From assembly GCA_963817015.1 (NCBI GenBank), contig CAWFMV010000006.1, positions 10,509-74,508 on the forward strand: DNA of 64,000 bases, read 5' to 3'. This DNA is from an uncultured Alphaproteobacteria bacterium (GTDB lineage: Bacteria > Pseudomonadota > Alphaproteobacteria > Rhizobiales > Xanthobacteraceae). The number at the start of each line of letters is the position of its first letter. The first letter of the stretch is position 1. The translations under genes were made by a program, and so were the position numbers. Below, in pieces: positions 1 through 64,000 of the stretch. The notes beneath the pieces are model-generated. The model searched no databases. It was given only the letters and a program-made list of their open reading frames with translations, and had not been told where the DNA came from.

Positions 1-117
1 GTGACGCACTTTGCCAAGGGTGTGCACTGGGACGGCGCCAAGGCCGACGAGGATGCGACCATCATTCTCATCGGCATGGGGCCGGCGACCAATACCCGGG
101 TCGAGGAAGCGAAGTAG
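1..117 (+). CDS. 3' end of an unidentified protein-coding gene (partial, runs off window start)
   Basis: Frame 1 is open from base 1 to TAG at 115-117 (...THFAKGVHWDGAKADEDATIILIGMGPATNTRVEEAK*). No family is recognisable from 38 aa. Confidence 0.3.
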   Translation: MTHFAKGVHWDGAKADEDATIILIGMGPATNTRVEEAK

Positions 118-172
118 CGCGCGAACTCCTATCGCGATCCGTGGTCGATCTGAGAACTTAAAGGAGGCTGCC

Positions 173-1554
173 GTGCAGCAGGCCAAGCGCTTGTCGACTC
201 TTCTCATCGCGGCTGTGCTGGCGCTTGCCGCCGGCGCCTTCGAGAGCAAGGCTCAGACCGCCACCGTGTTCGAAGGCGCCCGGCTGATCACCGGCGACGG
301 CAGCACGCCGATCGAGGACTCCGCCTTCGTGATCGAGGCCGGCCGCATCACTGCGGTCGGCCGCCGCGGCGAGGTGCGCGCGCCCGCGGGCGCGCGCGCG
401 CGTCGACCTCGCCGGCAAGACTGTCATTCCGGCGCTGGTCGATGCGCACTCGCATATCGGCTACATGCGCAACCTGACCAGCGGGCCGCAGAACTACACG
501 CGCGAGAACATTCTCGATCACATGCAGAAGTTCGCCTATTTCGGCGTCGCCGCCAGCATGGCGCTCGGCTCCGACTTCGGCGACATGCCCTTCGAGCTGC
601 GCGACGAGATCAATGCCGGCAAGCACCCGACCGCCGCCCGCTTCGTGACCGCCGGCCGCGGCATTGCTCCGCTCGCAGGAAATCCGCCGACAACATGCGG
701 CATTCCGCCCATCGGATCACGACCGAGGAGGAAGCGCGCGCGGCAGTGCGCGAGCTTGCATCCCGCAAGGCTACGATCGTGAAGACCTGGGTGGACAGCC
801 GCGGCGGCACCATCCCGAAGCTTGAGCCCGCGCTCTATGCGGCGATCATCGACGAGGCGCACAAGAACAATCTGCGCGTCACCGTGCACGCCACCGGCCT
901 TGTCCGACGTCAAGGCGCTGGTGCGCGCCAACGTCGACGGGCTCGCCCACATGGTCGGCAATGTCGATGACGAGCTCGTCGACCTGCTCAAGTCGCATCC
1001 GAATGTCTATTTCACGCTGGCGCTCGGCGGCTTGCGCCGCCAGCTCTATGCGCCGTGGCTCAATCCGCCGCATCCGCTGATCAGCGAGACGGTGTCGCCC
1101 GAGCAGATCAAGCGGCTGCAGGATCGGCTGGCCAAAGGCCCACCGGCGAACGCGCAGCAGAGCTGGGAGCGGCTCTCGCGCCGGCGTCAAGCGGCTCGCG
1201 GCGGCCGGCGTGCAAATCGGCGTCGGCACTGATGGCGGCGGTCAGCAGGGCGACCAGTTCATCGGCTGGACCATGCATGCGGAGCTCGAGAACATGGTCG
1301 CCGCCGGCATGACGCCGGCGCAGGTGCTGGTGGCAGCGACGAAAACGTCGGCCGGCATCGTCAAGCTCGACGAGCTCGGCACGGTGGCGCCCGGCAAGAG
1401 CGCCGACTTCGTGGTGCTCGACGCCAATCCGCTCGACGACATCACCAACACGCGGCGGATCGCCAAGGTCTATCTGCGCGGACAGGAGCTGCCGCGCGCC
1501 GCCATGGCCGCCAAGTGGCAGGCCGAGTTCGGCCAGACCGCGTCGGCGCGATAG
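173..1554 (+). pseudogene. amidohydrolase-family metallo-hydrolase with signal peptide; frame broken about 4 times as assembled
   Basis: AGGAGG SD then GTG at 173, with a signal-like N-terminus (QQAKRLSTLLIAAVLALAAGAFESKAQ). HxH metal motif (VIPALVDAHSHIGY) and C-terminal GTDGGG...DFVVLDANPLDDI signature. The protein must be pieced from ORFs 11..970, 465..782, 822..1232 and 1210..1554, with frame changes near 395 (in a GC-dinucleotide run), 680, 905 and 1175. Confidence 0.75.
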
Positions 1555-1652
1555 CGCGATGCTCGGGCCGGCCTCTGGGCCGCTGAGTGGTCGCGCTTCG
1601 CACACACTACTTTTACAGAGACCTTCAAGTTACGACTTGTGCACCGAGCCAG

Positions 1653-1823
1653 CTAGTGGAGCGGGTTCGACGTTCGCTAGCCACCCGGCTGCGGGCTCAC
1701 GAAGCGAATGTCAAATCCAAAGCTCCACTAGAATCCTATATTTGCTAGTGGTCCTTTGATTCTAACATTCGCAAGAAAGACCACCGAGAAGGGATGCGAA
1801 TGTTAGAATCGGACCACTAGCAA
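1653..1823. repeat. two tandem, mutually homologous long hairpins (1653-1731 imperfect; 1742-1823 near-perfect ~29-bp stem)
   Basis: Hairpin 2: ttgctagtggtcc(ttt)gattctaacattcgca ... tgcgaatgttagaatcggaccactagcaa. Hairpin 1 arms: ctagtggagcgggttcgacgttcgc / gcgaatgtcaaatccaaagctccactag. They share the gcgaatgt...ccactag motif. The region is ~50% GC and lies between convergent genes, so it may act as a bidirectional terminator. Confidence 0.6.
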
Positions 1824-2374
1824 GCGATTACACTGGTGATTGAGCCATCTGATCCGGATTGCACGATAGGGCACGGATTGGCCGCAGAACCAATTCGAGA
1901 ACCACGACTATTGGCGCGCGTACCAGGGCGCGCGACGGCGCGAGCACCTCGACCTTCAGTGGTTGCAGGATGGGCCGCTGCACTTTTGCGCACCTCATTG
2001 ACCTGCTTTTCCATCTCAAGGCACGTGAGCCACTCGACGTAGCTCGGCATGTATCCCGTCGTATTCACGCAGCGTTGTCGGGCCCCGGCCGCAAAACTTG
2101 ACCAGTTCTTGACGATCTGCGCACGGGCATCGTTTTCCGACGTCATACAGCTTTCAAATGTCTGCTGAGTCTCGCCGCCAAATATGGCAATGAGGGCTTT
2201 TTCCGACGTCCGGCAAGTTATCGCGATATCGACGGTTGGCACCCCACTTGACGCAGCACTCGCAACGCCCGGCGTTGCCAGGCTCAAACAGAACAGACCT
2301 GTCGCGAGAAGCTTTCGCTTGGTTGTCCATGACAGCGTTGGGCCTCCCAGCGTTACGCCTGGCTTTGGCTTCAT
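1817..2374 (-). CDS. hypothetical exported Cys-containing protein
   Basis: ORF 1817..2410. GGAGA SD lies 6 nt upstream of the ATG at 2374 (MKPKPGV...). Hydrophobic signal segment (LLATGLFCLSLATPGVASA). No recognisable domain. Confidence 0.55.
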   Translation of the reverse strand: MKPKPGVTLGGPTLSWTTKRKLLATGLFCLSLATPGVASAASSGVPTVDIAITCRTSEKALIAIFGGETQQTFESCMTSENDARAQIVKNWSSFAAGARQRCVNTTGYMPSYVEWLTCLEMEKQVNEVRKSAAAHPATTEGRGARAVARPGTRANSRGSRIGSAANPCPIVQSGSDGSITSVIAC

Positions 2375-2616
2375 CGTCCGTCTCCTCGGATATGGTGACC
2401 TCCTCGCCAAGTGCGTGAACCCTGAGATGGAGGCATCGCGTACGACCGAACGCCGAACGCCGATATAATGGTTCGCCTGGAAGCCGCTTTAATCAATGGT
2501 GCGAAGGCTATCGCCCCTAAACCTAGGGATAATATCACTGACCCAAAGGACAATGCTCAAAGCCGCTCCGCCACCACGTTCCTTGGCGCAGTCCCAATGC
2601 AGGCTGTACTCCTCGG

Positions 2617-3883
2617 TCACGACGACATCCAGACAAGCGACGCCAGCGCCAAGATGAGAGCGGGTGGCATGACGATCACGCCAAGCTTGAGGAAGCGCCA
2701 TGTACTGACTTCCACACTTTCCCGGCGCAGCGCGACCAGCCACAGGATCGTTGCGAGCGAACCCGTGACTGAGAGGTTGGGACCGAGGTCGACGCCAATC
2801 AGGATGGCGCTCGATACGGCCTGGGGAACGTGCACGGCGTTCACGGCAGAGCCCGCGAGCAGACCAACGGGCAGGTTGTTCATCAGGTTCGACGCGAAAG
2901 CGACGATCAGGCCGGTTCCCCAGGCTGTTTGCGTTACAGAATGGTTTGCGGCTTGCTGCAGGCTTTCCGTCAACATCCGCAGCAGTCCGGTCGTTTCGAC
3001 CGCTTCGACCAGCACAAACAGCCCTGCCACCAGCGGCAGCACGCCCCAGGAAATATCCTTGAGCGTCGCCCACGGCGGCTCACGCTTGCGCAGGAGCACA
3101 ACGATCGCGGTCGCTGCGCCCGCAAGGAAGGTCGGCAATCCCAGTTTCAGGCCAAAGGCCGAGGCTGCGATAAGGGCGACAGTCATTGCCGCGATACCCC
3201 AGGCGACGATGCAGCCGCCGGTGGCGAGCGCCGGCACCTCCACATCCCGAGCGATGCCCTGACGCAGCGCGTGGCGCTGGGTGAGCAGAAGCGCAACGTA
3301 GGTCGCAGCGATCGCAAGGATCGAGGGCACCGTGAAGCGTCCGAGCCAATCGAGAAGCGGCGGCATCTGATCGCGGAAGATCACAAGATTGGCCGGATTC
3401 GAGATCGGCAGGACGAAGCTCGCCGCATTGGCGATGAACGCGCAAATGAAGAGATAAGGCAGCGGCTCCGCCCGCGCCGCCTTGCGCTGCCGCATAGACG
3501 GCCGGCGTCAGCACGACGGCAGTTGCGTCATTGGAGAGCAGCACGGTGACAATGATGCCGACGCCGTAAATGAGGGCGAACAACCGCTTTGCCGACCCCC
3601 GCGCCGCGCGGGCGGCATGTGCGGCCATCCAGTCGAACAGGCCTTCTCGCCGGGCCAGTTCCGCGACGAGCATCATGCCGATCAGGAACAGGTAGACATC
3701 CGTGCCCTTGGCTGCGGCCTGTAGCGCGTCCCGGTAGGGAAACAGCCCGAGCCCCACAAGCGCGGCTGCTCCCAGGATGGCCCAGACGGCTTCCGGCAGG
3801 CGCCAGGGGCGAAAGATGACCCCGCTCGTGGCGACCAGCGCAATGCCCCAGATGGAGAGGGTTCCGTCGCGCAGCAACTCCAT
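2617..3883 (-). pseudogene. ArsB/NhaD-superfamily anion permease (arsenical-pump-membrane-protein-like), one frameshift near 3483
   Basis: N-terminal part in ORF 3080..3883 (MELLRDGTLSIWGIALV...LLSNDATAVVLTPAVYAA). The rest is in ORF 2617..3495 (PLPYLFICAFIANAASFVLPISNPANLV...NNLPVGLL). Polytopic throughout. Confidence 0.8.
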
Positions 3884-3890
3884 ACATGCC

Positions 3891-5258
3891 TCAAGTCGGG
3901 GCGGTCGCTGGAATCGCTGCTGGGTGTGCTTTTCGACGACTGTCGCGCTCGAGCGTTTCAGGCATCGCGAACCAGAACACCGCGAGTCCGACGCCTGCCA
4001 CGGCGGCCAGGAACAGGAAGGCTGCGCTGTATCCCGCCTTCACGACAATGACGCCGGCGAAGGTCGTGCTCAGGGCTGCGCCGATGCTGAGGGCGGTTGT
4101 GATTGCCCCCTGGCTGACGTTGAACCTTCCGGTGCCGCGCGTGAGATCGGCGACCACCAGCGGAAACAGTGCGCCAAAGATTCCTGCGCCGATGCCATCA
4201 AGCATCTGCACGCCGACCAACCAGAAAGGATTGTCCGAGAGCACGTAGAGGATACCACGGATGGGAAGGATCAGAAATCCCGCAAGGAAAATCGGCTTGC
4301 GGCCCCAGACATCGGCCTTCGCTCCCACCAGCATCGCGACCGGGACCATGACAAGCTGGGCGGCGACAATGCAGGCCGACATGAGGGAGGTGCCAAGCTC
4401 CTTGTTCACCAGCGACAGCTTCTGTCCGACGAGGGGCAGCATCGCCGCATTGGCGAAGTGGAACAGCGTGACGCAGGCAGCGAAGATCAACAGCGGCTTG
4501 CAGGCGAGCAACACTGCGAGGCCCGACGGCTGGTGCTTGGTGTGATCGTGGTCATCGGCTAAGCCGCGCGCGACGTCATGATCAATTGCGCCAGCAGGAA
4601 TGGCCAACGTTGCAACGATACTGGCGGCGGCGGTTGCCGCCATCAGGTAGAAGACAACGATCGGCCCGAAGAAGTAAGCCGAGACACCGGCAATCACGGC
4701 GGCCGTCGCGTTGCCGGCATGATTGAAGGCTTCGTTGCGTCCGGTTCTCTTCGCGAATGCCTTGGGGCCAACCATGCCAAGCGTGATCGCGGCAATCGCC
4801 GGCTGAAATAGCGAGCCGGCAGCACCCGTCAGAACCTGCAGAGCAGCTACGGGGGAAAAATCAGGGAACAGGGGGAGCAAGAGCGAAGCGCCGGTAACGA
4901 TGACAGCAGCGACGATGACGAGGAGGCGTTTGGCGTAGGTCCTGTCGATCCAGGCGCCGGCCGGTGTCTGTGCCACGATCGCCGCAATGCCGCCGATCGT
5001 CATGACGACGCCGATGCTCGCCTCATCCCACTTCTGCACCGTCAGCAGGTAGATCGCGAGGTAGGGCCCCAAACCGTCGCGAACATCGGCCAGGAAGAAA
5101 TTAAGCCAGTCCAGCGTGCGTACGGGCTGTTTATGGTCGACGGCCGTGCCACTGGTTCGCATCAACATCTCACGGGCAAGAAAGAGCGCGCTGCATCCGG
5201 GCACAGCGCCCCCGTGGTCCCATTCAGAGAGGGTCGACTGCAAGACAGTGTCGGACAA
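3891..5258 (-). CDS. MFS transporter
   Basis: 455-aa intact ORF with about 12 hydrophobic segments and an MFS-like loop (AGAWIDRTYAKRLL). Start uncertain (TTG at 5258 or an internal M). Confidence 0.85.
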   Translation of the reverse strand: MSDTVLQSTLSEWDHGGAVPGCSALFLAREMLMRTSGTAVDHKQPVRTLDWLNFFLADVRDGLGPYLAIYLLTVQKWDEASIGVVMTIGGIAAIVAQTPAGAWIDRTYAKRLLVIVAAVIVTGASLLLPLFPDFSPVAALQVLTGAAGSLFQPAIAAITLGMVGPKAFAKRTGRNEAFNHAGNATAAVIAGVSAYFFGPIVVFYLMAATAAASIVATLAIPAGAIDHDVARGLADDHDHTKHQPSGLAVLLACKPLLIFAACVTLFHFANAAMLPLVGQKLSLVNKELGTSLMSACIVAAQLVMVPVAMLVGAKADVWGRKPIFLAGFLILPIRGILYVLSDNPFWLVGVQMLDGIGAGIFGALFPLVVADLTRGTGRFNVSQGAITTALSIGAALSTTFAGVIVVKAGYSAAFLFLAAVAGVGLAVFWFAMPETLERDSRRKAHPAAIPATAPT

Positions 5259-5278
5259 GACAGTGTCGGAAGTGTCGG
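5241..5278. repeat. 15-bp tandem repeat (caagacagtgtcgga x2 plus partial third copy)
   Basis: Direct reading: caagacagtgtcgga caagacagtgtcgga agtgtcgg. It overlaps the annotated 5' end of the MFS ORF. Confidence 0.8.
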
Positions 5279-5344
5279 CGCAGTAACGGAGTTGACCGGC
5301 TAACTCGGGTTGGCCGGGAAGGTTCCAAAAGGGCTGGACGTCCG

Positions 5345-6565
5345 TCAGGCTGGCGCCATCCTCAAGGGCGACGCAGCGTCGCGTCGCTGGCGTGTGCCGT
5401 CATATGCCGCGACCTCGACGCGGTTACGCCCGTGTTCCTTGGCGCAGTAGAGCTCGTGATCGGCCTGCACCAGGAGATCGAGCACATCGACTGGCGCGCC
5501 CTGGTGCAGCACGACGCCGATCGAGAGCGTTGCACCAACTTCGCAGCCCTCGACATCGCGCGTTGCTTCCGCAAATGCCCGCCGAATGTGCTCAGCCACT
5601 GCCGTCACCTTCTCTGGAACAAGATTGCAGAGCACGGCGGCAAACTCCTCGCCCCCGAGCCTGCCCAGGAGATCGGTCTGCAGATCGGCCTGCCCCATTA
5701 CTCCCTTCGTGGTGGTGGCAAAGATCTGCAGCACACGATCGCCGACGGCGTGGCCGAAGCGGTCGTTGATCGACTTGAAATGATCAAGGTCAATCACAAG
5801 CACGGCGACCGGACGCGCCCCCGCCGCCACTTTGCGCACCAGCTCGCCGGCGTCGATGAGAAAGGCGCGCCGGTTGGCGATGCCGGTGAGCGGATCGACC
5901 ATCGCGGCGGTGCGGTGACGATACTCGGTCCGCTCCTTCGCCATTGCGAGCAGAATGAAGGCGACCGCGATCGTGAACAGCAGCGCCTCGAAGCTCAGCA
6001 CCGTGAGCCAGATATTGTCGACTACCTCGCTCACCGGCGACCACGGCAGCAGTGCCGCCAGCGGCGTGCGCAGCATGAACAGCGTGCCGTGCGCGACCAG
6101 CATGAAGATTGCGGGCCAGCGCGACACCAACGGCTCGCCGCGCCCGCGCCAGAACTCGAAGGCGGTGAGCCAGGTGTACGCCGCGATGATGCCGGACGAG
6201 AGTACGATGCGCTGATCCGGAGATCCGATCACCGCCGGGATGTGGCTCAACACAAGCCACAGTGCCGGACCAGCCGCTATCCACAGCGGCAGGGGCTTGC
6301 GCCCATCGAACACGCGCGCCCCGGTCCAGGTGATGGCATAGGCCAGGAACAGGAGGCTCGCCGCAAGGTCGGCCGACATGTTGCCGACCGCGAAGCCGGA
6401 TACGCCGAACAGCACGACCGAGGTCGCGCGCACCAGATGCGCGCAGCCCCACCAGGCCACAGCCCGGATGCCGGCATTCTGGATCCACGCAAACAACAGA
6501 AGTATTCCGAGAATTGCCTCGACATAGATCGTGATGAAAAAAAGCGTGTTGATGTCAAGATTCAT
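5345..6565 (-). CDS. membrane-anchored diguanylate cyclase (GGDEF domain)
   Basis: Polytopic N-terminal half, then DPLTGIANRRAF...RLGGEEFAAVL...HGRNRV GGDEF signature. Likely start MNLDINTLFF at 6565; the ORF is open to 6634. Confidence 0.9.
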   Translation of the reverse strand: MNLDINTLFFITIYVEAILGILLLFAWIQNAGIRAVAWWGCAHLVRATSVVLFGVSGFAVGNMSADLAASLLFLAYAITWTGARVFDGRKPLPLWIAAGPALWLVLSHIPAVIGSPDQRIVLSSGIIAAYTWLTAFEFWRGRGEPLVSRWPAIFMLVAHGTLFMLRTPLAALLPWSPVSEVVDNIWLTVLSFEALLFTIAVAFILLAMAKERTEYRHRTAAMVDPLTGIANRRAFLIDAGELVRKVAAGARPVAVLVIDLDHFKSINDRFGHAVGDRVLQIFATTTKGVMGQADLQTDLLGRLGGEEFAAVLCNLVPEKVTAVAEHIRRAFAEATRDVEGCEVGATLSIGVVLHQGAPVDVLDLLVQADHELYCAKEHGRNRVEVAAYDGTRQRRDAASPLRMAPA

Positions 6566-6872
6566 CGCACAACCATCATTCAATGAAACAAGAAACGCGC
6601 TACGGCTTTGATTTATCTGTGCCCCGGCAAACAATGCCTGAATGCACGTGCGCTCCGAAGCGCATTAGCGGGCAATGGTTTCGGCACTCTTGCGCGCTTG
6701 CCTCGCATTCGAATGAGATGGCGGCCCACTTGGCGCCCACTTGGCGACAGAACGCTAGGTGGCGGCACCATTGGCGCGTACCCTGGCGCGTCGCGCAAAT
6801 GAGTGGTTCTATTTTACCGATAGGCTCCGCTGATTATGCCCGTCAGCGCGGCACACAACTAAGGAGGCTCAC

Positions 6873-7244
6873 ATGCGACCCAGAATTTTCGCGCTAGGGA
6901 TGTTTGTGCTCAGTCTTGCAGCTTGTGACGTGACCAGCACGGTGACAGAGGGCTTCAAGCAGGCGCGAGCGGTCGAGAGCGCGCTCGAGACCTCGACCGG
7001 CGTCAAGCCGAATGTCAGCTTCAACTGGCAGAATGGACAGCTGACCTCGGTCACCATCATCTTTCCCGCTATCCCCGAAACGAAACCATTGCGCGAGTTG
7101 GCCGATGAGGTGCGCGCCACAGTGGGCAAGGAATTCAAGGAAGGGGCAAACAACGTCGTTTTGGCTTTCTCGCTCGGCAAAGCCGTGCCAAGCACGAAGG
7201 CGGACACACCCGCGACGTCACGCCTGGCAGGCTTGACGCGTTGA
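6873..7244 (+). CDS. small lipoprotein, unknown function
   Basis: AAGGAGG SD; lipobox MRPRIFALGMFVLSLAAC; 123 aa. Confidence 0.7.
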   Translation: MRPRIFALGMFVLSLAACDVTSTVTEGFKQARAVESALETSTGVKPNVSFNWQNGQLTSVTIIFPAIPETKPLRELADEVRATVGKEFKEGANNVVLAFSLGKAVPSTKADTPATSRLAGLTR

Positions 7245-7298
7245 GCGCAGGCTTGGCGCGCTGAGCGGCGGGCCGAACGCAGGGAGGATGAAATACAA

Positions 7299-7668
7299 AT
7301 GCCGGAAGTGTTCGTCGAAAAAATAACGGACTTCGCCGAAGGCGACCGCCGCATCGTGTTTCACGACGGCAGCGAGATCGGGGTGTTCCACTGGCAGGGC
7401 GAGTTCTACGCCTATGAGAATCTCTGCCTGCACCAGGGCGGCCCCTGCTGCGAGGGCGTGATCATGCACAAGGTCGAGGACGTGCTCGGCCCCGACAAGA
7501 CCTGGCTCGGCCAGACGTTCTCCGCCGACGAGGCGCATTTCGTCTGCCCGTGGCACGGCTACGAATACGACATCAAGACCGGCGAATGCGCCGGCAATCG
7601 CAGCTTGCGCCTGAAATCCTATCAGGTCGTGCGCCGCGGCGCCGATCTCTACGTCGTCACTGGCTTGA
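7299..7668 (+). CDS. Rieske [2Fe-2S] domain protein (stop codon not in frame as assembled)
   Basis: CLHQGGP...CPWHGYEYD Rieske ligand motifs. The frame stays open to 8186, but a TGA at 7666-7668 in the +1 frame sits directly before the SD/ATG of the next gene, consistent with a single inserted base near 7660. Confidence 0.7.
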
Positions 7669-7681
7669 GGGAGACCGCGCC

Positions 7682-8904
7682 ATGGAGCTGCAGCCCAACG
7701 ACTTCCGCCGCATGTCGGTCGAGGAGTTCGACACCACCAAGCTGCTCGCGCACGCCGCCAGGCAGGCGAAGCGAGCGCGGCTACGACAAATTTCCGATCG
7801 TCGACGTCGACTCGCATCACTACGAGAACGAGTCGATGCCGGAAATCCTCGACTATCTCGACGATCCCGTGCTCAAGCAGCTCGCGCTCGCCGGCTCGAG
7901 GCCCAACGCCAAGAACGCGCGCATCATGAACACCATGGTGGGCTACCAGGACATGGGCGGGCGCATCCCGCGCTACGGGCTGCGCAATCTCGAGAAGACG
8001 CCGCCCGGCCAAGGACCAGCGCGACACCGCGCTCACCAAGCGCTGGATGGACGCGGTCGGCGTCGACGTCGCGGTGCTGTTCCCGACCCCGATGCTGGCG
8101 CTCGGCGTGCATCCGCAGGTCGAGGTCGAGATCGCGCTGTCGCGCGCCTACAATCGCTGGCTCTGCGAGCGCGTGCTGGCGCATGAGCCGCGGCTGGTCT
8201 CGATGCTCTATCTGCCGTTCAACGATCCCGACGCGACCTATGCGTTCGTGAAGGAGTTCGGCGAGAAGAAGGGCGTGGTCGGGTTTCTCATCACCTCGAC
8301 GCGCTACCGGCCGGTGCACGCCAACCAATACATGAAGACCTATGCGCTGCTCGAGGAGATGGGGCTGCCGATCGCCTTCCACGGCTCCTACCACTGGCAC
8401 GATCAGGCGCAGGGCATGCTCAACCGCTTCATCTCGGTGCATGCGCTCGGCTTCGTCTGGTACAACATGATCCATCTCGCCAACTGGATCATCAACGGCA
8501 TGCCCGGAGCGCTTTCCCAAGCTCAAGGTGATGTGGCTCGAAAGCGGGCTCGCCTGGATTCCCTTCATGATGCAGCGCTTCGACAACGAATACATGATGC
8601 GCACCTCGGAGGCCCCTGCCCTCAAGAAGCTGCCGTCCGACTACATGCGCGACATGTATTTCGCCTCGCAGCCGATGGAGATCACCGACATGGGGCTGCT
8701 GCAAGGAGACCATGCGGGTGATCAACGCGGAGACGCAGCTCGTCTATTCCTCCGACTATCCGCACTGGGACTTCGACCTGCCGTCGACGATCTACGACCT
8801 GCCGTTCCTGAGCGAGACCGCCAAGCGCAACATCCTCGGCGGCAACGCCAATCCGGCTGTTCAATCTCAAGCTCGGCGCCGAGAAGCTGGCGCAGGTCGC
8901 GTAG
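7682..8904 (+). pseudogene. amidohydrolase_2 (ACMSD-type) family hydrolase/decarboxylase, about 5 frame breaks
   Basis: Pieced from the MELQPNDFRRMSVEEFD start (GGGAGA SD), FPIVDVDSHHYE metal motif, VDVAVLFPT, LPIAFHGSYHW, FPKLKVMWLESGLAWIPF and VYSSDYPHWDFD, spread over ORFs 7550.., 7299.., 8047.., 8528.. and 8712... Ends at TAG 8902-8904. Confidence 0.8.
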
Positions 8905-8944
8905 CCGCGCCCGGCCGACCTGACGCCAGCCACCGGAGGAGCCA

Positions 8945-9982
8945 TTGCGCCATTCGGCCTCATCCGCTGGCCGGCGGCGTCGCTGCTTGCGCTCTGCTGT
9001 CGAGCGACGCTTTGCCACGCCCAATCGCCGGCCGACTTCTACCGGGCAAGACCATCGAGCTCTACATCGGCACCAGCGTCGGCGGCGGCTACGACGCCTA
9101 TGCGCGCATGCTGGCGCGCCACATGGGCAAATACATTCCCGGCAATCCGACCATCGTGCCGAAGAACATGGAGGGCGGCGGCGGCATGCGGCTCGCCAAC
9201 TTCCTCTACAACGCCGCGCCCAAGGACGGCACTCGTCTTCGGCACCTTCAACCGCGGCACCGGCTTCGATCCGCTGCTCGGCAACAAGGCGCGCAGTTCG
9301 AGGCCACCAAGTTCAACTGGATCGGCATCGACCAACAACGAGGTCAGCGTCTGCGTCGCCTGGCACACGCACCGGCATCACGTCGCTACGCAGGACGTGC
9401 TCGACGCGCGAGCTGGTCGTCGGCGCCACCGGCCCGCGCGCGGACACCTACCAGTTCCCCAAGATCGCCAACGCGGTGCTCGGCACCAAGTTCAAGATCG
9501 TCACCGGCTATCCGGGCGGCAACGACATCGACCTCGCGATGGAGCGCGGCGAGGTGCAGGGCCGCTGCGGCTGGTCGTGGACCAGCGTGAAGGCGACCGC
9601 ATCAGCCCTGGCTCGACCGCAGAAGCAGATCAACATCCTGTTCCAGATGGGCCTCGACAAGCACCCCGACCTGCCGGACACGCCGCTGATCATGGATCTC
9701 GCCCGGACCGACGAGGAGCGCGCGATCTTCAAGCTGATCTTCGCGACGGCAGGTGATGGCGTGGCCGTTCGCCGCGCCGCCCGGCGTGCCGGCGGAGCGC
9801 GTCGCGCTGCTGCGCAAGGCCTTCATGGACACCATGCAGGACAAGGATTTCCTCGCCGACGCCGCCAAGGGCAATTTCGAGATCAGGCCGGTCGCCGGCG
9901 AGGACATCCAGCAGCTCGTGCAGGAGATCTACGCGACGCCCGCCGGCGATCGTGCGGAAGACCACGCGAGCTGCTGCAGTAG
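8945..9982 (+). pseudogene. Bug/TctC-family periplasmic tricarboxylate-type solute-binding protein, at least 6 frame breaks
   Basis: Fragments AQSPADFY/GKTIELYIGTSVGGGYDAYARMLARHMGKYIPGNPTIVPKNMEGGGG, LVVGATGPRADTYQFPKIANAVLGTKFKIVTGYPGGNDIDLAMERGEVQG and WPFAAPPGVPAERVALLRKAF are distributed over three frames. The start codon is uncertain. Confidence 0.7.
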
Positions 9983-10078
9983 GGCCGATGCGCCGCGCGT
10001 TGCGCCCGACCTTGTCGCGGCCGCGTGAGTCGGTCATCTAGGGTCGGCCCGTCCCCCGCGCAGCCGGACCGACCGCTC

Positions 10079-11117
10079 ATGGCCATCCGCGACGGAATCG
10101 TCGACGCAATCGGCAACACGCCGCTGATCAAGCTCAAGCGCGCGTCGGAGGCGACCGGCTGCACCATCCTGGGCAAGGCCGAGTTCATGAATCCGGGCCA
10201 GTCGGTGAAGGACCGCCCGGCGCGGCAGATGATCCTGGAGGCGGAGAAGCGCGGCGAGATCAAGCCGGGCGGGCTGGTGGTCGAGGCCACCGCCGGCAAC
10301 ACCGGCATCGGGCTTGCGCTGGTCGCCAATGCGCGCGGCTATCGCACGCTGATCGTCATTCCCGAACACGCAGAGCCAGGAGAAGAAGGACATGCTGCGG
10401 CTCTGCGGCGCCGAGCTGGTCGAGGTGCCGGCGGTGCCCTACGCCAACCCGAACAACTACCAGCATGTCGGGCGCCGGCTGGCCGACGAGCTGCGCAAGA
10501 GCGAGCCCAACGGCGTGCTGTTCGCCGACCAGTGGAACAATCTCGACAACCGCAAGGCGCATTACGTCTCGACCGGCCCGGAAATCTGGGCAGCAGACCG
10601 GCGGCAAGGTCGACGGCTTCATCTGCTCGATCGGCACCGGCGGCACGCTCGCCGGCGTGTCGACCTATCTGCGCGAGAAGAAGCAGCGACATCGTCATCG
10701 GCGTCGCCGATCCGAAGGGCGCCGCGATGTACAACTGTTCACGCACGGCGAGGCCAAGGCGACGGAGGGCGGCTCGATCACCGAAGGCATCGGGCTCGGC
10801 CGCGTCACGCCCGATCATCGAGGACATCAAGGTCGACAAGGCCTATCTGATCCCCGACGAGGAGGCGGTGCCGATCATCTTCGACCTGCTCGAGCACGAA
10901 GGCCTGTGCATCGGCGGCTCGACCGGCATCAATGTGGCGGGCGCGATCCGGCTCGCGCGCGAGCTCGGCCCCGGCCACACCATCGTCACCATCCTTTGCG
11001 ACTCACGGCACGCGCTATCAGTCGAAGCTGTTCAACCCGGAATTCCTGCGCTCGAAGGGACTGCCGGTGCCGGCGTGGCTCGAGCGGCGATCGAACGTGA
11101 AGATGCCCTATGTTTAA
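10079..11117 (+). pseudogene. PLP-dependent cysteine synthase / CBS-like enzyme, about 6 frame breaks
   Basis: NTPLIKL...EFMNPGQSVKDRPA (PLP-lysine motif), EATAGNTGIGLA, CSIGTGGTLAGV and GGSTGINV fragments across ORFs 10025.., 10392.., 10465.. and 10932... One junction is resolved as gaa[c]acg at ~10372. Confidence 0.85.
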
Positions 11118-11149
11118 TGAGTCGCTCAAGTCGTGCCGCAACTCCGCTC

Positions 11150-11205
11150 ATTCCCGCGCGAGCGGGAATCCACGCTTTGATCTGGGTCCCCGCTTGCGCG
11201 GGGAC
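11150..11205. repeat. REP-like GC-rich hairpins (attcccgcgcgagcgggaat; gtccccgcttgcgcggggac)
   Basis: Two perfect 8-bp-stem hairpins in the cysteine synthase-sseA intergenic region. The second motif recurs at 44144-44163 and 44226-44245. Confidence 0.7.
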
Positions 11206-11240
11206 GAACGGCTGAGACGCCGCCGCGTAAGGAGAATGCC

Positions 11241-12107
11241 ATGACTGCTCCATCAAGCCGCTGGCTCGTCACCACGGACTGGCTCGCCTCGCAGCTCGGC
11301 AGCGCCCGATCTCGTCGCTGGTCGATGGCTCCTTCTATCTGCCGGCGCAGAAGCGCGACGCCGCAGGCCGAGTATCTGGCCGGCCATATTCCGGGCGCGG
11401 TCCGCTTCGACATCGACGCGATCTCGGACCATGCCAATCCGCTGCCGCATATGCTGCCGACGCGCGGAGCAGTTCGCGCCGCGACGTCGGCGCGCTCGGC
11501 ATCGCGCGAGACCGACACCATCGTGGTCTATGACGGCGCCGGCATGTTCTCCTCGCCGCGGGTGTGGTGGACGTTCCGGCTGTTCGGCGCCGAGAACGTG
11601 TTCGTGCTCGAAGGCGGGCTGCCGAAATGGAAAGCCGAAGGCCGCCCGCTCGAGACTGGCGCGCTCAAAGCGCACGGCCACGCACATTCCGCGCCGGCAA
11701 GCCGCCCGCGATCGTTGCCGGCGCTTGCCGACGTGCAGGCGGCGCTCGCCGAGCAAAGCTGCTCAGGTGGTCGACGCGCGGCCGGCCGAGCGCTTCCGCG
11801 GCGAGGCGCCGGAGCCGCGCCCGGGCGTGCGGGCTGGCCATATTCCGGGCTCGCTCAACGTTCCGTCGAGCACCTTGATCGAGAACGGCCGGCTCGCTGC
11901 CGCCCGATCAGATCAAGGCGGCGCTTCGCGGCCGGCGGCGTCGACATCGACAAGCCGGTGATCTCGAGCTGCGGCTCGGGCGTCGCGGCCGCGACGCTGT
12001 GGCTCGCGCTCGACGCGCTCGGCAAGCCGCCGCAGTCGCTCTACGACGGCTCCTGGTCGGAATGGGGCTCGCGCAACGATCTCCCGGCGGCGACCGGCAA
12101 GGACTGA
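11241..12107 (+). pseudogene. sseA: 3-mercaptopyruvate sulfurtransferase (tandem rhodanese), multiple compensating frame breaks
   Basis: AEYLAGHIPGAVRFDID, TIVVYDGAGMFSSPRVWWTFRLFG, VVDARPAERFRGEAPEPRPGVRAGHIPGSLNVP and the active-site loop SSCGSGVAAA. The true sequence alternates between ORFs 11241..12107 and 11431..11961. Confidence 0.8.
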
Positions 12108-12785
12108 TCAGCCCCGCCGCCGCGCCAGCGTCATGCCGTCGCCGATCGGCACCAGTACGCGATCGACGCGCTCGTCGGCCGCGATCTTGCTGTTGAGGTC
12201 GCGCACCACATTGGTGCGAAAGTCGTTGTTGTCAGGGTCGATGATCCGCCCGCCCTGGAACATGTTGTCGAGGATGACGAGGCCACCGGGCCGCACCAGC
12301 CGGAGCGCGGCTTCGTAATAGCCGTCCATGTTCTCCTTGTCGGCGTCGATGAACGCGAGATCGAAGCTGCCGGCGCCACCGTCACGCTCGAGCAGCTGCA
12401 AGGTCTCGATGGCCGGCCCGATGCGAACCTCGATCTTGTCGGCGACGCCGGCACGCTGCCAGAACGGGCGGCCGATGCTCACCCACTCCTCGCTGATGTC
12501 GCAGGCCACAATGTGCCCATCGGCTGGCAGCGCCAGCGCCATCACGAGCGCGCTGTAGCCCGTGAAGGTGCCGATCTCGACCGTCCGGCGTGCTCCGATC
12601 AGGCGCGCCAGAAGGGTGAGGAAATGTCCCTGCTCGGGCGCGATCTGCATGCGCCCGCGCGGCAGGCTGCGCGTCACCTCGCGCAGCTTGGTGAGCTCCG
12701 GGTGCTCCGGCGGCTCTTTCGACTGCAGGTAGGCATAAAGCGCCTCGTCGTTGAGCGCCCGCGCGCGCGTCGTTCGTGTAGCCAT
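12108..12785 (-). CDS. class I SAM-dependent O-methyltransferase (caffeoyl-CoA OMT-like family)
   Basis: VEIGTFTGYSAL SAM motif, FDLAFIDADKENM, GGLVILDN. Start MATRTT at 12785. Its stop abuts the sseA stop with no intergenic spacer. Confidence 0.9.
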   Translation of the reverse strand: MATRTTRARALNDEALYAYLQSKEPPEHPELTKLREVTRSLPRGRMQIAPEQGHFLTLLARLIGARRTVEIGTFTGYSALVMALALPADGHIVACDISEEWVSIGRPFWQRAGVADKIEVRIGPAIETLQLLERDGGAGSFDLAFIDADKENMDGYYEAALRLVRPGGLVILDNMFQGGRIIDPDNNDFRTNVVRDLNSKIAADERVDRVLVPIGDGMTLARRRG

Positions 12786-12904
12786 GTCCAGACCCGGTTT
12801 GAAATCGCAAGAGCCCATATGCAGAAGACTTTGCGCTAACGCAACATATGCCAGCTCTTCTGCGTTCATTCTATTGCGCCCCCGCAACCCGATGACAACA
12901 GTCG

Positions 12905-13654
12905 TTGACAACAGCAATGGCAAATCCCAAAGCGAAAGTCGCACTCATCACCGGCGCCGCTCACGGCATCGGGCGCGCCATTGCACGGCACCTTCTCGAC
13001 AACGACTGGCGCGTCGGCGTGGTCGACCTGCCGGGCGCCGGCCTCAAGCGCGCCTATGCGGGTGACGCCCGCCGCGTCTGCCTGATCGAGGGCGATGTGG
13101 CGGAGGAAAAGACAGCGCACGACGCGGTCGCGGCCGTCACCGAAACATTCGGGCGGCTCGACGCCCTCGTTTCCAACGCAGGCATTGTCCACGAGAAGCC
13201 GCTGCGGCAACTGACCTACGACGAATGGCGACGCGTCATCGACGTCAACCTGTCGGCCGCCTACCTGTTTGCGCGCGCCGCCGACAAACCGCTGCGCGCC
13301 GCGCATGGCGCCATCGTGCTCATTGCATCGACGCGCGCCATCATGTCCGAGCCCGGCAACGAAGCCTATGCGGCCACCAAGGGCGGACTTGTCGCGCTCG
13401 CGCATGCGCTCGCCATGAGCCTCGGTCCCGATGTGCGGGTCAATTGCGTCAGTCCCGGCTGGATCATGACCGGCGACTATGCGAGCTTGCGCCGCAAGGA
13501 CCACGCCCAACACCCGGTTGGCCGCGTCGGAAAGCCGCAGGATATCGCTGAGATGGTCGCCTTCCTGCTCGACCGCGATCGTGCAGGATTTATCACAGGC
13601 GCCAACTTCATTGTAGACGGTGGTATGACCCGGAAAATGATATACGAAAGATAG
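12905..13654 (+). CDS. SDR-family oxidoreductase
   Basis: TGAAHGIGRAIA cofactor motif, NAG, YAATKGG catalytic Y-x3-K; 249 aa intact. Confidence 0.9.
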   Translation: MTTAMANPKAKVALITGAAHGIGRAIARHLLDNDWRVGVVDLPGAGLKRAYAGDARRVCLIEGDVAEEKTAHDAVAAVTETFGRLDALVSNAGIVHEKPLRQLTYDEWRRVIDVNLSAAYLFARAADKPLRAAHGAIVLIASTRAIMSEPGNEAYAATKGGLVALAHALAMSLGPDVRVNCVSPGWIMTGDYASLRRKDHAQHPVGRVGKPQDIAEMVAFLLDRDRAGFITGANFIVDGGMTRKMIYER

Positions 13655-13744
13655 CCAATTTTTGCCTGTCGAAAGGTTGCAACAAGAACTATATTGCCGG
13701 TCGCGGCATAAATATTTTCAGGCACTCCTAAAAAAGGGCCAGAT

Positions 13745-14782
13745 ATGATTTTCCGTCAGCTCTTCGATAGCGTATCCGGCACATATACTTACCTGCTCGC
13801 CAGCCGGCGCGGTGGCGAGGCCCTGATCATCGATCCGGTACTCGAGAAAACTCAACGTTATATACAGCTCATCAAAGAGCTCGACCTCAGGTTAGTAAAG
13901 GCGGTCGACACGCATCTGCATGCCGATCACATCACCGGGCTCGGCGCGCTGCGCGACCATACTCATTGCATCACTGTCATGGGCGAGATGAGCAAAGCGG
14001 ACGTCGTATCCATGCGGCTGTCCGACGGCGACAAGCTCACCATCGAAGGCATCGCGCTCGAAGCCATCTACACGCCCGGGCACACCGACGATTCCTACTC
14101 CTTCGCGATGAGCGACCGGGTGTTCACCGGCGACACGCTGCTGATCCGCGGCACCGGCCGCACCGATTTCCAGAACGGCGATGCTCGCGCGCAGTACGAC
14201 TCGATCTTCAACCGCCTGCTGAAGCTGCCGGAGGAGACGCTCGTCTACCCGGCACACGACTACAAGGGCGAAACCGTCTCCACCATCGGCGAGGAAAAGG
14301 ACTTCAACCCGCGCCTGCAGGTCAAGTCGATCGACGAATATGTCGAGCTGATGAACAATCTCAACCTGCCCAACCCGAAGATGATGGACGTGGCGGTGCC
14401 CGCCAACATGAAGGTCGGCTTTGCGCAGGAGACGATCGCACAGCGCGGCTGGGCGGTCACAGCCAAGGCCGCCATCGGCCTCGTCGGCCGTCCCGATATC
14501 GCGCTCGTCGACCTGCGCGAAAAGCTCGAGCGCGAAAGGGGCGGAGTCATCCCAGGCTCGCTGCATGCGCCCTATGCCGAGCTCGCCGCCCATGTGCGCC
14601 CTGGCGGCATGCTGCACGAGCTGGCGTCGGCAACAGGCAAGCGCCTGCTGTTCTATTGCGCCTTCGGGGAGCGATCCGCCATGGCGGTGCAGGCCGCGCA
14701 GGACGCCGGCATCGCCACGTCCTGCCATATCCACGGCGGCATCGATGCGTGGAGGAAGGCGCAGGGGCCGCTGGTGCGCTAA
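13745..14782 (+). CDS. MBL-fold persulfide dioxygenase (ETHE1-like) fused to a C-terminal rhodanese domain
   Basis: HLHADHITG metallo-beta-lactamase motif, TPGHTDDS, then a rhodanese active-site loop FYCAFGERS; 345 aa intact. Confidence 0.85.
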   Translation: MIFRQLFDSVSGTYTYLLASRRGGEALIIDPVLEKTQRYIQLIKELDLRLVKAVDTHLHADHITGLGALRDHTHCITVMGEMSKADVVSMRLSDGDKLTIEGIALEAIYTPGHTDDSYSFAMSDRVFTGDTLLIRGTGRTDFQNGDARAQYDSIFNRLLKLPEETLVYPAHDYKGETVSTIGEEKDFNPRLQVKSIDEYVELMNNLNLPNPKMMDVAVPANMKVGFAQETIAQRGWAVTAKAAIGLVGRPDIALVDLREKLERERGGVIPGSLHAPYAELAAHVRPGGMLHELASATGKRLLFYCAFGERSAMAVQAAQDAGIATSCHIHGGIDAWRKAQGPLVR

Positions 14783-14831
14783 CGATTTTTGAAAGCCCGG
14801 GATCAGGCTGAATTACGATCCGCTGGCAACT

Positions 14832-15146
14832 TCAACTTTGCGAGATGCCCGTCGATATGTCGGCGAGCCGCGGCTCCCGAACGCGCGCTACGACAAAGTT
14901 CCTTTCAACAATGGGCGGATAGTAGGCTTGTTTATTCAGGCCTGTCGCTCGCTCGAATTGCTCAGGCGGGACTTGCTGCTGCTGCTGCTGCTGCTTGCCC
15001 TGCGGCCACTTCCCTTCGGCCCACTCCGCGAGTTCCATCCACATCATTGCGGTATCGACCGTCCGCGCCCGCTCTTCAGGGTTAGCGGTTTGACGTGCCA
15101 CCAAAAGACAACGCCCTGCCCTGCGACGGTATTCGTCCGCATTCAT
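14832..15146 (-). CDS. small hypothetical helical protein with poly-Gln tract
   Basis: GGGGAG SD 6 nt upstream of the ATG at 15146. MNADEYRRRAGRCLLVARQTANPEERARTVDTAMMWMELAEWAE...KQQQQQQQV. The N-terminal pattern is shared with the next small ORF. Confidence 0.5.
   Translation of the reverse strand: MNADEYRRRAGRCLLVARQTANPEERARTVDTAMMWMELAEWAEGKWPQGKQQQQQQQVPPEQFERATGLNKQAYYPPIVERNFVVARVREPRLADISTGISQS
14973..14996. repeat. trinucleotide repeat ttg(ctg)6ctt encoding the poly-Gln tract
   Basis: Read directly at 14973-14996. Confidence 0.9.
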
Positions 15147-15260
15147 CGGCAACTCCCCATGCCCCATCGGTGTGCATGCGCAACACCGATGCGGCATAAG
15201 CGTTCCCTAAATCAGCAACGCTTTGGATTTTTGGTAATTTAAGACCGCCGCGGAGGGAAC

Positions 15261-15440
15261 TTATTGCAAGGAGGGATCCGATCGCCCCGACTTCGCTATC
15301 GCTTCGTAGGCGACGCTAACCTCAAGCCACCGCGCAGCCAGCTCCAAGTACATGTTCTTAATGTCAGGATCGGTGATCTCGGCGGCCCTTTTGCGGAACT
15401 CAGCAGCCTTCGCTTTGCACATCTCGGCATCAGTGGGCAC
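15261..15440 (-). CDS. small hypothetical helical protein (59 aa, GTG start), not in supplied ORF track
   Basis: Reverse strand: GGAGAG SD, GTG at 15440, VPTDAEMCKAKAAEFRKRAAEITDPDIKNMYLELAARWLEVSVAYEAIAKSGRSDPSLQ*, TAA at 15261-15263. The A-EFRKRA...A..W.E pattern resembles ORF 14832..15146. Confidence 0.4.
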   Translation of the reverse strand: MPTDAEMCKAKAAEFRKRAAEITDPDIKNMYLELAARWLEVSVAYEAIAKSGRSDPSLQ

Positions 15441-15534
15441 CGCACTCTCCGGAGCAGCCAGGGGTGCCTACGCACTAGCCGGAACTTCAGAGAGCGGTCT
15501 GTCCACAAGTGAACACAAGAGTTCCGATTTCGCA

Positions 15535-16338
15535 TCAATGCAAAATCTGACTCAGAAACAATTTCGTGCGCTCGTGCTGCGGGTGCTCGAAGAATGCCTT
15601 CGGCTCGTTGATCTCGACGATCTGGCCGGCGTCCATCAGCACCATGCGGCTCGCGACCTGGCGGGCGAAGCCCATCTCGTGGCTCACCACCAGCATGGTC
15701 ATGCCGTCCATGGCGAGCCCAACCATGGTGTCGAGCACCTCCTTGACCATCTCGGGATCGAGCGCCGAGGTCGGCTCGTCGAACAGCATGATCTTCGGCT
15801 GCATGCAAAGCGCACGCGCGATCGCGACGCGCTGCTGCTGGCCGCCGGAGAGCTGCAGCGGATATTTGTCGGCCTGCTCCGGAATGCGCACGCGCGCGAG
15901 ATAGTGCCGCGCCAGCTCCTCGGCCGCCCGCCGCGGCATATGGCGCACGCGCGTCGGCGCCAGCGTGCAGTTCTCCAGCACGGTGAGGTGCGGAAACAGG
16001 TTGAACTGCTGGAACACCATGCCGACCTCGCGACGCACCTCGTCGATCGCCTTGAGGTCCTCGGTCAGCTCGACGCCGTCGACGATCACCCTGCCCTGCT
16101 GCCAGTCCTCGATCCGGTTGACGCAGCGCAACAGCGTCGACTTGCCGCTGCCGGAGGGCCCGCAGATCACGATGCGCTCGCCACGCATGACCTTCAGGCT
16201 GACGTCGCGCAGCACATGGAAGCTGCCGAACCATTTGTTGACGGCCACGACATCGACCGCGACCTCGTTCGCGGTCGTGCGCATCTCAGGCGCCGCGCGC
16301 CCTCCACCGTCGGCCACCGGCTTCGCATTGTCGGCCAT
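15535..16338 (-). CDS. aapP: general L-amino acid ABC transporter ATP-binding protein
   Basis: Walker A GPSGSGKST, signature LSGGQQQRVAIARAL, Walker B MLFDEPTSALD. Start MADNAKP at 16338. Last gene of the aapJQMP-order operon. Confidence 0.92.
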   Translation of the reverse strand: MADNAKPVADGGGRAAPEMRTTANEVAVDVVAVNKWFGSFHVLRDVSLKVMRGERIVICGPSGSGKSTLLRCVNRIEDWQQGRVIVDGVELTEDLKAIDEVRREVGMVFQQFNLFPHLTVLENCTLAPTRVRHMPRRAAEELARHYLARVRIPEQADKYPLQLSGGQQQRVAIARALCMQPKIMLFDEPTSALDPEMVKEVLDTMVGLAMDGMTMLVVSHEMGFARQVASRMVLMDAGQIVEINEPKAFFEHPQHERTKLFLSQILH

Positions 16339-16343
16339 CGTGG

Positions 16344-17489
16344 TCACCGTCTCGCGCCGGTATCGAGCCGGCGCTCCGTGTAGAGAGCATAGCGCGACAT
16401 GGCGAATGAGATCACAAGATAGATGATCCCGGCGAACGCAAAACCGGTGAACAGCGTGACCGGCGTTGCCCAGTTGGGGTCGGCGAAGGCCGCGCGCAAC
16501 TGCCCGAGCAGATCGAAGATCGCGACGATCAACACCAGCGTGGTGTCCTTGAACAGCGCGATGAAGGAATTGACGATGCCCGGAATAACGTACTTGAGGG
16601 CCTGCGGCATGATCACGTAGCCCATCATCCGCCAGTATCCGAGCCCGAGCGCGGTCGCACCTTCGTATTGGCCGCGCGGCACGGCCTGCAGGCCACCACG
16701 AACCACCTCGGCCATGTAGGCGCCCGCGAACAGAACGACCCCGATCAGCACCCGCAACATCGGGTCCATGCGCCAGTTGCCCGGCAGAAACAGCGGCAAC
16801 ATGTAGGTCGCGAAGAACAAGACCGTGACCAGCGGTACGCCGCGCCAGAACTCGATGAAGATGACGGACAGCATGCGCACGACCGGCAGTCGCGACGCGC
16901 GCCCGAGCGCAAGCAGCACGCCGAGCGGCAGCGAGCCGATGATCCCGGTAAACGTGATCACCAGCGTCACCAGCATGCCGCCCCAGAGCCTGGTCTCGAC
17001 ATGCGGAAGCCCCAGGACGCCGCCGACCAGAAGGACGAACGCTACGAGTGGGAACAGGCCAAAGAACGCGATCGCATTCCATGTCTTGTAAGGCACGCGC
17101 GGGATGAGCAGCGGAACCAGCAGAAGAATCCCGAGCGCATAGGTCAGGTTGACCCGCCACTGCTCGGCTTCCGGGTAGAAGCCATACATGAACTGCCGGA
17201 ACTTGGCGGCGACGAACGGCCAGCAGGCGCCGACCGGACGGCCCAACGTTTCCACCAGACAATCGGTACGGCTGGTGCCGGACCAGACCGCATCGATGAT
17301 GAGGAAACGCAGAAGCGGTGGCAGAACAACAATCAGAACCAGCAGACTCAGGAGCGTCAGTATGGTGTTGAGCACGCCGCCGAACAGCCGTTGCCGCGCG
17401 AAGCCAAGCAATCCCCTCGTTGCCAGCGGCGGCGGCAGCGGCGCGATCAGCTCACGGCGGACATAGGTTTCCAGTGCGGCGGTTTTCAT
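16344..17489 (-). CDS. aapM: general L-amino acid ABC transporter permease
   Basis: 381-aa polytopic protein with the long AapM/BztC-type N-terminal region and the EAA-like loop (GQYEGATALGLGYWRMM). 5-nt gap to aapP. Confidence 0.9.
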   Translation of the reverse strand: MKTAALETYVRRELIAPLPPPLATRGLLGFARQRLFGGVLNTILTLLSLLVLIVVLPPLLRFLIIDAVWSGTSRTDCLVETLGRPVGACWPFVAAKFRQFMYGFYPEAEQWRVNLTYALGILLLVPLLIPRVPYKTWNAIAFFGLFPLVAFVLLVGGVLGLPHVETRLWGGMLVTLVITFTGIIGSLPLGVLLALGRASRLPVVRMLSVIFIEFWRGVPLVTVLFFATYMLPLFLPGNWRMDPMLRVLIGVVLFAGAYMAEVVRGGLQAVPRGQYEGATALGLGYWRMMGYVIMPQALKYVIPGIVNSFIALFKDTTLVLIVAIFDLLGQLRAAFADPNWATPVTLFTGFAFAGIIYLVISFAMSRYALYTERRLDTGARR

Positions 17490-17496
17490 TGCGGCC

Positions 17497-18786
17497 TCAG
17501 CGCTCGAACCGCCGGTTGGTGCGGGCGTTGTACCAGTTCATCAGCAAGCTCGTGATAAGCGAGATAGCAAGATAGACCGCCATGGTGATGGCGATGATCT
17601 CGATTGCTTGATGCGTCTGATTAAGCGTCGTGCCAGCAAACACTGCGAACAGGTCCGGGTAGCCGATGCCGACCGCAAGCGAGGAGTTCTTGGTCAGATT
17701 GAGAAACTGATTGGTCAGCGGCGGCACGATCACCCGCAACGCCTGCGGCACGATGATCAGCCGCAGCGCCAATCCGCGCCTGAGGCCGAGCGCAAGCGCC
17801 GCCTCGCTCTGCCCACGCGGCACCGCCAGGATGCCGGCCCGCACCACCTCGGCGATGTAGGCCGCCGTGTAGGTGACGAGCGCAAGCAGGAGCGCCAGCA
17901 ATTCGGGGATGAGCCGCACGCCGCCCACGAAATTGAAGCCACGCAGTTGCGGATGCTCAAAGCCAATCGGCACGCCAAGCGCAAGCAGCACCACAGCCGG
18001 CAGCCCTACGATCAGGGCAAAGGCCGTCCATCCGGTCGGAAATGTCTTGCCGGTGGCATCGCGCCGTCGCCGCGCCCAGATCCGCAGCACAATCGCCAGC
18101 ACCACAGCGAGCCCGAACGCGATCGCAACCCATGCGAAGCCGTCGCCCAGAAGCGGCCGCGGCAGGATCACGCCGCGATTATTGAGAAAGACGTCGGGCG
18201 GCCCGATCCAAGCGGCAAGACCTCGCCAGGCATCGGCGAACGCGGCCGGCAGGCCGATCGCCGCACTTGCGTCGCCGATTGCCGAAAGGACCGGCTGCAG
18301 GCCGAGGCCGATGCTTTGGCGCGGTCCCGGCAAGACGCCCAGCACGGCGAGGTACCAGAACAGGATCTGGAACAGCAGCGGCAGATTGCGAATCGTCTCG
18401 ACGTAGACGCCGCCGAGCCGCGCTATCAGCCAGTTTGGGGAGAGCCGCGCAATGCCGATGATGAAGCCGAGGACGGTCGCCAGCACACAGCCTATGACGG
18501 CAACCAGCAGCGTGTTCAGGAGACCGACCAGGAACACGCGTCCGTAGGTGTCGGTCTCGCTATAGTCGATCAGCGTCTGGTTGATGCCGAACCCGGCCGT
18601 ATTGCCGAGGAAGCCAAAGCCGCTGGCGAAGCCTTGCGCCTTGAGGTTGGCGCTCGCATTGACCGCGAACGCGTAGGCGCAAGCGAGCACCAGGACCAAG
18701 ACAACGACTTGGTAAAACGCGCTGCGGATCTTGGGGTTGTTGTGGACCGCTACCCGCGGCGGTCCACTCGGGGCCGGCTGTTTCAC
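17497..18786 (-). CDS. aapQ: general L-amino acid ABC transporter permease
   Basis: Polytopic, with EAA loop (GQSEAALALGLRRGLALR). The likely GTG start at 18786 overlaps the aapJ TGA (GTGA); the ORF is open to 18825. Confidence 0.9.
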   Translation of the reverse strand: MKQPAPSGPPRVAVHNNPKIRSAFYQVVVLVLVLACAYAFAVNASANLKAQGFASGFGFLGNTAGFGINQTLIDYSETDTYGRVFLVGLLNTLLVAVIGCVLATVLGFIIGIARLSPNWLIARLGGVYVETIRNLPLLFQILFWYLAVLGVLPGPRQSIGLGLQPVLSAIGDASAAIGLPAAFADAWRGLAAWIGPPDVFLNNRGVILPRPLLGDGFAWVAIAFGLAVVLAIVLRIWARRRRDATGKTFPTGWTAFALIVGLPAVVLLALGVPIGFEHPQLRGFNFVGGVRLIPELLALLLALVTYTAAYIAEVVRAGILAVPRGQSEAALALGLRRGLALRLIIVPQALRVIVPPLTNQFLNLTKNSSLAVGIGYPDLFAVFAGTTLNQTHQAIEIIAITMAVYLAISLITSLLMNWYNARTNRRFER

Positions 18787-19793
18787 CGGATCGGCGGCGC
18801 GTACTGAATGCCACCCTTGGTCCACAGCCGGTTGATGCCGCGGCTGATGCCGAGCCTCGAACCACTCCCGACATTGCGCTCGAAGACTTCACCATAATTG
18901 CCGACATGTTTGACGATGCGCACCGCCCAGTCCTTGGTCAGGCCGAGCTGCTCGCCGAAATTGCCCTCGGTCCCGACCAGTCGCTTGATCTCAGGCATGT
19001 TCGATTTCAACGCTTCATCCACATTCTTGGAATTCACGCCGAGCTCCTCGGCATTGATCATGGCAAAGTGGACCCACTTGACCAGATCGAACCACTGGTC
19101 ATCGCCGTGACGCACCATCGGCCCAAGCGGCTCCTTGGAGATGATCTCGGGCAGGATCACGTGGTCGTCGGCTTTCGCGAGCTTGAGCTTTTCGGAATAG
19201 AGCTGTGAGACGTCGGTGGTGAAGGCGTCGCAGCGCCCGCCTTCGTAAGCTTTTATGGTCTCGTCCGCGGTCGCGAACGCGATCACTTCGTAGCGCATGC
19301 TGTTGGAGCGGAAATAGTCGCCGAGATTGAGCTCGGTCGTCGTTCCGGTCTGTACGCAGACGGATGCACCATTGAGCTCGAGCGCCGAATTGACCTTGAG
19401 CGCCTTGCGCACCATGAAGCCCTGGCCATCGTAGTAGTTGACGCCAATAAAATTGTACGAGGCGTCGCGCGACAGCGTCCAGGTCGAGTTGCGCGAGAGC
19501 ACATCGATCTCGCCGGCCTTGAGCGCCTCGAAGCGGTCCTTGGTCGAGAGCGGCGAGAACTTGACCTTGGTGGGATCGTTGAAGATCGCTGACGCAATGG
19601 CGCGGCAGTAGTCGACGTCAAGTCCGGTCCAGTTCCCCTTGTCATCTGGAGTGGAGAAGCCGGGCAGTCCCTGACTGACGCCGCAGACCAGCGAGCCTCG
19701 GTCCTTGACCGTTTTGAGAGTCTGGGCAGTGGCCGGCGCGACCGCCAGGCCGAAGCCGATGGCCAAGCCAAGCGTGAATATGGCGCGTTTCAT
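18783..19793 (-). CDS. aapJ: general L-amino acid ABC transporter periplasmic binding protein
   Basis: Signal peptide MKRAIFTLGLAIGFGLAVAPATA, then AapJ/BztA-like sequence (LKTVKDRGSLVCGVSQGLPGFS...DVDYCRAIA). Confidence 0.92.
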   Translation of the reverse strand: MKRAIFTLGLAIGFGLAVAPATAQTLKTVKDRGSLVCGVSQGLPGFSTPDDKGNWTGLDVDYCRAIASAIFNDPTKVKFSPLSTKDRFEALKAGEIDVLSRNSTWTLSRDASYNFIGVNYYDGQGFMVRKALKVNSALELNGASVCVQTGTTTELNLGDYFRSNSMRYEVIAFATADETIKAYEGGRCDAFTTDVSQLYSEKLKLAKADDHVILPEIISKEPLGPMVRHGDDQWFDLVKWVHFAMINAEELGVNSKNVDEALKSNMPEIKRLVGTEGNFGEQLGLTKDWAVRIVKHVGNYGEVFERNVGSGSRLGISRGINRLWTKGGIQYAPPIR

Positions 19794-20060
19794 GCGAGCC
19801 TCTATAATTGGTTTGCGTTGCTGATGTCGTGACCTGTCTGGGTGATGACCCTGGGTTACTGCGTTTTACGTCTTGCCGAAAATCTATTCCGCCGCCGGCA
19901 AGCGCGCACCCCTAATGGCCCCGCGTCTCTGCCTGCATCTGAGAACGATTAAGCATCGTGGTCAAGGGGTTGACACGGTAAGCTCGATGCCGCCGTAAAT
20001 GCTGTGCGTGCGTGCCGGTATCCCCGCCTGGGAAGCGGACTCTAGCGAAGGAAGAAAACA

Positions 20061-21257
20061 ATGACATCGAAGCGCGAGGACGGCACCTTGCCGTCCGTGC
20101 GGCCTGCCACTCGATTCGTCACCGGTGGGCGTGACCCCTTCGCACAGCATGGATACGTCAATCCGCCCGTCTATCACGCCTCGACTCTGCTTTATCGGTC
20201 AGCTGAAGACTATCTGGCCCACCGCAGCCGCTATCAGTATGGGCGGCGCGGAACGCCAACCTCGGAGGCACTCTCCGACGCAATTGCGCAGTTGGAAGGG
20301 CCATCCTGTGCCGGGGTGGCGCTGCTGCCGTCGGGGCTTGCGGCGTGCTCGATCGCGCTCATGGCCATGCTGAAGGCCGGCGATCACGTTCTTGTCACTG
20401 ACAATGTCTATCAGCCCACACGCATTTTCTGCGACGGTAATCTAAGCCGACAAGGCGTCTCGACCACCTACTACGACCCACTGATCGGCAGCGACATTGC
20501 GTCGCTGTTCAAGCCGAGCACGCGCGCCGTCTATCTGGAGTCGCCCGGATCGCTGTCATTCGAGATCCAGGACGTGCCCGCGATCGCGGCAGCGGCCCAT
20601 GCCCATGGCGCGATCGTGCTGATGGACAATACCTGGGCAAGCCCGCTCTATTTCCAGGCACTCGAGAAGGGCGTCGATCTCGCAATCCAGTCCGGCAGCA
20701 AATATATCGGCGGCCACTCCGATCTGATGCTCGGCACCATATCGGCCAATCGGACGACGTGGCCGCAACTCATCAAGACGGTTCATGCTATGGGCCTGTG
20801 CGTCGGGCCCGACGACATGTATCTCGGCCTGCGCGGCCTGCGCACCATGGGGGTGCGCCTGGCGCAGCACTATGCCGCGGGCCTTGCGATCGCGCGCTGG
20901 CTCGAAGCGCGACCGGAAGTGCTGCGCGTGCTTCATCCGGCGCTCGAGCGCCATCCCGGGCATGCGGTCTGGCAGCGCGACTACACGGGCGCCAGCGGCC
21001 TGTTCAGCGTGGTGTTCAAGCCGATGCCGCAGGCTGCGGTGTTTGCGTTTGTCGATGCGCTGGCGCTGTTCGGCATCGGCGCGTCGTGGGGCGGCTACGA
21101 GAGCCTGATCATTCCGTTCGATTGCAAGGCGGTGCGCACCGCGACCCAATGGGCACCTGGCGGGCCGACGGTGCGCCTGCACATCGGGCTGGAAGCTGTC
21201 GACGATTTGATCGCGGATCTCGAGCGCGGCTTCGCCGCGATGGCGAAGGCTAGTTGA
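20061..21257 (+). CDS. metC: cystathionine beta-lyase (Cys/Met-metabolism PLP enzyme)
   Basis: 398 aa intact. YGRRGTPT, the PLP-lysine motif SGSKYIGGHSDL, and C-terminal WGGYESL typical of MetC. Confidence 0.88.
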   Translation: MTSKREDGTLPSVRPATRFVTGGRDPFAQHGYVNPPVYHASTLLYRSAEDYLAHRSRYQYGRRGTPTSEALSDAIAQLEGPSCAGVALLPSGLAACSIALMAMLKAGDHVLVTDNVYQPTRIFCDGNLSRQGVSTTYYDPLIGSDIASLFKPSTRAVYLESPGSLSFEIQDVPAIAAAAHAHGAIVLMDNTWASPLYFQALEKGVDLAIQSGSKYIGGHSDLMLGTISANRTTWPQLIKTVHAMGLCVGPDDMYLGLRGLRTMGVRLAQHYAAGLAIARWLEARPEVLRVLHPALERHPGHAVWQRDYTGASGLFSVVFKPMPQAAVFAFVDALALFGIGASWGGYESLIIPFDCKAVRTATQWAPGGPTVRLHIGLEAVDDLIADLERGFAAMAKAS

Positions 21258-21270
21258 CGGCGGAAAAAGA

Positions 21271-21600
21271 TTACGCCTTCTCCGTCTCTTTGCGCTCGCG
21301 GAAGATCAGCATGATGTTGCGCATGTAGATCAGCGTTGCGAGGCCCTGGCCGAAGATGATCACGGGCTCGCGCTTCACGAAGCCATAGACGAGCGTCATC
21401 AGGCCGCCGACCATCGAGAAGATCCAGAACGCAAACGGCACGACGCTCTTGCCGGCACGCTCGCTCGAGATCCATTGCACGATGAAGCGGCCCGCGAAGA
21501 TGAGCTGCGCGACCAGGCCGAACGCCAGCCAGAAGTCGAACTTCTCCCAAAAGACCTCCCGGAAATAATCGCTGACCGCGGTACCGAACTGAATGAGCAT
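21271..21600 (-). CDS. lipid-A-disaccharide synthase N-terminal-domain small membrane protein
   Basis: MLIQFG...FWLAFGLVAQLIFAGRFIVQWISSERAGKSVVPFAFWIFSMVGGLMTLVYG pattern. Its ATG overlaps the upstream GT2 stop (TGATG). Confidence 0.8.
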   Translation of the reverse strand: MLIQFGTAVSDYFREVFWEKFDFWLAFGLVAQLIFAGRFIVQWISSERAGKSVVPFAFWIFSMVGGLMTLVYGFVKREPVIIFGQGLATLIYMRNIMLIFRERKETEKA

Positions 21601-22330
21601 CAACTGATCTCCGAAACCTCCGGCACGCGCCGTTTGCGGCGGATGAGCCACCACACGCCGGCCAGGTCGAGAATGCCGACCCACAGCCGGTCCCACATGC
21701 CGTAGTTCGACACGCCGGCGCCGCGCGGCCGGTCGATCACGTCCACATAGCCGATCTCGTAGCCCTCGCGCCGCATCAGCGCCGGCAGGAACCGGTGCAG
21801 GCCATCGAAATAGGGCAGCGCCAGGAACGCATCACGACGGAACGCCTTGAGCCCGCAGCCGGTGTCGCGCGTGCCGTCGCGCAGCACCGCGCCGCGCACC
21901 CCGTTGGCGATGCGGGACTGGAATTTCTTGAAGCCGGTATCCTTGCGGCCGACGCGCTGGCCGGCGACGAGGCCGATGCGCGGGCTCGCTGGCCACCACG
22001 CGCAGGAACTCGGGAATGAAGGCCGGATTGTTCTGGCCATCGCCGTCGAGCGTGACCACGACCGGGGCGCGCGCATGCGCCACGCCGGTGCGCACCGCCG
22101 CCGACTGGCCGCAGGACTGCGCATGCTTGACCTGGCGCAGAAACGGACGGCTCGCCATCAGGGAGCGCAGCTCCGCCTCGGTGCCGTCGGTCGAGCCATC
22201 GTTGACATAGATGATCTCGAATGTCATCCTCGAGCGCCGCCGCGATCTCGCTCACCAGCGGCGCGATATTGCCGGCCTCGTTGCGGACCGGAACAACAAC
22301 GGAAACGGCGGGCGTGCTTGCTTGGTTCAT
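21600..22330 (-). pseudogene. GT2 polyprenyl-phosphate glycosyltransferase (ArnC/RgtE/DPM1-like), 2 frame breaks
   Basis: VSVVVPVRNEAGNI, FEIIYVNDGSTDGT, VVTLDGDGQNNP (DxD), GLVAGQRVGRKD. Breaks resolved as gac[a]ttc (~22225) and cc[c] (~21985). Confidence 0.85.
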
Positions 22331-22393
22331 GATCTCCGGCCCGCTGCTGCCTTCTAAAGCCGCTCCCGTTACGCATGTCGTCGCGCGAGCTTC

Positions 22394-23240
22394 TTATGGG
22401 GCGATGAGGCTGCGGGCAACCCTCTTGATGCGTGCCCAGGAGGGCCCTGGCAGAGCATGCGTGACACCTTGCGCATCAACGACGAAGCCCAGGTGGCGCC
22501 GCGCAAACCAGTCACGCACGATCAGCGCGCCCATGCTGCCGACAAAGGCGCCGGCGATCACGTCGCTCAGGTAGTGCGCATCGAGCACGACCCGGCTGAC
22601 CGCAATGATCAGTGCATAGATGAGCATCAGTGGACGCAGCCGCGGCCAAAGCAGCCCGACCGCGATGGCCGCCGCAAAGGCCGTCGTGACATGGCCAGAC
22701 GGCATGCTCGCGTAGTCCGCGCGCCAGACCATCGGCCAGATAGAGGAACGGATCGGGCTCGGCGCCGACAAACGGGCGGGCTCGCCCGATCACGCGCTTG
22801 ATGATCGTGACGAACAGGCTCGGCACCGCGATCGCCGCAAACAGAAAGCCCGGCGCACCGCGATGGCAGCCAGCACGAGCCGGCTGAGCGGCGCCAGCGC
22901 CGGCGAGGTGACCGCCGCGATCGCGGCGAGCAGCAATTCCAGTCGGCCACAGGAACCAGCCCGACTTGCCGAAGTCGGTCATGAACGCGAAGGCCGCATG
23001 GACCCAGCCCGGCAGCTGCTTTGACGCCGCGGCGAGCGGAGCATCGGCAAACACCATCGCCAGCGCGACGAGGACAATGGTTGCAAGCCCCGCGGCCAGG
23101 ACGCGCGCGCGCGTCCCCTGCACCGCCCTGAAACGCGGCGAGGCGGCCAGCACCGTCATCGCAGCGCTCACATTGGCGCGCGCCCAGCGCGGCCAGCTGG
23201 CCGCATGGGCGCCGGTCGCCGCTCCGCCGGTCACGCTCAT
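22394..23240 (-). pseudogene. PAP2-family (acid phosphatase / lipid phosphatase) membrane protein, at least 2 frame breaks
   Basis: The three PAP2 motifs are present: KRVIGRARPF, MPSGHVTTAF and SRVVLDAHYLSDV. Start MSVTGG at 23240. Confidence 0.75.
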
Positions 23241-24961
23241 CGCGCGCGCTCCCGAGCGGAAGACCGCGATGATCGCCGATTTGCCGGCGCCGAGATTGAA
23301 CGCCTCGATGCGGCTCACCGGCGAATAGAGCAGGCCGAGCGCATCGGCGCGCTGGCCGAAGCTGCGCTCTTGCCGCAGCTCGACGAAGGCGAAACGGCAG
23401 TCGCCACCGGCAGGAACATCGGCTGCGCCCGCCGCATCCGTCAGCCGCGTCGCGGTGCCGGCGAGGAACACGAGGCTCGGCTCATGATAGCCGGACGACG
23501 CCACCAGCGGCTCGCTGCAGCCGCTCTCGCGCAGATTGCTTCGCGAGCGCCACGCTCGGGAATACCGGGGTGAGCGACGGCACGACGAGGCCGAACAGAG
23601 CAGCCGAGAGCAAGAGCGACGCCAGCGTCGCGCGCAAGAGCGAGTGCTCGGGGCCGTCGGCTTCGTAGAGCCGCCACGCCAACAGCCCCATCACCACCGA
23701 GCCTCCGATCACCGGCCACACCAGGAGGCCGAACTGGCGGCCGACCGTGAACAGCACGATCAGTCCCGACGATGCCGCCCATGAGCGGAAGCAGAAACCA
23801 CCAGATCGTCGCGTTGGTGAGCCAGCGCTTGGGGGAGAGGTTGCGGGCGTCCACGAAGCCCGGCGAGCAGGATTGCAATCGCCGGATAGATCGGCAGCAC
23901 ATAATGCGGGAGCTTGGTGATCACGATCTCGAGCACGATCCAGGACGGCACCACCCAGGCCAGCAGGAACTTGGCGCCGGGCTCGCGCCGCGCCGCCCAG
24001 ATCGCCGGCACTGCCGGCGCCGTCAGCATCGCACCCGGGAAGAACGTCGCCCAGAACAGGAGCAGATAATACCCGGGCGGCGCGCCATGCGACTCCTGCC
24101 CGCTGCCGATCTTCGAAAGGAAGTCGCGCCCGATCAACTCGGAGAAGAAGCTGTCGCCGGAGCGCTCGATGATGAGCGAGGAACCACGGCAGCACCAGCA
24201 GCGCGAGCCAGATCAGACCGACGATCGGCCGCAACGCCAAGAGCCAGCGCGCCGAGCGATCGACAATCGCAAGCGTGACCGCCGTGAGCCCGACGAACAG
24301 CACGATCACCGGCCCCTTGAGCATCACGCCGGCGGCCATCGCGGTCCAGAAGATCGCCGGCAGGATCCAGGATGCGCGCGCATCCATGCGCGCGCGTTGC
24401 TCGGGCAGATAGAAGCGGCGCCATCACCCCCATGGCCGCCACGATGGTGGCCAGCAACATGGCATCGGTCTTGGCAATCCGGCCCTCGACGCTGAGCAGA
24501 CAGGCAGGACGCCATCATCAGGCCCGCGAGCACGGCGGCGCGCCGCGACACGAAGGCAAGCGCCGCCCAATAGGTGAGCAGGACTGCCGCGAGCGCGCCG
24601 ATCAGCGAGGGGATGCGGTAGAGCCAGATGGTGCTGAGCGCCTGCGGAACCCCAAGCGCCTGCCCGGCCTTCACCGCGCCGGCCTGCAGCCAATAGATAC
24701 CGACCGGCTTCTTGTAGCGAACCTCGTCCTGGAACCGGATGTCGACATAGTCGCCAGTCTCGATCATCTGCTTGGTGGCCTGCGCGAAGCGCGACTCGTC
24801 GCGATCGGTCGGCGGGATCGAGAAGAAGCCCGGCAGGATGCTGAGAACGTGACGAGCAGGAGCACCAGGAGCGCGCGCGCATGGCTCTGGGTCGCGAAGT
24901 CCACGACCATAGTCAGGCTTTGCGTCAGGTCCCTGCGCTCGCCGCTGGTGGTTACCGCCAT
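23237..24961 (-). pseudogene. GT39/GT-C family (ArnT/RgtF-like) membrane glycosyltransferase, at least 7 frame breaks
   Basis: GGAGA SD and ATG at 24961 (MAVTTSGERRDL...). PTDRDESRFAQATKQMIETGDYVDIRFQDEVRYKKPVGIYWLQA, LKGPVIVLFVGL, HGAPPGYYLLLFWATFFPG and KLPHYVLPIYPA fragments occur in all three frames. The end is inferred from ATGA overlap with the PAP2 start. Confidence 0.78.
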
Positions 24962-25064
24962 CGTCTCCGAAGTCCTGCATCCCTGATAAGGATGGCCGGA
25001 CAATAGAGAATTCGGGAGCGCGGGGAAAGGATAACGCGCGGCCGCCTGTGGTCTGCACCGGTTA

Positions 25065-27153
25065 CTACTGCAGCCGCACCATCACGCTGTCGGTCGCACC
25101 CGTACCGTCGATCACGGTAAGCCGCACAAAACCGGGCCCTTCTGGCTCGAAAAAGCAGCGTGCGGCGGCGGCCTGCCTGTTGTTCCGGCAGCGGCATGCC
25201 ATTCACCAGCACGGTCAGCGCCCCGGTTCCACCCGCAATCTTAAGCGCGATCGGCTCGGGCTTGCCGTCCTCGCCACTGGCGAGCTCGAGCCGCGCCCCG
25301 TTCGGCGGGAACATGATGCGCAGCGCGCTCGCTGCCCTCGCCCGCTCGCCGCGGAACCGCTGCAGCGGCGGCGGCAACTTGGCGTTGCTCGCGATCAGCG
25401 TTCCCTTCGGCGCCGGCGGCAGGGTTTGCGGCAGCTTGCCGGTGCGCGCAAACGCGTCGAACAGGATCGGCGCGGCGGCGACCCGCCCGTTGAGGCCCGG
25501 CACCGGCGCGCCATCAGGCCGCCCGACCCACACGCCGATGGTGCGTTTGCCGTCGAAGCCAACCGACCAGGCATCGCGATAGCCATAGGATGTGCCGGTC
25601 TTGAACGCGATGCGGCCGCCGGCCGCGTTCTCGGGCGGCGGCGTGCCGATGAGCACATTGGCGACCTGCCAGGCGGCGGCCGGATCAAGCAGCCGCCGCG
25701 GCGGCTCGATCGGCAGCTCGTTTGCCAGCTCGCTTGCAAAACGCTCGACTCGGCGTGATGGTGGTACCGAGCCGCGCAATGCCGGCGTAGAGCGCCACGA
25801 GATCGATGAGCCTCACGCCGACGCCGCCGAGCCCCATCGCGAGGCCCGGCACCTCGCCCTTCGGCAGCACCAGCGCGCCGCCGGCCTGCTCGAGCCGCGC
25901 GGTGAAGCGGCTGGCGCCGATCTTGTCGAGCACCGCGACCGCCGGCACGTTCAGCGACAGCTGCAGCGCCTTGCGCACCGTGACCGTGCCCTGGAAGCTC
26001 AGGTCGAAGTTCTCCGGCGCATAGCTGCCATAGCGCACCGGCCGGTCCTCGATCAGCGTCTCGGGATGAATGAGCCCGTCCTCGATGCCGAGCCCATAGA
26101 TGAACGGCTTGAGCGTCGAGCCGGGCGAGCGCAGCGCCTGCGTCATGTCGACCTGACCGGCGCGGCTGATGTCGAAATAGTCGGCCGAGGCGACGCGCGC
26201 GAGGATCTCGCCGCTTGCATGATCGACGGCGACGATCGCGATCGAGATCATGGGCCCAAGCGCGCGGGCGCGATCGCGCGCGAGGTCCTCGAGGCTTTTC
26301 TGCAGCGTGGCATCGATCGTGAGCCGATGAATGCTGCGCTCGGGCGCCGCCGCGATCACCGCATCGGCCGCGTGCGGCGCCAGCATCGGCATCGGCTTGC
26401 GTCCGGCCGGCACCGGCTCCGCACGCGCGCGCTCGATCTCGTCGAGCGGCACGACGCCTGCGGCCGCGACGCGATCGAGCACGCGGTCGCGGGCATTGCG
26501 CGCGGCCTCGACCGACCGATCGGGACGGCGCAGCTCGGGCGCCTGCGGCAGCGCGACCAGCAGCGCGGATTCGGCAAGGCTCAGCCGGCGCGGCTCCTTG
26601 CCGAAATAGGAGAGCGAGGCGGCACGGATGCCTTCGAGATTGCCGCCATAGGGCGCGAGGCTGAGATAGAGCGAGAGGATATCGTCCTTGCCGAGCGCGC
26701 GCTCGAGCTCGATCGCACGCACGATCTGGCGCAGCTTGGCCGCGAACGAGCGCTCGCTGCGCGGCTCGAGCAACCGCGCCACCTGCATGCTGATGGTGGA
26801 GGCGCCCGAGACGATACGGCCGTTGAGCACGAGCTGCGAGAGCGCGCGGCCAAGCGCCAGCACATCGACGCCATGGTGCTGCGCGAAGCGCTTGTCCTCA
26901 TAGGCGAACAGGATGTCGAAGAAACGCGGATCGACGTCGGCGCGCGTCGCCGGCAGTCGCCAGCGCCCTTCCGGCGTGGTGTAGGGCCGCAGCAGCCGCC
27001 CGTCGCGGTCGACCACCAGGGTGGAATAGGCGAGCCCCTCCCCGCGCGGCGCCGGGCCGAGGGAGAGTATCGAGAAGGTGGCGAACACAACGAGCGCTAC
27101 GACAGCGGCCGCAAACGCAATTGCGATTCTAGAGATGCGAAGACGCGTGCCAC
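25065..27153 (-). pseudogene. pbpC: penicillin-binding protein 1C (bifunctional transglycosylase/transpeptidase-like)
   Basis: Transglycosylase motifs EDKRF, GASTISMQVARL and RKxxE-like; SPGSTLKPFIY (SxxK). C-terminal domain ends ...VMVRLQ* at 25065. Frame break near 25760. The start is either GTG 27153 (needs one more +1 correction near 27130) or GTG 27262, which would read through a REP element. Confidence 0.88.
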
Positions 27154-27155
27154 GT

Positions 27156-27376
27156 CGTTCCCTCCCCCCTTGCGGGGGAGGGACAGGGAGAGGGGTAGCG
27201 GCAGATTCTGAGTCCGCCACCGACTTCCGTTCAAGACCGTGTTCGCACTTTCGCGCTTGCACGACAGTCTACTCGCAGCTGCTGTTATTGTTGATGAGAG
27301 CTTCGGACGTCGTTGCAAATTCAGTGCTTGCAGCCACCCCTCTCCCTGTCCCTCCCCCACAAGGGGGGAGGGAACG
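27156..27376. repeat. 221-bp MITE-like element: 46-bp terminal inverted repeats (43/46 identical) flanking a 128-bp core
   Basis: 27156-27201 is cgttccctccccccttgcgggggagggacagggagaggggtagcgg. The reverse complement of 27331-27376 is cgttccctccccccttgtgggggagggacagggagaggggtggctg. Each arm also has an internal palindrome, ccctcccccc-ttgc-gggggaggg. Confidence 0.55.
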
Positions 27377-27443
27377 GTGGGGCAATGGCCTTCGTAACAC
27401 TAACACCGCACTTGCTCGACGGTCGTTCTCCATCGCGTTCACT

Positions 27444-30400
27444 CTATCGCGCCGCCGTCACCTCGACCGTGCCGGTTGCGGTGCGACCGAAGCGGTCGGG
27501 CCGGTACATGTCCTCCACGTAGGCCTGCGGATGCACGTAGCGGCCGGGCGAGACCGCCCGCACCACATAGGCCACCGTGAACACCGGACCGTCGGCACCT
27601 TTGCGATTGAACGCAGCCGCGAAGCGGTCGTCGCGGAACTCGGCATTGGCCGGCTCGACCGCGTTCTCGATCCAGCCGAGCGTGCCGGTCTCGCCTGACG
27701 AGACCAGCCGCGGGTTGTCGATCTCGAAGCCTGCCGGCAGATGAGTCGACCACGATGACGCGGCCGAACTGCGGTTGCGGCTCGGTGATCTTGAGCACGA
27801 CCGCGAAGCGGTCGTTCTGCCTCGCCTGCGATGGATCGGCGGGCTTGCCATCGAGCGTGTAGTAGAGCCGCTCGATCTTGAAGCCACGCTCGGCGGCGGG
27901 CTCCGGCACGGTCGGCGCGCCGGTCACCGTGAGCACGGCGCGTACCGTCGAGTCGCCCGCATTGGTCACCGTCACGGCGCCAGCACCGAGCGTCGACTGC
28001 TTGATAGCTGCGGTTGACCGTACCCTGCACCGCCTCCGCACCAACCGCGCCCGCAACGCTGAGCGAGATGCCGGTCGCCTCCTTGGCCAGCGCCCGCGAC
28101 GCCAGCACCAGCCACGCCTGCTCCTGCGTCGAGATGTAGGGCGTGAGGTTGCGCGCCGCCTCGACCCGCTCGACCGCATTCACGATGATCGGGCGCTGCG
28201 CGCCGCCCTCCGACGGCGAGCGTCACCAGCGCTGCCGCATCGCGCAGGATCGAGCCGTAGTCGATGCGGCCATATTCGAGCACGGGCTCGGCCCGCGAGC
28301 GAAGCAGCGCCGCGGTAAAGACGCGCTCGGCACGCGCGCGATCACCGAGCATGCCAAGCGCGGCGGCAAGCTGCGCCTTGGCGATCAGTGGTCGCGAAGT
28401 CGTCGAGCTTGGTGTCGGCGTAGTAGCGCAGGTCACCGAGCGGGGCCGCGCCGTTGCGCGCCAGCACATAGAGCGCATAGGCGAGCGCGCGGCCGCCGTT
28501 CTTGCTCGGCTCCTCGGCATTGCCGATGTAGTTCTTGCAGCCGATCGAGCGCGAGCTTGAACGGCGACGTCGGGCACCGCAAAGCCGCGCTCGCGCGCAC
28601 GCGTGAGGAAGTCGCTCACATAGGCATCGAGCCAGACGTCATCGCCGCCCGCCGACCACAGCCCGAACGAGCCGTTCGAGCCCTGGCGCGCGAGCAGCCG
28701 ATCGATCGCTTCGCGGATGCGCTGGTCGATCGCGGTGTCGAGCGAGAGGTGCGCTTCGCTCGCGAGATCGTTGACGTAAAGCAGCGGCATGCGCGCGGCT
28801 GGTGATCTGCTCCGAGCAGCCGAACGGATAGCGGTCGAGCGCCGAGAGCAGCGCCGCCGCGTCGAGCGCGGTCGAGAGACCGACCGAGAGTGCCGCACTC
28901 GCCGGTTCCCGGCACGAGATCGGCGAACAGGTCGTTCGACAGCGTCAGGCTTTCGCCGCTGCGCGAGCGGCCGCACGGTGCGGCGCGCGATCACTTGCGT
29001 GGCCGGCTTGACGCCGAGCGCGTAGCTGCGCTCGAGCGTGAAGCCCGACGGCCCGCTCACGCGCACCGTCACATTGGCGACGCCGGCAGCCGGCCGCGGT
29101 GAGCGGCACCGTCACGGCGCTGCGCTGCTTGGCGTTGAGCTGCAGCGTCTGCGGCGCGCGCATTGCCGACGACGTTGACGCCTTCGCTGCGCACCTCGAT
29201 GCGATAGTCGCCGGCCCCGCCTTCGACGTTGTCGAGATCGAGATGCATGGTGCCGCGATCGCCGTTGAGCAGGAAGCGCGGCAGCGTCGCGGTGAGCACC
29301 ACGGAGTCGCGGATCACGACGTCGCTCACGGCGCGGCCGACCTTGTCCTTGCGACCAGGCCACCGCCATCACGCGGGCGGTGCCGGCGAAGTCCGGGATG
29401 TCGAAGGTCGACCTCGGCGGTGCCGTCGGCACGGACCGTGACGAGGCCGGAATAGAGCGCGAGCGGCTTCTGCGCCGGCGGGCTGCCTTGCAGCTCGGCC
29501 GCCGCCGTGTCGCCGCCCGACTTGATCTGGCCGCGCGTGCCCTGCATGCCGTCGATGAGCTGGCCGTAGAGGTCGCGGACGTCGGCGGTGAGCCGGCGCT
29601 GGCCGAGATAGTAGTCGTCCGGCGCCGGCGGCTTGTAGTTGGTCAGGTTGAGGATGCCGACATCGACTGCGGCGACGACGATGCGCGCCTCCTCGCCGGC
29701 GGCAAGCCCGCCGATCTTGACCGGGATGCGCAGCGTCGCAGCTCGGGCGCTGCAGCTGCGGCAGCGTCCATGTTGACCGCAAGCGTGCGCGCCTGGCGGT
29801 TGACGCCGAACCACTGCACGCCGATGGCGCGGCCGGGCATGCGCTCGGCGCGCGTGTCGAGCGGACGGCGCAGCGTCGCCACCACATAGGCGCCGGTGCC
29901 CCAGTCGTTGCCGACCGGAACGGTGAGCCGCGCGGTGCCGGCCTGCACGTCCTGCGTCTGCGGTGGTGATGAGCCGGTCGCCGATGACGTTGAGCGTCAC
30001 CTTGCCGGCGGTGCGCGCCGTCACCGCGACCGTCATGCGTGTCGCCGGGCGCATATTCCGGCTTGTCGAGCGCGATTTCGAGCAGGTCGGGCGTATCGGC
30101 GCTCGCTTCCGCATAGAAGCCGGCGTCGAAGCCGACCGAGGTCATCGGGCCGTGCGATCGCTGGTCGAGACTTCGAGGCGATAGCGGCCCCACTGCACCG
30201 GCATCGAGATGCGCGCCGGCGTGTCGGCCGCGACGTTGAACTGGTGCCGTCGGCGACGCGGCGGGTGGTCTTGACCGGCTCGAATTCCCAATTGGTGTCG
30301 CGCCGATACCATTGATAGCGGGTCTCGACCTTCAGCAGCTCGTAGCGCAGTCCACTGCGCGCGAGCGTTGCGCCGTCGGGCGCCGCGACGATCACGTCGA

Positions 30401-32699
30401 AGGTCGCGTTCTCGCCCTCGCCGAGCGAGCGGCCGGAGAACAGCGGCTTGACGCCGATCATCGGGCCTGCCGGCGTCACCGGCACGACGAGCTTGCGCTC
30501 GACCGCGCGGCCGCCGGCCTCCGCCATGCGCACGGTGAGCTGCGCTTCGAGCGGACGGGTCGCCTCCGGCTGCTTCTCGAGCGTGAGAGTGAACTTGGCC
30601 TTGCCGTCGCGGTCGGTCGTCGGCAGGCCGTCGAGCGGCTGCCGCGTCTTCTCGATCTTCTCGTCGGCGAGGCCGAACTGATAGCGCGGAAAGCCCGCGC
30701 GCTCGTCGGCCGGCCCGATCACGACCTCGCCTTCGAGCTCGAGGCCGGCGGCCGGCGCGCCATAGAGATAGCGGCCGTCGACGCGTGATCTCGGCCGGAG
30801 CCGGCCTTGGAGACGCTCTTGGCCGTGGTGGCGAGATCGAATTCGAGCCGATCCGGCACATAGTCCTCGACCATGAAGGTCGTTTCGCCGACCGGCGGAC
30901 GCTTCGGATCGGTGAAGGCGCGCACGCGCCAGGTGCCGGTCGGCGCCGACGCGACCAGCGGCACGGCGAGCGCGCGGCCGCCGACGCCCTGGTCGGCCAC
31001 GACCGTGCGGCGATATTCGACGCCGTCGGGGCGCTCGACCACGAGCGTGAGCGGCATGCCCGCCGCGGCCACGCCCTGCGCGTCGCGCAGCAGCGCCGTG
31101 AGCTGCACCGTCTCGCCGGAGCGATAGACGCCGCGCTCGGTATAGACGAAGGCATCGAGGCCGGCCGGCACCACGCGGCCGGAAACGCCGCGGTCGGTGA
31201 GATCGAAGGCCGGCGCCTTGAGGCTCAGGAACGCGTAGTCGCCGCGCGCATCGGTCGCGATCAGCAGCGCCGGCGCCAGCGCGCCCTCGCCGCGCGTCAG
31301 ACCGGCCTCGAACTGCACATGGCCGGCGTCGTCGGTGCGCTTGGTCGAGAGGATCTCGTTGTTGCGCGACAGCAGGCGCACTTCGACCGCGCCGCTCGGC
31401 TGCGTCGATTTCGAGCGAATTCACGAAGGCGTGCACGCCGTCATTGCCGGAGAAGGCCGTGAGGCCGAGGTCGGAGACGATGAACCACTGGGTCGCCAGT
31501 CTGGTCGTATTCGTCGCCGACCGAGCCCGCGGCATTCGCCACCATCACATAGACGCCGGCGCCGCATTGCCGATCGCCTCGCCGACCGGAAACGCGGTGG
31601 TGACGTCGGCATTGAGCGTCTGCTCGACCTTCATCTCGCCTTTCCAGACCTGCGAGCCGCGCTCCTCGGTGAGGCGGCCGATGTCGTAGCGGTCGAGCGT
31701 GCGCTGGAAGTCGCTGCCGATCACGGTGTTGAGCAGGTTGCGGTCGCCGATGCGGTAGATCTCGATCGCCACCGCCGTGGTGTTGACGCTGACCACCGGG
31801 ATGCCGCGCTGGCCGGTGCGCGGCAGCACATAGGCCTTGCTGGTGAAGCGCACGAACGGCTTGCGGTCGCGCACATAGACGTTGAATTCGGCGCTCTTCG
31901 ACAGCGTCTCCTTCACGGTCGAGGGAATGCCGGCGCGCAGCGTGATGCTGTAGCGCTCGCCGTGCTTGAGGCCTTCGACGCAGATCTGCCGCTTGTCGAC
32001 CGAGAGCGCCGGCCGGTCCTGGCCGGCGACGGCGACGAACGGCGAGAGGTCGGTGCGCCGGCCCGGCAGATCTTCGGAGAACTGGAAGCAGGCGCGCGGC
32101 GAGGCCGCGTCCGCATCGACGGAGTAGTCGAGCAGCCGGAAGCCATGGTCCTCGCGCATGCGCTCGTATTGCTGGCGCACGTCCGCGACTTCGCGCAGGT
32201 CGAGCGAAATGCGCATCGCATCGAGCGCCGGCCGCCAGAGCTGGCGGTCGGCATAGCTGCGCGAGATGACCAGCAGGCTGTCGGCCTCCTCGGCCGGCAC
32301 TCGCGTGCGCTGATAGGCGATATAGGCGGCGGTCGCCGCGCGCTCGAGCAGCGTCGTGCGCTCGCGATCGTTGCCGGGCCGGATCTGCAGCACGGCCTTG
32401 GCGAGCCGCAGCCAGTTCGCGCCGTCCTCGGGCGCGACGACGGCGATCTGGCCGAGCAGCTGCAGGCCGGTGCGGAAATCGTTGCGCGCAAAGGCGGCGT
32501 CGGCCTCGCGCCGCAAGCTGCGCGACGGGCTTCGTGACCGCGCCGGCTTCGCGTCTTGATCTGCGCTTCGAGCTTGATCGCCGCGTCGGCGAGATCGTCG
32601 CGCTGGAACGCCTTCTGGGCGGACGCCGCGACCGACAAGCGACAGCGACAATAGGGCAACGAGCGCGGCGACGATGCCGGCGCGGACGAACGCAATCAT
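27444..32699 (-). pseudogene. bacterial alpha-2-macroglobulin family protein (YfhM-like, about 1750 codons), many frame breaks
   Basis: GGAAGGAGG SD and ATG at 32699 (MIAFVRAGIVAALVALLSLSL). Thioester motif YPFGCSEQITS, with CSEQ encoded at 28807-28818 on the minus strand. C-terminus ...YVHPQAYVEDMYRPDRFGRTATGTVEVTAAR*. Collinear fragments lie in all three minus frames. Immediately upstream of pbpC. Confidence 0.9.
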
Positions 32700-32984
32700 G
32701 ATTGAACCTCCTTCCCCGCCGGCCCGACCGCCACGCGGGATAATTGCCATGCTGAACCCGCAATCGTGTCGAGGTAATGACTTCCGGAGGGCGATGCATC
32801 AGCGCAAAGGCTCCTCGGGCGGACCTGTCCACAGCCGCGGCGATTGGCCTGGCCTATCCGCCTCTTCGGGCGCTAGCGCATTGAAATAACATCATTTTTT
32901 TGCGTTGCCATCGCCAGGCCGCGTCCGGCCGGTGAAGCCGCTGGCTGCCATTGCGGCTCGTCACAACGGCGTCGCGGTTAATCC

Positions 32985-33042
32985 TTTCAAATGTCCGCAA
33001 ATCTCCGCATGTCTTTTCAAATGCCCTCACGTCTTTTCAAAT
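32985..33042 (+). promoter_or_regulatory. three direct copies of TTTCAAAT (at 32985, 33015, 33035) upstream of the phosphodiesterase gene; candidate regulator site
   Basis: cctttcaaatgtcc ... gtcttttcaaatgccctcac gtcttttcaaatccc. Spacing is 30 and 20 bp, 60-120 bp upstream of the ATG at 33104. No regulator assignment is possible. Confidence 0.25.
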
Positions 33043-33103
33043 CCCCCTTTACCGGCTTGGTGCGATGATGGGCCGAGCGGAGCAACCAGCGAGAGGAGCA
33101 ACC

Positions 33104-34195
33104 ATGGCCAATCTTCTCCGACGCGCGCCCGCTGCCATCTTCTATGGCGCCTCGATTGTTGCGATTGTCGCCTTCGTTGCCACCGCACAGACCCAGACCA
33201 TGCCCCCTCTCACTCCAACCTTGAGCGGCGGAGCGCCGCTCGTGATCGGCCACCGTGGAGCGGCTGGCCATCGGCCTGAGCACACGCTCGCGTCCTACAG
33301 CCTTGCAATCGACTACGGGGTCGATTTCATCGAGCCTGATCTGGTGTCGACCAAGGATGGCGTGTTGATCGCGCGCCATGAGAACGACATTTCCGGCACC
33401 ACCGACGTGGCGCAGAAGTTTCCCGGCCGGCGCACCCGAAAGACGATCGATGGCAAATCGATCGAAGGCTACTTCACCGAGGACTTCACGCTCGCAGAGA
33501 TCAAGACGCTGCGCGCCAAGGAGCGGCTCGCCTTCCGCAACCAGGGCTGGAACGGCATCTACGAGATTCCGACGCTGCAGGAGGTGATCGAGCTCGCCAA
33601 GCGCAGGGGCCTCGAAACCGGCCGCGTGATCGGGATCTATCCCGAGACCAAGCACCCGAGCTATTTTCGCTCGATCGGGCTCGCGCTGGAGGCGCCGCTG
33701 GTCAAGACGTTGACGGACAATGGCTACACCGACGCCAATGCGCCGGTCTTCATTCAGTCCTTCGAGGTCCAGAACCTCAAGGACCTGAGCAAGCTCACCA
33801 AGGTGCGGCTGGTGCAGCTCATGGAGGATAATAGGGCCAAGCCCTACGACTTCGTCGCGGCGGGCGACCGCCGCAGCTATGGCGACCTCATGACACCGGA
33901 AGGCCTTGTCGCCATCGCCAGCTACGCCAGCGGCATCGGCCCATTCAAGCGCAGCATCGTGCCGCAGGGCGCAAACGGGGCGCTGCTGCCGCCCACGAGC
34001 CTCGTCGCCGACGCCCACAAGGCCGGGCTGGTTGTGCATCCTTATACGTTCCGCGACGAGCCCGAGTTCCTGGCGCGCGACTATAGCCTCGACCCTGTGA
34101 AAGAGTATCTCCAGTTTTTCCGGCTTGGCGTCGACGGCGTGTTCTCCGATTTCGGAGACACTGCGGTGCGGGCGAAGAGATTGATGTGGCCGTGA
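33104..34195 (+). CDS. periplasmic glycerophosphodiester phosphodiesterase (GDPD family, GlpQ-like)
   Basis: GAGAGGAG SD, signal peptide, GDPD motifs VIGHRGAAGHRPEHT and FIEPDLVSTKDG; 363 aa intact. Confidence 0.88.
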   Translation: MANLLRRAPAAIFYGASIVAIVAFVATAQTQTMPPLTPTLSGGAPLVIGHRGAAGHRPEHTLASYSLAIDYGVDFIEPDLVSTKDGVLIARHENDISGTTDVAQKFPGRRTRKTIDGKSIEGYFTEDFTLAEIKTLRAKERLAFRNQGWNGIYEIPTLQEVIELAKRRGLETGRVIGIYPETKHPSYFRSIGLALEAPLVKTLTDNGYTDANAPVFIQSFEVQNLKDLSKLTKVRLVQLMEDNRAKPYDFVAAGDRRSYGDLMTPEGLVAIASYASGIGPFKRSIVPQGANGALLPPTSLVADAHKAGLVVHPYTFRDEPEFLARDYSLDPVKEYLQFFRLGVDGVFSDFGDTAVRAKRLMWP

Positions 34196-34217
34196 ACGAG
34201 GGCAAAATGCGCGGGTG

Positions 34218-34859
34218 TTATTCGGCCGCGACGGACATTGGAGTGCGACGGAGCTCTTCGGCCGCCTGCCGAGCCACAACCGCGGCGCCTTGCAGCGCCA
34301 GCGCCGCCATGATGGCCGCGACGATGACGTCGGGCCATCCCGTGCCGGTACCAAACACACCCACGGCAGCGAGCAACACGGCGATGTTGCCCAGCACGTC
34401 GTTGCGCGTGCAAATCCATGCCGAGCGCATGTTGGCGTCACCGGTGCGGTAGGCCCACAGCAAGCCAAACGAGGCGGCGTTGGCGACGAGCGCGGCCAAT
34501 CCGACCGTGCCCATGGTGAAGGCGCTGGGCAGAGTGCCGTGCACGGCGTGCCAGACGACTGTCCCGATCACCCACAATCCGAACACGCCCATGGTGGCGC
34601 CTTTGAGCAGCGCGGCCGTCGCGCGATACCGGAGCGCCATGCCAACCACAAACAAGCTGATCGCATAGTTCGCGGCGTCGCCAAGGAAATCGAGAGCGTC
34701 CGCCTGCAGTGAAGCCGACCCGGCCGCGAGGCCGGCGCCGATCTCGACCAGGAACATCACGGCGTTGATGGCCAGGACAGCCCAAAGCACGCGGCGATAG
34801 GCTTGGTTCCCGCGATGGGAGTCCAGATTCAGGGGCGGCGGACAGCAGCATTCGGCCAT
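34218..34859 (-). CDS. short cation-diffusion-facilitator-type transporter (six TM, no C-terminal cytoplasmic domain)
   Basis: LAGSASLQADALDFLGDAANY and ICTRNDVLGNIAVL (HD/DD-type metal-site helices). N-terminal MAECCCPPP. Only 213 aa. Confidence 0.8.
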   Translation of the reverse strand: MAECCCPPPLNLDSHRGNQAYRRVLWAVLAINAVMFLVEIGAGLAAGSASLQADALDFLGDAANYAISLFVVGMALRYRATAALLKGATMGVFGLWVIGTVVWHAVHGTLPSAFTMGTVGLAALVANAASFGLLWAYRTGDANMRSAWICTRNDVLGNIAVLLAAVGVFGTGTGWPDVIVAAIMAALALQGAAVVARQAAEELRRTPMSVAAE

Positions 34860-35096
34860 GCTGAATTGATAGTATCGTCCTCAGGCTCAAACAAGACTGC
34901 GGAATGGCGCAGTCCCGATGTTCCGCGACGTCTGGTATGCGAGCGCACTTGGCCGTTGCGCCCGTTTTCTCGGTTGGGTTCCCCGGCTTGCGGGGTGGCC
35001 ACACCGCCCATATGCTGATAACTGGCGTTCCCGCACCCGAGTTCGCCGTCCTCCGTGCGCATCGCGGCAGGACGACCCAAAAACGCCCGGCACAAG

Positions 35097-35172
35097 GTCC
35101 ACGTAGCTCAGCCGGAAGAGCAGCGGATTTCTAATCCGCAGGTCGCAGGTTCGAGCCCTGCCGTGGACGCCA
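35097..35172 (+). tRNA. tRNA-Arg (anticodon TCT), CCA encoded
   Basis: Manual cloverleaf: acceptor GTCCACG/CGTGGAC, D arm GCTC-AGCCGGAA-GAGC, anticodon arm GCGGA-TT[TCT]AA-TCCGC, variable AGGTC, T arm GCAGG-TTCGAGC-CCTGC, discriminator G, CCA; 76 nt. Confidence 0.93.
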
Positions 35173-35428
35173 AACATATAAGTGAAATCCGTTGAGTTCT
35201 GGCCCGAACGGCACGCCCGCGCAAATTCCCGTATGAACGCGAAGTATTGAGCGCTGCTCGGCAGCAACCGAATTCGCTATCGCATGAGTTCCATACCTTA
35301 GTATCGCCGTTAACTTCTTCGATCGCCATCCTCAGATACATTGGTACGATTTACACCACGTCGACCTTTGTTGACATTCGTTGGCGTAGTGATGCTGAAA
35401 GTTCATGGACAGATAGATAGGTGTAATC

Positions 35429-35692
35429 ATGACTTGGATTGTTCCTGGCGGCACGATCAGGAAAGGCGAGACTATCTCGTGGGACGGGTTATCATGGGCA
35501 GCGGGCGTAGACCCCGGTCCTCAGCACCTCACATTGCGTGCGGCCGTACATAGTTGCCGGCTGGTGGTGCTCGCTCAAACGCGCACCAAGATCCAGGATG
35601 GGTCGCGTATCAGGTGGGACTACGGCCTCATTGCAAGAAATGACGGCTGGACCGACACGTATTTCGAGATCGAGGGAGGCAACCATGTCTGA
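35429..35692 (+). CDS. orphan hypothetical protein (87 aa), first of an overlapping pair
   Basis: ATG preceded by AGGTG. The stop overlaps the next ATG (ATGTCTGA, 8-nt overlap). Local GC is about 48-52%. No recognisable domain. Confidence 0.45.
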   Translation: MTWIVPGGTIRKGETISWDGLSWAAGVDPGPQHLTLRAAVHSCRLVVLAQTRTKIQDGSRIRWDYGLIARNDGWTDTYFEIEGGNHV

Positions 35693-35933
35693 CAGCGACA
35701 GCAAGAAGGCTTCTCTCTGGGTCGTAGTCAATGAGAGCGGTGATATTGTCGGATCCAATTACATGCTGACGGGGGACTCAAAAGGTGATGGGCCCGTGAA
35801 TAGAGGTCGACCCGTGGCAGCGGCAGGCCAGCGCGCAATCGAGATGGACATGAGCGAGGAGATGCACTTTGCCGACTCGGCCGCGACGTTCCACGCTCGG
35901 ATCGCAACCCTGATGTCCGGAAGGACAAAATAG
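35685..35933 (+). CDS. orphan hypothetical acidic protein (82 aa), second of the overlapping pair
   Basis: Strong GAGGGAGG SD 4-5 nt upstream of the ATG at 35685. MSDSDSKKASLWVVVNESGDIVG... No recognisable domain. Confidence 0.5.
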   Translation: MSDSDSKKASLWVVVNESGDIVGSNYMLTGDSKGDGPVNRGRPVAAAGQRAIEMDMSEEMHFADSAATFHARIATLMSGRTK

Positions 35934-36098
35934 GACCAAGGCTCGCAATGACGTGTAGTGGGGCGCTACAGGCACTTACCACTCGCACGTTGTACCCTCT
36001 CGCACTCGCAAGGCGGCATCACAGCATCGCAGATCCCAATGCGATTCACGCGGCCGCCTCGCGTTTGCGGTCTCTTTCCTAATTACGTGAGAGTGCGA

Positions 36099-36653
36099 TC
36101 AAAGAATATCCGCCTCGGTGAACGTCGACTCCACGCGCTCCGCGACCAGCCGGAACAACCATCGCAACGAGTCGCGCTGTTTTCCTTGCGTGCATCCATC
36201 AACGATGTTGAACGCCAGAAACAAATTCCAATCGCGGATGCTGCTCAGCAATGTGGCCAGACGCTCCTCGTTGAATCGGCCCTTGAGCTTGAACTGACGC
36301 CACAGCGCAAATGGCTCGTCGTGGTACTGAACCATCGCCAGCATGTCGGCGTCGTCGCAGAACTCGGCGAGAAACGCCCGCGCCAGCGACGCATGACTGT
36401 CAGGCGCCGCGATCGGCGCGCCCGGCTGCGCCTCAGCCTTGAACGTGTCATGGGTGTGAACGAGCACCTTGAGCCGCCAGTAATCGGTCTCCGACAGCTT
36501 CGCGCGCAGCTGCGCGAGATTGCGCTCAAGCTCCGCAATGTGCGCCCGAATGGTTCCTTCCGGATGCCCCGGCCGTACCTCGCCCCAATCCAGGTTACGC
36601 TGGTAGCGCGCGGCGCGCGTAATGGCGTCGAATATCTCTTTGTAGTCCCGCAT
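36099..36653 (-). CDS. hypothetical protein with HD-domain-like His/Asp pattern
   Basis: 184 aa. GHPEGTIRAHI ... VLVHTHDTFK ... SHASLA ... VQYHDE is reminiscent of H..HD..H..D metal-dependent phosphohydrolases. Assigned by eye only. Confidence 0.55.
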   Translation of the reverse strand: MRDYKEIFDAITRAARYQRNLDWGEVRPGHPEGTIRAHIAELERNLAQLRAKLSETDYWRLKVLVHTHDTFKAEAQPGAPIAAPDSHASLARAFLAEFCDDADMLAMVQYHDEPFALWRQFKLKGRFNEERLATLLSSIRDWNLFLAFNIVDGCTQGKQRDSLRWLFRLVAERVESTFTEADIL

Positions 36654-36886
36654 GCCCGTCCTTGTGATCGAACATTGAGGTCGCCATCAGTCCCGCCTCA
36701 GGAAATGCCCTCAGAATCGTGATTAAATTGTCGTAAGTCCGGCCGGAGCCACAATCCCGACGCAACCTTTTCACATCTGGAAAATTATGTAGGATGCGGC
36801 CGCGAACGGATGCTACGGTCGCAGGAAGCAACGGACACGACACGGGCGACACGACTCACGGCGACGCGACCAACAGGAGCCTTGAA

Positions 36887-37165
36887 ATGAACCGTCGTAG
36901 GACGATTGCAGCGCTGGCCGTGATAGGCGCTGCGTCCGTCGCTGCCGCACCGAGCTTCGCCCAGGACCCGTCGGGCGCCCGCATGGCGCCCGAGCGCGCT
37001 CCTGTCTCGTCCGGCGTGACCTCCGGCGCCTTGCCGACCCCATCGGTGCAGTTCGGCACCAAGCGCAAGGCGACCTCGCAGGAGGGACCAGAGCTGCAAA
37101 GCCAGAAGGCGGTACGGCCGCTTTCGCTCTCGCCGGGCGCGGCGCCAAATTTGCCCGTTAGATAA
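36887..37165 (+). CDS. small exported protein with Tat-like signal (92 aa)
   Basis: AGGAG SD. MNRRRTIAALAVIGAASVAAAPSFAQ signal, then a Pro/Ser/Gly-rich mature part. Confidence 0.5.
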   Translation: MNRRRTIAALAVIGAASVAAAPSFAQDPSGARMAPERAPVSSGVTSGALPTPSVQFGTKRKATSQEGPELQSQKAVRPLSLSPGAAPNLPVR

Positions 37166-37183
37166 GAATGACGCGCTCTCCTC

Positions 37184-37287
37184 GTCATGGCCGGGCTCGT
37201 CCCCGCCATCCACGTCTTTGATCTAACTGAATTCAAGACGTGGATGCCCGCGACAAGCGCGGGCATGACGAAGCAAACGTTGAGCGC
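37184..37287. repeat. REP-like composite palindromic element (family copy 1)
   Basis: gtcatggccgggctcgtccccgcc...ccacgtctt/aagacgtgg and atgcccgcg/cgcgggcat stems ...gggcatgacgaagcaaacgttgagcgc. A second copy with an internal insertion lies at 49427-49568 in the same orientation. Confidence 0.75.
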
Positions 37288-37294
37288 ATTGGTA

Positions 37295-37723
37295 TTAGTC
37301 CAGATTGATCGTGTGCACGTCCTGGGTGACGTGGATCTCGGCGAACGGCATCAGCACCTCGCCATCCCGGCAAGCATAATTCGGCGTCGCCACGCGCTCG
37401 AAATTCCCGCGGTCGCTGACACACGTGTTCGCGCGGTCGCCGCCCCAGTAGGCTTCCTTTCCGGGCACGAAGGCGAAGAAGTAGAAATAGCCTTTCGGGA
37501 ATCCCGAGGCTTCATTGCATCCCGGCTCAAGGCTGAACCAGCCCTTCACCACGAAGTGGCGATCATTCACGCCGGCCCGGTGGATGATCGCGAGCATCGC
37601 CGGATCCTCGGTGTTGTTGCAGACCCGCAACGTGAACGTGCCCGGCTGAGCCTCGCTGGGGCCGACGAACGTCAGACCCAATGCCAGACAGGCCGCCGAC
37701 AGCGCCCACTTCAAGGCTCGCAT
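37295..37723 (-). CDS. exported DUF1036-like protein
   Basis: Signal peptide MRALKWALSAACLALGLTFVGPSEA. FTLRVCNNT...VVKGWFSLEPGCN pattern typical of DUF1036. Confidence 0.7.
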   Translation of the reverse strand: MRALKWALSAACLALGLTFVGPSEAQPGTFTLRVCNNTEDPAMLAIIHRAGVNDRHFVVKGWFSLEPGCNEASGFPKGYFYFFAFVPGKEAYWGGDRANTCVSDRGNFERVATPNYACRDGEVLMPFAEIHVTQDVHTINLD

Positions 37724-37838
37724 GAAAAGGATACTCCTCCGCTTGGACGGGGCCGTAACATGGATTTAAATCATGCTCGTCTCAAGCTCTTTCTCGGCAT
37801 CGCGTGCTAGGACGTGATCGCAACAACTGGATGACTTC

Positions 37839-38813
37839 ATGCGTCTGCAACTCACCTTCGCGGCCGGCGGTTACGACTTCGTCCGCCCGCTCGCCGACGG
37901 CACCGTCAAGCCGGACGGCATCGATCTCGTCGTGCTCTCCGGCATGGGCTCGGGCGAGCGCCACCATCGCATGGGCCACGGCCACGAATTCGACCTCTGC
38001 GAGTTCAACGCCGCTGCCTACCTTGCGGCGCATGACCGCGACTACCCGTGGCTCGCCTTGCCGGTGTTCCTGCATCGGCGCTTCCGGCACGGCTTCGTCT
38101 TCGTCAATCCGCAACGCGGGATCGCAACGCCGCCCGACCTGCGCGGCAAGCGGCTCGGCGGGCCAACATTCCTCGCCGCCGGCAATGTGTGGATGCGTGG
38201 CATCCTCGAAGAGCACCATGGTGCACCACACCGCGAAATCACCTGGTTCGTCGAGCGCGAGGATGCGGTCCCGTTCGCGCCGCCCGCGGGCTTGCGCTAC
38301 GAGCGCGTGCCGGACGGCGTGCGCGCCGAAAAGATGATGCTCGACGGCGAGCTTGACGGCCTGCTCTCGCCTGACCTGCCGCATGCCTTCCTCAAGGGCG
38401 AACCGAGCATCGCGCGCCTGTTCGCCGCCAACAAGGACGAGGAAATCGCCTACTTCAAGAAGACCGGCATCTTCCCGATCATGCATGTGACGCTGATCAA
38501 GCGCGAGCTGGTCGAGCGCCATCCCTGGGTGCCGAACACGCTGATGAAGGCGTTCAATCAGGCGAAGGAAATCGCCTACCGGCGTATCCTCAATCCTCGC
38601 AACGTCGCGCTCGCCTGGGTGCGCAATGCGCTCGAGGAACAGATCGCGGTCCTGGGTCCCGATCCGTGGGAGTTCGGATTGACGGACAAGAACCGCAAGA
38701 ACCTCGAGACGCTGCAGCGCTATTGCGCACAGCAGGGCATCGTGCGCCAGCAACGGCCGCTGGAAGAGCTGTTCATCGATGCAGGCCGGGTGAACATTCC
38801 CGAGGAGGTGTGA
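37839..38813 (+). CDS. 4,5-dihydroxyphthalate decarboxylase-like / NMT1-type binding-fold protein
   Basis: 324 aa intact. The N-terminal LQLTFAAGGYDFVRPLADGTVKPDGIDL...HEFDLCEF pattern matches the family usually annotated this way. Confidence 0.7.
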   Translation: MRLQLTFAAGGYDFVRPLADGTVKPDGIDLVVLSGMGSGERHHRMGHGHEFDLCEFNAAAYLAAHDRDYPWLALPVFLHRRFRHGFVFVNPQRGIATPPDLRGKRLGGPTFLAAGNVWMRGILEEHHGAPHREITWFVEREDAVPFAPPAGLRYERVPDGVRAEKMMLDGELDGLLSPDLPHAFLKGEPSIARLFAANKDEEIAYFKKTGIFPIMHVTLIKRELVERHPWVPNTLMKAFNQAKEIAYRRILNPRNVALAWVRNALEEQIAVLGPDPWEFGLTDKNRKNLETLQRYCAQQGIVRQQRPLEELFIDAGRVNIPEEV

Positions 38814-38818
38814 TCGCC

Positions 38819-40105
38819 TCAGCTGCGATCGCCGGCGAGCGCGCCTGGGCGCAGCAGCAGGAAGGCAGCGAGCGCGAGCAGCATCAGCACGGCGATCAGC
38901 GTGAACGCCGTGGCCCATGCCGACACCGACATGCCCCCTTGCCAGTCGAGCACAAAGCCGACCGCGAGCGGACCGACGAAGCCGCCGACATATCCGAGCA
39001 TCGAGTGCACGGCGAGCGTCGCGCCGCGGCGCGAAGGCTCCGCAGTACCCGCTGTGCCCGCGGTCAGCGAGGATGAATCGAGCCAGACGATTGGCCCGTA
39101 CAGCACCATCAAGCCGAACGCCAACGGGTAGGAGCGCGGGCCGACAAATCCAAGTACGAGCGCGCAGGCCGCGGAGGCGAGCATCGCCAGCGTGATCAGC
39201 CTGCGCCGGCCGATCAAAATCGCGGCTTCATTACCGAGCACGCTCGCCAGCGTCCCGAGCAGCCCGAGCAGCGTCAACGCCATGGTCGGCGACATGATGG
39301 TAGCGGACGCGCTGCTCTGCATCGCGACGAAGCCGAGGAACGCAACGCCCCAGCCGCGCAACGCGCTCATTTCCAAGGTGTGGATGCAATAGGCGACCGC
39401 GTAGGCCATCGCCGAGCGATTGCGCAGCACCGGCCGGAAATCGAACAGCGCCTGCTCGCCCGCACGCGGCGGAGCACCTTCGCTCGGCACCCGGAGTGCC
39501 ACCAGCAGGAAGGCCAGCATGGCGCAGACGCCCGAGGTCAGGAAGGCGGCAGGCCAGCCGGCGAGATCGGCCAGGAACGCCGCGTACGCAAAGGAGACCG
39601 CACCCGAAATCCCGATCGACGCCGCATGTCCGGCTGCGGCGCGCGACATCAGCTTGGCGTCGACCTTGTCGGCGAGGAGCTTGAGGCCGGTCATGTAGGT
39701 CCCGGCCCAGCCGATGCCGGCAAGCGCACGCGCTGCGAGCGCGACCCACAATCCATCGGCCAGAAGCGCAAACAGCACATGAGCGAGCGCGGTCGCGGCT
39801 ACGCCGAACAGATAGACCCGCTTGGCATCGATACGGTCGGTCAGTGTGACGAGCACGGGCACCGCAACGATATAGGCGCCATAGAAGATGCCGGTGATCC
39901 AGCCGGCCTCGCCATAAGTCAGCGACCACCGCTGCACCAGATCAGGCAGCAGAGCCGGCCAGACGAAAGCGCCGATCTGAATGAGAACCTGCGCGGCGCA
40001 GATCAGCAGCACCAGCTTGAGAGCCGATAGACGTCCCACAACTTCCACCTCTATCGCGCCTGGCCCAAGACGGGACAAGGTGTGCGATAGTAGCGGTTGC
40101 TGCAA
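38819..40105 (-). CDS. MFS transporter
   Basis: 428 aa, 12 hydrophobic segments, LTDRIDAKRV loop-2/3 motif. Confidence 0.85.
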   Translation of the reverse strand: MQQPLLSHTLSRLGPGAIEVEVVGRLSALKLVLLICAAQVLIQIGAFVWPALLPDLVQRWSLTYGEAGWITGIFYGAYIVAVPVLVTLTDRIDAKRVYLFGVAATALAHVLFALLADGLWVALAARALAGIGWAGTYMTGLKLLADKVDAKLMSRAAAGHAASIGISGAVSFAYAAFLADLAGWPAAFLTSGVCAMLAFLLVALRVPSEGAPPRAGEQALFDFRPVLRNRSAMAYAVAYCIHTLEMSALRGWGVAFLGFVAMQSSASATIMSPTMALTLLGLLGTLASVLGNEAAILIGRRRLITLAMLASAACALVLGFVGPRSYPLAFGLMVLYGPIVWLDSSSLTAGTAGTAEPSRRGATLAVHSMLGYVGGFVGPLAVGFVLDWQGGMSVSAWATAFTLIAVLMLLALAAFLLLRPGALAGDRS

Positions 40106-40587
40106 CCGGCGCGCTACGTCTGTGCGTACATCAGGTGCGCCGCGCTGGCGCGCTGCCCAAGAAAACGCGAACGCCCACCTTGTGGCAATGTCGCGCTATC
40201 CCAGAGTGCATTAGAGCTCAGCAGGAGACCCCTCTCCGGCTGAGTCCCTTTCGATTTCAAACTTCGGATTGTTCGTGCGGCTCACCGAACTGCATGATGA
40301 CCGCTGCAGCACACGCACTCACTGATACCACCAGCGTCAATGAGAAAATGACAGCCCACATGTGCCTACGTCCCCCTTCAATGCAACGGTCAAGATAATT
40401 TTTCTCCATGTTGTTCAAAATTTGTCACTGCCGGTGGCCAAATGTGGGACGCAAAGAGAGTGCATTGAAATCTTTGTGATAATGGCCGCCGGACACCGGC
40501 GACGCGTTAACGTGACCTTATGAATTTGCCACTTGCGCGCGTTTGCAGCGGCCGACATTCACATCAGCCGCCGCGTTACTACGGTAT

Positions 40588-41427
40588 CTACTTAAAGTAC
40601 CGCAGATCGGGCGGCGCCTGATCTTTCTTCGCTGGCATCAGCAGACCGTCGGCGCTCAAGAAATAGTTCTCCTCGCCAATGACGATCTGATTGTTGCCCT
40701 CGGTGCAGAAGAACTGGCCCCAATGCGGATGGCGCTCCGCGCTGCGCTTGAAGGTCTTGTCGACAGTCCATGGCCGCGTCAGCGCGTGATCGTAGACGGT
40801 GATCACATCGTGCAGCAGGTTCGGATCATTCTTGTCGAGGAAGAACCGCTCCTTGAACACCGATTCATTGTCGAAGTGCAGCGGCAGCCCCGACGCATCA
40901 TAGGCACGCGGGCCCTTGAAGTTGCGGGTCTCGACCTCGAGCACGTCATAGACGCCGTCGCCGTCCTCATCGAGCCATTTGCCGATGGAAAAGCCCTGAA
41001 AGGTCGGCAATGCATCGCTCGGCCAGTCGCGTCCATCCGTGAAGACGCGCCGCATCTCGGTGCCGGCGATGACGTAGGTCGTCTCCGGCGTCACGATATA
41101 TTCCTGCACCGGCGAAGCCATCATGCGCGGCATGCCGCCCGGCAGGCAGCGCGCGGTCGGATAGTTGCCGATGCCACCGCGGGCCTGATCGGCCATGCTG
41201 GCTTCGAGAACCTTTTGATATTCCGGCGTCAGCGGCGCCTGCTGCGCCGGTCCCCAAGGCTTGGTCGGATCGAACTTGATCACCTGTCCGCCAAGCCGCG
41301 GGTTGATCGTGATCCACTGACCTTTCCAGTCCGGGTATTTCGGCTCATCGGCGACTGCCCTGCCGCCAATAATCATCACCAGTGTGATCGCGAGAGCAAG
41401 CGCGCGCAATGTGCCTTGCCGCACCAT
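40588..41427 (-). CDS. conserved hypothetical periplasmic protein
   Basis: GGGAGG SD and ATG at 41427 (MVRQGTLRALALAITLVMIIGG signal/anchor). 279 aa, no recognisable domain. Confidence 0.7.
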   Translation of the reverse strand: MVRQGTLRALALAITLVMIIGGRAVADEPKYPDWKGQWITINPRLGGQVIKFDPTKPWGPAQQAPLTPEYQKVLEASMADQARGGIGNYPTARCLPGGMPRMMASPVQEYIVTPETTYVIAGTEMRRVFTDGRDWPSDALPTFQGFSIGKWLDEDGDGVYDVLEVETRNFKGPRAYDASGLPLHFDNESVFKERFFLDKNDPNLLHDVITVYDHALTRPWTVDKTFKRSAERHPHWGQFFCTEGNNQIVIGEENYFLSADGLLMPAKKDQAPPDLRYFK

Positions 41428-41604
41428 GGTCGACCTCCCTGTGTATTGTCGGCCCGCTTTTTGTTCGCGATGCTTTTGCGGGTTCACGAAGCATACAACG
41501 TCGCGCCTCGCTCGTGAAACGGAAAAGCATCACGAACGAGACGAGACGGATCTGGCGACACCGCGCCGGAGTAGCGGCTTCCCGGCGCGCGACACTTCAA
41601 GTGT

Positions 41605-42024
41605 TCAATGGTGAGCCGAGACTCGCTTGACGCATTCGGACACCATTTCTCTCGGCGCCGAATGGCTGATATCGCCGAGCGATAGGATGCCGACCAACCG
41701 CTTGCTCTTGCTGATCACCGGCAGCCGGCGAACTTTCAGCTTCTCCATATGTTGCACGGCCTTGGCGAGATCATCGTCCTCGGAGCAGCAATGGATGCCT
41801 TCGCTCATGACATCGCGTGCCGTCGCGCGGCGAGGATCGACGCCGTCCTTCGCCAGGCCATTGCAGACAATGTCGCGGTCGGTCACCATGCCGACGAGCT
41901 TGTCGTCCTCTCCGATGGGAACGGCGCCAATGTCATGCTGGCGCATGAGCTTCGCGATCTCGGTGAGCGGCGTATCCGGACCGACCCACTCGACGCCCTT
42001 GTGCATGACTTCTTTGACTTTCAT
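41605..42024 (-). CDS. CBS-domain pair protein
   Basis: 139 aa with two CBS repeats (VKEVMHKGVEWV...VGMVTDRDI; ARDVMSEGIHCC...VGILSLGDI). Confidence 0.9.
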   Translation of the reverse strand: MKVKEVMHKGVEWVGPDTPLTEIAKLMRQHDIGAVPIGEDDKLVGMVTDRDIVCNGLAKDGVDPRRATARDVMSEGIHCCSEDDDLAKAVQHMEKLKVRRLPVISKSKRLVGILSLGDISHSAPREMVSECVKRVSAHH

Positions 42025-42334
42025 GGCGGACCTCCTTTGCTGGGTGCAGCAATGCCTCAGCCCGGTCCCAACCCTGCGCTCGAAGTATATCTCAGATTAG
42101 GCTCGGCGATAGCCGGATAGCATTGCGTTTCCGCGCCTAACGGCAATTCGCGAGGCCGAACGGAGTTCCATGTTCCGTCAGCGCGACGGCAGATTATCTT
42201 TGGTATAGAGACGGCCTCATTCGCAAGATAAGCGCCGCACCAAGCGCCCGCCGTCTCAGACGGGCGGCTCGATGCGGCTTATGCCGAATGCTTGGAAAAT
42301 CATCCATCCGTATCGGCAGAGGGATGGAGCCTGG

Positions 42335-42850
42335 TCAGAACGGCACTCTTCCGGCGAGACATGCCCGGATGAAGGCCTCATGCGAGCGCATGCCAGCCGT
42401 ATGTCCGGAACCGCGCCGCTCGGCAAGCGCATGACAGGTATCGTAGCTGGCCGCTTGTGCAAACGGCCCCGGACCCGGCGCGCTCGCCACCGGCGCCTGG
42501 AACGGGACTCGTCCCGCCATACAGGACGTGATGAACAACTCGTGCGCCCGGCGTCCCGCCTCGTGCCCCGATCCACGCTGCTCCGCGAGCGCGTGGCAGC
42601 TATCGTAGTTGGCAAGCCCCTGATACGGGCCAGTCCCGGCCGCTTGCGACGTTACCCCTCTTATCGGCACCTTGCCGGCCAGGCAGGATCTGATGAACGC
42701 CTCGTGCGTCCGCATTCCTGCCGTATGGCCTGAGCCCCTCTGCTGCGCCAGCGCGTGGCAGGTCTCATAGTTTGGTGTCTGAGCTGACACAGGAACAACA
42801 CTGAGAGCCACGGCGGTTGCGCTCAAGCAAGCAAGCATGACATTCCGCAT
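42335..42850 (-). CDS. exported protein with three tandem PsiF-like Cys-bounded repeats
   Basis: AAGGAGG SD, signal MRNVMLACLSATAVALSVVPVSAQ, then 3x Y[ED][TS]CHALA[QE][QR]RGSGH.AG.R.HE.FI..C.AG+VP. Confidence 0.7.
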   Translation of the reverse strand: MRNVMLACLSATAVALSVVPVSAQTPNYETCHALAQQRGSGHTAGMRTHEAFIRSCLAGKVPIRGVTSQAAGTGPYQGLANYDSCHALAEQRGSGHEAGRRAHELFITSCMAGRVPFQAPVASAPGPGPFAQAASYDTCHALAERRGSGHTAGMRSHEAFIRACLAGRVPF

Positions 42851-43043
42851 TGACGTACCTCCTTGTATGTGTTTCCCCGTTGCATCTACCCATTTTGGCA
42901 ATGTGCAACACTCGCCGATATCTGCTTTGATGCAGATCAACGGTAAGTCGTGCGGGCGCCAGCGCCGGCCGCGCGCAGCTATGGGTGAGCGTGTGCGATC
43001 GCGCGCATGAACCGATGCGACCAATAGCGGATGAGATTTCAGA

Positions 43044-43075
43044 AGAGGCATCCGCGCTTCCGCGGCAATGCCTCT
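43044..43075 (-). terminator. putative Rho-independent terminator of the binding-protein gene
   Basis: agaggcatccgcg-cttc-cgcgg(ca)atgcctct hairpin 13 nt after the stop at 43088. On the minus strand it is followed by cttctgaaatctc. Confidence 0.5.
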
Positions 43076-43087
43076 CACCTCAGGCGA

Positions 43088-44040
43088 TCACCGCACCGGC
43101 AGATATTCTTCGGTATAGAACGCCTTCACATCGGCGCTCTTGAGCGCACCCATCTCCACGAGTGAATCGACCAGAACGCGCAGGCCTTCCTGGTCGAAGC
43201 GGCCGTTGCGTGGAATAATTGTCGATCAGCTCGTCATAGACCTTGCCGGCCACGACGGCGGAGACATCCATCTGCCGCGCCGCGATCGGAATGGTCGCAG
43301 CCTTGTCGGCATGCATGAACGCGACCGTCTCGTACCAGCCCGATAGAAATGCACGCACCGCCTGCGGCCGCTTGGCGATCACGTCGTTGCCGGCATAGAC
43401 CGCCTGCGCGATCATCTTCGGCACATAGTCGGAGACCTTCAGGAAAATGCGGCCCACGCCAAGCTCCTCAAGCCGCAGCCCGGAGGCGAAGTCCATCACG
43501 GTCGCGTCGATCTGGCCGGCGCGGAGGGACGCGACCTGCGCCTCGTCACGGCCAAGCGCGACCGCGGTGATGCCTTGCTGGCCCAGACCGAGCTTGCGCG
43601 AGAGCTGCCGCACCACCCATTCGGACAGGCCGCCCGCGGTCGAAATGCCGACGCGCTTGTCCTTGAGCTCGGCCGCCGTCTTCATCGGATTGTCGTTGCG
43701 CACGATCAGCGTGGTCTGGCGCGGCGCGACCGTAATGACGCCGACGGCGCGCGCATGCTGGCCCTTGGCGACGAGCGAGAGATCGGGCCCACCGGCGACG
43801 ACGATATCGAGGCTGTTGGCCGCCAGCGCCTGATGCGCGCGCGCCGCGCCGCCGAGGTCGGAGCGCTTGATGACGAGGTCGTGCTTCGCAAAGATCCCGC
43901 GATCAATCCCGACCTGCAGCGGCACGAAGGCGACCGCGGCCGGGATCGACACGCCGACGCGCAGCTCCTCGGCGGCGGAGGCGGGGGCCGAAACGAGATA
44001 TGCCAGGGCAGCCAGCGCGATAGCGGCGACCGGAAATCCC
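43088..44040 (-). pseudogene. NMT1/THI5-like (nitrate/sulfonate/bicarbonate-type) ABC substrate-binding protein, one frame break near 43190
   Basis: Signal AAIALAALAYLVSAPASA, then LRVGVSIPAAVAFVPLQVGIDRGIFAKHDL... The C-terminus is restored by removing one base (acg[c]aac), giving ...NGRFDQEGLRVLVDSLVEMGALKSADVKAFYTEEYLPVR*. The start codon is not identified. Confidence 0.72.
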
Positions 44041-44143
44041 TTCCTGTCGTCCCCGCGCTCCTTTCTGTCGTCCCCCCAAAAGCGGGAACCCAGTGTGCTC
44101 AAGTGTCCTTGGCACGGTCCTTGGCACGAACCTCGCCGATGTC

Positions 44144-44245
44144 GTCCCCGCGCAGGCGGGGACCCATAACCACCAAGGTTTCGGTCGTCGCTGGCCCTGC
44201 TACATCGCCTTGCTGCGGTGTATGGGTCCCCGCCTGCGCGGGGAC
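44144..44245. repeat. REP-like hairpin pair (gtccccgcgcaggcggggac ... gtccccgcctgcgcggggac)
   Basis: Perfect 8-bp stems at 44144-44163 and 44226-44245. Same motif as 11186-11205. An adjacent ~21-bp direct duplication (tgtcgtcccc twice) lies at 44045-44078. Confidence 0.7.
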
Positions 44246-44306
44246 GACACGGAGTGTTTGGCTCGCGTAAGGCCTGCAATTTCAAATTCCCTCTCATTCT
44301 TCACAC

Positions 44307-45691
44307 TCACTTTGCCGGGACGCTCTCGCGCTCCGGCTGCGCCAGCGTCCCTCCCCGCACATAGCGGCTCACCGGCCGTTTCAAACCGAGATGCTCCCGC
44401 AAGGTACGGCCCTCATACTCGCTGCGGAACAGGCCGCGGCGTCGCAGCTCCGGCACCACCAGCTCGACAAAGTCGTCGAGCCCGCCCGGCAGGATACGGC
44501 GGCATGATGTTGAAGCCGTCGCAGCCGTCCTTGCCGAACCATTCCTCCATGTGATCGGCGATCTGCTGCGGCGTGCCGCGGATGACGCTCTTCGCCCGCG
44601 CGCCCGCGACCCGCATCGCCACCTGCCGCATCGACAGCTTCTCCTTGCGCGCCATGTCGCGCACGTTCTCGAAGGTCGAGCGGCTCGCATTCGACATCGG
44701 CAGGTCCTCCGGCAGCGGGCCGTCGAAGTCGTAGCGCGTGAGGTCGATGTTGCCGAGCACCATGGAGAGGATCTCGCGCGCCACCATCGGATGGATCAGC
44801 GACTGCAGGTATTCGTACTTTTCGTTCGCCTCCGCCTCGCTGCGGCCCACGATGGCGCTCAGGCCGGGCATGATCTTCATCTCCTCGGGCGCGCGGCCGT
44901 GCTTGTCCATCTCGCCCTTGATGCGGGTATAGAACGTCTGTGCCTGCTCGATGGTGAGCGGCGCGCAGAAGATCACTTCGCCGAATTCAGCCGCGACCGC
45001 GATCATGTCGTCAGAGCCGCCCGCCTGCACGATCACCGGGCGGCCTTGCGGCGTGCGCGGCACGTTGAGCGGGCCGCGCACGGAGAAGAGCTCGCCCTTG
45101 TGGTTGAGGCGATGCAGCTTGTCGCGGATGGAAGAACTGCCCGCTCGCCTTGTCGCGCACGAACGCATCGTCATCCCAGCTGTCCCACAGCCCGACCACG
45201 ACCTGCGCGAACTCGCGCGCCCGGTGGTAGCGCTCGCCGTGCTCGTAGTGCACGTCGCGGCTGAAGTTGTTGGCCTCGCCCAGCATGCCGGAGGTGACGA
45301 GGTTCCAGCCGGCGCGGCCGCCGCTCAGGTGATCGATCGAGGCGAACTTGCGCGCCACATGGAACGGCTCGTTGTAGCTCGTCGAGGCGGTCGCCACGAG
45401 CCCGATGTGGCTGGTCACCGACGACAGCGCCGCGAGCAGCGTGAGCGGCTCGAAATTGGCGATGTACTGCGCCGAGCGCGAGAGCGCCTCCATGTTGGCT
45501 TCGCGGACGCAGAGATTGTCGGCGAAGAACACCATGTCGAACTTGGCGCGCTCGGCGGTCTGCGTGATCTCGGCGTAGTGCTTGAAATTGATGCCGGCGT
45601 CGGCCTGCGCCTGCGGGTGCCGCCACGAGGCGACGTGATGCCCGGTCGGATTGAAGAACGCGCCGAGCCGCATCTGACCTTTAGTGCCCAT
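44307..45691 (-). pseudogene. LLM-class flavin-dependent monooxygenase (NtaA/SnaA/DszA family), 2 frame breaks
   Basis: MGTKGQMRLGAFFNPTGHHVASWRHP..., SIDHLSGGRAGWNLVTS, RPVIVQAGGSD. Breaks resolved as ccg[c]gac (~45135) and ccg[t]atc (~44493). Confidence 0.88.
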
Positions 45692-45869
45692 TCGCTCCGC
45701 CACTTGCTGCTCCGGGTATGCCCCGGTCCAATTGGCACGACTATAACACCCTCTCAGCCCTCTCGCCTGCCCGCGGCGCTCTGCCATGGTCAACCGGCGC
45801 GGGAAATAGTCTACAGTGCGTACAAGCGTGCCGCGCATGGCACGCCGCAACCAATCCAGGGAGGCTTTG

Positions 45870-46889
45870 ATGGACCAAGACCGCCGGGAATTCCTCAAGA
45901 CCACGAGCCTGGCTGGCGCCGCCGCCGCCATGACCGGCGCGGCCACGCTGACTGTCACGCCCGCGCAGGCGCAGACCCAGATGCCGACGCAGGCGATGGC
46001 GCGCGGGCTGACGCTTGCAACGCTGCGGCGCGCGGATGGCGGCTACGGGCTCGGGCTGCGGACCGAACGCGGCATTCTCGACGTGATCGCCGCGGAGGCC
46101 GACTTCCACGAGAACGCTCCGACCACGATCACGCAGGTGCTCAACCGCGAAGGCGACGCCAGCGGGCTGCGCCGGCTTGCTGCCAAGGCAAGCGCCCAGG
46201 CGGCGCGCTATTTCGTGGCCGAGGACAAGGCCCAGTTCGGGCCCTGCGTCACCCATCCGGAGAAGATCGTCTGCGTCGGCCTCAACTACCGCAAGCATGC
46301 GGCCGAGACCGGCAATCCCGTACCCAAAATGCCGATCCTGTTCAACAAGTTCAACAGCGCACTCAACCATCACGGCGGCAGCATCGCGGTGTCGAAGGAG
46401 AAGGCCACGAATTTCGACTACGAGGCCGAGCTCGTGATCGTGATCGGTCGCACCGCGCGCAATGTCAGCGAGGCCGACGCCGCGCAATACATCTTCGGCT
46501 TCTGCACCGGCAACGACTTCACGGCACGCGACCTGCAGTCGCGCTCGAGCCAGTGGATGCTCGGCAAGGCGCTCGACGGCTCCGGCGTGATCGGTCCCTG
46601 GCTGATCACCTCAGACCTCGTCGATGGCGACAATCTCGGGATCTCGCTCACCGTCAACGGCCAGAAGCGCCAGTCGTCGAACACCTCCGACATGGTGTTC
46701 AACACCAAGCAGCTGGTGAGCTACATCTCCGACTACATGACGCTCAAGCCCGGCGACCTCATCTTTACCGGCACGCCGGAAGGCGTGATCTCGGGCTATC
46801 CGAAGGACAAGCAGGTCTGGCTCAAGGCCGGCGACAAGCTCGTCACCTCGATCGACAAGCTCGGCGACCAGACCCTGACGCTGACGTGA
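45870..46889 (+). CDS. fumarylacetoacetate hydrolase (FAH) family protein with Tat signal
   Basis: GGGAGG SD. MDQDRREFLKTTSLAGAAAAMTGAATLTVTPAQA matches the Tat consensus (RRxFLK). FAH core: KIVCVGLNYRKHA, FDYEAELVIVIG, GDLIFTGTPEGV. Confidence 0.88.
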   Translation: MDQDRREFLKTTSLAGAAAAMTGAATLTVTPAQAQTQMPTQAMARGLTLATLRRADGGYGLGLRTERGILDVIAAEADFHENAPTTITQVLNREGDASGLRRLAAKASAQAARYFVAEDKAQFGPCVTHPEKIVCVGLNYRKHAAETGNPVPKMPILFNKFNSALNHHGGSIAVSKEKATNFDYEAELVIVIGRTARNVSEADAAQYIFGFCTGNDFTARDLQSRSSQWMLGKALDGSGVIGPWLITSDLVDGDNLGISLTVNGQKRQSSNTSDMVFNTKQLVSYISDYMTLKPGDLIFTGTPEGVISGYPKDKQVWLKAGDKLVTSIDKLGDQTLTLT

Positions 46890-46913
46890 GCGCAGTGCCT
46901 TGACGTAAGCGAC

Positions 46914-46941
46914 GGCCCTCCCGCACGGGAGGGCCGATTTT
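46914..46941 (+). terminator. Rho-independent terminator after the FAH gene
   Basis: ggccctccc-gcac-gggagggcc followed by gatttt. Confidence 0.75.
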
Positions 46942-47001
46942 CAATACACGCTTCGATACCGCGCCCGGACGAGCAGGCAATCGTTCAAGGGAGAAGAAAC
47001 A

Positions 47002-47949
47002 ATGTCCTTGCTGATCCGGCGCCGGCTGTTCGTGGCAGGTGGGCTCGCCTCGTTTGCGCTCATTCGCCGCGCCAGCGCAGCGCCGCCCGCGACGATCGCT
47101 GACGGGAGCGTCATCGGCCGCGGCAAGATGCTGGTCGTGCAGGAGGATGCTTTCGGCCGCATCCTGGCGTTCGACTCGTCAACCTATATCGAGGGCAACG
47201 CCACCACCGTGAGCGACGTGATCGTGATCGGCTCCTATTGCGGCACGCGCGTGCTCGCCCCGATCTTCACGCGCGGCGCGAAGGCGGTGATCGCGACCGA
47301 CGCCGGCATCGGCAAGGATGAGGCCGGCGTCAGCGGGCTCAAGCATGGCGAGACGATCGGCGTGCCGGTCGCCGCCATCGCGGTGCTGTCGGCGGAAACC
47401 TCCAACGGCCGCTCGACGCTGCTGGGCGAGATCAGCCGTGCGAACGCGCAGGCGCGCGCGCTCGGCGTTGCGCCCGGCATGCCGGCCTACGAAGCTGCTG
47501 CGCTGCTTGCCAAGGCGCCCGCCGGCAAGCCGATCCCGACCTCACCCGGCGAGGAGGAGAAGGCGGTGGTGGTCGAGCAGACACCCAAGGGCCGCATCTG
47601 GGCGGCGCCCGGCACCACGGCGATCACCGAGAAAATCCCGAACGACATCGTCTGCAGCGGCGCCAATTCGAGCCGCGTCTCCTCGGACGGCGTGCTCCGC
47701 ATGGGCGCCAAGGGCTCGATCGCCAACGACGCGGGCATTGCCAAGAACAACTCCGCGGTCGAGGGCGTCATGATTCTGGGCGAGCGCGGCATTCCCTCCG
47801 CCGCCGTCTCGACGCTCACGGCGCGGCTTGGTGAAGGCTTGAGCACCTGGAACGACGGCATCATCTCGGTGGTCAATCAGGTCGCCGCCGCTCGCGGTGT
47901 CAAGGTCGGCATGAGCGCGAAAGAGGCAGCGCGCCTGATGCTGGGGTGA
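47002..47949 (+). CDS. hypothetical exported protein with internal domain duplication
   Basis: Tat-like MSLLIRRRLFVAGGLASFALIRRASA. Two homologous halves (...AVIATDAGIGKDEAGVSGL...GVPVAAIAV... versus ...GSIANDAGIAKNNSAVEGV...GIPSAAVST...). Confidence 0.7.
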   Translation: MSLLIRRRLFVAGGLASFALIRRASAAPPATIADGSVIGRGKMLVVQEDAFGRILAFDSSTYIEGNATTVSDVIVIGSYCGTRVLAPIFTRGAKAVIATDAGIGKDEAGVSGLKHGETIGVPVAAIAVLSAETSNGRSTLLGEISRANAQARALGVAPGMPAYEAAALLAKAPAGKPIPTSPGEEEKAVVVEQTPKGRIWAAPGTTAITEKIPNDIVCSGANSSRVSSDGVLRMGAKGSIANDAGIAKNNSAVEGVMILGERGIPSAAVSTLTARLGEGLSTWNDGIISVVNQVAAARGVKVGMSAKEAARLMLG

Positions 47950-47955
47950 GCGGCC

Positions 47956-48333
47956 ATGCAGCTCAAGAAAGTTGCCTTCACCATGTATCCGGTGACCGAT
48001 GTGGCGCGGGCGCGGGACTTCTACGAGAACAAGCTCGGGCTCACCATCGGAAGCAATGGCAATCGCGGCGACCGCTGGTGGATCGAGTATGACCTGCCGG
48101 GCGGCGGCTGCCTGGCGATCACCAACTTCACCGGCGAGCAGCCGAGCGCCGCAGCCGGCGGAACGATCGCCTTCGAGGTCGAGGATCTCGATGCTCTGGT
48201 CGCGGATCTCAAGTCAAAGGACGTCGCCTTCAAGAGCGGCATCATCGAGAGCCCGGTGTGCCGCATGTCGGTTTGCGTCGACAGCGAAGGCAACTCGATC
48301 CTGTTGCATCAGCTCAAGCCGAAGCCGGCGTAG
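47956..48333 (+). CDS. VOC/glyoxalase-family protein
   Basis: 125 aa. VTDVARARDFYENKLGL and the EVEDLDALVADLKSKDV...D.EGN pattern. 6-nt gap from the upstream gene. Confidence 0.85.
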   Translation: MQLKKVAFTMYPVTDVARARDFYENKLGLTIGSNGNRGDRWWIEYDLPGGGCLAITNFTGEQPSAAAGGTIAFEVEDLDALVADLKSKDVAFKSGIIESPVCRMSVCVDSEGNSILLHQLKPKPA

Positions 48334-48383
48334 GCGAAACCCATCACGTGCGGCGCGCCCAGCGACAAAGCCGATCGCACGCC

Positions 48384-48406
48384 GCCCGGGCCGCATGGGC
48401 CCGGGC
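48384..48406. terminator. GC-rich hairpin between convergent genes (possible bidirectional terminator)
   Basis: gcccgggcc-gcatg-ggcccgggc. No clear U-tract. Confidence 0.4.
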
Positions 48407-48440
48407 CAGCGCCGCTTAGGCGAACGAGACGCTCAACGGA

Positions 48441-48740
48441 TCAATCGTCATCATCGTCGTCATCATCATCATCGTCGCAGATGACGACCGGCCCCTTCGG
48501 GGTAAAGACGATCTTGCAATCGTCATCATCATCATCATCGTCGTCGTCAGGACCACCGCCAAAGCCGCCACCGGGCCACTTGCGGTGCGGGCGCCCGTGG
48601 GGGGGCTGGTGCTTGCCGGACGAATTGCCGGCGCCTTGGTTGCCATGGCCGTGCCCCTTCGCGACGGCTTCGGACGGGATCGTCAGCGAAGCCGCTGCGA
48701 GGATCGGCAGCGCCAGCAGCGCTTTCGGGATGCTAAACAT
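48441..48740 (-). CDS. small secreted protein with His/Gly-rich segment and two poly-Asp tracts
   Basis: GGAG SD. Signal MFSIPKALLALPILAAASLTIPSEAVA, then KGHGHGNQGAGNSSGKHQPPHGRPHRKWPGGGFGGGP-D10-CKIVFTPKGPVVIC-D11*. Confidence 0.6.
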   Translation of the reverse strand: MFSIPKALLALPILAAASLTIPSEAVAKGHGHGNQGAGNSSGKHQPPHGRPHRKWPGGGFGGGPDDDDDDDDDDCKIVFTPKGPVVICDDDDDDDDDDD

Positions 48741-48931
48741 CGCGTGCTACTCCAGGGTTTGTTGCAAGAGCTTGAGTGCTCTGTCGTGGCCGGACCCTAG
48801 AGAGCGCTATGTCCTCGCGATGTGATGATGGTCACCCAAATGCGCTTTACTCGGGCGAATACGCCCGAGGCGTTAAGCATGACGGGAAGGCCGTCCACAG
48901 CAAATAAGCTGAAGCGAATGAGCCGAGCCCG

Positions 48932-49336
48932 CTATTCGACTTGCTCGGACGCCGGCTTGCCCTTGTCGAAGATCCTCATCTCGATATAGCGCGCGGGCTT
49001 GTCGGTGAGATTCTGCTGGCGGTGAACGGTTCCGCGCGGAACGTAGTTGCTGTCGCCGGCCTTCAGCACCTGCGGCGGCTGGCCCTTGACGGTGAACGTG
49101 ACTTCGCCCTCCTGCACCGCCGTCCATTGATCGCCAGGATGGCGGTGAAACTGGTTGCCTGCGCCTGGCGGCATGGTCACGGACTGCATCCCCACCTCGC
49201 GCGCCGGATCCTTCTCAAGCGGTGTCGCAAAATAGCGATTGTTCTGGAACGGCGGCGTGGTCGCCTGTGACCAGGCCGCCGTCGCGGCGATGGCGGTTAC
49301 CAACAGCACTGATGGAATTATCACCCTATTCATCAT
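48932..49336 (-). CDS. exported cupin-domain protein
   Basis: GGGGAGGAA SD, signal MMNRVIIPSVLLVTAIAATAAWSQA, cupin motifs FHRHPGDQW and YVPRGTVHRQQN. A hairpin ctcgggcg-aata-cgcccgag at 48850-48869 lies downstream. Confidence 0.85.
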   Translation of the reverse strand: MMNRVIIPSVLLVTAIAATAAWSQATTPPFQNNRYFATPLEKDPAREVGMQSVTMPPGAGNQFHRHPGDQWTAVQEGEVTFTVKGQPPQVLKAGDSNYVPRGTVHRQQNLTDKPARYIEMRIFDKGKPASEQVE

Positions 49337-49426
49337 TTCCTCCCCTTGCGACGTGTTCGAGCACACTTCGTTATTCGACGAAGCCTACCTCGTTTGCGCC
49401 AGGGACGGAAAGGGTGGTTTATCCGC

Positions 49427-49568
49427 GTCATGGCAGGGCTTGTCCCGGCCCGCCACGTCTTGCTTGCTGCAATCAAGAAAAGAAAGACGTGGATGCCTGC
49501 GACATCAGCGCGTTCACGCGCATCTTCGACGCGCTATGCGCGGGCATGACGAATCAAACGTTGAGCGC
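49427..49568. repeat. REP-like composite palindromic element (family copy 2)
   Basis: gtcatggcagggcttgtcccggcc...ccacgtctt...aagacgtggatgcctgcgac...gcgggcatgacgaatcaaacgttgagcgc. Homologous to 37184-37287 with about 40 bp of extra internal sequence. Confidence 0.75.
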
Positions 49569-49630
49569 CTTTGGCAGACGAAAGTCCGCGTCATTTCTGA
49601 GCGGCAACGCGATCAATCGCAATGCCGCGC

Positions 49631-50020
49631 TCAATTGTCGTCGTCGGGGTCGATGACCGTTCCGTCGGCCTTGGTCACGTCAATGAGCCATCCGCCCGGT
49701 TGCCCGCCCTTCAAAGGGTGCGCCCGCAAGGTCACCTGTTCGCCGGGCTGCAACGCTCTTGACTCAATGCCGGCGCGTCCCAGCACGACCGACGCTTCGG
49801 TCTCTATCCTCCACTCGACAGCAGGCCCAGTCGCCCCTGGCACCATGATTCGGATGTAGGCATGCGGGTTGGTGTATGTGAAATGCGTCACGGTCCCGGT
49901 CAGCGTGACTTCTTTATCCTTGGCGAACATCACGGTCGAGTGGTGAGCCAGCGCCGGCAGCGCAGCGGCCCCCAGAAGGCCAATGGCAGCAACGGTTCGT
50001 GTCGCGAAGCGGTTGATCAT
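49631..50020 (-). CDS. exported DUF6152-like protein
   Basis: Signal MINRFATRTVAAIGLLGAAALPALA, then HHSTVMFAKDKEVTLTGTVTHFTYTNPHAYI...WRIE pattern. Assigned by eye. Confidence 0.6.
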   Translation of the reverse strand: MINRFATRTVAAIGLLGAAALPALAHHSTVMFAKDKEVTLTGTVTHFTYTNPHAYIRIMVPGATGPAVEWRIETEASVVLGRAGIESRALQPGEQVTLRAHPLKGGQPGGWLIDVTKADGTVIDPDDDN

Positions 50021-50260
50021 TAATCTTTCCCGTGATTGTGGACCGAGCGTAACGCTGCTGCGGAACAGCGCGCCCGCTGCGCATATGGGTAAGCAGCGGG
50101 CCTTCGCTATCGGACCATCTGTCGCACAACCTGCGGGCGCAACGGGACGGCGTCGGGAACTAAATATCCAATGAACGATCACGACCGCGAACGTCGGTCG
50201 CGGGCTTGCAATGCCCAGATGGTGGGCTTCGCTTTCGCTCAGCCCACCCTATGCGTCGCC

Positions 50261-51115
50261 TCACCCTGCCCGCGCGACTTTCTTCTCCGCCGCCTTGAAC
50301 ACCTCGTCGCGGCACCAGGTCGCGAGCTCGCTGCCGGTCGCAAACCAGACGCCGCCCGCATCTTTCATGTGGCGGATGATGGTGCGCAACGCCTTGGCGC
50401 GGCCCGGCCGTCCCGAGATATAGGGATGAAACTGGAACGGGCAGTAAGCCGGCCGGTGCGGCGACTCCTCGTGGAATTCGTCGAACATTCCCTTCCACAC
50501 GATGAGCGCATTCTCCGGATTGCCGGCATCGTTGTTGGAATGCTGATAGGTGCGGCCGTCACCGAACGGCTGTCGCGGCAGCTCGACCAGCACTTTGCCA
50601 CCCAACTCCCACAGGAACGGCAGATCGTGGGAGAACGAATTGCTGTTCCAGAGAAAGCCGTGCTCCATGAGCAGCTCGATGCTGTTCGGGCTCTGCGTGC
50701 ATGAGCGCCAGCCGATCGGCCGATTGCCGGCGCGCTGGCGGATCATGTCGGCGGTCCTGCGCATCACCTCGTCTTCCTGATCACGCGTGAGATCGCGCGC
50801 GACCTCGTGGTGGTAGCCGTGACCAGCGACCTCGTGACCACCGGCGACGATCGCCTTCACGGCTTCCGGAAAGCGCTCGGCAATGCCGCCGCAGGTGAGG
50901 AACGTCGCCTTGACGCCTTCCTGCTCGAGAATGCGCAGAATGCGCCACACGCCAGTGTGCGGCCCGTACTCGCACTGGGTGTATTCCTCGTGGTCCATCA
51001 GGCCATTCGGCAGCGGGCGCACATCCTCGCCGCCCTGGAAGTCGAAGGTCAGCGTCACCGCGACCCGATTGTTATTGGGCCAAAAGAGCTTATCCGAATG
51101 GTATTCCCTCAACAT
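50261..51115 (-). CDS. polysaccharide deacetylase (NodB-fold) family protein
   Basis: GGGAGGA SD and ATG at 51115. VAVTLTFDFQGGED, GHEVAGHGYHHE and LPRQPFGDG motifs. Confidence 0.83.
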   Translation of the reverse strand: MLREYHSDKLFWPNNNRVAVTLTFDFQGGEDVRPLPNGLMDHEEYTQCEYGPHTGVWRILRILEQEGVKATFLTCGGIAERFPEAVKAIVAGGHEVAGHGYHHEVARDLTRDQEDEVMRRTADMIRQRAGNRPIGWRSCTQSPNSIELLMEHGFLWNSNSFSHDLPFLWELGGKVLVELPRQPFGDGRTYQHSNNDAGNPENALIVWKGMFDEFHEESPHRPAYCPFQFHPYISGRPGRAKALRTIIRHMKDAGGVWFATGSELATWCRDEVFKAAEKKVARAG

Positions 51116-51266
51116 GCATTCCTCCCTGCGGTTACCGGCAAGATGCTTGTTTCCCGACACCATGGCAACAGGCACCACCCCGAAACTACTTGGAAACCAT
51201 GTCGCATCAGGGTCGGGTAACATTCCCCCGCTAGGGTCACCGTCCAGGTGAGGACGTGCCTTCCCT

Positions 51267-52655
51267 ATGACCGCTCTTGATCTCGCCGAGAACGGCAAGG
51301 TGCCGTCGCAGGCCGACGCGCTGGCGCGTTGGTCACGCGCGCTGTCGGTTTTGCTTTTTCTCTCGAGCATCGCGGCCCTGATCATTCAGCTCGGCTGGCA
51401 GGCCGCGCTGGCGCACCGCTTTGGCGGCAATGCCGAGCTGATGATGATTCTGTCTGTTGCGCTCGGGCTTGGTGCCGGTGGCCTCATCGGCGGCCTGCTC
51501 GCGCCAACATTCTCGCCCCGTTCACCGTTGCTCGTGCTGGCAGCTATTGCCGCTATGAACGGCGCGTGCGCGTATGTTTGGCCGATCCCGAACGATGGCG
51601 CCGCGCCAATGCTCGCTGTAGCACCAGTGCTGGCGAGCGCACTGCTCACAGGCGCGACGTTACCGGCTACGCTCGGGCCGCTCATCCGCCGCATCGGCAG
51701 CGCCGGTAGCGCGTTCGGCGATTGCCTGTTCGCGGTCATGCTTGGCGCCGCCGTTGCGTGCCTTGCCAGCGTGTCGGTGTTGCAACCGTTCTTCGGCGAT
51801 TGGGCGACGCCAGGTGTTGCCATCGCACTCAATGCCGCGGTCGTCATCGGTGCGCTTGTGGCGCACTGCCGCTCTGCAATCTTCATCGACGCGACCTTGC
51901 CGCAACGTCCGCCGCTCATCTCACTACGTCGCGTCCTGCTACTTGCCGCTATCGCGGGCGCCTTGGCGATGTCGTATGTGGTGTTCTTTGCGCGCGCGGT
52001 GACCTACGCGACAGCACCGAGCCAGCCCGCTTTCGTCGCGACGCTCGCCGCCTTCCTGCTCGGGCTCGCGGCGGGCGCTCGTCGCGCCGGACGGCATTGC
52101 GCACTATTCTCTGCCGAGGAGCTGATGCGGCGTGCTGCGCGCAGCGCCATGGCCGTCAATCTGATCGGGCTTGCGGCGCTGCCGCTCATCCAGCAGCTCG
52201 CCTGGCTCGATGGCGCGGTCATCGTTCTTGTCATGTTGTTGTGTGTGCTGATCGCGCGAGCCTGCGGCGCGCTCCTGCCCTACCTGGCCGAGCTCGCCAT
52301 CACGACTGACACGGCCCCTGGCTGGCGTAGCGCGCTGCTGTGCGTTGCATATGTCGCAGGCGCGGCCGCCGGCGCCTGCGTGACCGGCCAAGTGCTCATG
52401 GAGCAATTTGGCTTCGCCGCTATCGGTGCCGGCCTGGTCATTGCCGGTGTCCTCTACACGCTCCTTCTGGTCGCGCTGCTCGATCTGCCACGCTGGCAGA
52501 AGGTCGTGCGCGGCATGACCGCGGCCACGGTCGCCGTCCTTGCGTTGGCATTGCTGCCAAGCTGGTCGGCGAACGTGGTCGAGAAAATTCAGGCAAGGGC
52601 CGCCGCCGACGCCAAGCCCGCGATCGACCTCCAGCACGACCGCAGCCGCAGCTAG
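51267..52655 (+). CDS. polytopic membrane protein resembling the membrane domain of fused spermidine-synthase-like proteins
   Basis: 462 aa, about 12 hydrophobic segments. The N-terminal FLSSIAALIIQLGWQAALAHRFGGNAELMMILSVALGLGAGGLIGG pattern resembles that family, but no C-terminal synthase domain is present. Confidence 0.6.
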   Translation: MTALDLAENGKVPSQADALARWSRALSVLLFLSSIAALIIQLGWQAALAHRFGGNAELMMILSVALGLGAGGLIGGLLAPTFSPRSPLLVLAAIAAMNGACAYVWPIPNDGAAPMLAVAPVLASALLTGATLPATLGPLIRRIGSAGSAFGDCLFAVMLGAAVACLASVSVLQPFFGDWATPGVAIALNAAVVIGALVAHCRSAIFIDATLPQRPPLISLRRVLLLAAIAGALAMSYVVFFARAVTYATAPSQPAFVATLAAFLLGLAAGARRAGRHCALFSAEELMRRAARSAMAVNLIGLAALPLIQQLAWLDGAVIVLVMLLCVLIARACGALLPYLAELAITTDTAPGWRSALLCVAYVAGAAAGACVTGQVLMEQFGFAAIGAGLVIAGVLYTLLLVALLDLPRWQKVVRGMTAATVAVLALALLPSWSANVVEKIQARAAADAKPAIDLQHDRSRS

Positions 52656-52819
52656 AGTAGTCCCTTCACGGAATAGGGGCGGTCCCGGCCAACAGGCCAC
52701 AAACGCCTGCAAGCATAAACCCGCCATAACCATGCTGCTCTCGCCATGGATTGGCGCGGGCTTTGCGCGTATTGCTAGGGCCACCACAGGGGGCGCCGGA
52801 AGCCGGCGAGGAGGCGATC

Positions 52820-54656
52820 ATGGCACGCCAGAAGAAGAACGGAGCAAGCAAGAAGAAGAACGAAGCCTCCGGCAAGCGCATCCTGCGCTCGCGCTACTGG
52901 TTCGACCATCCGGACGATCCGGAGGCGACCGCGCTCTACTTCGAGCGCTACCTGAACTTCGGCTTCACCCGGACGGAGATCACGTCCGGGCGACCGATCA
53001 TCGGCATCGCGCAGTCAGGCTCCGACCTCTCCCCTTGCAACCGCCATCACCTGCAGCTTGCCGAGCGCGTGCGCGACGGCATCCGCGATGCCGGCGGCAT
53101 CGCGATCGAATTTCCGATGCATCCGATCCAGGAGACCGGCAAGCGGCCGACCGCCGCGCTCGACCGCAATCTTGCTTATCTGAGCTTGGTCGAAGTGCTG
53201 TACGGCTATCCGCTCGACGGCGTCGTGCTGACCACCGGCTGCGACAAGACCACGCCGGCCGCCATCATGGCGGCCGCGACCGTGAACATTCCGGCGATCG
53301 TGCTCTCGGGCGGCCCGATGTTGAACGGCTGGTGGAAGGGCAACCGCGCCGGCTCCGGCACCATCAAGTGGGCCTCCGGCAAGCTCTACAAGGCCGGCGA
53401 AGATCGACTACGACGAGTATCTCGACTCGGTCGCGGCCGCCGCGCCATCGATCGGCCATTGCAACACGATGGGCACCGCCTCGACCATGAACGCGCTCGC
53501 CGAGGCGCTCGGCCTGTCACTGCCGGGCTGCGCCTCGATCCCGGCGCCCTATCGCGAGCGCGGGCAGATCGCCTACGAGACCGGCCGGCGCGCGGTCGAG
53601 ATCGTCCACGAGGATATCAAGCCGTCCGACATTCTGACCCGCGAGGCGTTCGAGAACGCCATCGTGGTCTGCAGCGCCATCGGCGGCTCGACCAACGCGC
53701 CGGTCCATCTCAACGCGATCGCACGCCACGCCGGCGTCAAGCTCGCGATCGAGGACTGGGAGACGGTCGGCTATGACGTGCCGCTGATCGTCAACATGCA
53801 GCCGGCCGGCCAATATCTCGGCGAGGAATATCACCGCGCCGGCGGGCTGCCGGCGGTGCTCAGTGAGCTCATCAAGGCCAAGCGCATCCACGGCAATGCC
53901 AAGACCATCAGCGGCAAGAGCATTGCGGAGAACACAAGCGGCGCCACCATCAAGGATGAGGACGTGATCTATCCCTACACGAAGCCGCTCAAGGAGAAGG
54001 CCGGCTTCAAGGTGCTGCATGGCAACCTGTTCGATTCCGCCATCATGAAAATCAGCGTGATCGCGGACGAGTTCCGCCAGCGCTACCTCTCTGATCCCAA
54101 GGACCCCGATGCCTTCGAGGGACGCGCGGTGGTGTTCGACGGGCCGGAGGACTACCACAAGCGCATCGACGACCCTTCGCTCAAGATCGATGAGCGCACC
54201 ATGCTGTTCATCCGCGGCGTCGGACCGATCGGCTATCCGGGCTCCTCGGAAGTGGTCAACATGCAGCCGCCCGCTGCGCTGCTCAAGAAAGGCATTACCT
54301 CGCTGCCGTGCATCGGCGACGGACGGCAGTCGGGCACATCGGGCTCGCCTTCGATCCTGAACGCGACGCCGGAGGCGGCGGCGGGTGGCGGGCTTGCGCT
54401 GCTCCAGACCGGCGACCGCGTGCGCATCGATCTGCGCAATGGTACCGCCAACATTTTGATCTCTCCCGAGGAGCTGGCCGAGCGGCGTGCCGCGTTGCAG
54501 AAGCGCGGCGGCTATCCCTATCCCGAGAGCCAGACCCCCTGGCAGGAGATCCAGCGCGACATCGTCGACCAGCTCGCCGACGGTATGGTGCTCAAGCCGG
54601 CGGTCAAGTACCAGCGGGTTGCGCAAAAGGCCGGCGTGCCACGGAACAGCCATTGA
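52820..54656 (+). pseudogene. IlvD/Edd-family sugar-acid/dihydroxy-acid dehydratase, one frame break at ~53402
   Basis: [44 protein letters not shown] and [10 protein letters not shown] motifs. The break is resolved as gaa[g]atc. Confidence 0.88.
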
Positions 54657-54719
54657 CGCGAAACAGTTATTAATGCCACGCGTGTCGAAGCAGCACCTGA
54701 TACGAAGAGAATACCTAGC

Positions 54720-56093
54720 ATGGCGCAAGGGCTGAACGCGGCAGACCGCCCATCCGCATTTCCGATGGCGGCATCGGCCGGCACGATCACGCTCATTGCG
54801 ACGCTCGCCGCGCTGGGCTTTGCGCTCACGGTAGTCCTGTTTTTTCCGGGCTACCTGACCAACGATGCCACCTTCGTCTATCAGTACATGCGTGACTGGC
54901 GTTTCGGCGACTGGCAATCGCCGCTCATGAGCATGCTGTGGTGGGTGATCGACCCGATCTCGCCCGGCCCGGGCAGCATGTTTCTCCTGATCGCGTTTTC
55001 CTATTGGCTCGGGTTCGCCCTCGTCGGTATCGCGCTGGCGCGTCGATCCGCATTGCTGGGCGTGGTGGTGCCGCTCCTCGGGCTCGTTCCGCCTTCCTTT
55101 ATGATGCTCGCCATGCTCTGGCGCGACATTCTGTTCGCAGCAGCCTGGCTGCTCGCCGCTGCGATCGTGCTGCTGATGGCGGATCGCGGCCCTACGGCGC
55201 GCATCGTAGCGGCAGCCGTTGCGCTCGTGCTGACTGGCTTCGGGGTGCTGTTGCGGCCGACCGCTTTCGTTGCCGCGCCGCTCCTCATCGGCTATGCGCT
55301 CTGGCCGATGCGCTTCGAATGGCGGCGCATGACGATCCTGTTCTTGCCGGCGATCGCGGCCGGCTTCCTGCTGATTCATCTCGTCTACTACGTCATCCTC
55401 GACGTGAAGCGCGAGAACCCGCTGCACTCGGTCTTCGTCTTCGATCTCGGCGGCATCACGCATTTCAGCGGCGAGAACCAGTTTCCGGTGGAATGGAGCG
55501 CGGAGGAGACCGCGCTCCTGACCCTCCGCTGCTACAATCCCGATCGCTGGGACGTCTACTGGACGCTCGAGCCCTGCCGCTTCGTGATGGCACGCCTCGA
55601 GCGGCCCGACGACGTCATCTTCGGCACCCCGCGGCTGACCGAAGCCTGGAAGGAAGCCGTCACATCGGAGCCGCTTGCCTATCTGCGCCACCGCCTCACC
55701 TTCTTCTGGCGGTTCCTGGCCGACCCCGACACGCTCACGTTCGAGCTCTACAAGATCAATGATCCTGCAACGCCGCTCGCCGGCAACGACCGCTTCAAGG
55801 CGATGGTGGCGCTGCACGACACGCTCAAGGCGACAGTGCTGTTCCGGCCGGGCTTCTGGCTGATACTCTCCGGCATGATCGTCATCGTGGCGATGCCGGC
55901 GCGCACGCGCCGCGCGGGCGCCTTCGCCATCGCGGTGGCCGGCTCGGCCACGATCTACGTGCTGACGTTTCTGCCGTTCGGAGTCGCGGCCGACTTCCGC
56001 TATGGCTACTGGTGCGTGCCGGCCTGCCTCGTGAGTGCGGCCGCGCTGTTCGCCGCCTACCGAGAGCGAGAGCCTGAATCACCGTCCAGATGA
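54720..56093 (+). CDS. polytopic membrane protein, possible GT-C-fold glycosyltransferase
   Basis: 457 aa with at least 9 hydrophobic segments plus a ~150-aa soluble loop. The first loop carries acidic/aromatic residues (TNDATFVYQYMRDWRFGDW). The function call is an inference. Confidence 0.55.
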   Translation: MAQGLNAADRPSAFPMAASAGTITLIATLAALGFALTVVLFFPGYLTNDATFVYQYMRDWRFGDWQSPLMSMLWWVIDPISPGPGSMFLLIAFSYWLGFALVGIALARRSALLGVVVPLLGLVPPSFMMLAMLWRDILFAAAWLLAAAIVLLMADRGPTARIVAAAVALVLTGFGVLLRPTAFVAAPLLIGYALWPMRFEWRRMTILFLPAIAAGFLLIHLVYYVILDVKRENPLHSVFVFDLGGITHFSGENQFPVEWSAEETALLTLRCYNPDRWDVYWTLEPCRFVMARLERPDDVIFGTPRLTEAWKEAVTSEPLAYLRHRLTFFWRFLADPDTLTFELYKINDPATPLAGNDRFKAMVALHDTLKATVLFRPGFWLILSGMIVIVAMPARTRRAGAFAIAVAGSATIYVLTFLPFGVAADFRYGYWCVPACLVSAAALFAAYREREPESPSR

Positions 56094-56857
56094 CGGGCAT
56101 TCTCTCGCAGACGCACCAGCACCGCGCGCGTTTCCTCGACCACGCTCTTGATGATCGCGGCGCCAAGCTCGGCCGAGGCCGCGGCGGCATCGCCGATGAC
56201 GCCATCGCGCGCCAGGCGCGGATCGTCAGTGCGCCAGGGCCAGCTGGTGCCGCGATCGAAGATCAGCGCCCGAATGGCGTCAGGCTCGCGGTCGAACTCC
56301 GCCGCCAACTCGCGGCGCACGAGATCGGGCGCGAGCGCGAGCATCACCGAGGTCTCGTGCCGCCCGCCATGCACGTCGGGCACTGCGATGCTGCGGTCGA
56401 CCTTGGCAAGATCGAAGGGGTGGATAGCGCAGGCATTGAGTCCGAAGTCTCCCGCGAGCTCGAGCAGCAGGGTCTCGAGCACGCCGCGATTGCCGCCGTG
56501 GCCATTGAGGATCAGGAGATTGCGCGCCGGCAGCGCGCGCACGAGCGTGGCGGCAAGCTCGCGCAGGTGCGTGACAAAGCCTGTGATCGATAGCGACAGC
56601 GTGCCGGCGGCCCAGTCATGCTCGCGCGCAAGGCCGACCGGAACGACCGGCAGCTGCCAGAGGTCGAGCTCCTCGCCCCAGTGGGCCACGATCGCGCGCG
56701 TGAGCCCTTCGGCTACCACGACATCGGTGTTGAGCGGCAGATGCGGACCGTGCTGCTCGATCGACCCGAGCGGCAGGCACAGGATCGAGGTCTTGCTGAT
56801 CAGCCGCGCACTCTCGGCCGACGTTAATTCGACGACCCGTCGGTTTGGCGCAGCCAT
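56057..56857 (-). CDS. creatininase (creatinine amidohydrolase/MftE) family protein
   Basis: LPLGSIEQHGPHLPLNTD, LNGHGGN and HGGRHETS motifs; 266 aa. Its 3' end overlaps the convergent gene by 37 nt. Confidence 0.87.
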   Translation of the reverse strand: MAAPNRRVVELTSAESARLISKTSILCLPLGSIEQHGPHLPLNTDVVVAEGLTRAIVAHWGEELDLWQLPVVPVGLAREHDWAAGTLSLSITGFVTHLRELAATLVRALPARNLLILNGHGGNRGVLETLLLELAGDFGLNACAIHPFDLAKVDRSIAVPDVHGGRHETSVMLALAPDLVRRELAAEFDREPDAIRALIFDRGTSWPWRTDDPRLARDGVIGDAAAASAELGAAIIKSVVEETRAVLVRLRENARHLDGDSGSRSR

Positions 56858-56860
56858 GCG

Positions 56861-57412
56861 TCAGCCGCTGACCATGCGCATGAGGACGCGATCCTTGCGC
56901 ACAAAATGGTGGAACAGCGCCGCGCCGATATGCATGGCGGCAACCACCGCGATCGAGATTCCAACGACCTTGTGAATGGCCAGCAGTTGCTCGGAGAGCG
57001 CACGGTTCACCGGCCAGATCGATGGCAGGTTGAACAGGCCGTAGATGGGCACAGGCGCCGGATAGGCAGCCGTCGCGATCCAGCCGAGAAATACCTGCAC
57101 CACTACGAGGCCATAAAGCAGGTAATGCGTAGCGTGGGCGGCAAATTGCTGGATCGCCGGAATGTCGGCGGGCAGCGGCGGCGGCGGGTGTCCCCAGCGA
57201 TAGAAGATGCGGATGAGAATGACCGGGATCAGCACCGCGCCGTTTGACTTGTGCAGGTCGTAAAGCTGGTCCTGCCAGGCGCCAGTCCATTTGTTGGCGA
57301 TAAGGATGCCCAGCACGATCTGGGCCAGCACCAGGATCGCTGTGATCCAGTGCAGCACGCGCGCGGTTGCGGTGTAGCCCGCGCTCGTTTCCATCGCCCC
57401 TTGGTCGCCCAT
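56861..57412 (-). CDS. cytochrome b561 family protein
   Basis: Four TM segments with conserved His (VLHWITAIL..., LHKSNG, HATHYLLY, AIHKVVG...HIGAALFHHF). 3-nt gap to the creatininase gene. Confidence 0.87.
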   Translation of the reverse strand: MGDQGAMETSAGYTATARVLHWITAILVLAQIVLGILIANKWTGAWQDQLYDLHKSNGAVLIPVILIRIFYRWGHPPPPLPADIPAIQQFAAHATHYLLYGLVVVQVFLGWIATAAYPAPVPIYGLFNLPSIWPVNRALSEQLLAIHKVVGISIAVVAAMHIGAALFHHFVRKDRVLMRMVSG

Positions 57413-57530
57413 CGCGCTTGCCCCTCGCTAGTGCGGACTTCTGAACCGCCACACTATGCGGGCGCATGCTCCGCACGAACAAGCGCCACTCTTGGATAGT
57501 AGCGCATGTCGCGAGACCAATGGAACGGGA

Positions 57531-58745
57531 CTAAGGAGCGCGCTCGGTGGCGACGGGGGCCTCGGCGGCATCGGCCGCCTCGGCGAACGCCGCAAGAAGG
57601 TGATCGAGCTTGTGGCCGGCGCGCGTCGCCTTGGCGGTGAGATAGCGCCGGTTGTCGGCATTGACCGGCCCGTGCAGCGGGATACGGCCGCTCACCTCGA
57701 TGCCGGCCTGGGTGAGGCCGTCGAGCTTGGCCGGATTGTTGGTCAGAAGCTTCACACGCTTGACGCCCAGGATCTGCAGCATGCGGACCGCAACGCCATA
57801 ATCGCGCTCATCGTCATCGAATCCGAGCGCCGAATTGGCATCGATGGTGTCGAGGCCAGCGTCCTGCAGCTGGTAGGCGCGCATCTTGTTGGAAAGCCCG
57901 AGCCCGCGGCCTTCCTGCTCGAGATAGAGAATGACGCCCCCCCCTTGCTCCTCGAGACGGTGCAGGGCAAGCCGCAGCTGGTCGCCGCAATCGCACCGCC
58001 GCGACCCAAATACATCACCAGTGAGGCAGGCTGAGTGCAGCCGCAGCGGCACGGGCTCCCGCAGATCAGGCGAACCGACGATCACCGCAACAGAGCTGCC
58101 GCCAATGGCGTCGCGAAAGATGACGAAGCGCGCCGACACACCGCCGTTGATCGGCACGTCAGCCTCGGCCGAGACCGCGAGCGATTCAATTGCGGTCCGG
58201 CGGAATTGCGTGATGGCATCCGCCGCGACTGTCATGAGCGGGGGATCGCACGACTCCACCTTGGCGGCGTCAGCCACCAGCAGGGCAGGCATTCGCTGCG
58301 CCAGCTTGGCAAGCTCGATGGCGGCGCCGGCAACCGGGCCAGCCTGAACAACCTCAAGACCCCGCTCGACGCGCGCGTCAGAAGCCAACGCCACAATGGC
58401 CGCGGCATTGTCGCCTGACACCTCAAGCCCGATCGAATCGGTACTGGGGAGCCCAAGCGCCTGTGCGCGGCGCTCGGTGATGACAAGATGAGGCTCAACA
58501 GGGGCGCAAAGACGCCGAAAGGCGGCCAGCCGTGTGTCCGTCATGCCATCGACTGGCAGGGCCAGCGCCGCTACGCCGCCCCGTGCAATCACCACCGGCC
58601 GGCCAGACCGGAATTCCGCAATGCCGCGCTCAACCGCCACGTGCTCAGGCTTGCCGAGCAGGCCAGCGTCGCGGCCTATGTCTTGGCCGACGTCACGGCC
58701 TACGTTACGACTCACCGCATCCCCCTGCATCTTGCTAAAACCCAC
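57531..58745 (-). CDS. ribA: GTP cyclohydrolase II with ~200-aa N-terminal RibB-like (apparently degenerate) domain
   Basis: RLHSACLTGDVFGSRRCDCGDQL zinc-Cys motif, ILYLEQEGRGLGL, TNNPAKL. The N-terminal domain lacks the acidic DDEDRENEGD-type loop. GTG at 58745 or ATG at 58730. Confidence 0.85.
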   Translation of the reverse strand: MGFSKMQGDAVSRNVGRDVGQDIGRDAGLLGKPEHVAVERGIAEFRSGRPVVIARGGVAALALPVDGMTDTRLAAFRRLCAPVEPHLVITERRAQALGLPSTDSIGLEVSGDNAAAIVALASDARVERGLEVVQAGPVAGAAIELAKLAQRMPALLVADAAKVESCDPPLMTVAADAITQFRRTAIESLAVSAEADVPINGGVSARFVIFRDAIGGSSVAVIVGSPDLREPVPLRLHSACLTGDVFGSRRCDCGDQLRLALHRLEEQGGGVILYLEQEGRGLGLSNKMRAYQLQDAGLDTIDANSALGFDDDERDYGVAVRMLQILGVKRVKLLTNNPAKLDGLTQAGIEVSGRIPLHGPVNADNRRYLTAKATRAGHKLDHLLAAFAEAADAAEAPVATERAP

Positions 58746-58941
58746 GGCCCCTCGCTTTTGGCACCATTACAGAAACAATCTAATGGGCCGTTTTGTTCCC
58801 TCAATGGGCATTCCAGACCCATGGGACTCATCTCGAAGTCGGCAACCTGTTCTAGGTTCATGACGCGATGAAGGCGTTAAATGGCTATTGACGCGACCTT
58901 CCGCGCGGCGACAGTGGCCGGCAACCAGAGCACGTAGCATC

Positions 58942-59724
58942 ATGCCGACCGACTGCGGTGGAGCACCATGGCCCGATATTCCAAGGGCTTTTCGGGATAC
59001 CGATGGCGTGCTCCCAGCGCCCTGGCAGGAGATTTTTGGTCCGTTACGACAAGGCATTAGGGATGATCTGGTGGTTGTCGGGCAGTTCGGCCAGTCCATT
59101 GATGCCCGAATCGCCACTCCGACCGGCCACTCACACTATATTAATGGCACGGCCGGGCTAGCCCACCTGCACCGCCTGCGCGCGCTGGTTGATGCGGTGG
59201 TCGTGGGAATCGGCACCGCGGTGGCTGACGATCCCCAGCTGACTGTTCGCCATGTCGCCGGTCCAAGCCCCGCGCGGGTGGTGATCGACCCTAGCGGCCG
59301 CCTGCCAGCCACGGCTCGCCTGCTCGCCGAGGACGGCATCAGGCGCATTGTCGTGACCCGGGCGGAGACGGAAACGCGGCTGCCAGCCGGCGTGGAGCAC
59401 GTGGCCTTGCCCTCCCCGCGCGGGCAGCTTGCGCCGGACGCCATATTGGCGGCGCTCGCACAGCGCGGCTTCCGCCGCTTCCTGATCGAAGGCGGTGCCG
59501 ACACGGTATCGCGCTTCCTCGCGGCGGGCTGCCTGGATCGGCTGCATGTCGTGATCGCGCCAATCATTTTGGGAGCGGGCCGGACCAGCGTCTCGCTCGC
59601 CCCGATCGCGCGCGTCGAGGAGGCCATGCGCGCGCCCATGCAGATCCACAAGCTTGGTGAGGAGGTGCTGCTCGACTGCGATCTCAGTGCTCAGCGGGTC
59701 GCGGTGGCGAAGACATCGACATGA
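58942..59724 (+). CDS. RibD C-terminal-domain reductase (no deaminase domain)
   Basis: GQFGQSIDARIATPTGHSHYINGTAGLAHLHRLRALVDAVVVGIGTAVADDPQLTVR and FLIEGGADTVSRFL motifs. ATG at 58942; the ORF is open from 58888. Confidence 0.8.
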   Translation: MPTDCGGAPWPDIPRAFRDTDGVLPAPWQEIFGPLRQGIRDDLVVVGQFGQSIDARIATPTGHSHYINGTAGLAHLHRLRALVDAVVVGIGTAVADDPQLTVRHVAGPSPARVVIDPSGRLPATARLLAEDGIRRIVVTRAETETRLPAGVEHVALPSPRGQLAPDAILAALAQRGFRRFLIEGGADTVSRFLAAGCLDRLHVVIAPIILGAGRTSVSLAPIARVEEAMRAPMQIHKLGEEVLLDCDLSAQRVAVAKTST

Positions 59725-60491
59725 CCAACCCGCATGCTTGAACGCCCCGCGGCAACGAGCTCGCGCCGGCGTGCCAGCCACGAGTCGATGGCCGCTTGCG
59801 GCAGGTCGCCGAGCTCGCCGGCAGCGCCCGCCCATCCGGCGAGCACCTCCAGCTGGATCGCACGATCTTCCGGCGCAAACTCCCAGTCTGAAGCGCCGCT
59901 CATGACCGTGTAGCCCACGCGCTCGAAGGCGCGCACCGCGCGCAGCCCTGCCTCCGGGCCAAGCGCCGAGCCGAAGCCCTTGTCGCGACGCTGATGTCGG
60001 TTCACCGCCGCAACGATCTCAAGATCGAACGGCTCCGCCGGATCGAGTGTCGCCTGGCCCTGATAGGTGAGCGCTGCATAGACCGGGAGCCGACGCGCCG
60101 CCGCCTCGACGGTGAGCCGCCCCAGCCAATCGGCGGAGACGAGATCGAGCAACGCCGAGGTGCTGATCAGATCGAGGGCGCCATCGAGCGCCAGCTCGAG
60201 GTCGCGCACGAGATCGATGGTCCGCGCCTCAATCAGCAGGTCGGGCGGGCGCACCAGCGCAGACGCATGCGCCAGCAGGCCGAGATCATTGTCGACCAGC
60301 CGCCAGCGCTGGCGTGCCGGCAGGCGCGGTCCCACGGAGCGCACGGTCGAGCCGGTGCCGCAGCCGAGATCGACCACGGAAATTTCGGACTGGCCGGCGA
60401 ACACCGCCGCGACCCGATCGAGCACGGTGACGCTGCGCGCGCGCTGATCATAGGGCTCACGTAGCGCCAGCCATTGAGCCGAGAAGGTCAT
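59691..60491 (-). CDS. class I SAM-dependent methyltransferase
   Basis: VVDLGCGTGS motif I. 266 aa. Its ATG overlaps the upstream GT4 stop (ATGA). Confidence 0.8.
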   Translation of the reverse strand: MTFSAQWLALREPYDQRARSVTVLDRVAAVFAGQSEISVVDLGCGTGSTVRSVGPRLPARQRWRLVDNDLGLLAHASALVRPPDLLIEARTIDLVRDLELALDGALDLISTSALLDLVSADWLGRLTVEAAARRLPVYAALTYQGQATLDPAEPFDLEIVAAVNRHQRRDKGFGSALGPEAGLRAVRAFERVGYTVMSGASDWEFAPEDRAIQLEVLAGWAGAAGELGDLPQAAIDSWLARRRELVAAGRSSMRVGHVDVFATATR

Positions 60492-61543
60492 GCGAGACCA
60501 TCCAGCACTGAGGCAAACAGCGCGGCGGATTCCCGCCAGGTCGGAAACGAGGCCGAGGCTGCGCGCGCGCCAGCCGCAAGCCGCTCGCGCTCGGGCGCAT
60601 CATCGATCAGCTGCTTCAGCGTGTTGGCGAGCGCGTCGACGTCGTCAGGCGGGATGAGGATGCCGGCGCCAGGCGGCACCGTATCGGGGATCGCGCCGGC
60701 ATTGGTTCCGACCACAGGCACGCCGTGCGCCACTGCCTCGGTGTAGGCCATGCCATAACCCTCAAAGCGAGATGGCAGCACGAACAGATCCGCCTCCGCA
60801 TAGAGCTCGGCCAGATCCTCTTCCGGCACCGGGCCAACGATCTCGATGCGGTCGGACAGCCCGTAGCGCGCGATGTCCTCGTCCAAGCGGGCCGCGGTCT
60901 CGGAGCTGCGCGTGTTGTCGCCGACAATCACAAGCCGCCAAGGATGGTCTTTGAGCCGCGCCAACGCTTCGACCAGCACGTCATAGCCCTTGCGCGGCAC
61001 GATCGCGCCGACCGTCAGCAGCATCAGCGGCCTATCCGACGGACGAGACTCATGCGTTGCTGCGCGATCGGTGCCGGGCTTCACCACTGTCAAATGCTCG
61101 GCCGGCACGCCGTAGTCGGCGACCAGGAGGCGCGCCGTTGCATCGCTCGTTGCGATCACGTGGCGGGCGCAGGCCAGCGCAACACGCTCGCTCGTGTGAA
61201 GTGCCGCGGCTTCTGCGTCGGCGAGGCCGGTCTCGAGCGCGAGCGGATGATGCACGAGTGCGACCACGGTGTAGCGCTCTCGCAGAGACTTGGCCTCTTC
61301 CGCCATAACCCCATAAGCGAGCCCGTCGATCACGAGCGGCTGGCCGATCGGCAAACCCATGAGCTGTGCGCCGGCGATGGTTCGCACCTCCGGCGTCGGG
61401 CGAGGAAATCCATCGCCGATGTCGAGCACCTCGACCTGCCAGCCCAGCGCCTCGAGCTCACCGACAATGCGGCGGTCGTAGGTGTAGCCGCCGGTCGGCG
61501 TATTGAGATCACCGGGAACCGCAAACGCGACCGCCTTCACCAC
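60488..61543 (-). CDS. GT4-family (GT-B fold) glycosyltransferase
   Basis: LLTVGAIVPRKGYDVL, FVLPSRFEGYGMAYTEAVAHGVPVVGT (E-x7-E). The GTG start overlaps the PTPS-like stop. Confidence 0.87.
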   Translation of the reverse strand: MVKAVAFAVPGDLNTPTGGYTYDRRIVGELEALGWQVEVLDIGDGFPRPTPEVRTIAGAQLMGLPIGQPLVIDGLAYGVMAEEAKSLRERYTVVALVHHPLALETGLADAEAAALHTSERVALACARHVIATSDATARLLVADYGVPAEHLTVVKPGTDRAATHESRPSDRPLMLLTVGAIVPRKGYDVLVEALARLKDHPWRLVIVGDNTRSSETAARLDEDIARYGLSDRIEIVGPVPEEDLAELYAEADLFVLPSRFEGYGMAYTEAVAHGVPVVGTNAGAIPDTVPPGAGILIPPDDVDALANTLKQLIDDAPERERLAAGARAASASFPTWRESAALFASVLDGLA

Positions 61544-61938
61544 AACGGCGCCTCGTACCAGGCCTGCGCGGTCGGCGATTCCGCGATCGTGATGCGGATC
61601 GCCTTGAGCTCGCGCCCGTCGCGCCCGAGCTTGCCCGCGCGTGCTGCATCGGCGAGCTGATCGAAGACATACTTGGTGAGGAACTCGGTCGTTGTGTTGA
61701 CGCCTTTGAACTGCGGCAGCGCATCGAGATTCTTGTAGTTGAGCGGCTTGAGCGTCGCCTTGAGCACGTCGGTCGCAAGCCCGATATCGACCACGATGCC
61801 GTTCGGATCGAGCTGCTCCGAAATGAAGGCAGCGCGCACCACGAAGGTCGCGCCATGCAGCTCCTGCGCCGGTCCAAACACCGCGCCGCGGAACGAATGC
61901 GCAATCATGATCTGGTCGGACACTTCGACAGCGAACAA
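61537..61938 (-). CDS. 6-pyruvoyl-tetrahydropterin synthase / QueD (COG0720)-like protein with incomplete His triad
   Basis: 133 aa. IAHSF ... LHGATF ... NYKNLD ... TTEFL layout parallels PTPS/QueD (AAH...HGHNY...E), but HGH is replaced by HGA and no catalytic Cys is evident. Confidence 0.7.
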   Translation of the reverse strand: MFAVEVSDQIMIAHSFRGAVFGPAQELHGATFVVRAAFISEQLDPNGIVVDIGLATDVLKATLKPLNYKNLDALPQFKGVNTTTEFLTKYVFDQLADAARAGKLGRDGRELKAIRITIAESPTAQAWYEAPLW

Positions 61939-61951
61939 GGGGGCCTCCGAT

Positions 61952-62950
61952 TTATGAGCGGGCTGCAGGATAGCGGATCAGCGGGCAACGCACGTCGCCA
62001 TTGGACGACAATAGGTCGGCGAGCCGCGCCGGCAGCTCGCCGAATTCAATCGCCGGCGCAAGAAGCACATCGAGCGCCGGGTCGTCGAGTAGTGCAAGCG
62101 CAGCTGCAAGCCTGCGGCCATGCGTCCAGCGCGGGCGATGCGAGGGTGCAATCTTGCCGACCTGACTCGCGACGAGGCGCAGCCTGCGGCTATGAAAGGC
62201 TTCGCCGAGCGGCGCCGCGACCTCGCCGGCGCCGTACCAGCTCAGCTCCACAATCGTCGCCTCATCGCCTGCGAGCCCGAGCGCGGTGGCCAGGCCTTTG
62301 GCGGAGGCGCTGGCGTGAAACACGAGATCGCAGTCGCGCGGCGCCTCTTCCGGCGTGGCAAAGCTCGCACCGAGCGCGCGCGCAAGCGCAGCACGCTCAG
62401 GCGCGATGTCAACAAGCGTAACCTCAACGCCCGGCATGCGCGCGCACAGCCTGGCGATCAAGAGACCGACGATGCCGCCGCCAACGACCGCGATGCGATC
62501 GGCCGGACCGGGCGCGCCGTCCCAGAGCGCATTGAGTGCGGTTTCCATATTGGCGGCGAGCACCGCGCGGGCGGGCGGGACTGCAGCCGGCACTGCTACC
62601 ACCATGGTCGCCGGCATGGTGAATTCGTCCTGATGGGGGTGAAGCGCGAACACGATCTGACCAAGTCGATCTGCCAGCGTGATCTGACCAGACGTGGCGC
62701 CAGCCTCGACCCGGCCGACGGTCGCATAGCCATATTTGACCGGAAACGGAAAGGCGCCGGCCATCAAGGGGGCCCGCATACGCTCGTATTCGCTCGCCGG
62801 CACCCGCCCAAACGCCACCAGCCGCTCGGTGCCCCGGCTGATCGCGCCATAGAGCGCACGCACCCTCACCTCGCCGGAACCGGGCGCCGCAGCCGCCTCC
62901 TCTCGCAGCTCCGCCCGGCCGTCGCCGACATACCAGAGGGCTTTCGCCAT
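61952..62950 (-). CDS. MDR-superfamily (zinc-type/BchC-like) dehydrogenase
   Basis: ALYGAISRGTERLV, GYATVGRV and the Rossmann motif VVGGGIVGLL. Start at ATG 62950 or 62968. Confidence 0.8.
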   Translation of the reverse strand: MAKALWYVGDGRAELREEAAAAPGSGEVRVRALYGAISRGTERLVAFGRVPASEYERMRAPLMAGAFPFPVKYGYATVGRVEAGATSGQITLADRLGQIVFALHPHQDEFTMPATMVVAVPAAVPPARAVLAANMETALNALWDGAPGPADRIAVVGGGIVGLLIARLCARMPGVEVTLVDIAPERAALARALGASFATPEEAPRDCDLVFHASASAKGLATALGLAGDEATIVELSWYGAGEVAAPLGEAFHSRRLRLVASQVGKIAPSHRPRWTHGRRLAAALALLDDPALDVLLAPAIEFGELPARLADLLSSNGDVRCPLIRYPAARS

Positions 62951-63044
62951 TGACCGATCTTTCGCCATGTTCACAACGGATGGACGCGGGATGACCTGAG
63001 CCCACTCACGAGATATCCTAGCCTCACGAAAAGCACAGCCCTCC

Positions 63045-64000
63045 ATGTCCGAGCAATCCCTTCAGCAAGCCGTCCTTGCGGCAGCGCCAGTCGCGCTGAC
63101 GCTGCGCCGCATCCTGTTCCTGGCCCTGGTCGGGCTCACGATGGCGGCGATGATCGGGCTCCTCGTGGTAGCGCTGTCGGCCGGTGGCTTCGGCTTTGTC
63201 GATTTCGTCCTGGTCGTACTGTTCGCGATCACGCTGCCCTGGATGGTGATCGGCTTCTGGAACGCCACCATCGGATTTCTGATCATGCGGCTCGCGCGCG
63301 ACCCGGTGGCGACCGTTACGGCGACCGCAGCGGGCATCACCGGCAGGGAGCCGATCACAGCCTCGACCGCCGTCCTGATCTGCATCCGCAATGAGCCACC
63401 GGAGCGGCCGGCTGCCTTTCTGATGCCACTGTTGCAGGGACTGGCGGCGAGCGAGGCCGCCTCGCACTTTCACATCTACATCCTCAGCGACACTGACAAT
63501 CCCTCGATCGCGCAGGCCGAAGAGCGGCTGTTCGCTGCCATGGCGGAGACCTGGCGCGAGCGGCTGCGCATCACCTATCGGCGGCGCGCGGCCAATCTGG
63601 GATTCAAGGCCGGCAATATCCGCGACTTCTGCGACCGTTGGGGCAAGGACCACGAGCTCGCACTCGTGCTCGATGCCGACAGTGTCATGACGGCACCGGC
63701 GGTGCTGCGGCTGGTGCGCATCATGCAAGCCGAGCCGCAGCTCGGCATTCTGCAAAGCCTCGTCATCGGCATGCCGTCGGCGAGCGCATTCGCGCGGCTG
63801 TTCCAGTTCGGAATGCGGCTCGGCATGCGCTCCTATACGATCGGCAGCGCCTGGTGGCAGGCCGATTGCGGTCCTTATTGGGGTCACAATGCCATCATCC
63901 GGATTGCGCCATTCATGGCGCATTGTGAGCTGCCGAAGTTGCCCGAGAATGCGCTGGTCGGCGGCCACATCCTCAGCCACGACCAGGTCGAGGCGGTGCT
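63045..64000 (+). CDS. opgH: glucans biosynthesis glucosyltransferase H (OPG synthesis), 5' part, runs off window end
   Basis: Not in the ORF track because there is no stop before the window end. I translated from ATG 63045: MSEQSLQQAV...ICIRNEP...YILSDT...FKAGNIRDFC...LVLDADSVM...YWGHNAIIR...ILSHDQVEA. All are MdoH/OpgH hallmarks. Confidence 0.9.
   Translation, partial: MSEQSLQQAVLAAAPVALTLRRILFLALVGLTMAAMIGLLVVALSAGGFGFVDFVLVVLFAITLPWMVIGFWNATIGFLIMRLARDPVATVTATAAGITGREPITASTAVLICIRNEPPERPAAFLMPLLQGLAASEAASHFHIYILSDTDNPSIAQAEERLFAAMAETWRERLRITYRRRAANLGFKAGNIRDFCDRWGKDHELALVLDADSVMTAPAVLRLVRIMQAEPQLGILQSLVIGMPSASAFARLFQFGMRLGMRSYTIGSAWWQADCGPYWGHNAIIRIAPFMAHCELPKLPENALVGGHILSHDQVEAV

Follow-up and report, generated by a model that had tools for sequence, protein, structure and literature searches.

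A PTPS-IV gene cluster that probably turns GTP into a glycosylated, methylated pyrimidine or pterin compound for the cell envelope

The closest described relative of the present locus is an orphan gene cluster centered on PTPS-IV, a subfamily named in PMC5041015, where it is remarked that "PTPS-IV is involved in F420 synthesis (unpublished)." A neighborhood of PTPS-IV with GTP cyclohydrolase II (GCH II) and a RibD reductase domain (RibD_C) has been reported for 561 sequences (PMC5445326), and the same source gives FGPAQ as the typical motif of the subfamily; in the literature searched, no product of the cluster has been identified. Judged from sequence, the locus is a new member of this known cluster, and the gene combination that the sequence-only reading singled out had been published before. 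That reading's view that the locus fits neither of two other pathways has held up: toxoflavin and cyanobacterial pterin-glycoside synthesis are both ruled out, as neither a deaminase nor GCH I nor any ToxC/D-like ORF turned up in the ORF list and Pfam searches of the locus. A riboflavin operon is likewise rejected.

Layout and enzymes of the locus

Within the window (the whole stretch of 64,000 nucleotides analyzed), the ORF list, the sequence, and Pfam/NCBIfam profile searches confirm the six ORFs as first described, together with the domains they encode and the junctions between them (Table 1). The unit is larger than those six genes, however, and also takes in an OpgH homologue, a cytochrome b561, a creatininase-family protein, and a 457-aa membrane protein (memb457). 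In the core operon, 13 nt lie between the stop of the dehydrogenase (ADH) and the PTPS-IV start; the PTPS-IV stop (TGA, 61539-61537) is overlapped by two in-frame GTG codons, at 61543 and 61540, the second of which gives a 4-nt GTGA overlap with the glycosyltransferase (GT4); and GT4 and the methyltransferase (MT) share an ATGA overlap (60491/60488). Start codons that overlap stop codons in this way point to translational coupling. RibD_C and MT converge with a 34-nt overlap (59691-59724), while the GCH II start (58745) and the RibD_C ATG (58942) are 196 nt apart. Because the longest ADH ORF extends to an ATG at 63046 that overlaps the opgH ATG (63045, plus strand, divergent from the ADH operon), a start at 62950 or 62968 is preferred. 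The 196-bp spacer matched nothing in Rfam, whether the gathering threshold or E <= 1 was applied, and has no match to the sigma-70 consensus; among relatives, only a short motif is partly conserved there. By consensus matching, a single terminator-like site is present in 54500-63300 (57483-57505). The locus and its flanks do not differ in GC content.

Table 1. Positions of cluster features in the window and the basis of each assignment
Feature	Position	Strand	Basis and remarks
457-aa polytopic membrane protein (memb457)	54720-56093	+	hydrophobic segments, synteny; probable accessory member
Creatininase-family amidohydrolase	56057-56857	-	PF02633; accessory member
Cytochrome b561-family membrane haem protein	56861-57412	-	PF01292; accessory member
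Terminator-like hairpin	57483-57505	-	just 3' of GCH II; consensus match only
GCH II	57531-58745	-	PF00925
Divergent spacer GCH II / RibD_C	58746-58941		196 bp
RibD_C-only gene	58942-59724	+	PF01872; ATG 58942, ORF opens at TTG 58888
Class I methyltransferase (MT)	59691-60491	-	weak PF13649, AlphaFold model; core member
GT4 glycosyltransferase	60488-61543	-	PF00534; core member
PTPS-IV T-fold protein	61537-61938	-	PF01242; signature gene of cluster
BchC-like MDR-superfamily dehydrogenase (ADH)	61952-62950	-	weak PF00107; first gene of core operon
OpgH/MdoH-family GT2 glucan synthase	63045-64000	+	PF00535 + PF13632; gene cut by window end

The signature protein (PF01242, 75.8 bits) matches PDB 3d7j (SCO6650) over its full length (E 5.4e-41), and the FGPAQ signature is invariant in the alignment; on this similarity it is assigned to the SCO6650-type PTPS-IV subfamily. 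Canonical PTPS/QueD chemistry is rejected for it. Aligned with rat PTPS, it has A30 at the third His zinc ligand, G22 at the catalytic Cys, and N67-Y68 in place of the Asp-His pair. With the residues that carry out that chemistry lost, its reaction is not inferable by homology. It retains T83-T84-E85 and E120, aligned to the rat TTE and Glu; in PTPS, the two glutamates (here E85 and E120) anchor a 2-amino-4-oxopyrimidine ring.

The remaining core enzymes are assigned at varying depth. ADH matches TIGR01202 (bchC) at E 1.8e-12, far under the cutoff, and PF00107 weakly; its Rossmann motif reads GGGIVG, and an ISRGTE stretch presumably occupies the Cys-ligand site of classical Zn-ADHs. GT4 (PF00534, 135 bits) belongs to a GT-B, retaining-type family, its closest solved relatives being a sucrose-phosphate-synthase (SPS)-like protein, MshA, and PimB (E 1e-24 to 4e-20). 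For MT, PF13649 scores 24.7 bits against a gathering cutoff of 27; its AlphaFold model (pLDDT 94.4) is a class I methyltransferase whose best Foldseek matches, in a non-specific search, are small-molecule methyltransferases at TM <= 0.65. The core enzymes have no transmembrane segments and so would act in the cytoplasm ahead of export.

GCH II carries its catalytic domain at residues 194-356 (PF00925, 186.7 bits; NF001591 RibA subfamily, 229 bits, cutoff 148) and, aligned to Escherichia coli RibA, retains the three zinc Cys residues and the Tyr105 equivalent (MRAYQLQD). Its N-terminal ~190 aa form an extra domain with no Pfam match, and comparison with an E. coli RibB sequence gave no significant similarity. 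The reductase (PF01872, 140 bits), of the pyrimidine reductase family, has no deaminase domain. Its closest solved structures are the archaeal DARPP reductases 6p8c (E 4e-22) and 2azn (E 1e-21), followed by bacterial RibD (E 1e-17); the DHFR-like Rv2671 (4xrb) is also matched, at E 1.6e-7. Its substrate is uncertain, because the family also includes enzymes resembling dihydrofolate and dihydromethanopterin reductases and because it scores under every NCBIfam equivalog cutoff (TIGR00227, 132/150; TIGR01508, 105/186).

Conservation and membrane partners

PTPS-IV has more than 8000 close homologues and is represented in at least 597 species, and the cluster occurs in hundreds of bacterial species. 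Synteny was sampled in 80 loci from 80 species of alpha-, beta-, and gammaproteobacteria and actinobacteria, spanning Xanthobacteraceae, Rhizobiaceae, Rhodobacterales, Burkholderiales, Xanthomonas, and Amycolatopsis. Gene order recurs across these loci, which places the arrangement far beyond chance; the proposal that the six genes form one functional unit, which synteny confined to close relatives would have undone, is thereby borne out from Xanthobacteraceae to Amycolatopsis. The layout is retained at 42% PTPS identity, there with OpgC, and is also found on a plasmid of Methylosinus trichosporium OB3b. ADH (67/68 loci), GT4 (68/74), and MT (65/72) form with PTPS-IV a near-universal core. RibD_C is adjacent in 49 of 68 loci (72%) and GCH II in 29 of 56, making GCH II an accessory rather than a core member. 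Since a sizeable minority, Roseibium for example, has neither gene within 10 kb of the core, the link to GTP is statistical and non-obligate.

The neighboring opgH had been read as a hint of an envelope role, and this hint is now stronger than first thought. The ORF, cut by the window end, is 40.5% identical to residues 194-453 of E. coli OpgH, and a full-length orthologue (locus L039) scores 553 bits with NF003958 (cutoff 419). An OpgH-family gene adjoins the ADH operon in 43 of 60 loci of several classes, this window included, and is nearly always divergent. Loci without it usually have a CDP-alcohol phosphatidyltransferase instead, often with an MprF-type flippase (PF03706 domains in Amycolatopsis and in Rhizobiaceae); one or other membrane gene is present in 49 of 54 loci, and the two never occur together. 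This membrane module is a new result here, its either/or pairing being observed directly, as are gene content, families, active-site pattern, and synteny. In betaproteobacteria, a single run of genes contains the core MT together with opgH and a glucan exporter of ChvA/NdvA type; a ChvA-type exporter occurs in 13 of 57 loci.

Cytochrome b561 (PF01292, 97.3 bits) is present in 20 of 59 loci at variable positions, the distant locus L087 among them. memb457 has at least 8 hydrophobic segments and no Pfam or NCBIfam match; its model (pLDDT 73) gives only weak, non-significant fold matches of GT-C type (STT3, prob 0.98, E 0.14; ALG3), and in 10 of 53 loci a homologue adjoins either FkbM/OpgH or the creatininase gene. 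The creatininase-family protein (PF02633, 176.8 bits; ArfB profile 21.8 bits, cutoff 180) is encoded in 13 of 58 loci. In every proteobacterial locus, GCH II retains its catalytic Cys residues together with the switch Tyr, and a Met-type GCH II adjoins the creatininase gene in Amycolatopsis. The role of the creatininase here is puzzling, because the local GCH II, with its Tyr, should yield the deformylated product directly.

A possible pathway and its rivals

The cluster probably converts GTP into a pyrimidine or pterin compound bearing a sugar and a methyl group, which a membrane glucan synthase then receives for use in the envelope. In a fuller scheme, GCH II would open GTP to DARPP (2,5-diamino-6-ribosylamino-4(3H)-pyrimidinone 5'-phosphate), which the archaeal-like RibD_C could reduce to its ribityl form, the 2-amino-4-oxo ring being kept because the reductase is deaminase-less. 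The BchC-like dehydrogenase might then oxidize a secondary alcohol of the side chain, and PTPS-IV, holding the 2-amino-4-oxopyrimidine with its two conserved glutamates, may rearrange or cyclize that side chain by other than canonical Zn/Cys chemistry. GT4 would attach a sugar and the class I methyltransferase a methyl group. The OpgH-family synthase could use the glycoside as primer or substituent and move it to the periplasmic side for export or envelope attachment, probably assisted by memb457 and cytochrome b561. In other lineages, the core with the phosphatidyltransferase and MprF-type flippase would give a lipid-anchored version. We infer the chemical steps, their order, and the envelope destination; the choice between pyrimidine and pterin, the sugar, and the methyl site are pure inference. 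As a whole, this three-module route from GTP through a tailored ribityl-diaminopyrimidine to OpgH has, in our estimate, slightly less than an even chance of being correct.

Pterin glycosides and O-methylated monapterin occur in bacteria, and DARPP or its oxidized ribityl form could instead undergo an Amadori-type closure, aided by the dehydrogenase and/or PTPS-IV, to a dihydroneopterin-phosphate-like pterin. RibD_C would then be a DHFR-like dihydropterin reductase, as its match to Rv2671 allows, and GT4 and MT would complete a methylated pterin glycoside serving as a periplasmic redox or signaling cofactor re-reduced via the recurrent cytochrome b561. The T-fold keeps pterin-anchoring TTE/Glu residues, but it has lost the Zn/Cys/Asp-His apparatus; GCH I is absent, RibD_C is far nearer the DARPP reductases (E 4e-22) than Rv2671, and side-chain reduction followed by re-oxidation is roundabout, so that we regard this as a plausible but unlikely route. 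Rather unlikely, too, is a product with no heterocycle, in which the four-gene operon makes or modifies a polyol or cyclitol glycoside serving as glucan primer, glucan substituent, or phospholipid head group, and GCH II and RibD_C are co-located only for a flavin-type cofactor or for regulation. Genera having the core without adjacent GCH II or RibD_C would suit it, as would the likeness of GT4 to MshA, PimB, and SPS-like enzymes acting on polyol phosphates or lipids, and the membrane partners (OpgH, OpgC at one distant locus, the ChvA-type exporter, or the CDP-alcohol transferase). Matches of ADH and the creatininase to the inositol-pathway enzymes IolM and IolN point the same way but fall far under cutoff. 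Against it, RibD_C is adjacent in most loci, GCH II and RibD_C are the dominant published PTPS-IV neighbors, the two together are insufficient for riboflavin, and it is hard to see what a T-fold with conserved purine/pterin-anchoring glutamates would do on a plain sugar.

The published F420 remark invites a further reading, in which the cluster supplies 5-amino-6-ribitylaminouracil-type intermediates in the archaeal order for riboflavin or deazaflavin (F420/FO) and PTPS-IV fills a missing step such as deamination. An archaeal-like reductase, the weak match of the creatininase to its family member ArfB, the archaeal FAPy deformylase, and the Amycolatopsis pairing of Met-type GCH II with creatininase are consistent with it. 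Yet CofG/H/FbiC, CofD, CofE, and lumazine and riboflavin synthases recur in none of the 80 loci, the Rfam search found no FMN riboswitch, and GT4, MT, and the OpgH or CDP-alcohol transferase modules are left unaccounted for; we judge it improbable. Finally, a riboflavin paralogue pair might lie beside an unrelated polysaccharide operon by chance, GCH II and RibD_C being transcribed separately from the four-gene operon. This is effectively refuted, and a vanishingly small likelihood is all we would grant it: RibD_C and MT overlap, and the arrangement recurs in four bacterial classes with the genes kept together despite rearrangements.

A PTPS-IV cluster with a conserved core

The window locus belongs to the PTPS-IV/SCO6650 cluster family, with all three of its defining features: the FGPAQ signature, full-length similarity to SCO6650, and a neighbourhood containing GCH II and RibD_C. 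The PTPS-like protein aligns along its entire length (residues 1-131) with SCO6650 of Streptomyces coelicolor (PDB 3d7j; E 5.4e-41). Behind it among PDB entries come QueD and PTPS, at E ~1e-4. The signature lies just upstream of the HG(H) motif, where the window protein reads VFGPAQELHGATF, and F21, G22, P23 and A24 do not vary among 29 diverse aligned homologues. The FGPAQ motif is typical of PTPS-IV, and PF00925 and PF01872 have been found in the neighbourhood of PTPS-IV genes (561 sequences; PMC5445326). Because this neighbourhood was already published, the association that the sequence-only reading took to be unprecedented is in fact that of a known orphan cluster.

Alignment to rat PTPS (1b66) shows zinc-site residues H14 and H28 kept, with Ala30 at the third position ("LHGA"). 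Among the 29 homologues H28 does not vary and G29 and T31 are conserved, and A30 is invariant in an 11-sequence subset. By HMMER alignment the catalytic Cys position holds Gly22, and the Asp-His pair of rat PTPS and QueD falls on N67-Y68; the canonical motifs are CxxxHGH or CxxxxxHGH (Cys) and ExxHGH (Glu) (PMC5041015). T83-T84-E85 aligns with the TTE of 1b66, and both E85 and E120 are invariant in the 29 homologues. The equivalent glutamates anchor the 2-amino-4-oxo ring in the rat PTPS structure. With these residues kept but Ala, Gly and Asn-Tyr in place of the third zinc His, catalytic Cys and Asp-His pair, the window protein is likely to bind a ring of guanine, pterin or diaminopyrimidinone type but cannot carry out PTPS or QueD chemistry. 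Canonical PTPS/QueD enzymes (PTPS-I, -II and -III) are ruled out, as neither the three-His zinc site, the catalytic residue nor the Asp-His pair is present, and the active-site residues likewise rule out a PGAP-type annotation as QueD.

PTPS-IV homologues number at least 8000, with rank 120 still 80% identical, and form 623 clusters at 50% identity (E <= 1e-10). A scan of one genome per species, based on the 11-sequence alignment subset, placed PTPS-IV genes in at least 597 species, and the cluster is common among bacteria of soil and fresh water. The best 80 loci from these species were taken with 10-kb flanks and compared in two ways, by tblastn searches using the window proteins and by clustering all ORFs against each other; counts are limited to loci with enough flank, hence their differing denominators. 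The loci come from Xanthobacteraceae, Bradyrhizobium, Roseiarcus, Reyranella, Roseibium, Rhizobium, Agrobacterium, Neorhizobium, Methylobacterium, Hyphomicrobium, Paracoccus, Roseovarius, Polynucleobacter, Methylopumilus, Alcaligenaceae, Hydrogenophaga, Xanthomonas, Amycolatopsis and Umezawaea. Synteny, which the sequence-only reading needed beyond close relatives, holds among them. By these counts the four-gene operon (ADH–PTPS-IV–GT4–MT) is the core, RibD_C a frequent partner, and GCH II, cytochrome b561 and creatininase accessory.

Recurrence of window genes among the compared loci
Gene	Loci
ADH	67/68
GT4	68/74
MT	65/72
RibD_C	49/68
GCH II	29/56
Cytochrome b561	20/59
Creatininase	13/58

The same layout is found in a locus (L087) whose PTPS homologue is only 42% identical. 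Plasmid pOB3b1 of the model methanotroph Methylosinus trichosporium OB3b (241751-247866) likewise carries mdoH / ADH–PTPS-IV–GT4–hypothetical(MT)–RibD; PGAP annotates the PTPS-IV gene there as "6-carboxytetrahydropterin synthase" and gives it a queuosine GO term, at odds with the active-site residues.

Long PTPS-IV-containing proteins yielded no new partner as Rosetta-stone fusions, being ADH–PTPS or PTPS–GT4 read-throughs or triple-PTPS proteins. Six of the latter (P0150, P0154, P0156, P0163, P0168 and P0205; 373-855 aa) have three tandem PTPS-IV-type domains, with up to ~450 extra residues that have no Pfam match, and may be covalent pseudo-trimers of the T-fold. The subfamily is not limited to one cluster type, because two loci, on a Streptomyces anthocyanicus plasmid (L084) and in a metagenome (L088), have PTPS-IV-like genes in quite different surroundings, neighbouring either MEKHLA and cupin genes or an asparagine-synthase-like gene together with a further methyltransferase.

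Window genes and the entry module

ORF reading of the window places the six genes where the sequence-only reading had put them, and its junctions are confirmed: a 13-nt gap between ADH and PTPS, an ATGA overlap between GT4 and MT, a PTPS stop overlapped by two in-frame GTGs (61543 and 61540, the second forming GTGA), a convergent 34-nt overlap of RibD_C and MT, and a 196-nt spacer between GCH II and RibD_C. The OpgH ATG lies 77-94 bp from the likely ADH start, and the GC content of the six-gene locus is uniform with its flanks.

Features of the window discussed here
Feature	Positions	Strand	Remarks
memb457, 457-aa polytopic membrane protein	54720-56093	+	No Pfam or NCBIfam match
Terminator-like hairpin	57483-57505	-	Directly after GCH II; the single one in 54.5-63.3 kb
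GCH II	57531-58745	-	PF00925 186.7 bits (cutoff 23.3); RibA subfamily NF001591 229 bits (cutoff 148)
RibD_C protein	58942-59724	+	PF01872 sole domain; no deaminase domain
Methyltransferase (MT)	59691-60491	-	
GT4	60488-61543	-	
PTPS-fold protein	61537-61938	-	
MDR-type dehydrogenase (ADH)	61952-62950	-	
OpgH/MdoH homologue	start ATG 63045, cut by window end	+	PF00535 and PF13632 match

The position of the sole hairpin suggests that the cytochrome b561 and creatininase genes beyond GCH II are transcribed apart from it. Rfam searches at the gathering threshold found neither an FMN riboswitch nor any other riboswitch in the window, and no match of any kind even at E <= 1 in 56000-63300, which rules out an FMN-riboswitch-controlled riboflavin operon; the sole match in the 64 kb is a tRNA gene (35097-35169, plus strand, 70.8 bits). 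Comparison of the GCH II–RibD_C spacer (58746-58941) with its equivalents in nine related loci (L006, L009, L011, L018-L020, L023, L024 and L027) yielded, as a conserved regulatory element, only a short, patchy motif. This motif, TTGCGACC … GGTGTTCTAYA, is partly conserved upstream of GCH II in several relatives, is diverged in the window (…attgtttctgta), and may be a promoter or operator.

The zinc cysteines of GCH II are kept, "HSACLTGD…RRCDCG" matching E. coli RibA at C54, C65 and C67. The switch residue is Tyr ("MRAYQLQD"), equivalent to E. coli Tyr105. Other proteobacterial cluster copies likewise keep the cysteines and read RAY or RTY at the switch, except for one divergent partial match (L069), whereas the actinobacterial enzymes have Met (Amycolatopsis) or His (Umezawaea, L068) there. 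Tyr at this position should lead to deformylated 2,5-diamino-6-ribosylamino-4(3H)-pyrimidinone 5'-phosphate (DARPP) rather than to the formylated product, FAPy, which archaea deformylate with the creatininase-family ArfB. Spoonamore and co-workers reportedly found in 2006, in Biochemistry, that SCO6655 stops at FAPy because of a Met at its switch. The window GCH II also begins with ~190 additional residues that match no Pfam family, a domain conserved in the proteobacterial cluster copies. A PRK08815-type RibA model spans both this and the catalytic domain at 361 bits, below its cutoff of 464. The N-terminal domain is not recognisable as DHBP synthase (BLASTP against E. coli RibB was not significant); it may be a degenerate remnant of one.

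In the RibD_C protein, PF01872 covers residues 63-242 of a 278-aa ORF and RibD models match by their C-terminal halves only; a bifunctional RibD is ruled out by the absence of the N-terminal CMP/dCMP-type deaminase domain. The closest structures are the archaeal DARPP reductases 6p8c (E 4e-22) and 2azn (1e-21), against 1e-17 for bacterial RibD and 1.6e-7 for the DHFR-like Rv2671, and the protein stays below all equivalog cutoffs, including that for DARPP reductase (TIGR01508, 105.5 bits, cutoff 186). Since the cluster has no deaminase, the expected intermediate is the ribityl form of 2,5-diaminopyrimidinone, whose ring would match recognition by the T-fold glutamate pair. The creatininase-family neighbour was rejected as ArfB (NF033501, 21.8 bits, cutoff 180); it scores nearer the MftE and creatininase models, below those cutoffs too.

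The membrane module

ORF clustering places an OpgH-family protein of ~610 aa beside ADH, nearly always divergently, in 43/60 loci, in alpha- and betaproteobacteria alike. The opgH gene proposed beside ADH in the window is indeed an OpgH/MdoH homologue: a full-length orthologue scores above the trusted cutoffs of two MdoH (OpgH) equivalogs (NF003958, 553 bits, cutoff 419), and identity to E. coli OpgH is 31-40%, the partial window protein having 40.5% against residues 194-453. In Roseovarius (L056), opgH lies on the other side of the cluster, still adjacent. In seven betaproteobacterial loci (L007, L008, L012, L014, L028, L029 and L033) the MT gene is outside the ADH–PTPS–GT4 operon, at ~4300-8900, where it directly follows opgH and a glucan ABC exporter of ChvA/NdvA type (NF010178, 837 bits, cutoff 733) on the strand opposite to ADH–PTPS–GT4; in L087 an OpgC-type acyltransferase gene is directly beside opgH on the opposite strand. 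OpgH-type clusters are also accompanied by an FkbM-type methyltransferase (23/60 loci) and, on either side, by memb457 homologues (10/53).

Loci that lack OpgH (Rhizobium, Neorhizobium, Agrobacterium, Hydrogenophaga, Xanthomonas and Amycolatopsis) have a CDP-alcohol phosphatidyltransferase (PF01066) instead. One or the other occurs in 49 of 54 loci, and both together in none (L003-L082). The phosphatidyltransferase variant often comes with an MprF-type flippase domain (PF03706), seen in Amycolatopsis and, by tblastn, also in four Rhizobiaceae-type loci and Umezawaea. The core enzymes have no transmembrane segments. In the simplest reading, soluble enzymes in the cytoplasm would produce a small alcohol or glycoside that would then be either glucosylated and exported by OpgH or phosphatidylated and flipped. 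This pairing is the first concrete, testable hint of where the product goes, and it points to periplasmic glucan and lipid fractions rather than soluble cofactor pools.

Known osmoregulated periplasmic glucan systems (opgGH, opgC, ChvA/NdvA) share the MdoH-family protein, and related loci add an exporter and OpgC. Tblastn with E. coli OpgG found no homologue at E <= 1e-4 in the 64-kb window or any fetched locus, so this is not a canonical opgGH operon. Cluster OpgH further differs in lacking ~190 N-terminal residues of E. coli OpgH and in its coupling to a small-molecule operon, which has not been described for such systems.

For memb457, 1773 homologues were found at E <= 1e-5, with D49 and D64 in the first loop region invariant. 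A GT-C assignment was dropped, the Foldseek matches of that type being weak and non-significant on a mediocre AlphaFold model (pLDDT 73).

A candidate pathway and its relatives

The dehydrogenase is BchC-like at E 1.8e-12, far below cutoff, with a Rossmann motif GGGIVG and "ISRGTE" at the place of the Cys ligand of Zn-dependent alcohol dehydrogenases; it may oxidise a secondary alcohol. The MT is modelled (pLDDT 94.4) as a small-molecule methyltransferase of class I whose nearest structures reach TM <= 0.65, and its sequence has no match to solved methyltransferases at E < 0.1; assigning a substrate class from the fold was given up, as the fold matches are non-specific. The closest relatives of the GT4 are SPS-like, MshA and PimB enzymes, whose substrates are polyol phosphates or lipids.

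In the best supported model, GCH II would convert GTP to DARPP and RibD_C would reduce this to ribityl-diaminopyrimidinone phosphate. The side chain would then be oxidised and undergo T-fold-assisted rearrangement or cyclisation, GT4 would glycosylate and MT methylate the result, and the product would be handed to OpgH for passage to the periplasm. Gene content, residue patterns and co-occurrence are what the analysis shows; we infer all of this chemistry, and give the model a little less than an even chance. A pterin route, with RibD_C acting as a dihydropterin reductase, is unlikely; among structures, the DHFR-like match is far behind those to DARPP reductases. A product of sugar or polyol only, with no heterocycle, would suit the GT4 relatives, leaves aside the conserved ring-anchoring glutamates, and seems quite unlikely. 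An alternative route to a riboflavin or F420 precursor is improbable, since the 80 loci have no recurring genes for F420, lumazine synthase or riboflavin synthase, and chance juxtaposition is scarcely credible for so recurrent a core.

Returning to the GTP-to-OpgH model, a bolder and rather doubtful extension is that the cluster makes a glycosylated, methylated GTP-derived heterocycle (a ribityl-diaminopyrimidine or derived pteridine) that becomes covalently attached to the envelope. Where the cluster is of OpgH type, as in the window, the heterocycle would prime, cap or substitute a periplasmic glucan. In the other variant the CDP-alcohol phosphatidyltransferase would use it as the head group of a new phospholipid, which the MprF-like protein would flip. 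If true, the result would be an envelope glycoconjugate of a class not known before, heterocycle-bearing, possibly redox-active and serviced by cytochrome b561, and PTPS-IV would gain its first function; the SCO6650 crystal structure and the GCH II/RibD_C neighbourhood have been known for years with the reaction unassigned. Confirmation would add both a new branch of GTP/early-riboflavin-intermediate metabolism and a new kind of envelope decoration. Full-text literature searching, with most subscription papers outside its scope, found no paper on the product; within that searchable literature, the product and the OpgH/CDP-alcohol-transferase coupling appear undescribed, although the cluster itself is already known.

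In its working the locus most resembles archaeal/fungal early riboflavin steps combined with a small-molecule tailoring operon and an envelope glycoconjugate module. With the archaeal/fungal steps (ArfA/ArfB/ArfC; Rib7; reduction before deamination) it shares a stand-alone reductase and a creatininase-family neighbour, but the reductase and creatininase are below the ArfC and ArfB equivalog cutoffs, deaminase, lumazine synthase and riboflavin synthase are absent, and the tailoring genes (T-fold, GT4, MT and dehydrogenase) set it apart. Vicine and convicine of faba bean are GCH II-derived pyrimidine glucosides, made with a GT1-type UGT and loss of the ribose. The likeness there, from GCH II through aminopyrimidine to glycoside, is an analogy only, the window having a ribityl-forming reductase, a T-fold protein and an envelope module.

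The sequence-only reading was right that the locus matches neither the toxoflavin nor the cyanobacterial pteridine-glycoside pathway, with deaminase, GCH I and ToxC/D absent. Toxoflavin toxABCDE of Burkholderia glumae shares a GCH II paralogue with RibD-type entry and a SAM methyltransferase in the locus, but ToxE is a full RibD with deaminase whereas the window RibD_C is reductase-only. No ToxC- or ToxD-like ORF occurs within 54.7-64 kb, a T-fold protein, GT4 and dehydrogenase standing in their place; without these homologues and a full-length ToxE, a toxoflavin-type pathway is ruled out. The tetrahydrobiopterin/cyanobacterial pteridine-glycoside pathway shares the PTPS fold, a reductase, a GT-B glycosyltransferase and the pterin-anchoring Glu, but it uses GCH I and sepiapterin reductase (SDR), whereas the window has no GCH I and a reductase of RibD_C type. 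Its PTPS also has the third zinc His, catalytic Cys and Asp-His pair that the window protein lacks, and the absence of these defining genes and residues rules this pathway out.

The SCO6650–SCO6655 cluster of S. coelicolor has the SCO6650-type PTPS-IV, FGPAQ and the GCH II and RibD_C neighbourhood in common with the window, and two Amycolatopsis loci (L073 and L077) share ADH–PTPS-IV–GT4–MT, GCH II and creatininase. The actinobacterial core comes with the CDP-alcohol phosphatidyltransferase and MprF-type flippase domain, that of the window with OpgH. The GCH II of the two Amycolatopsis loci and Umezawaea is short, with the N-terminal domain absent, and in Amycolatopsis (~13290-14620) it abuts the creatininase-family gene, echoing archaeal ArfA/ArfB logic.
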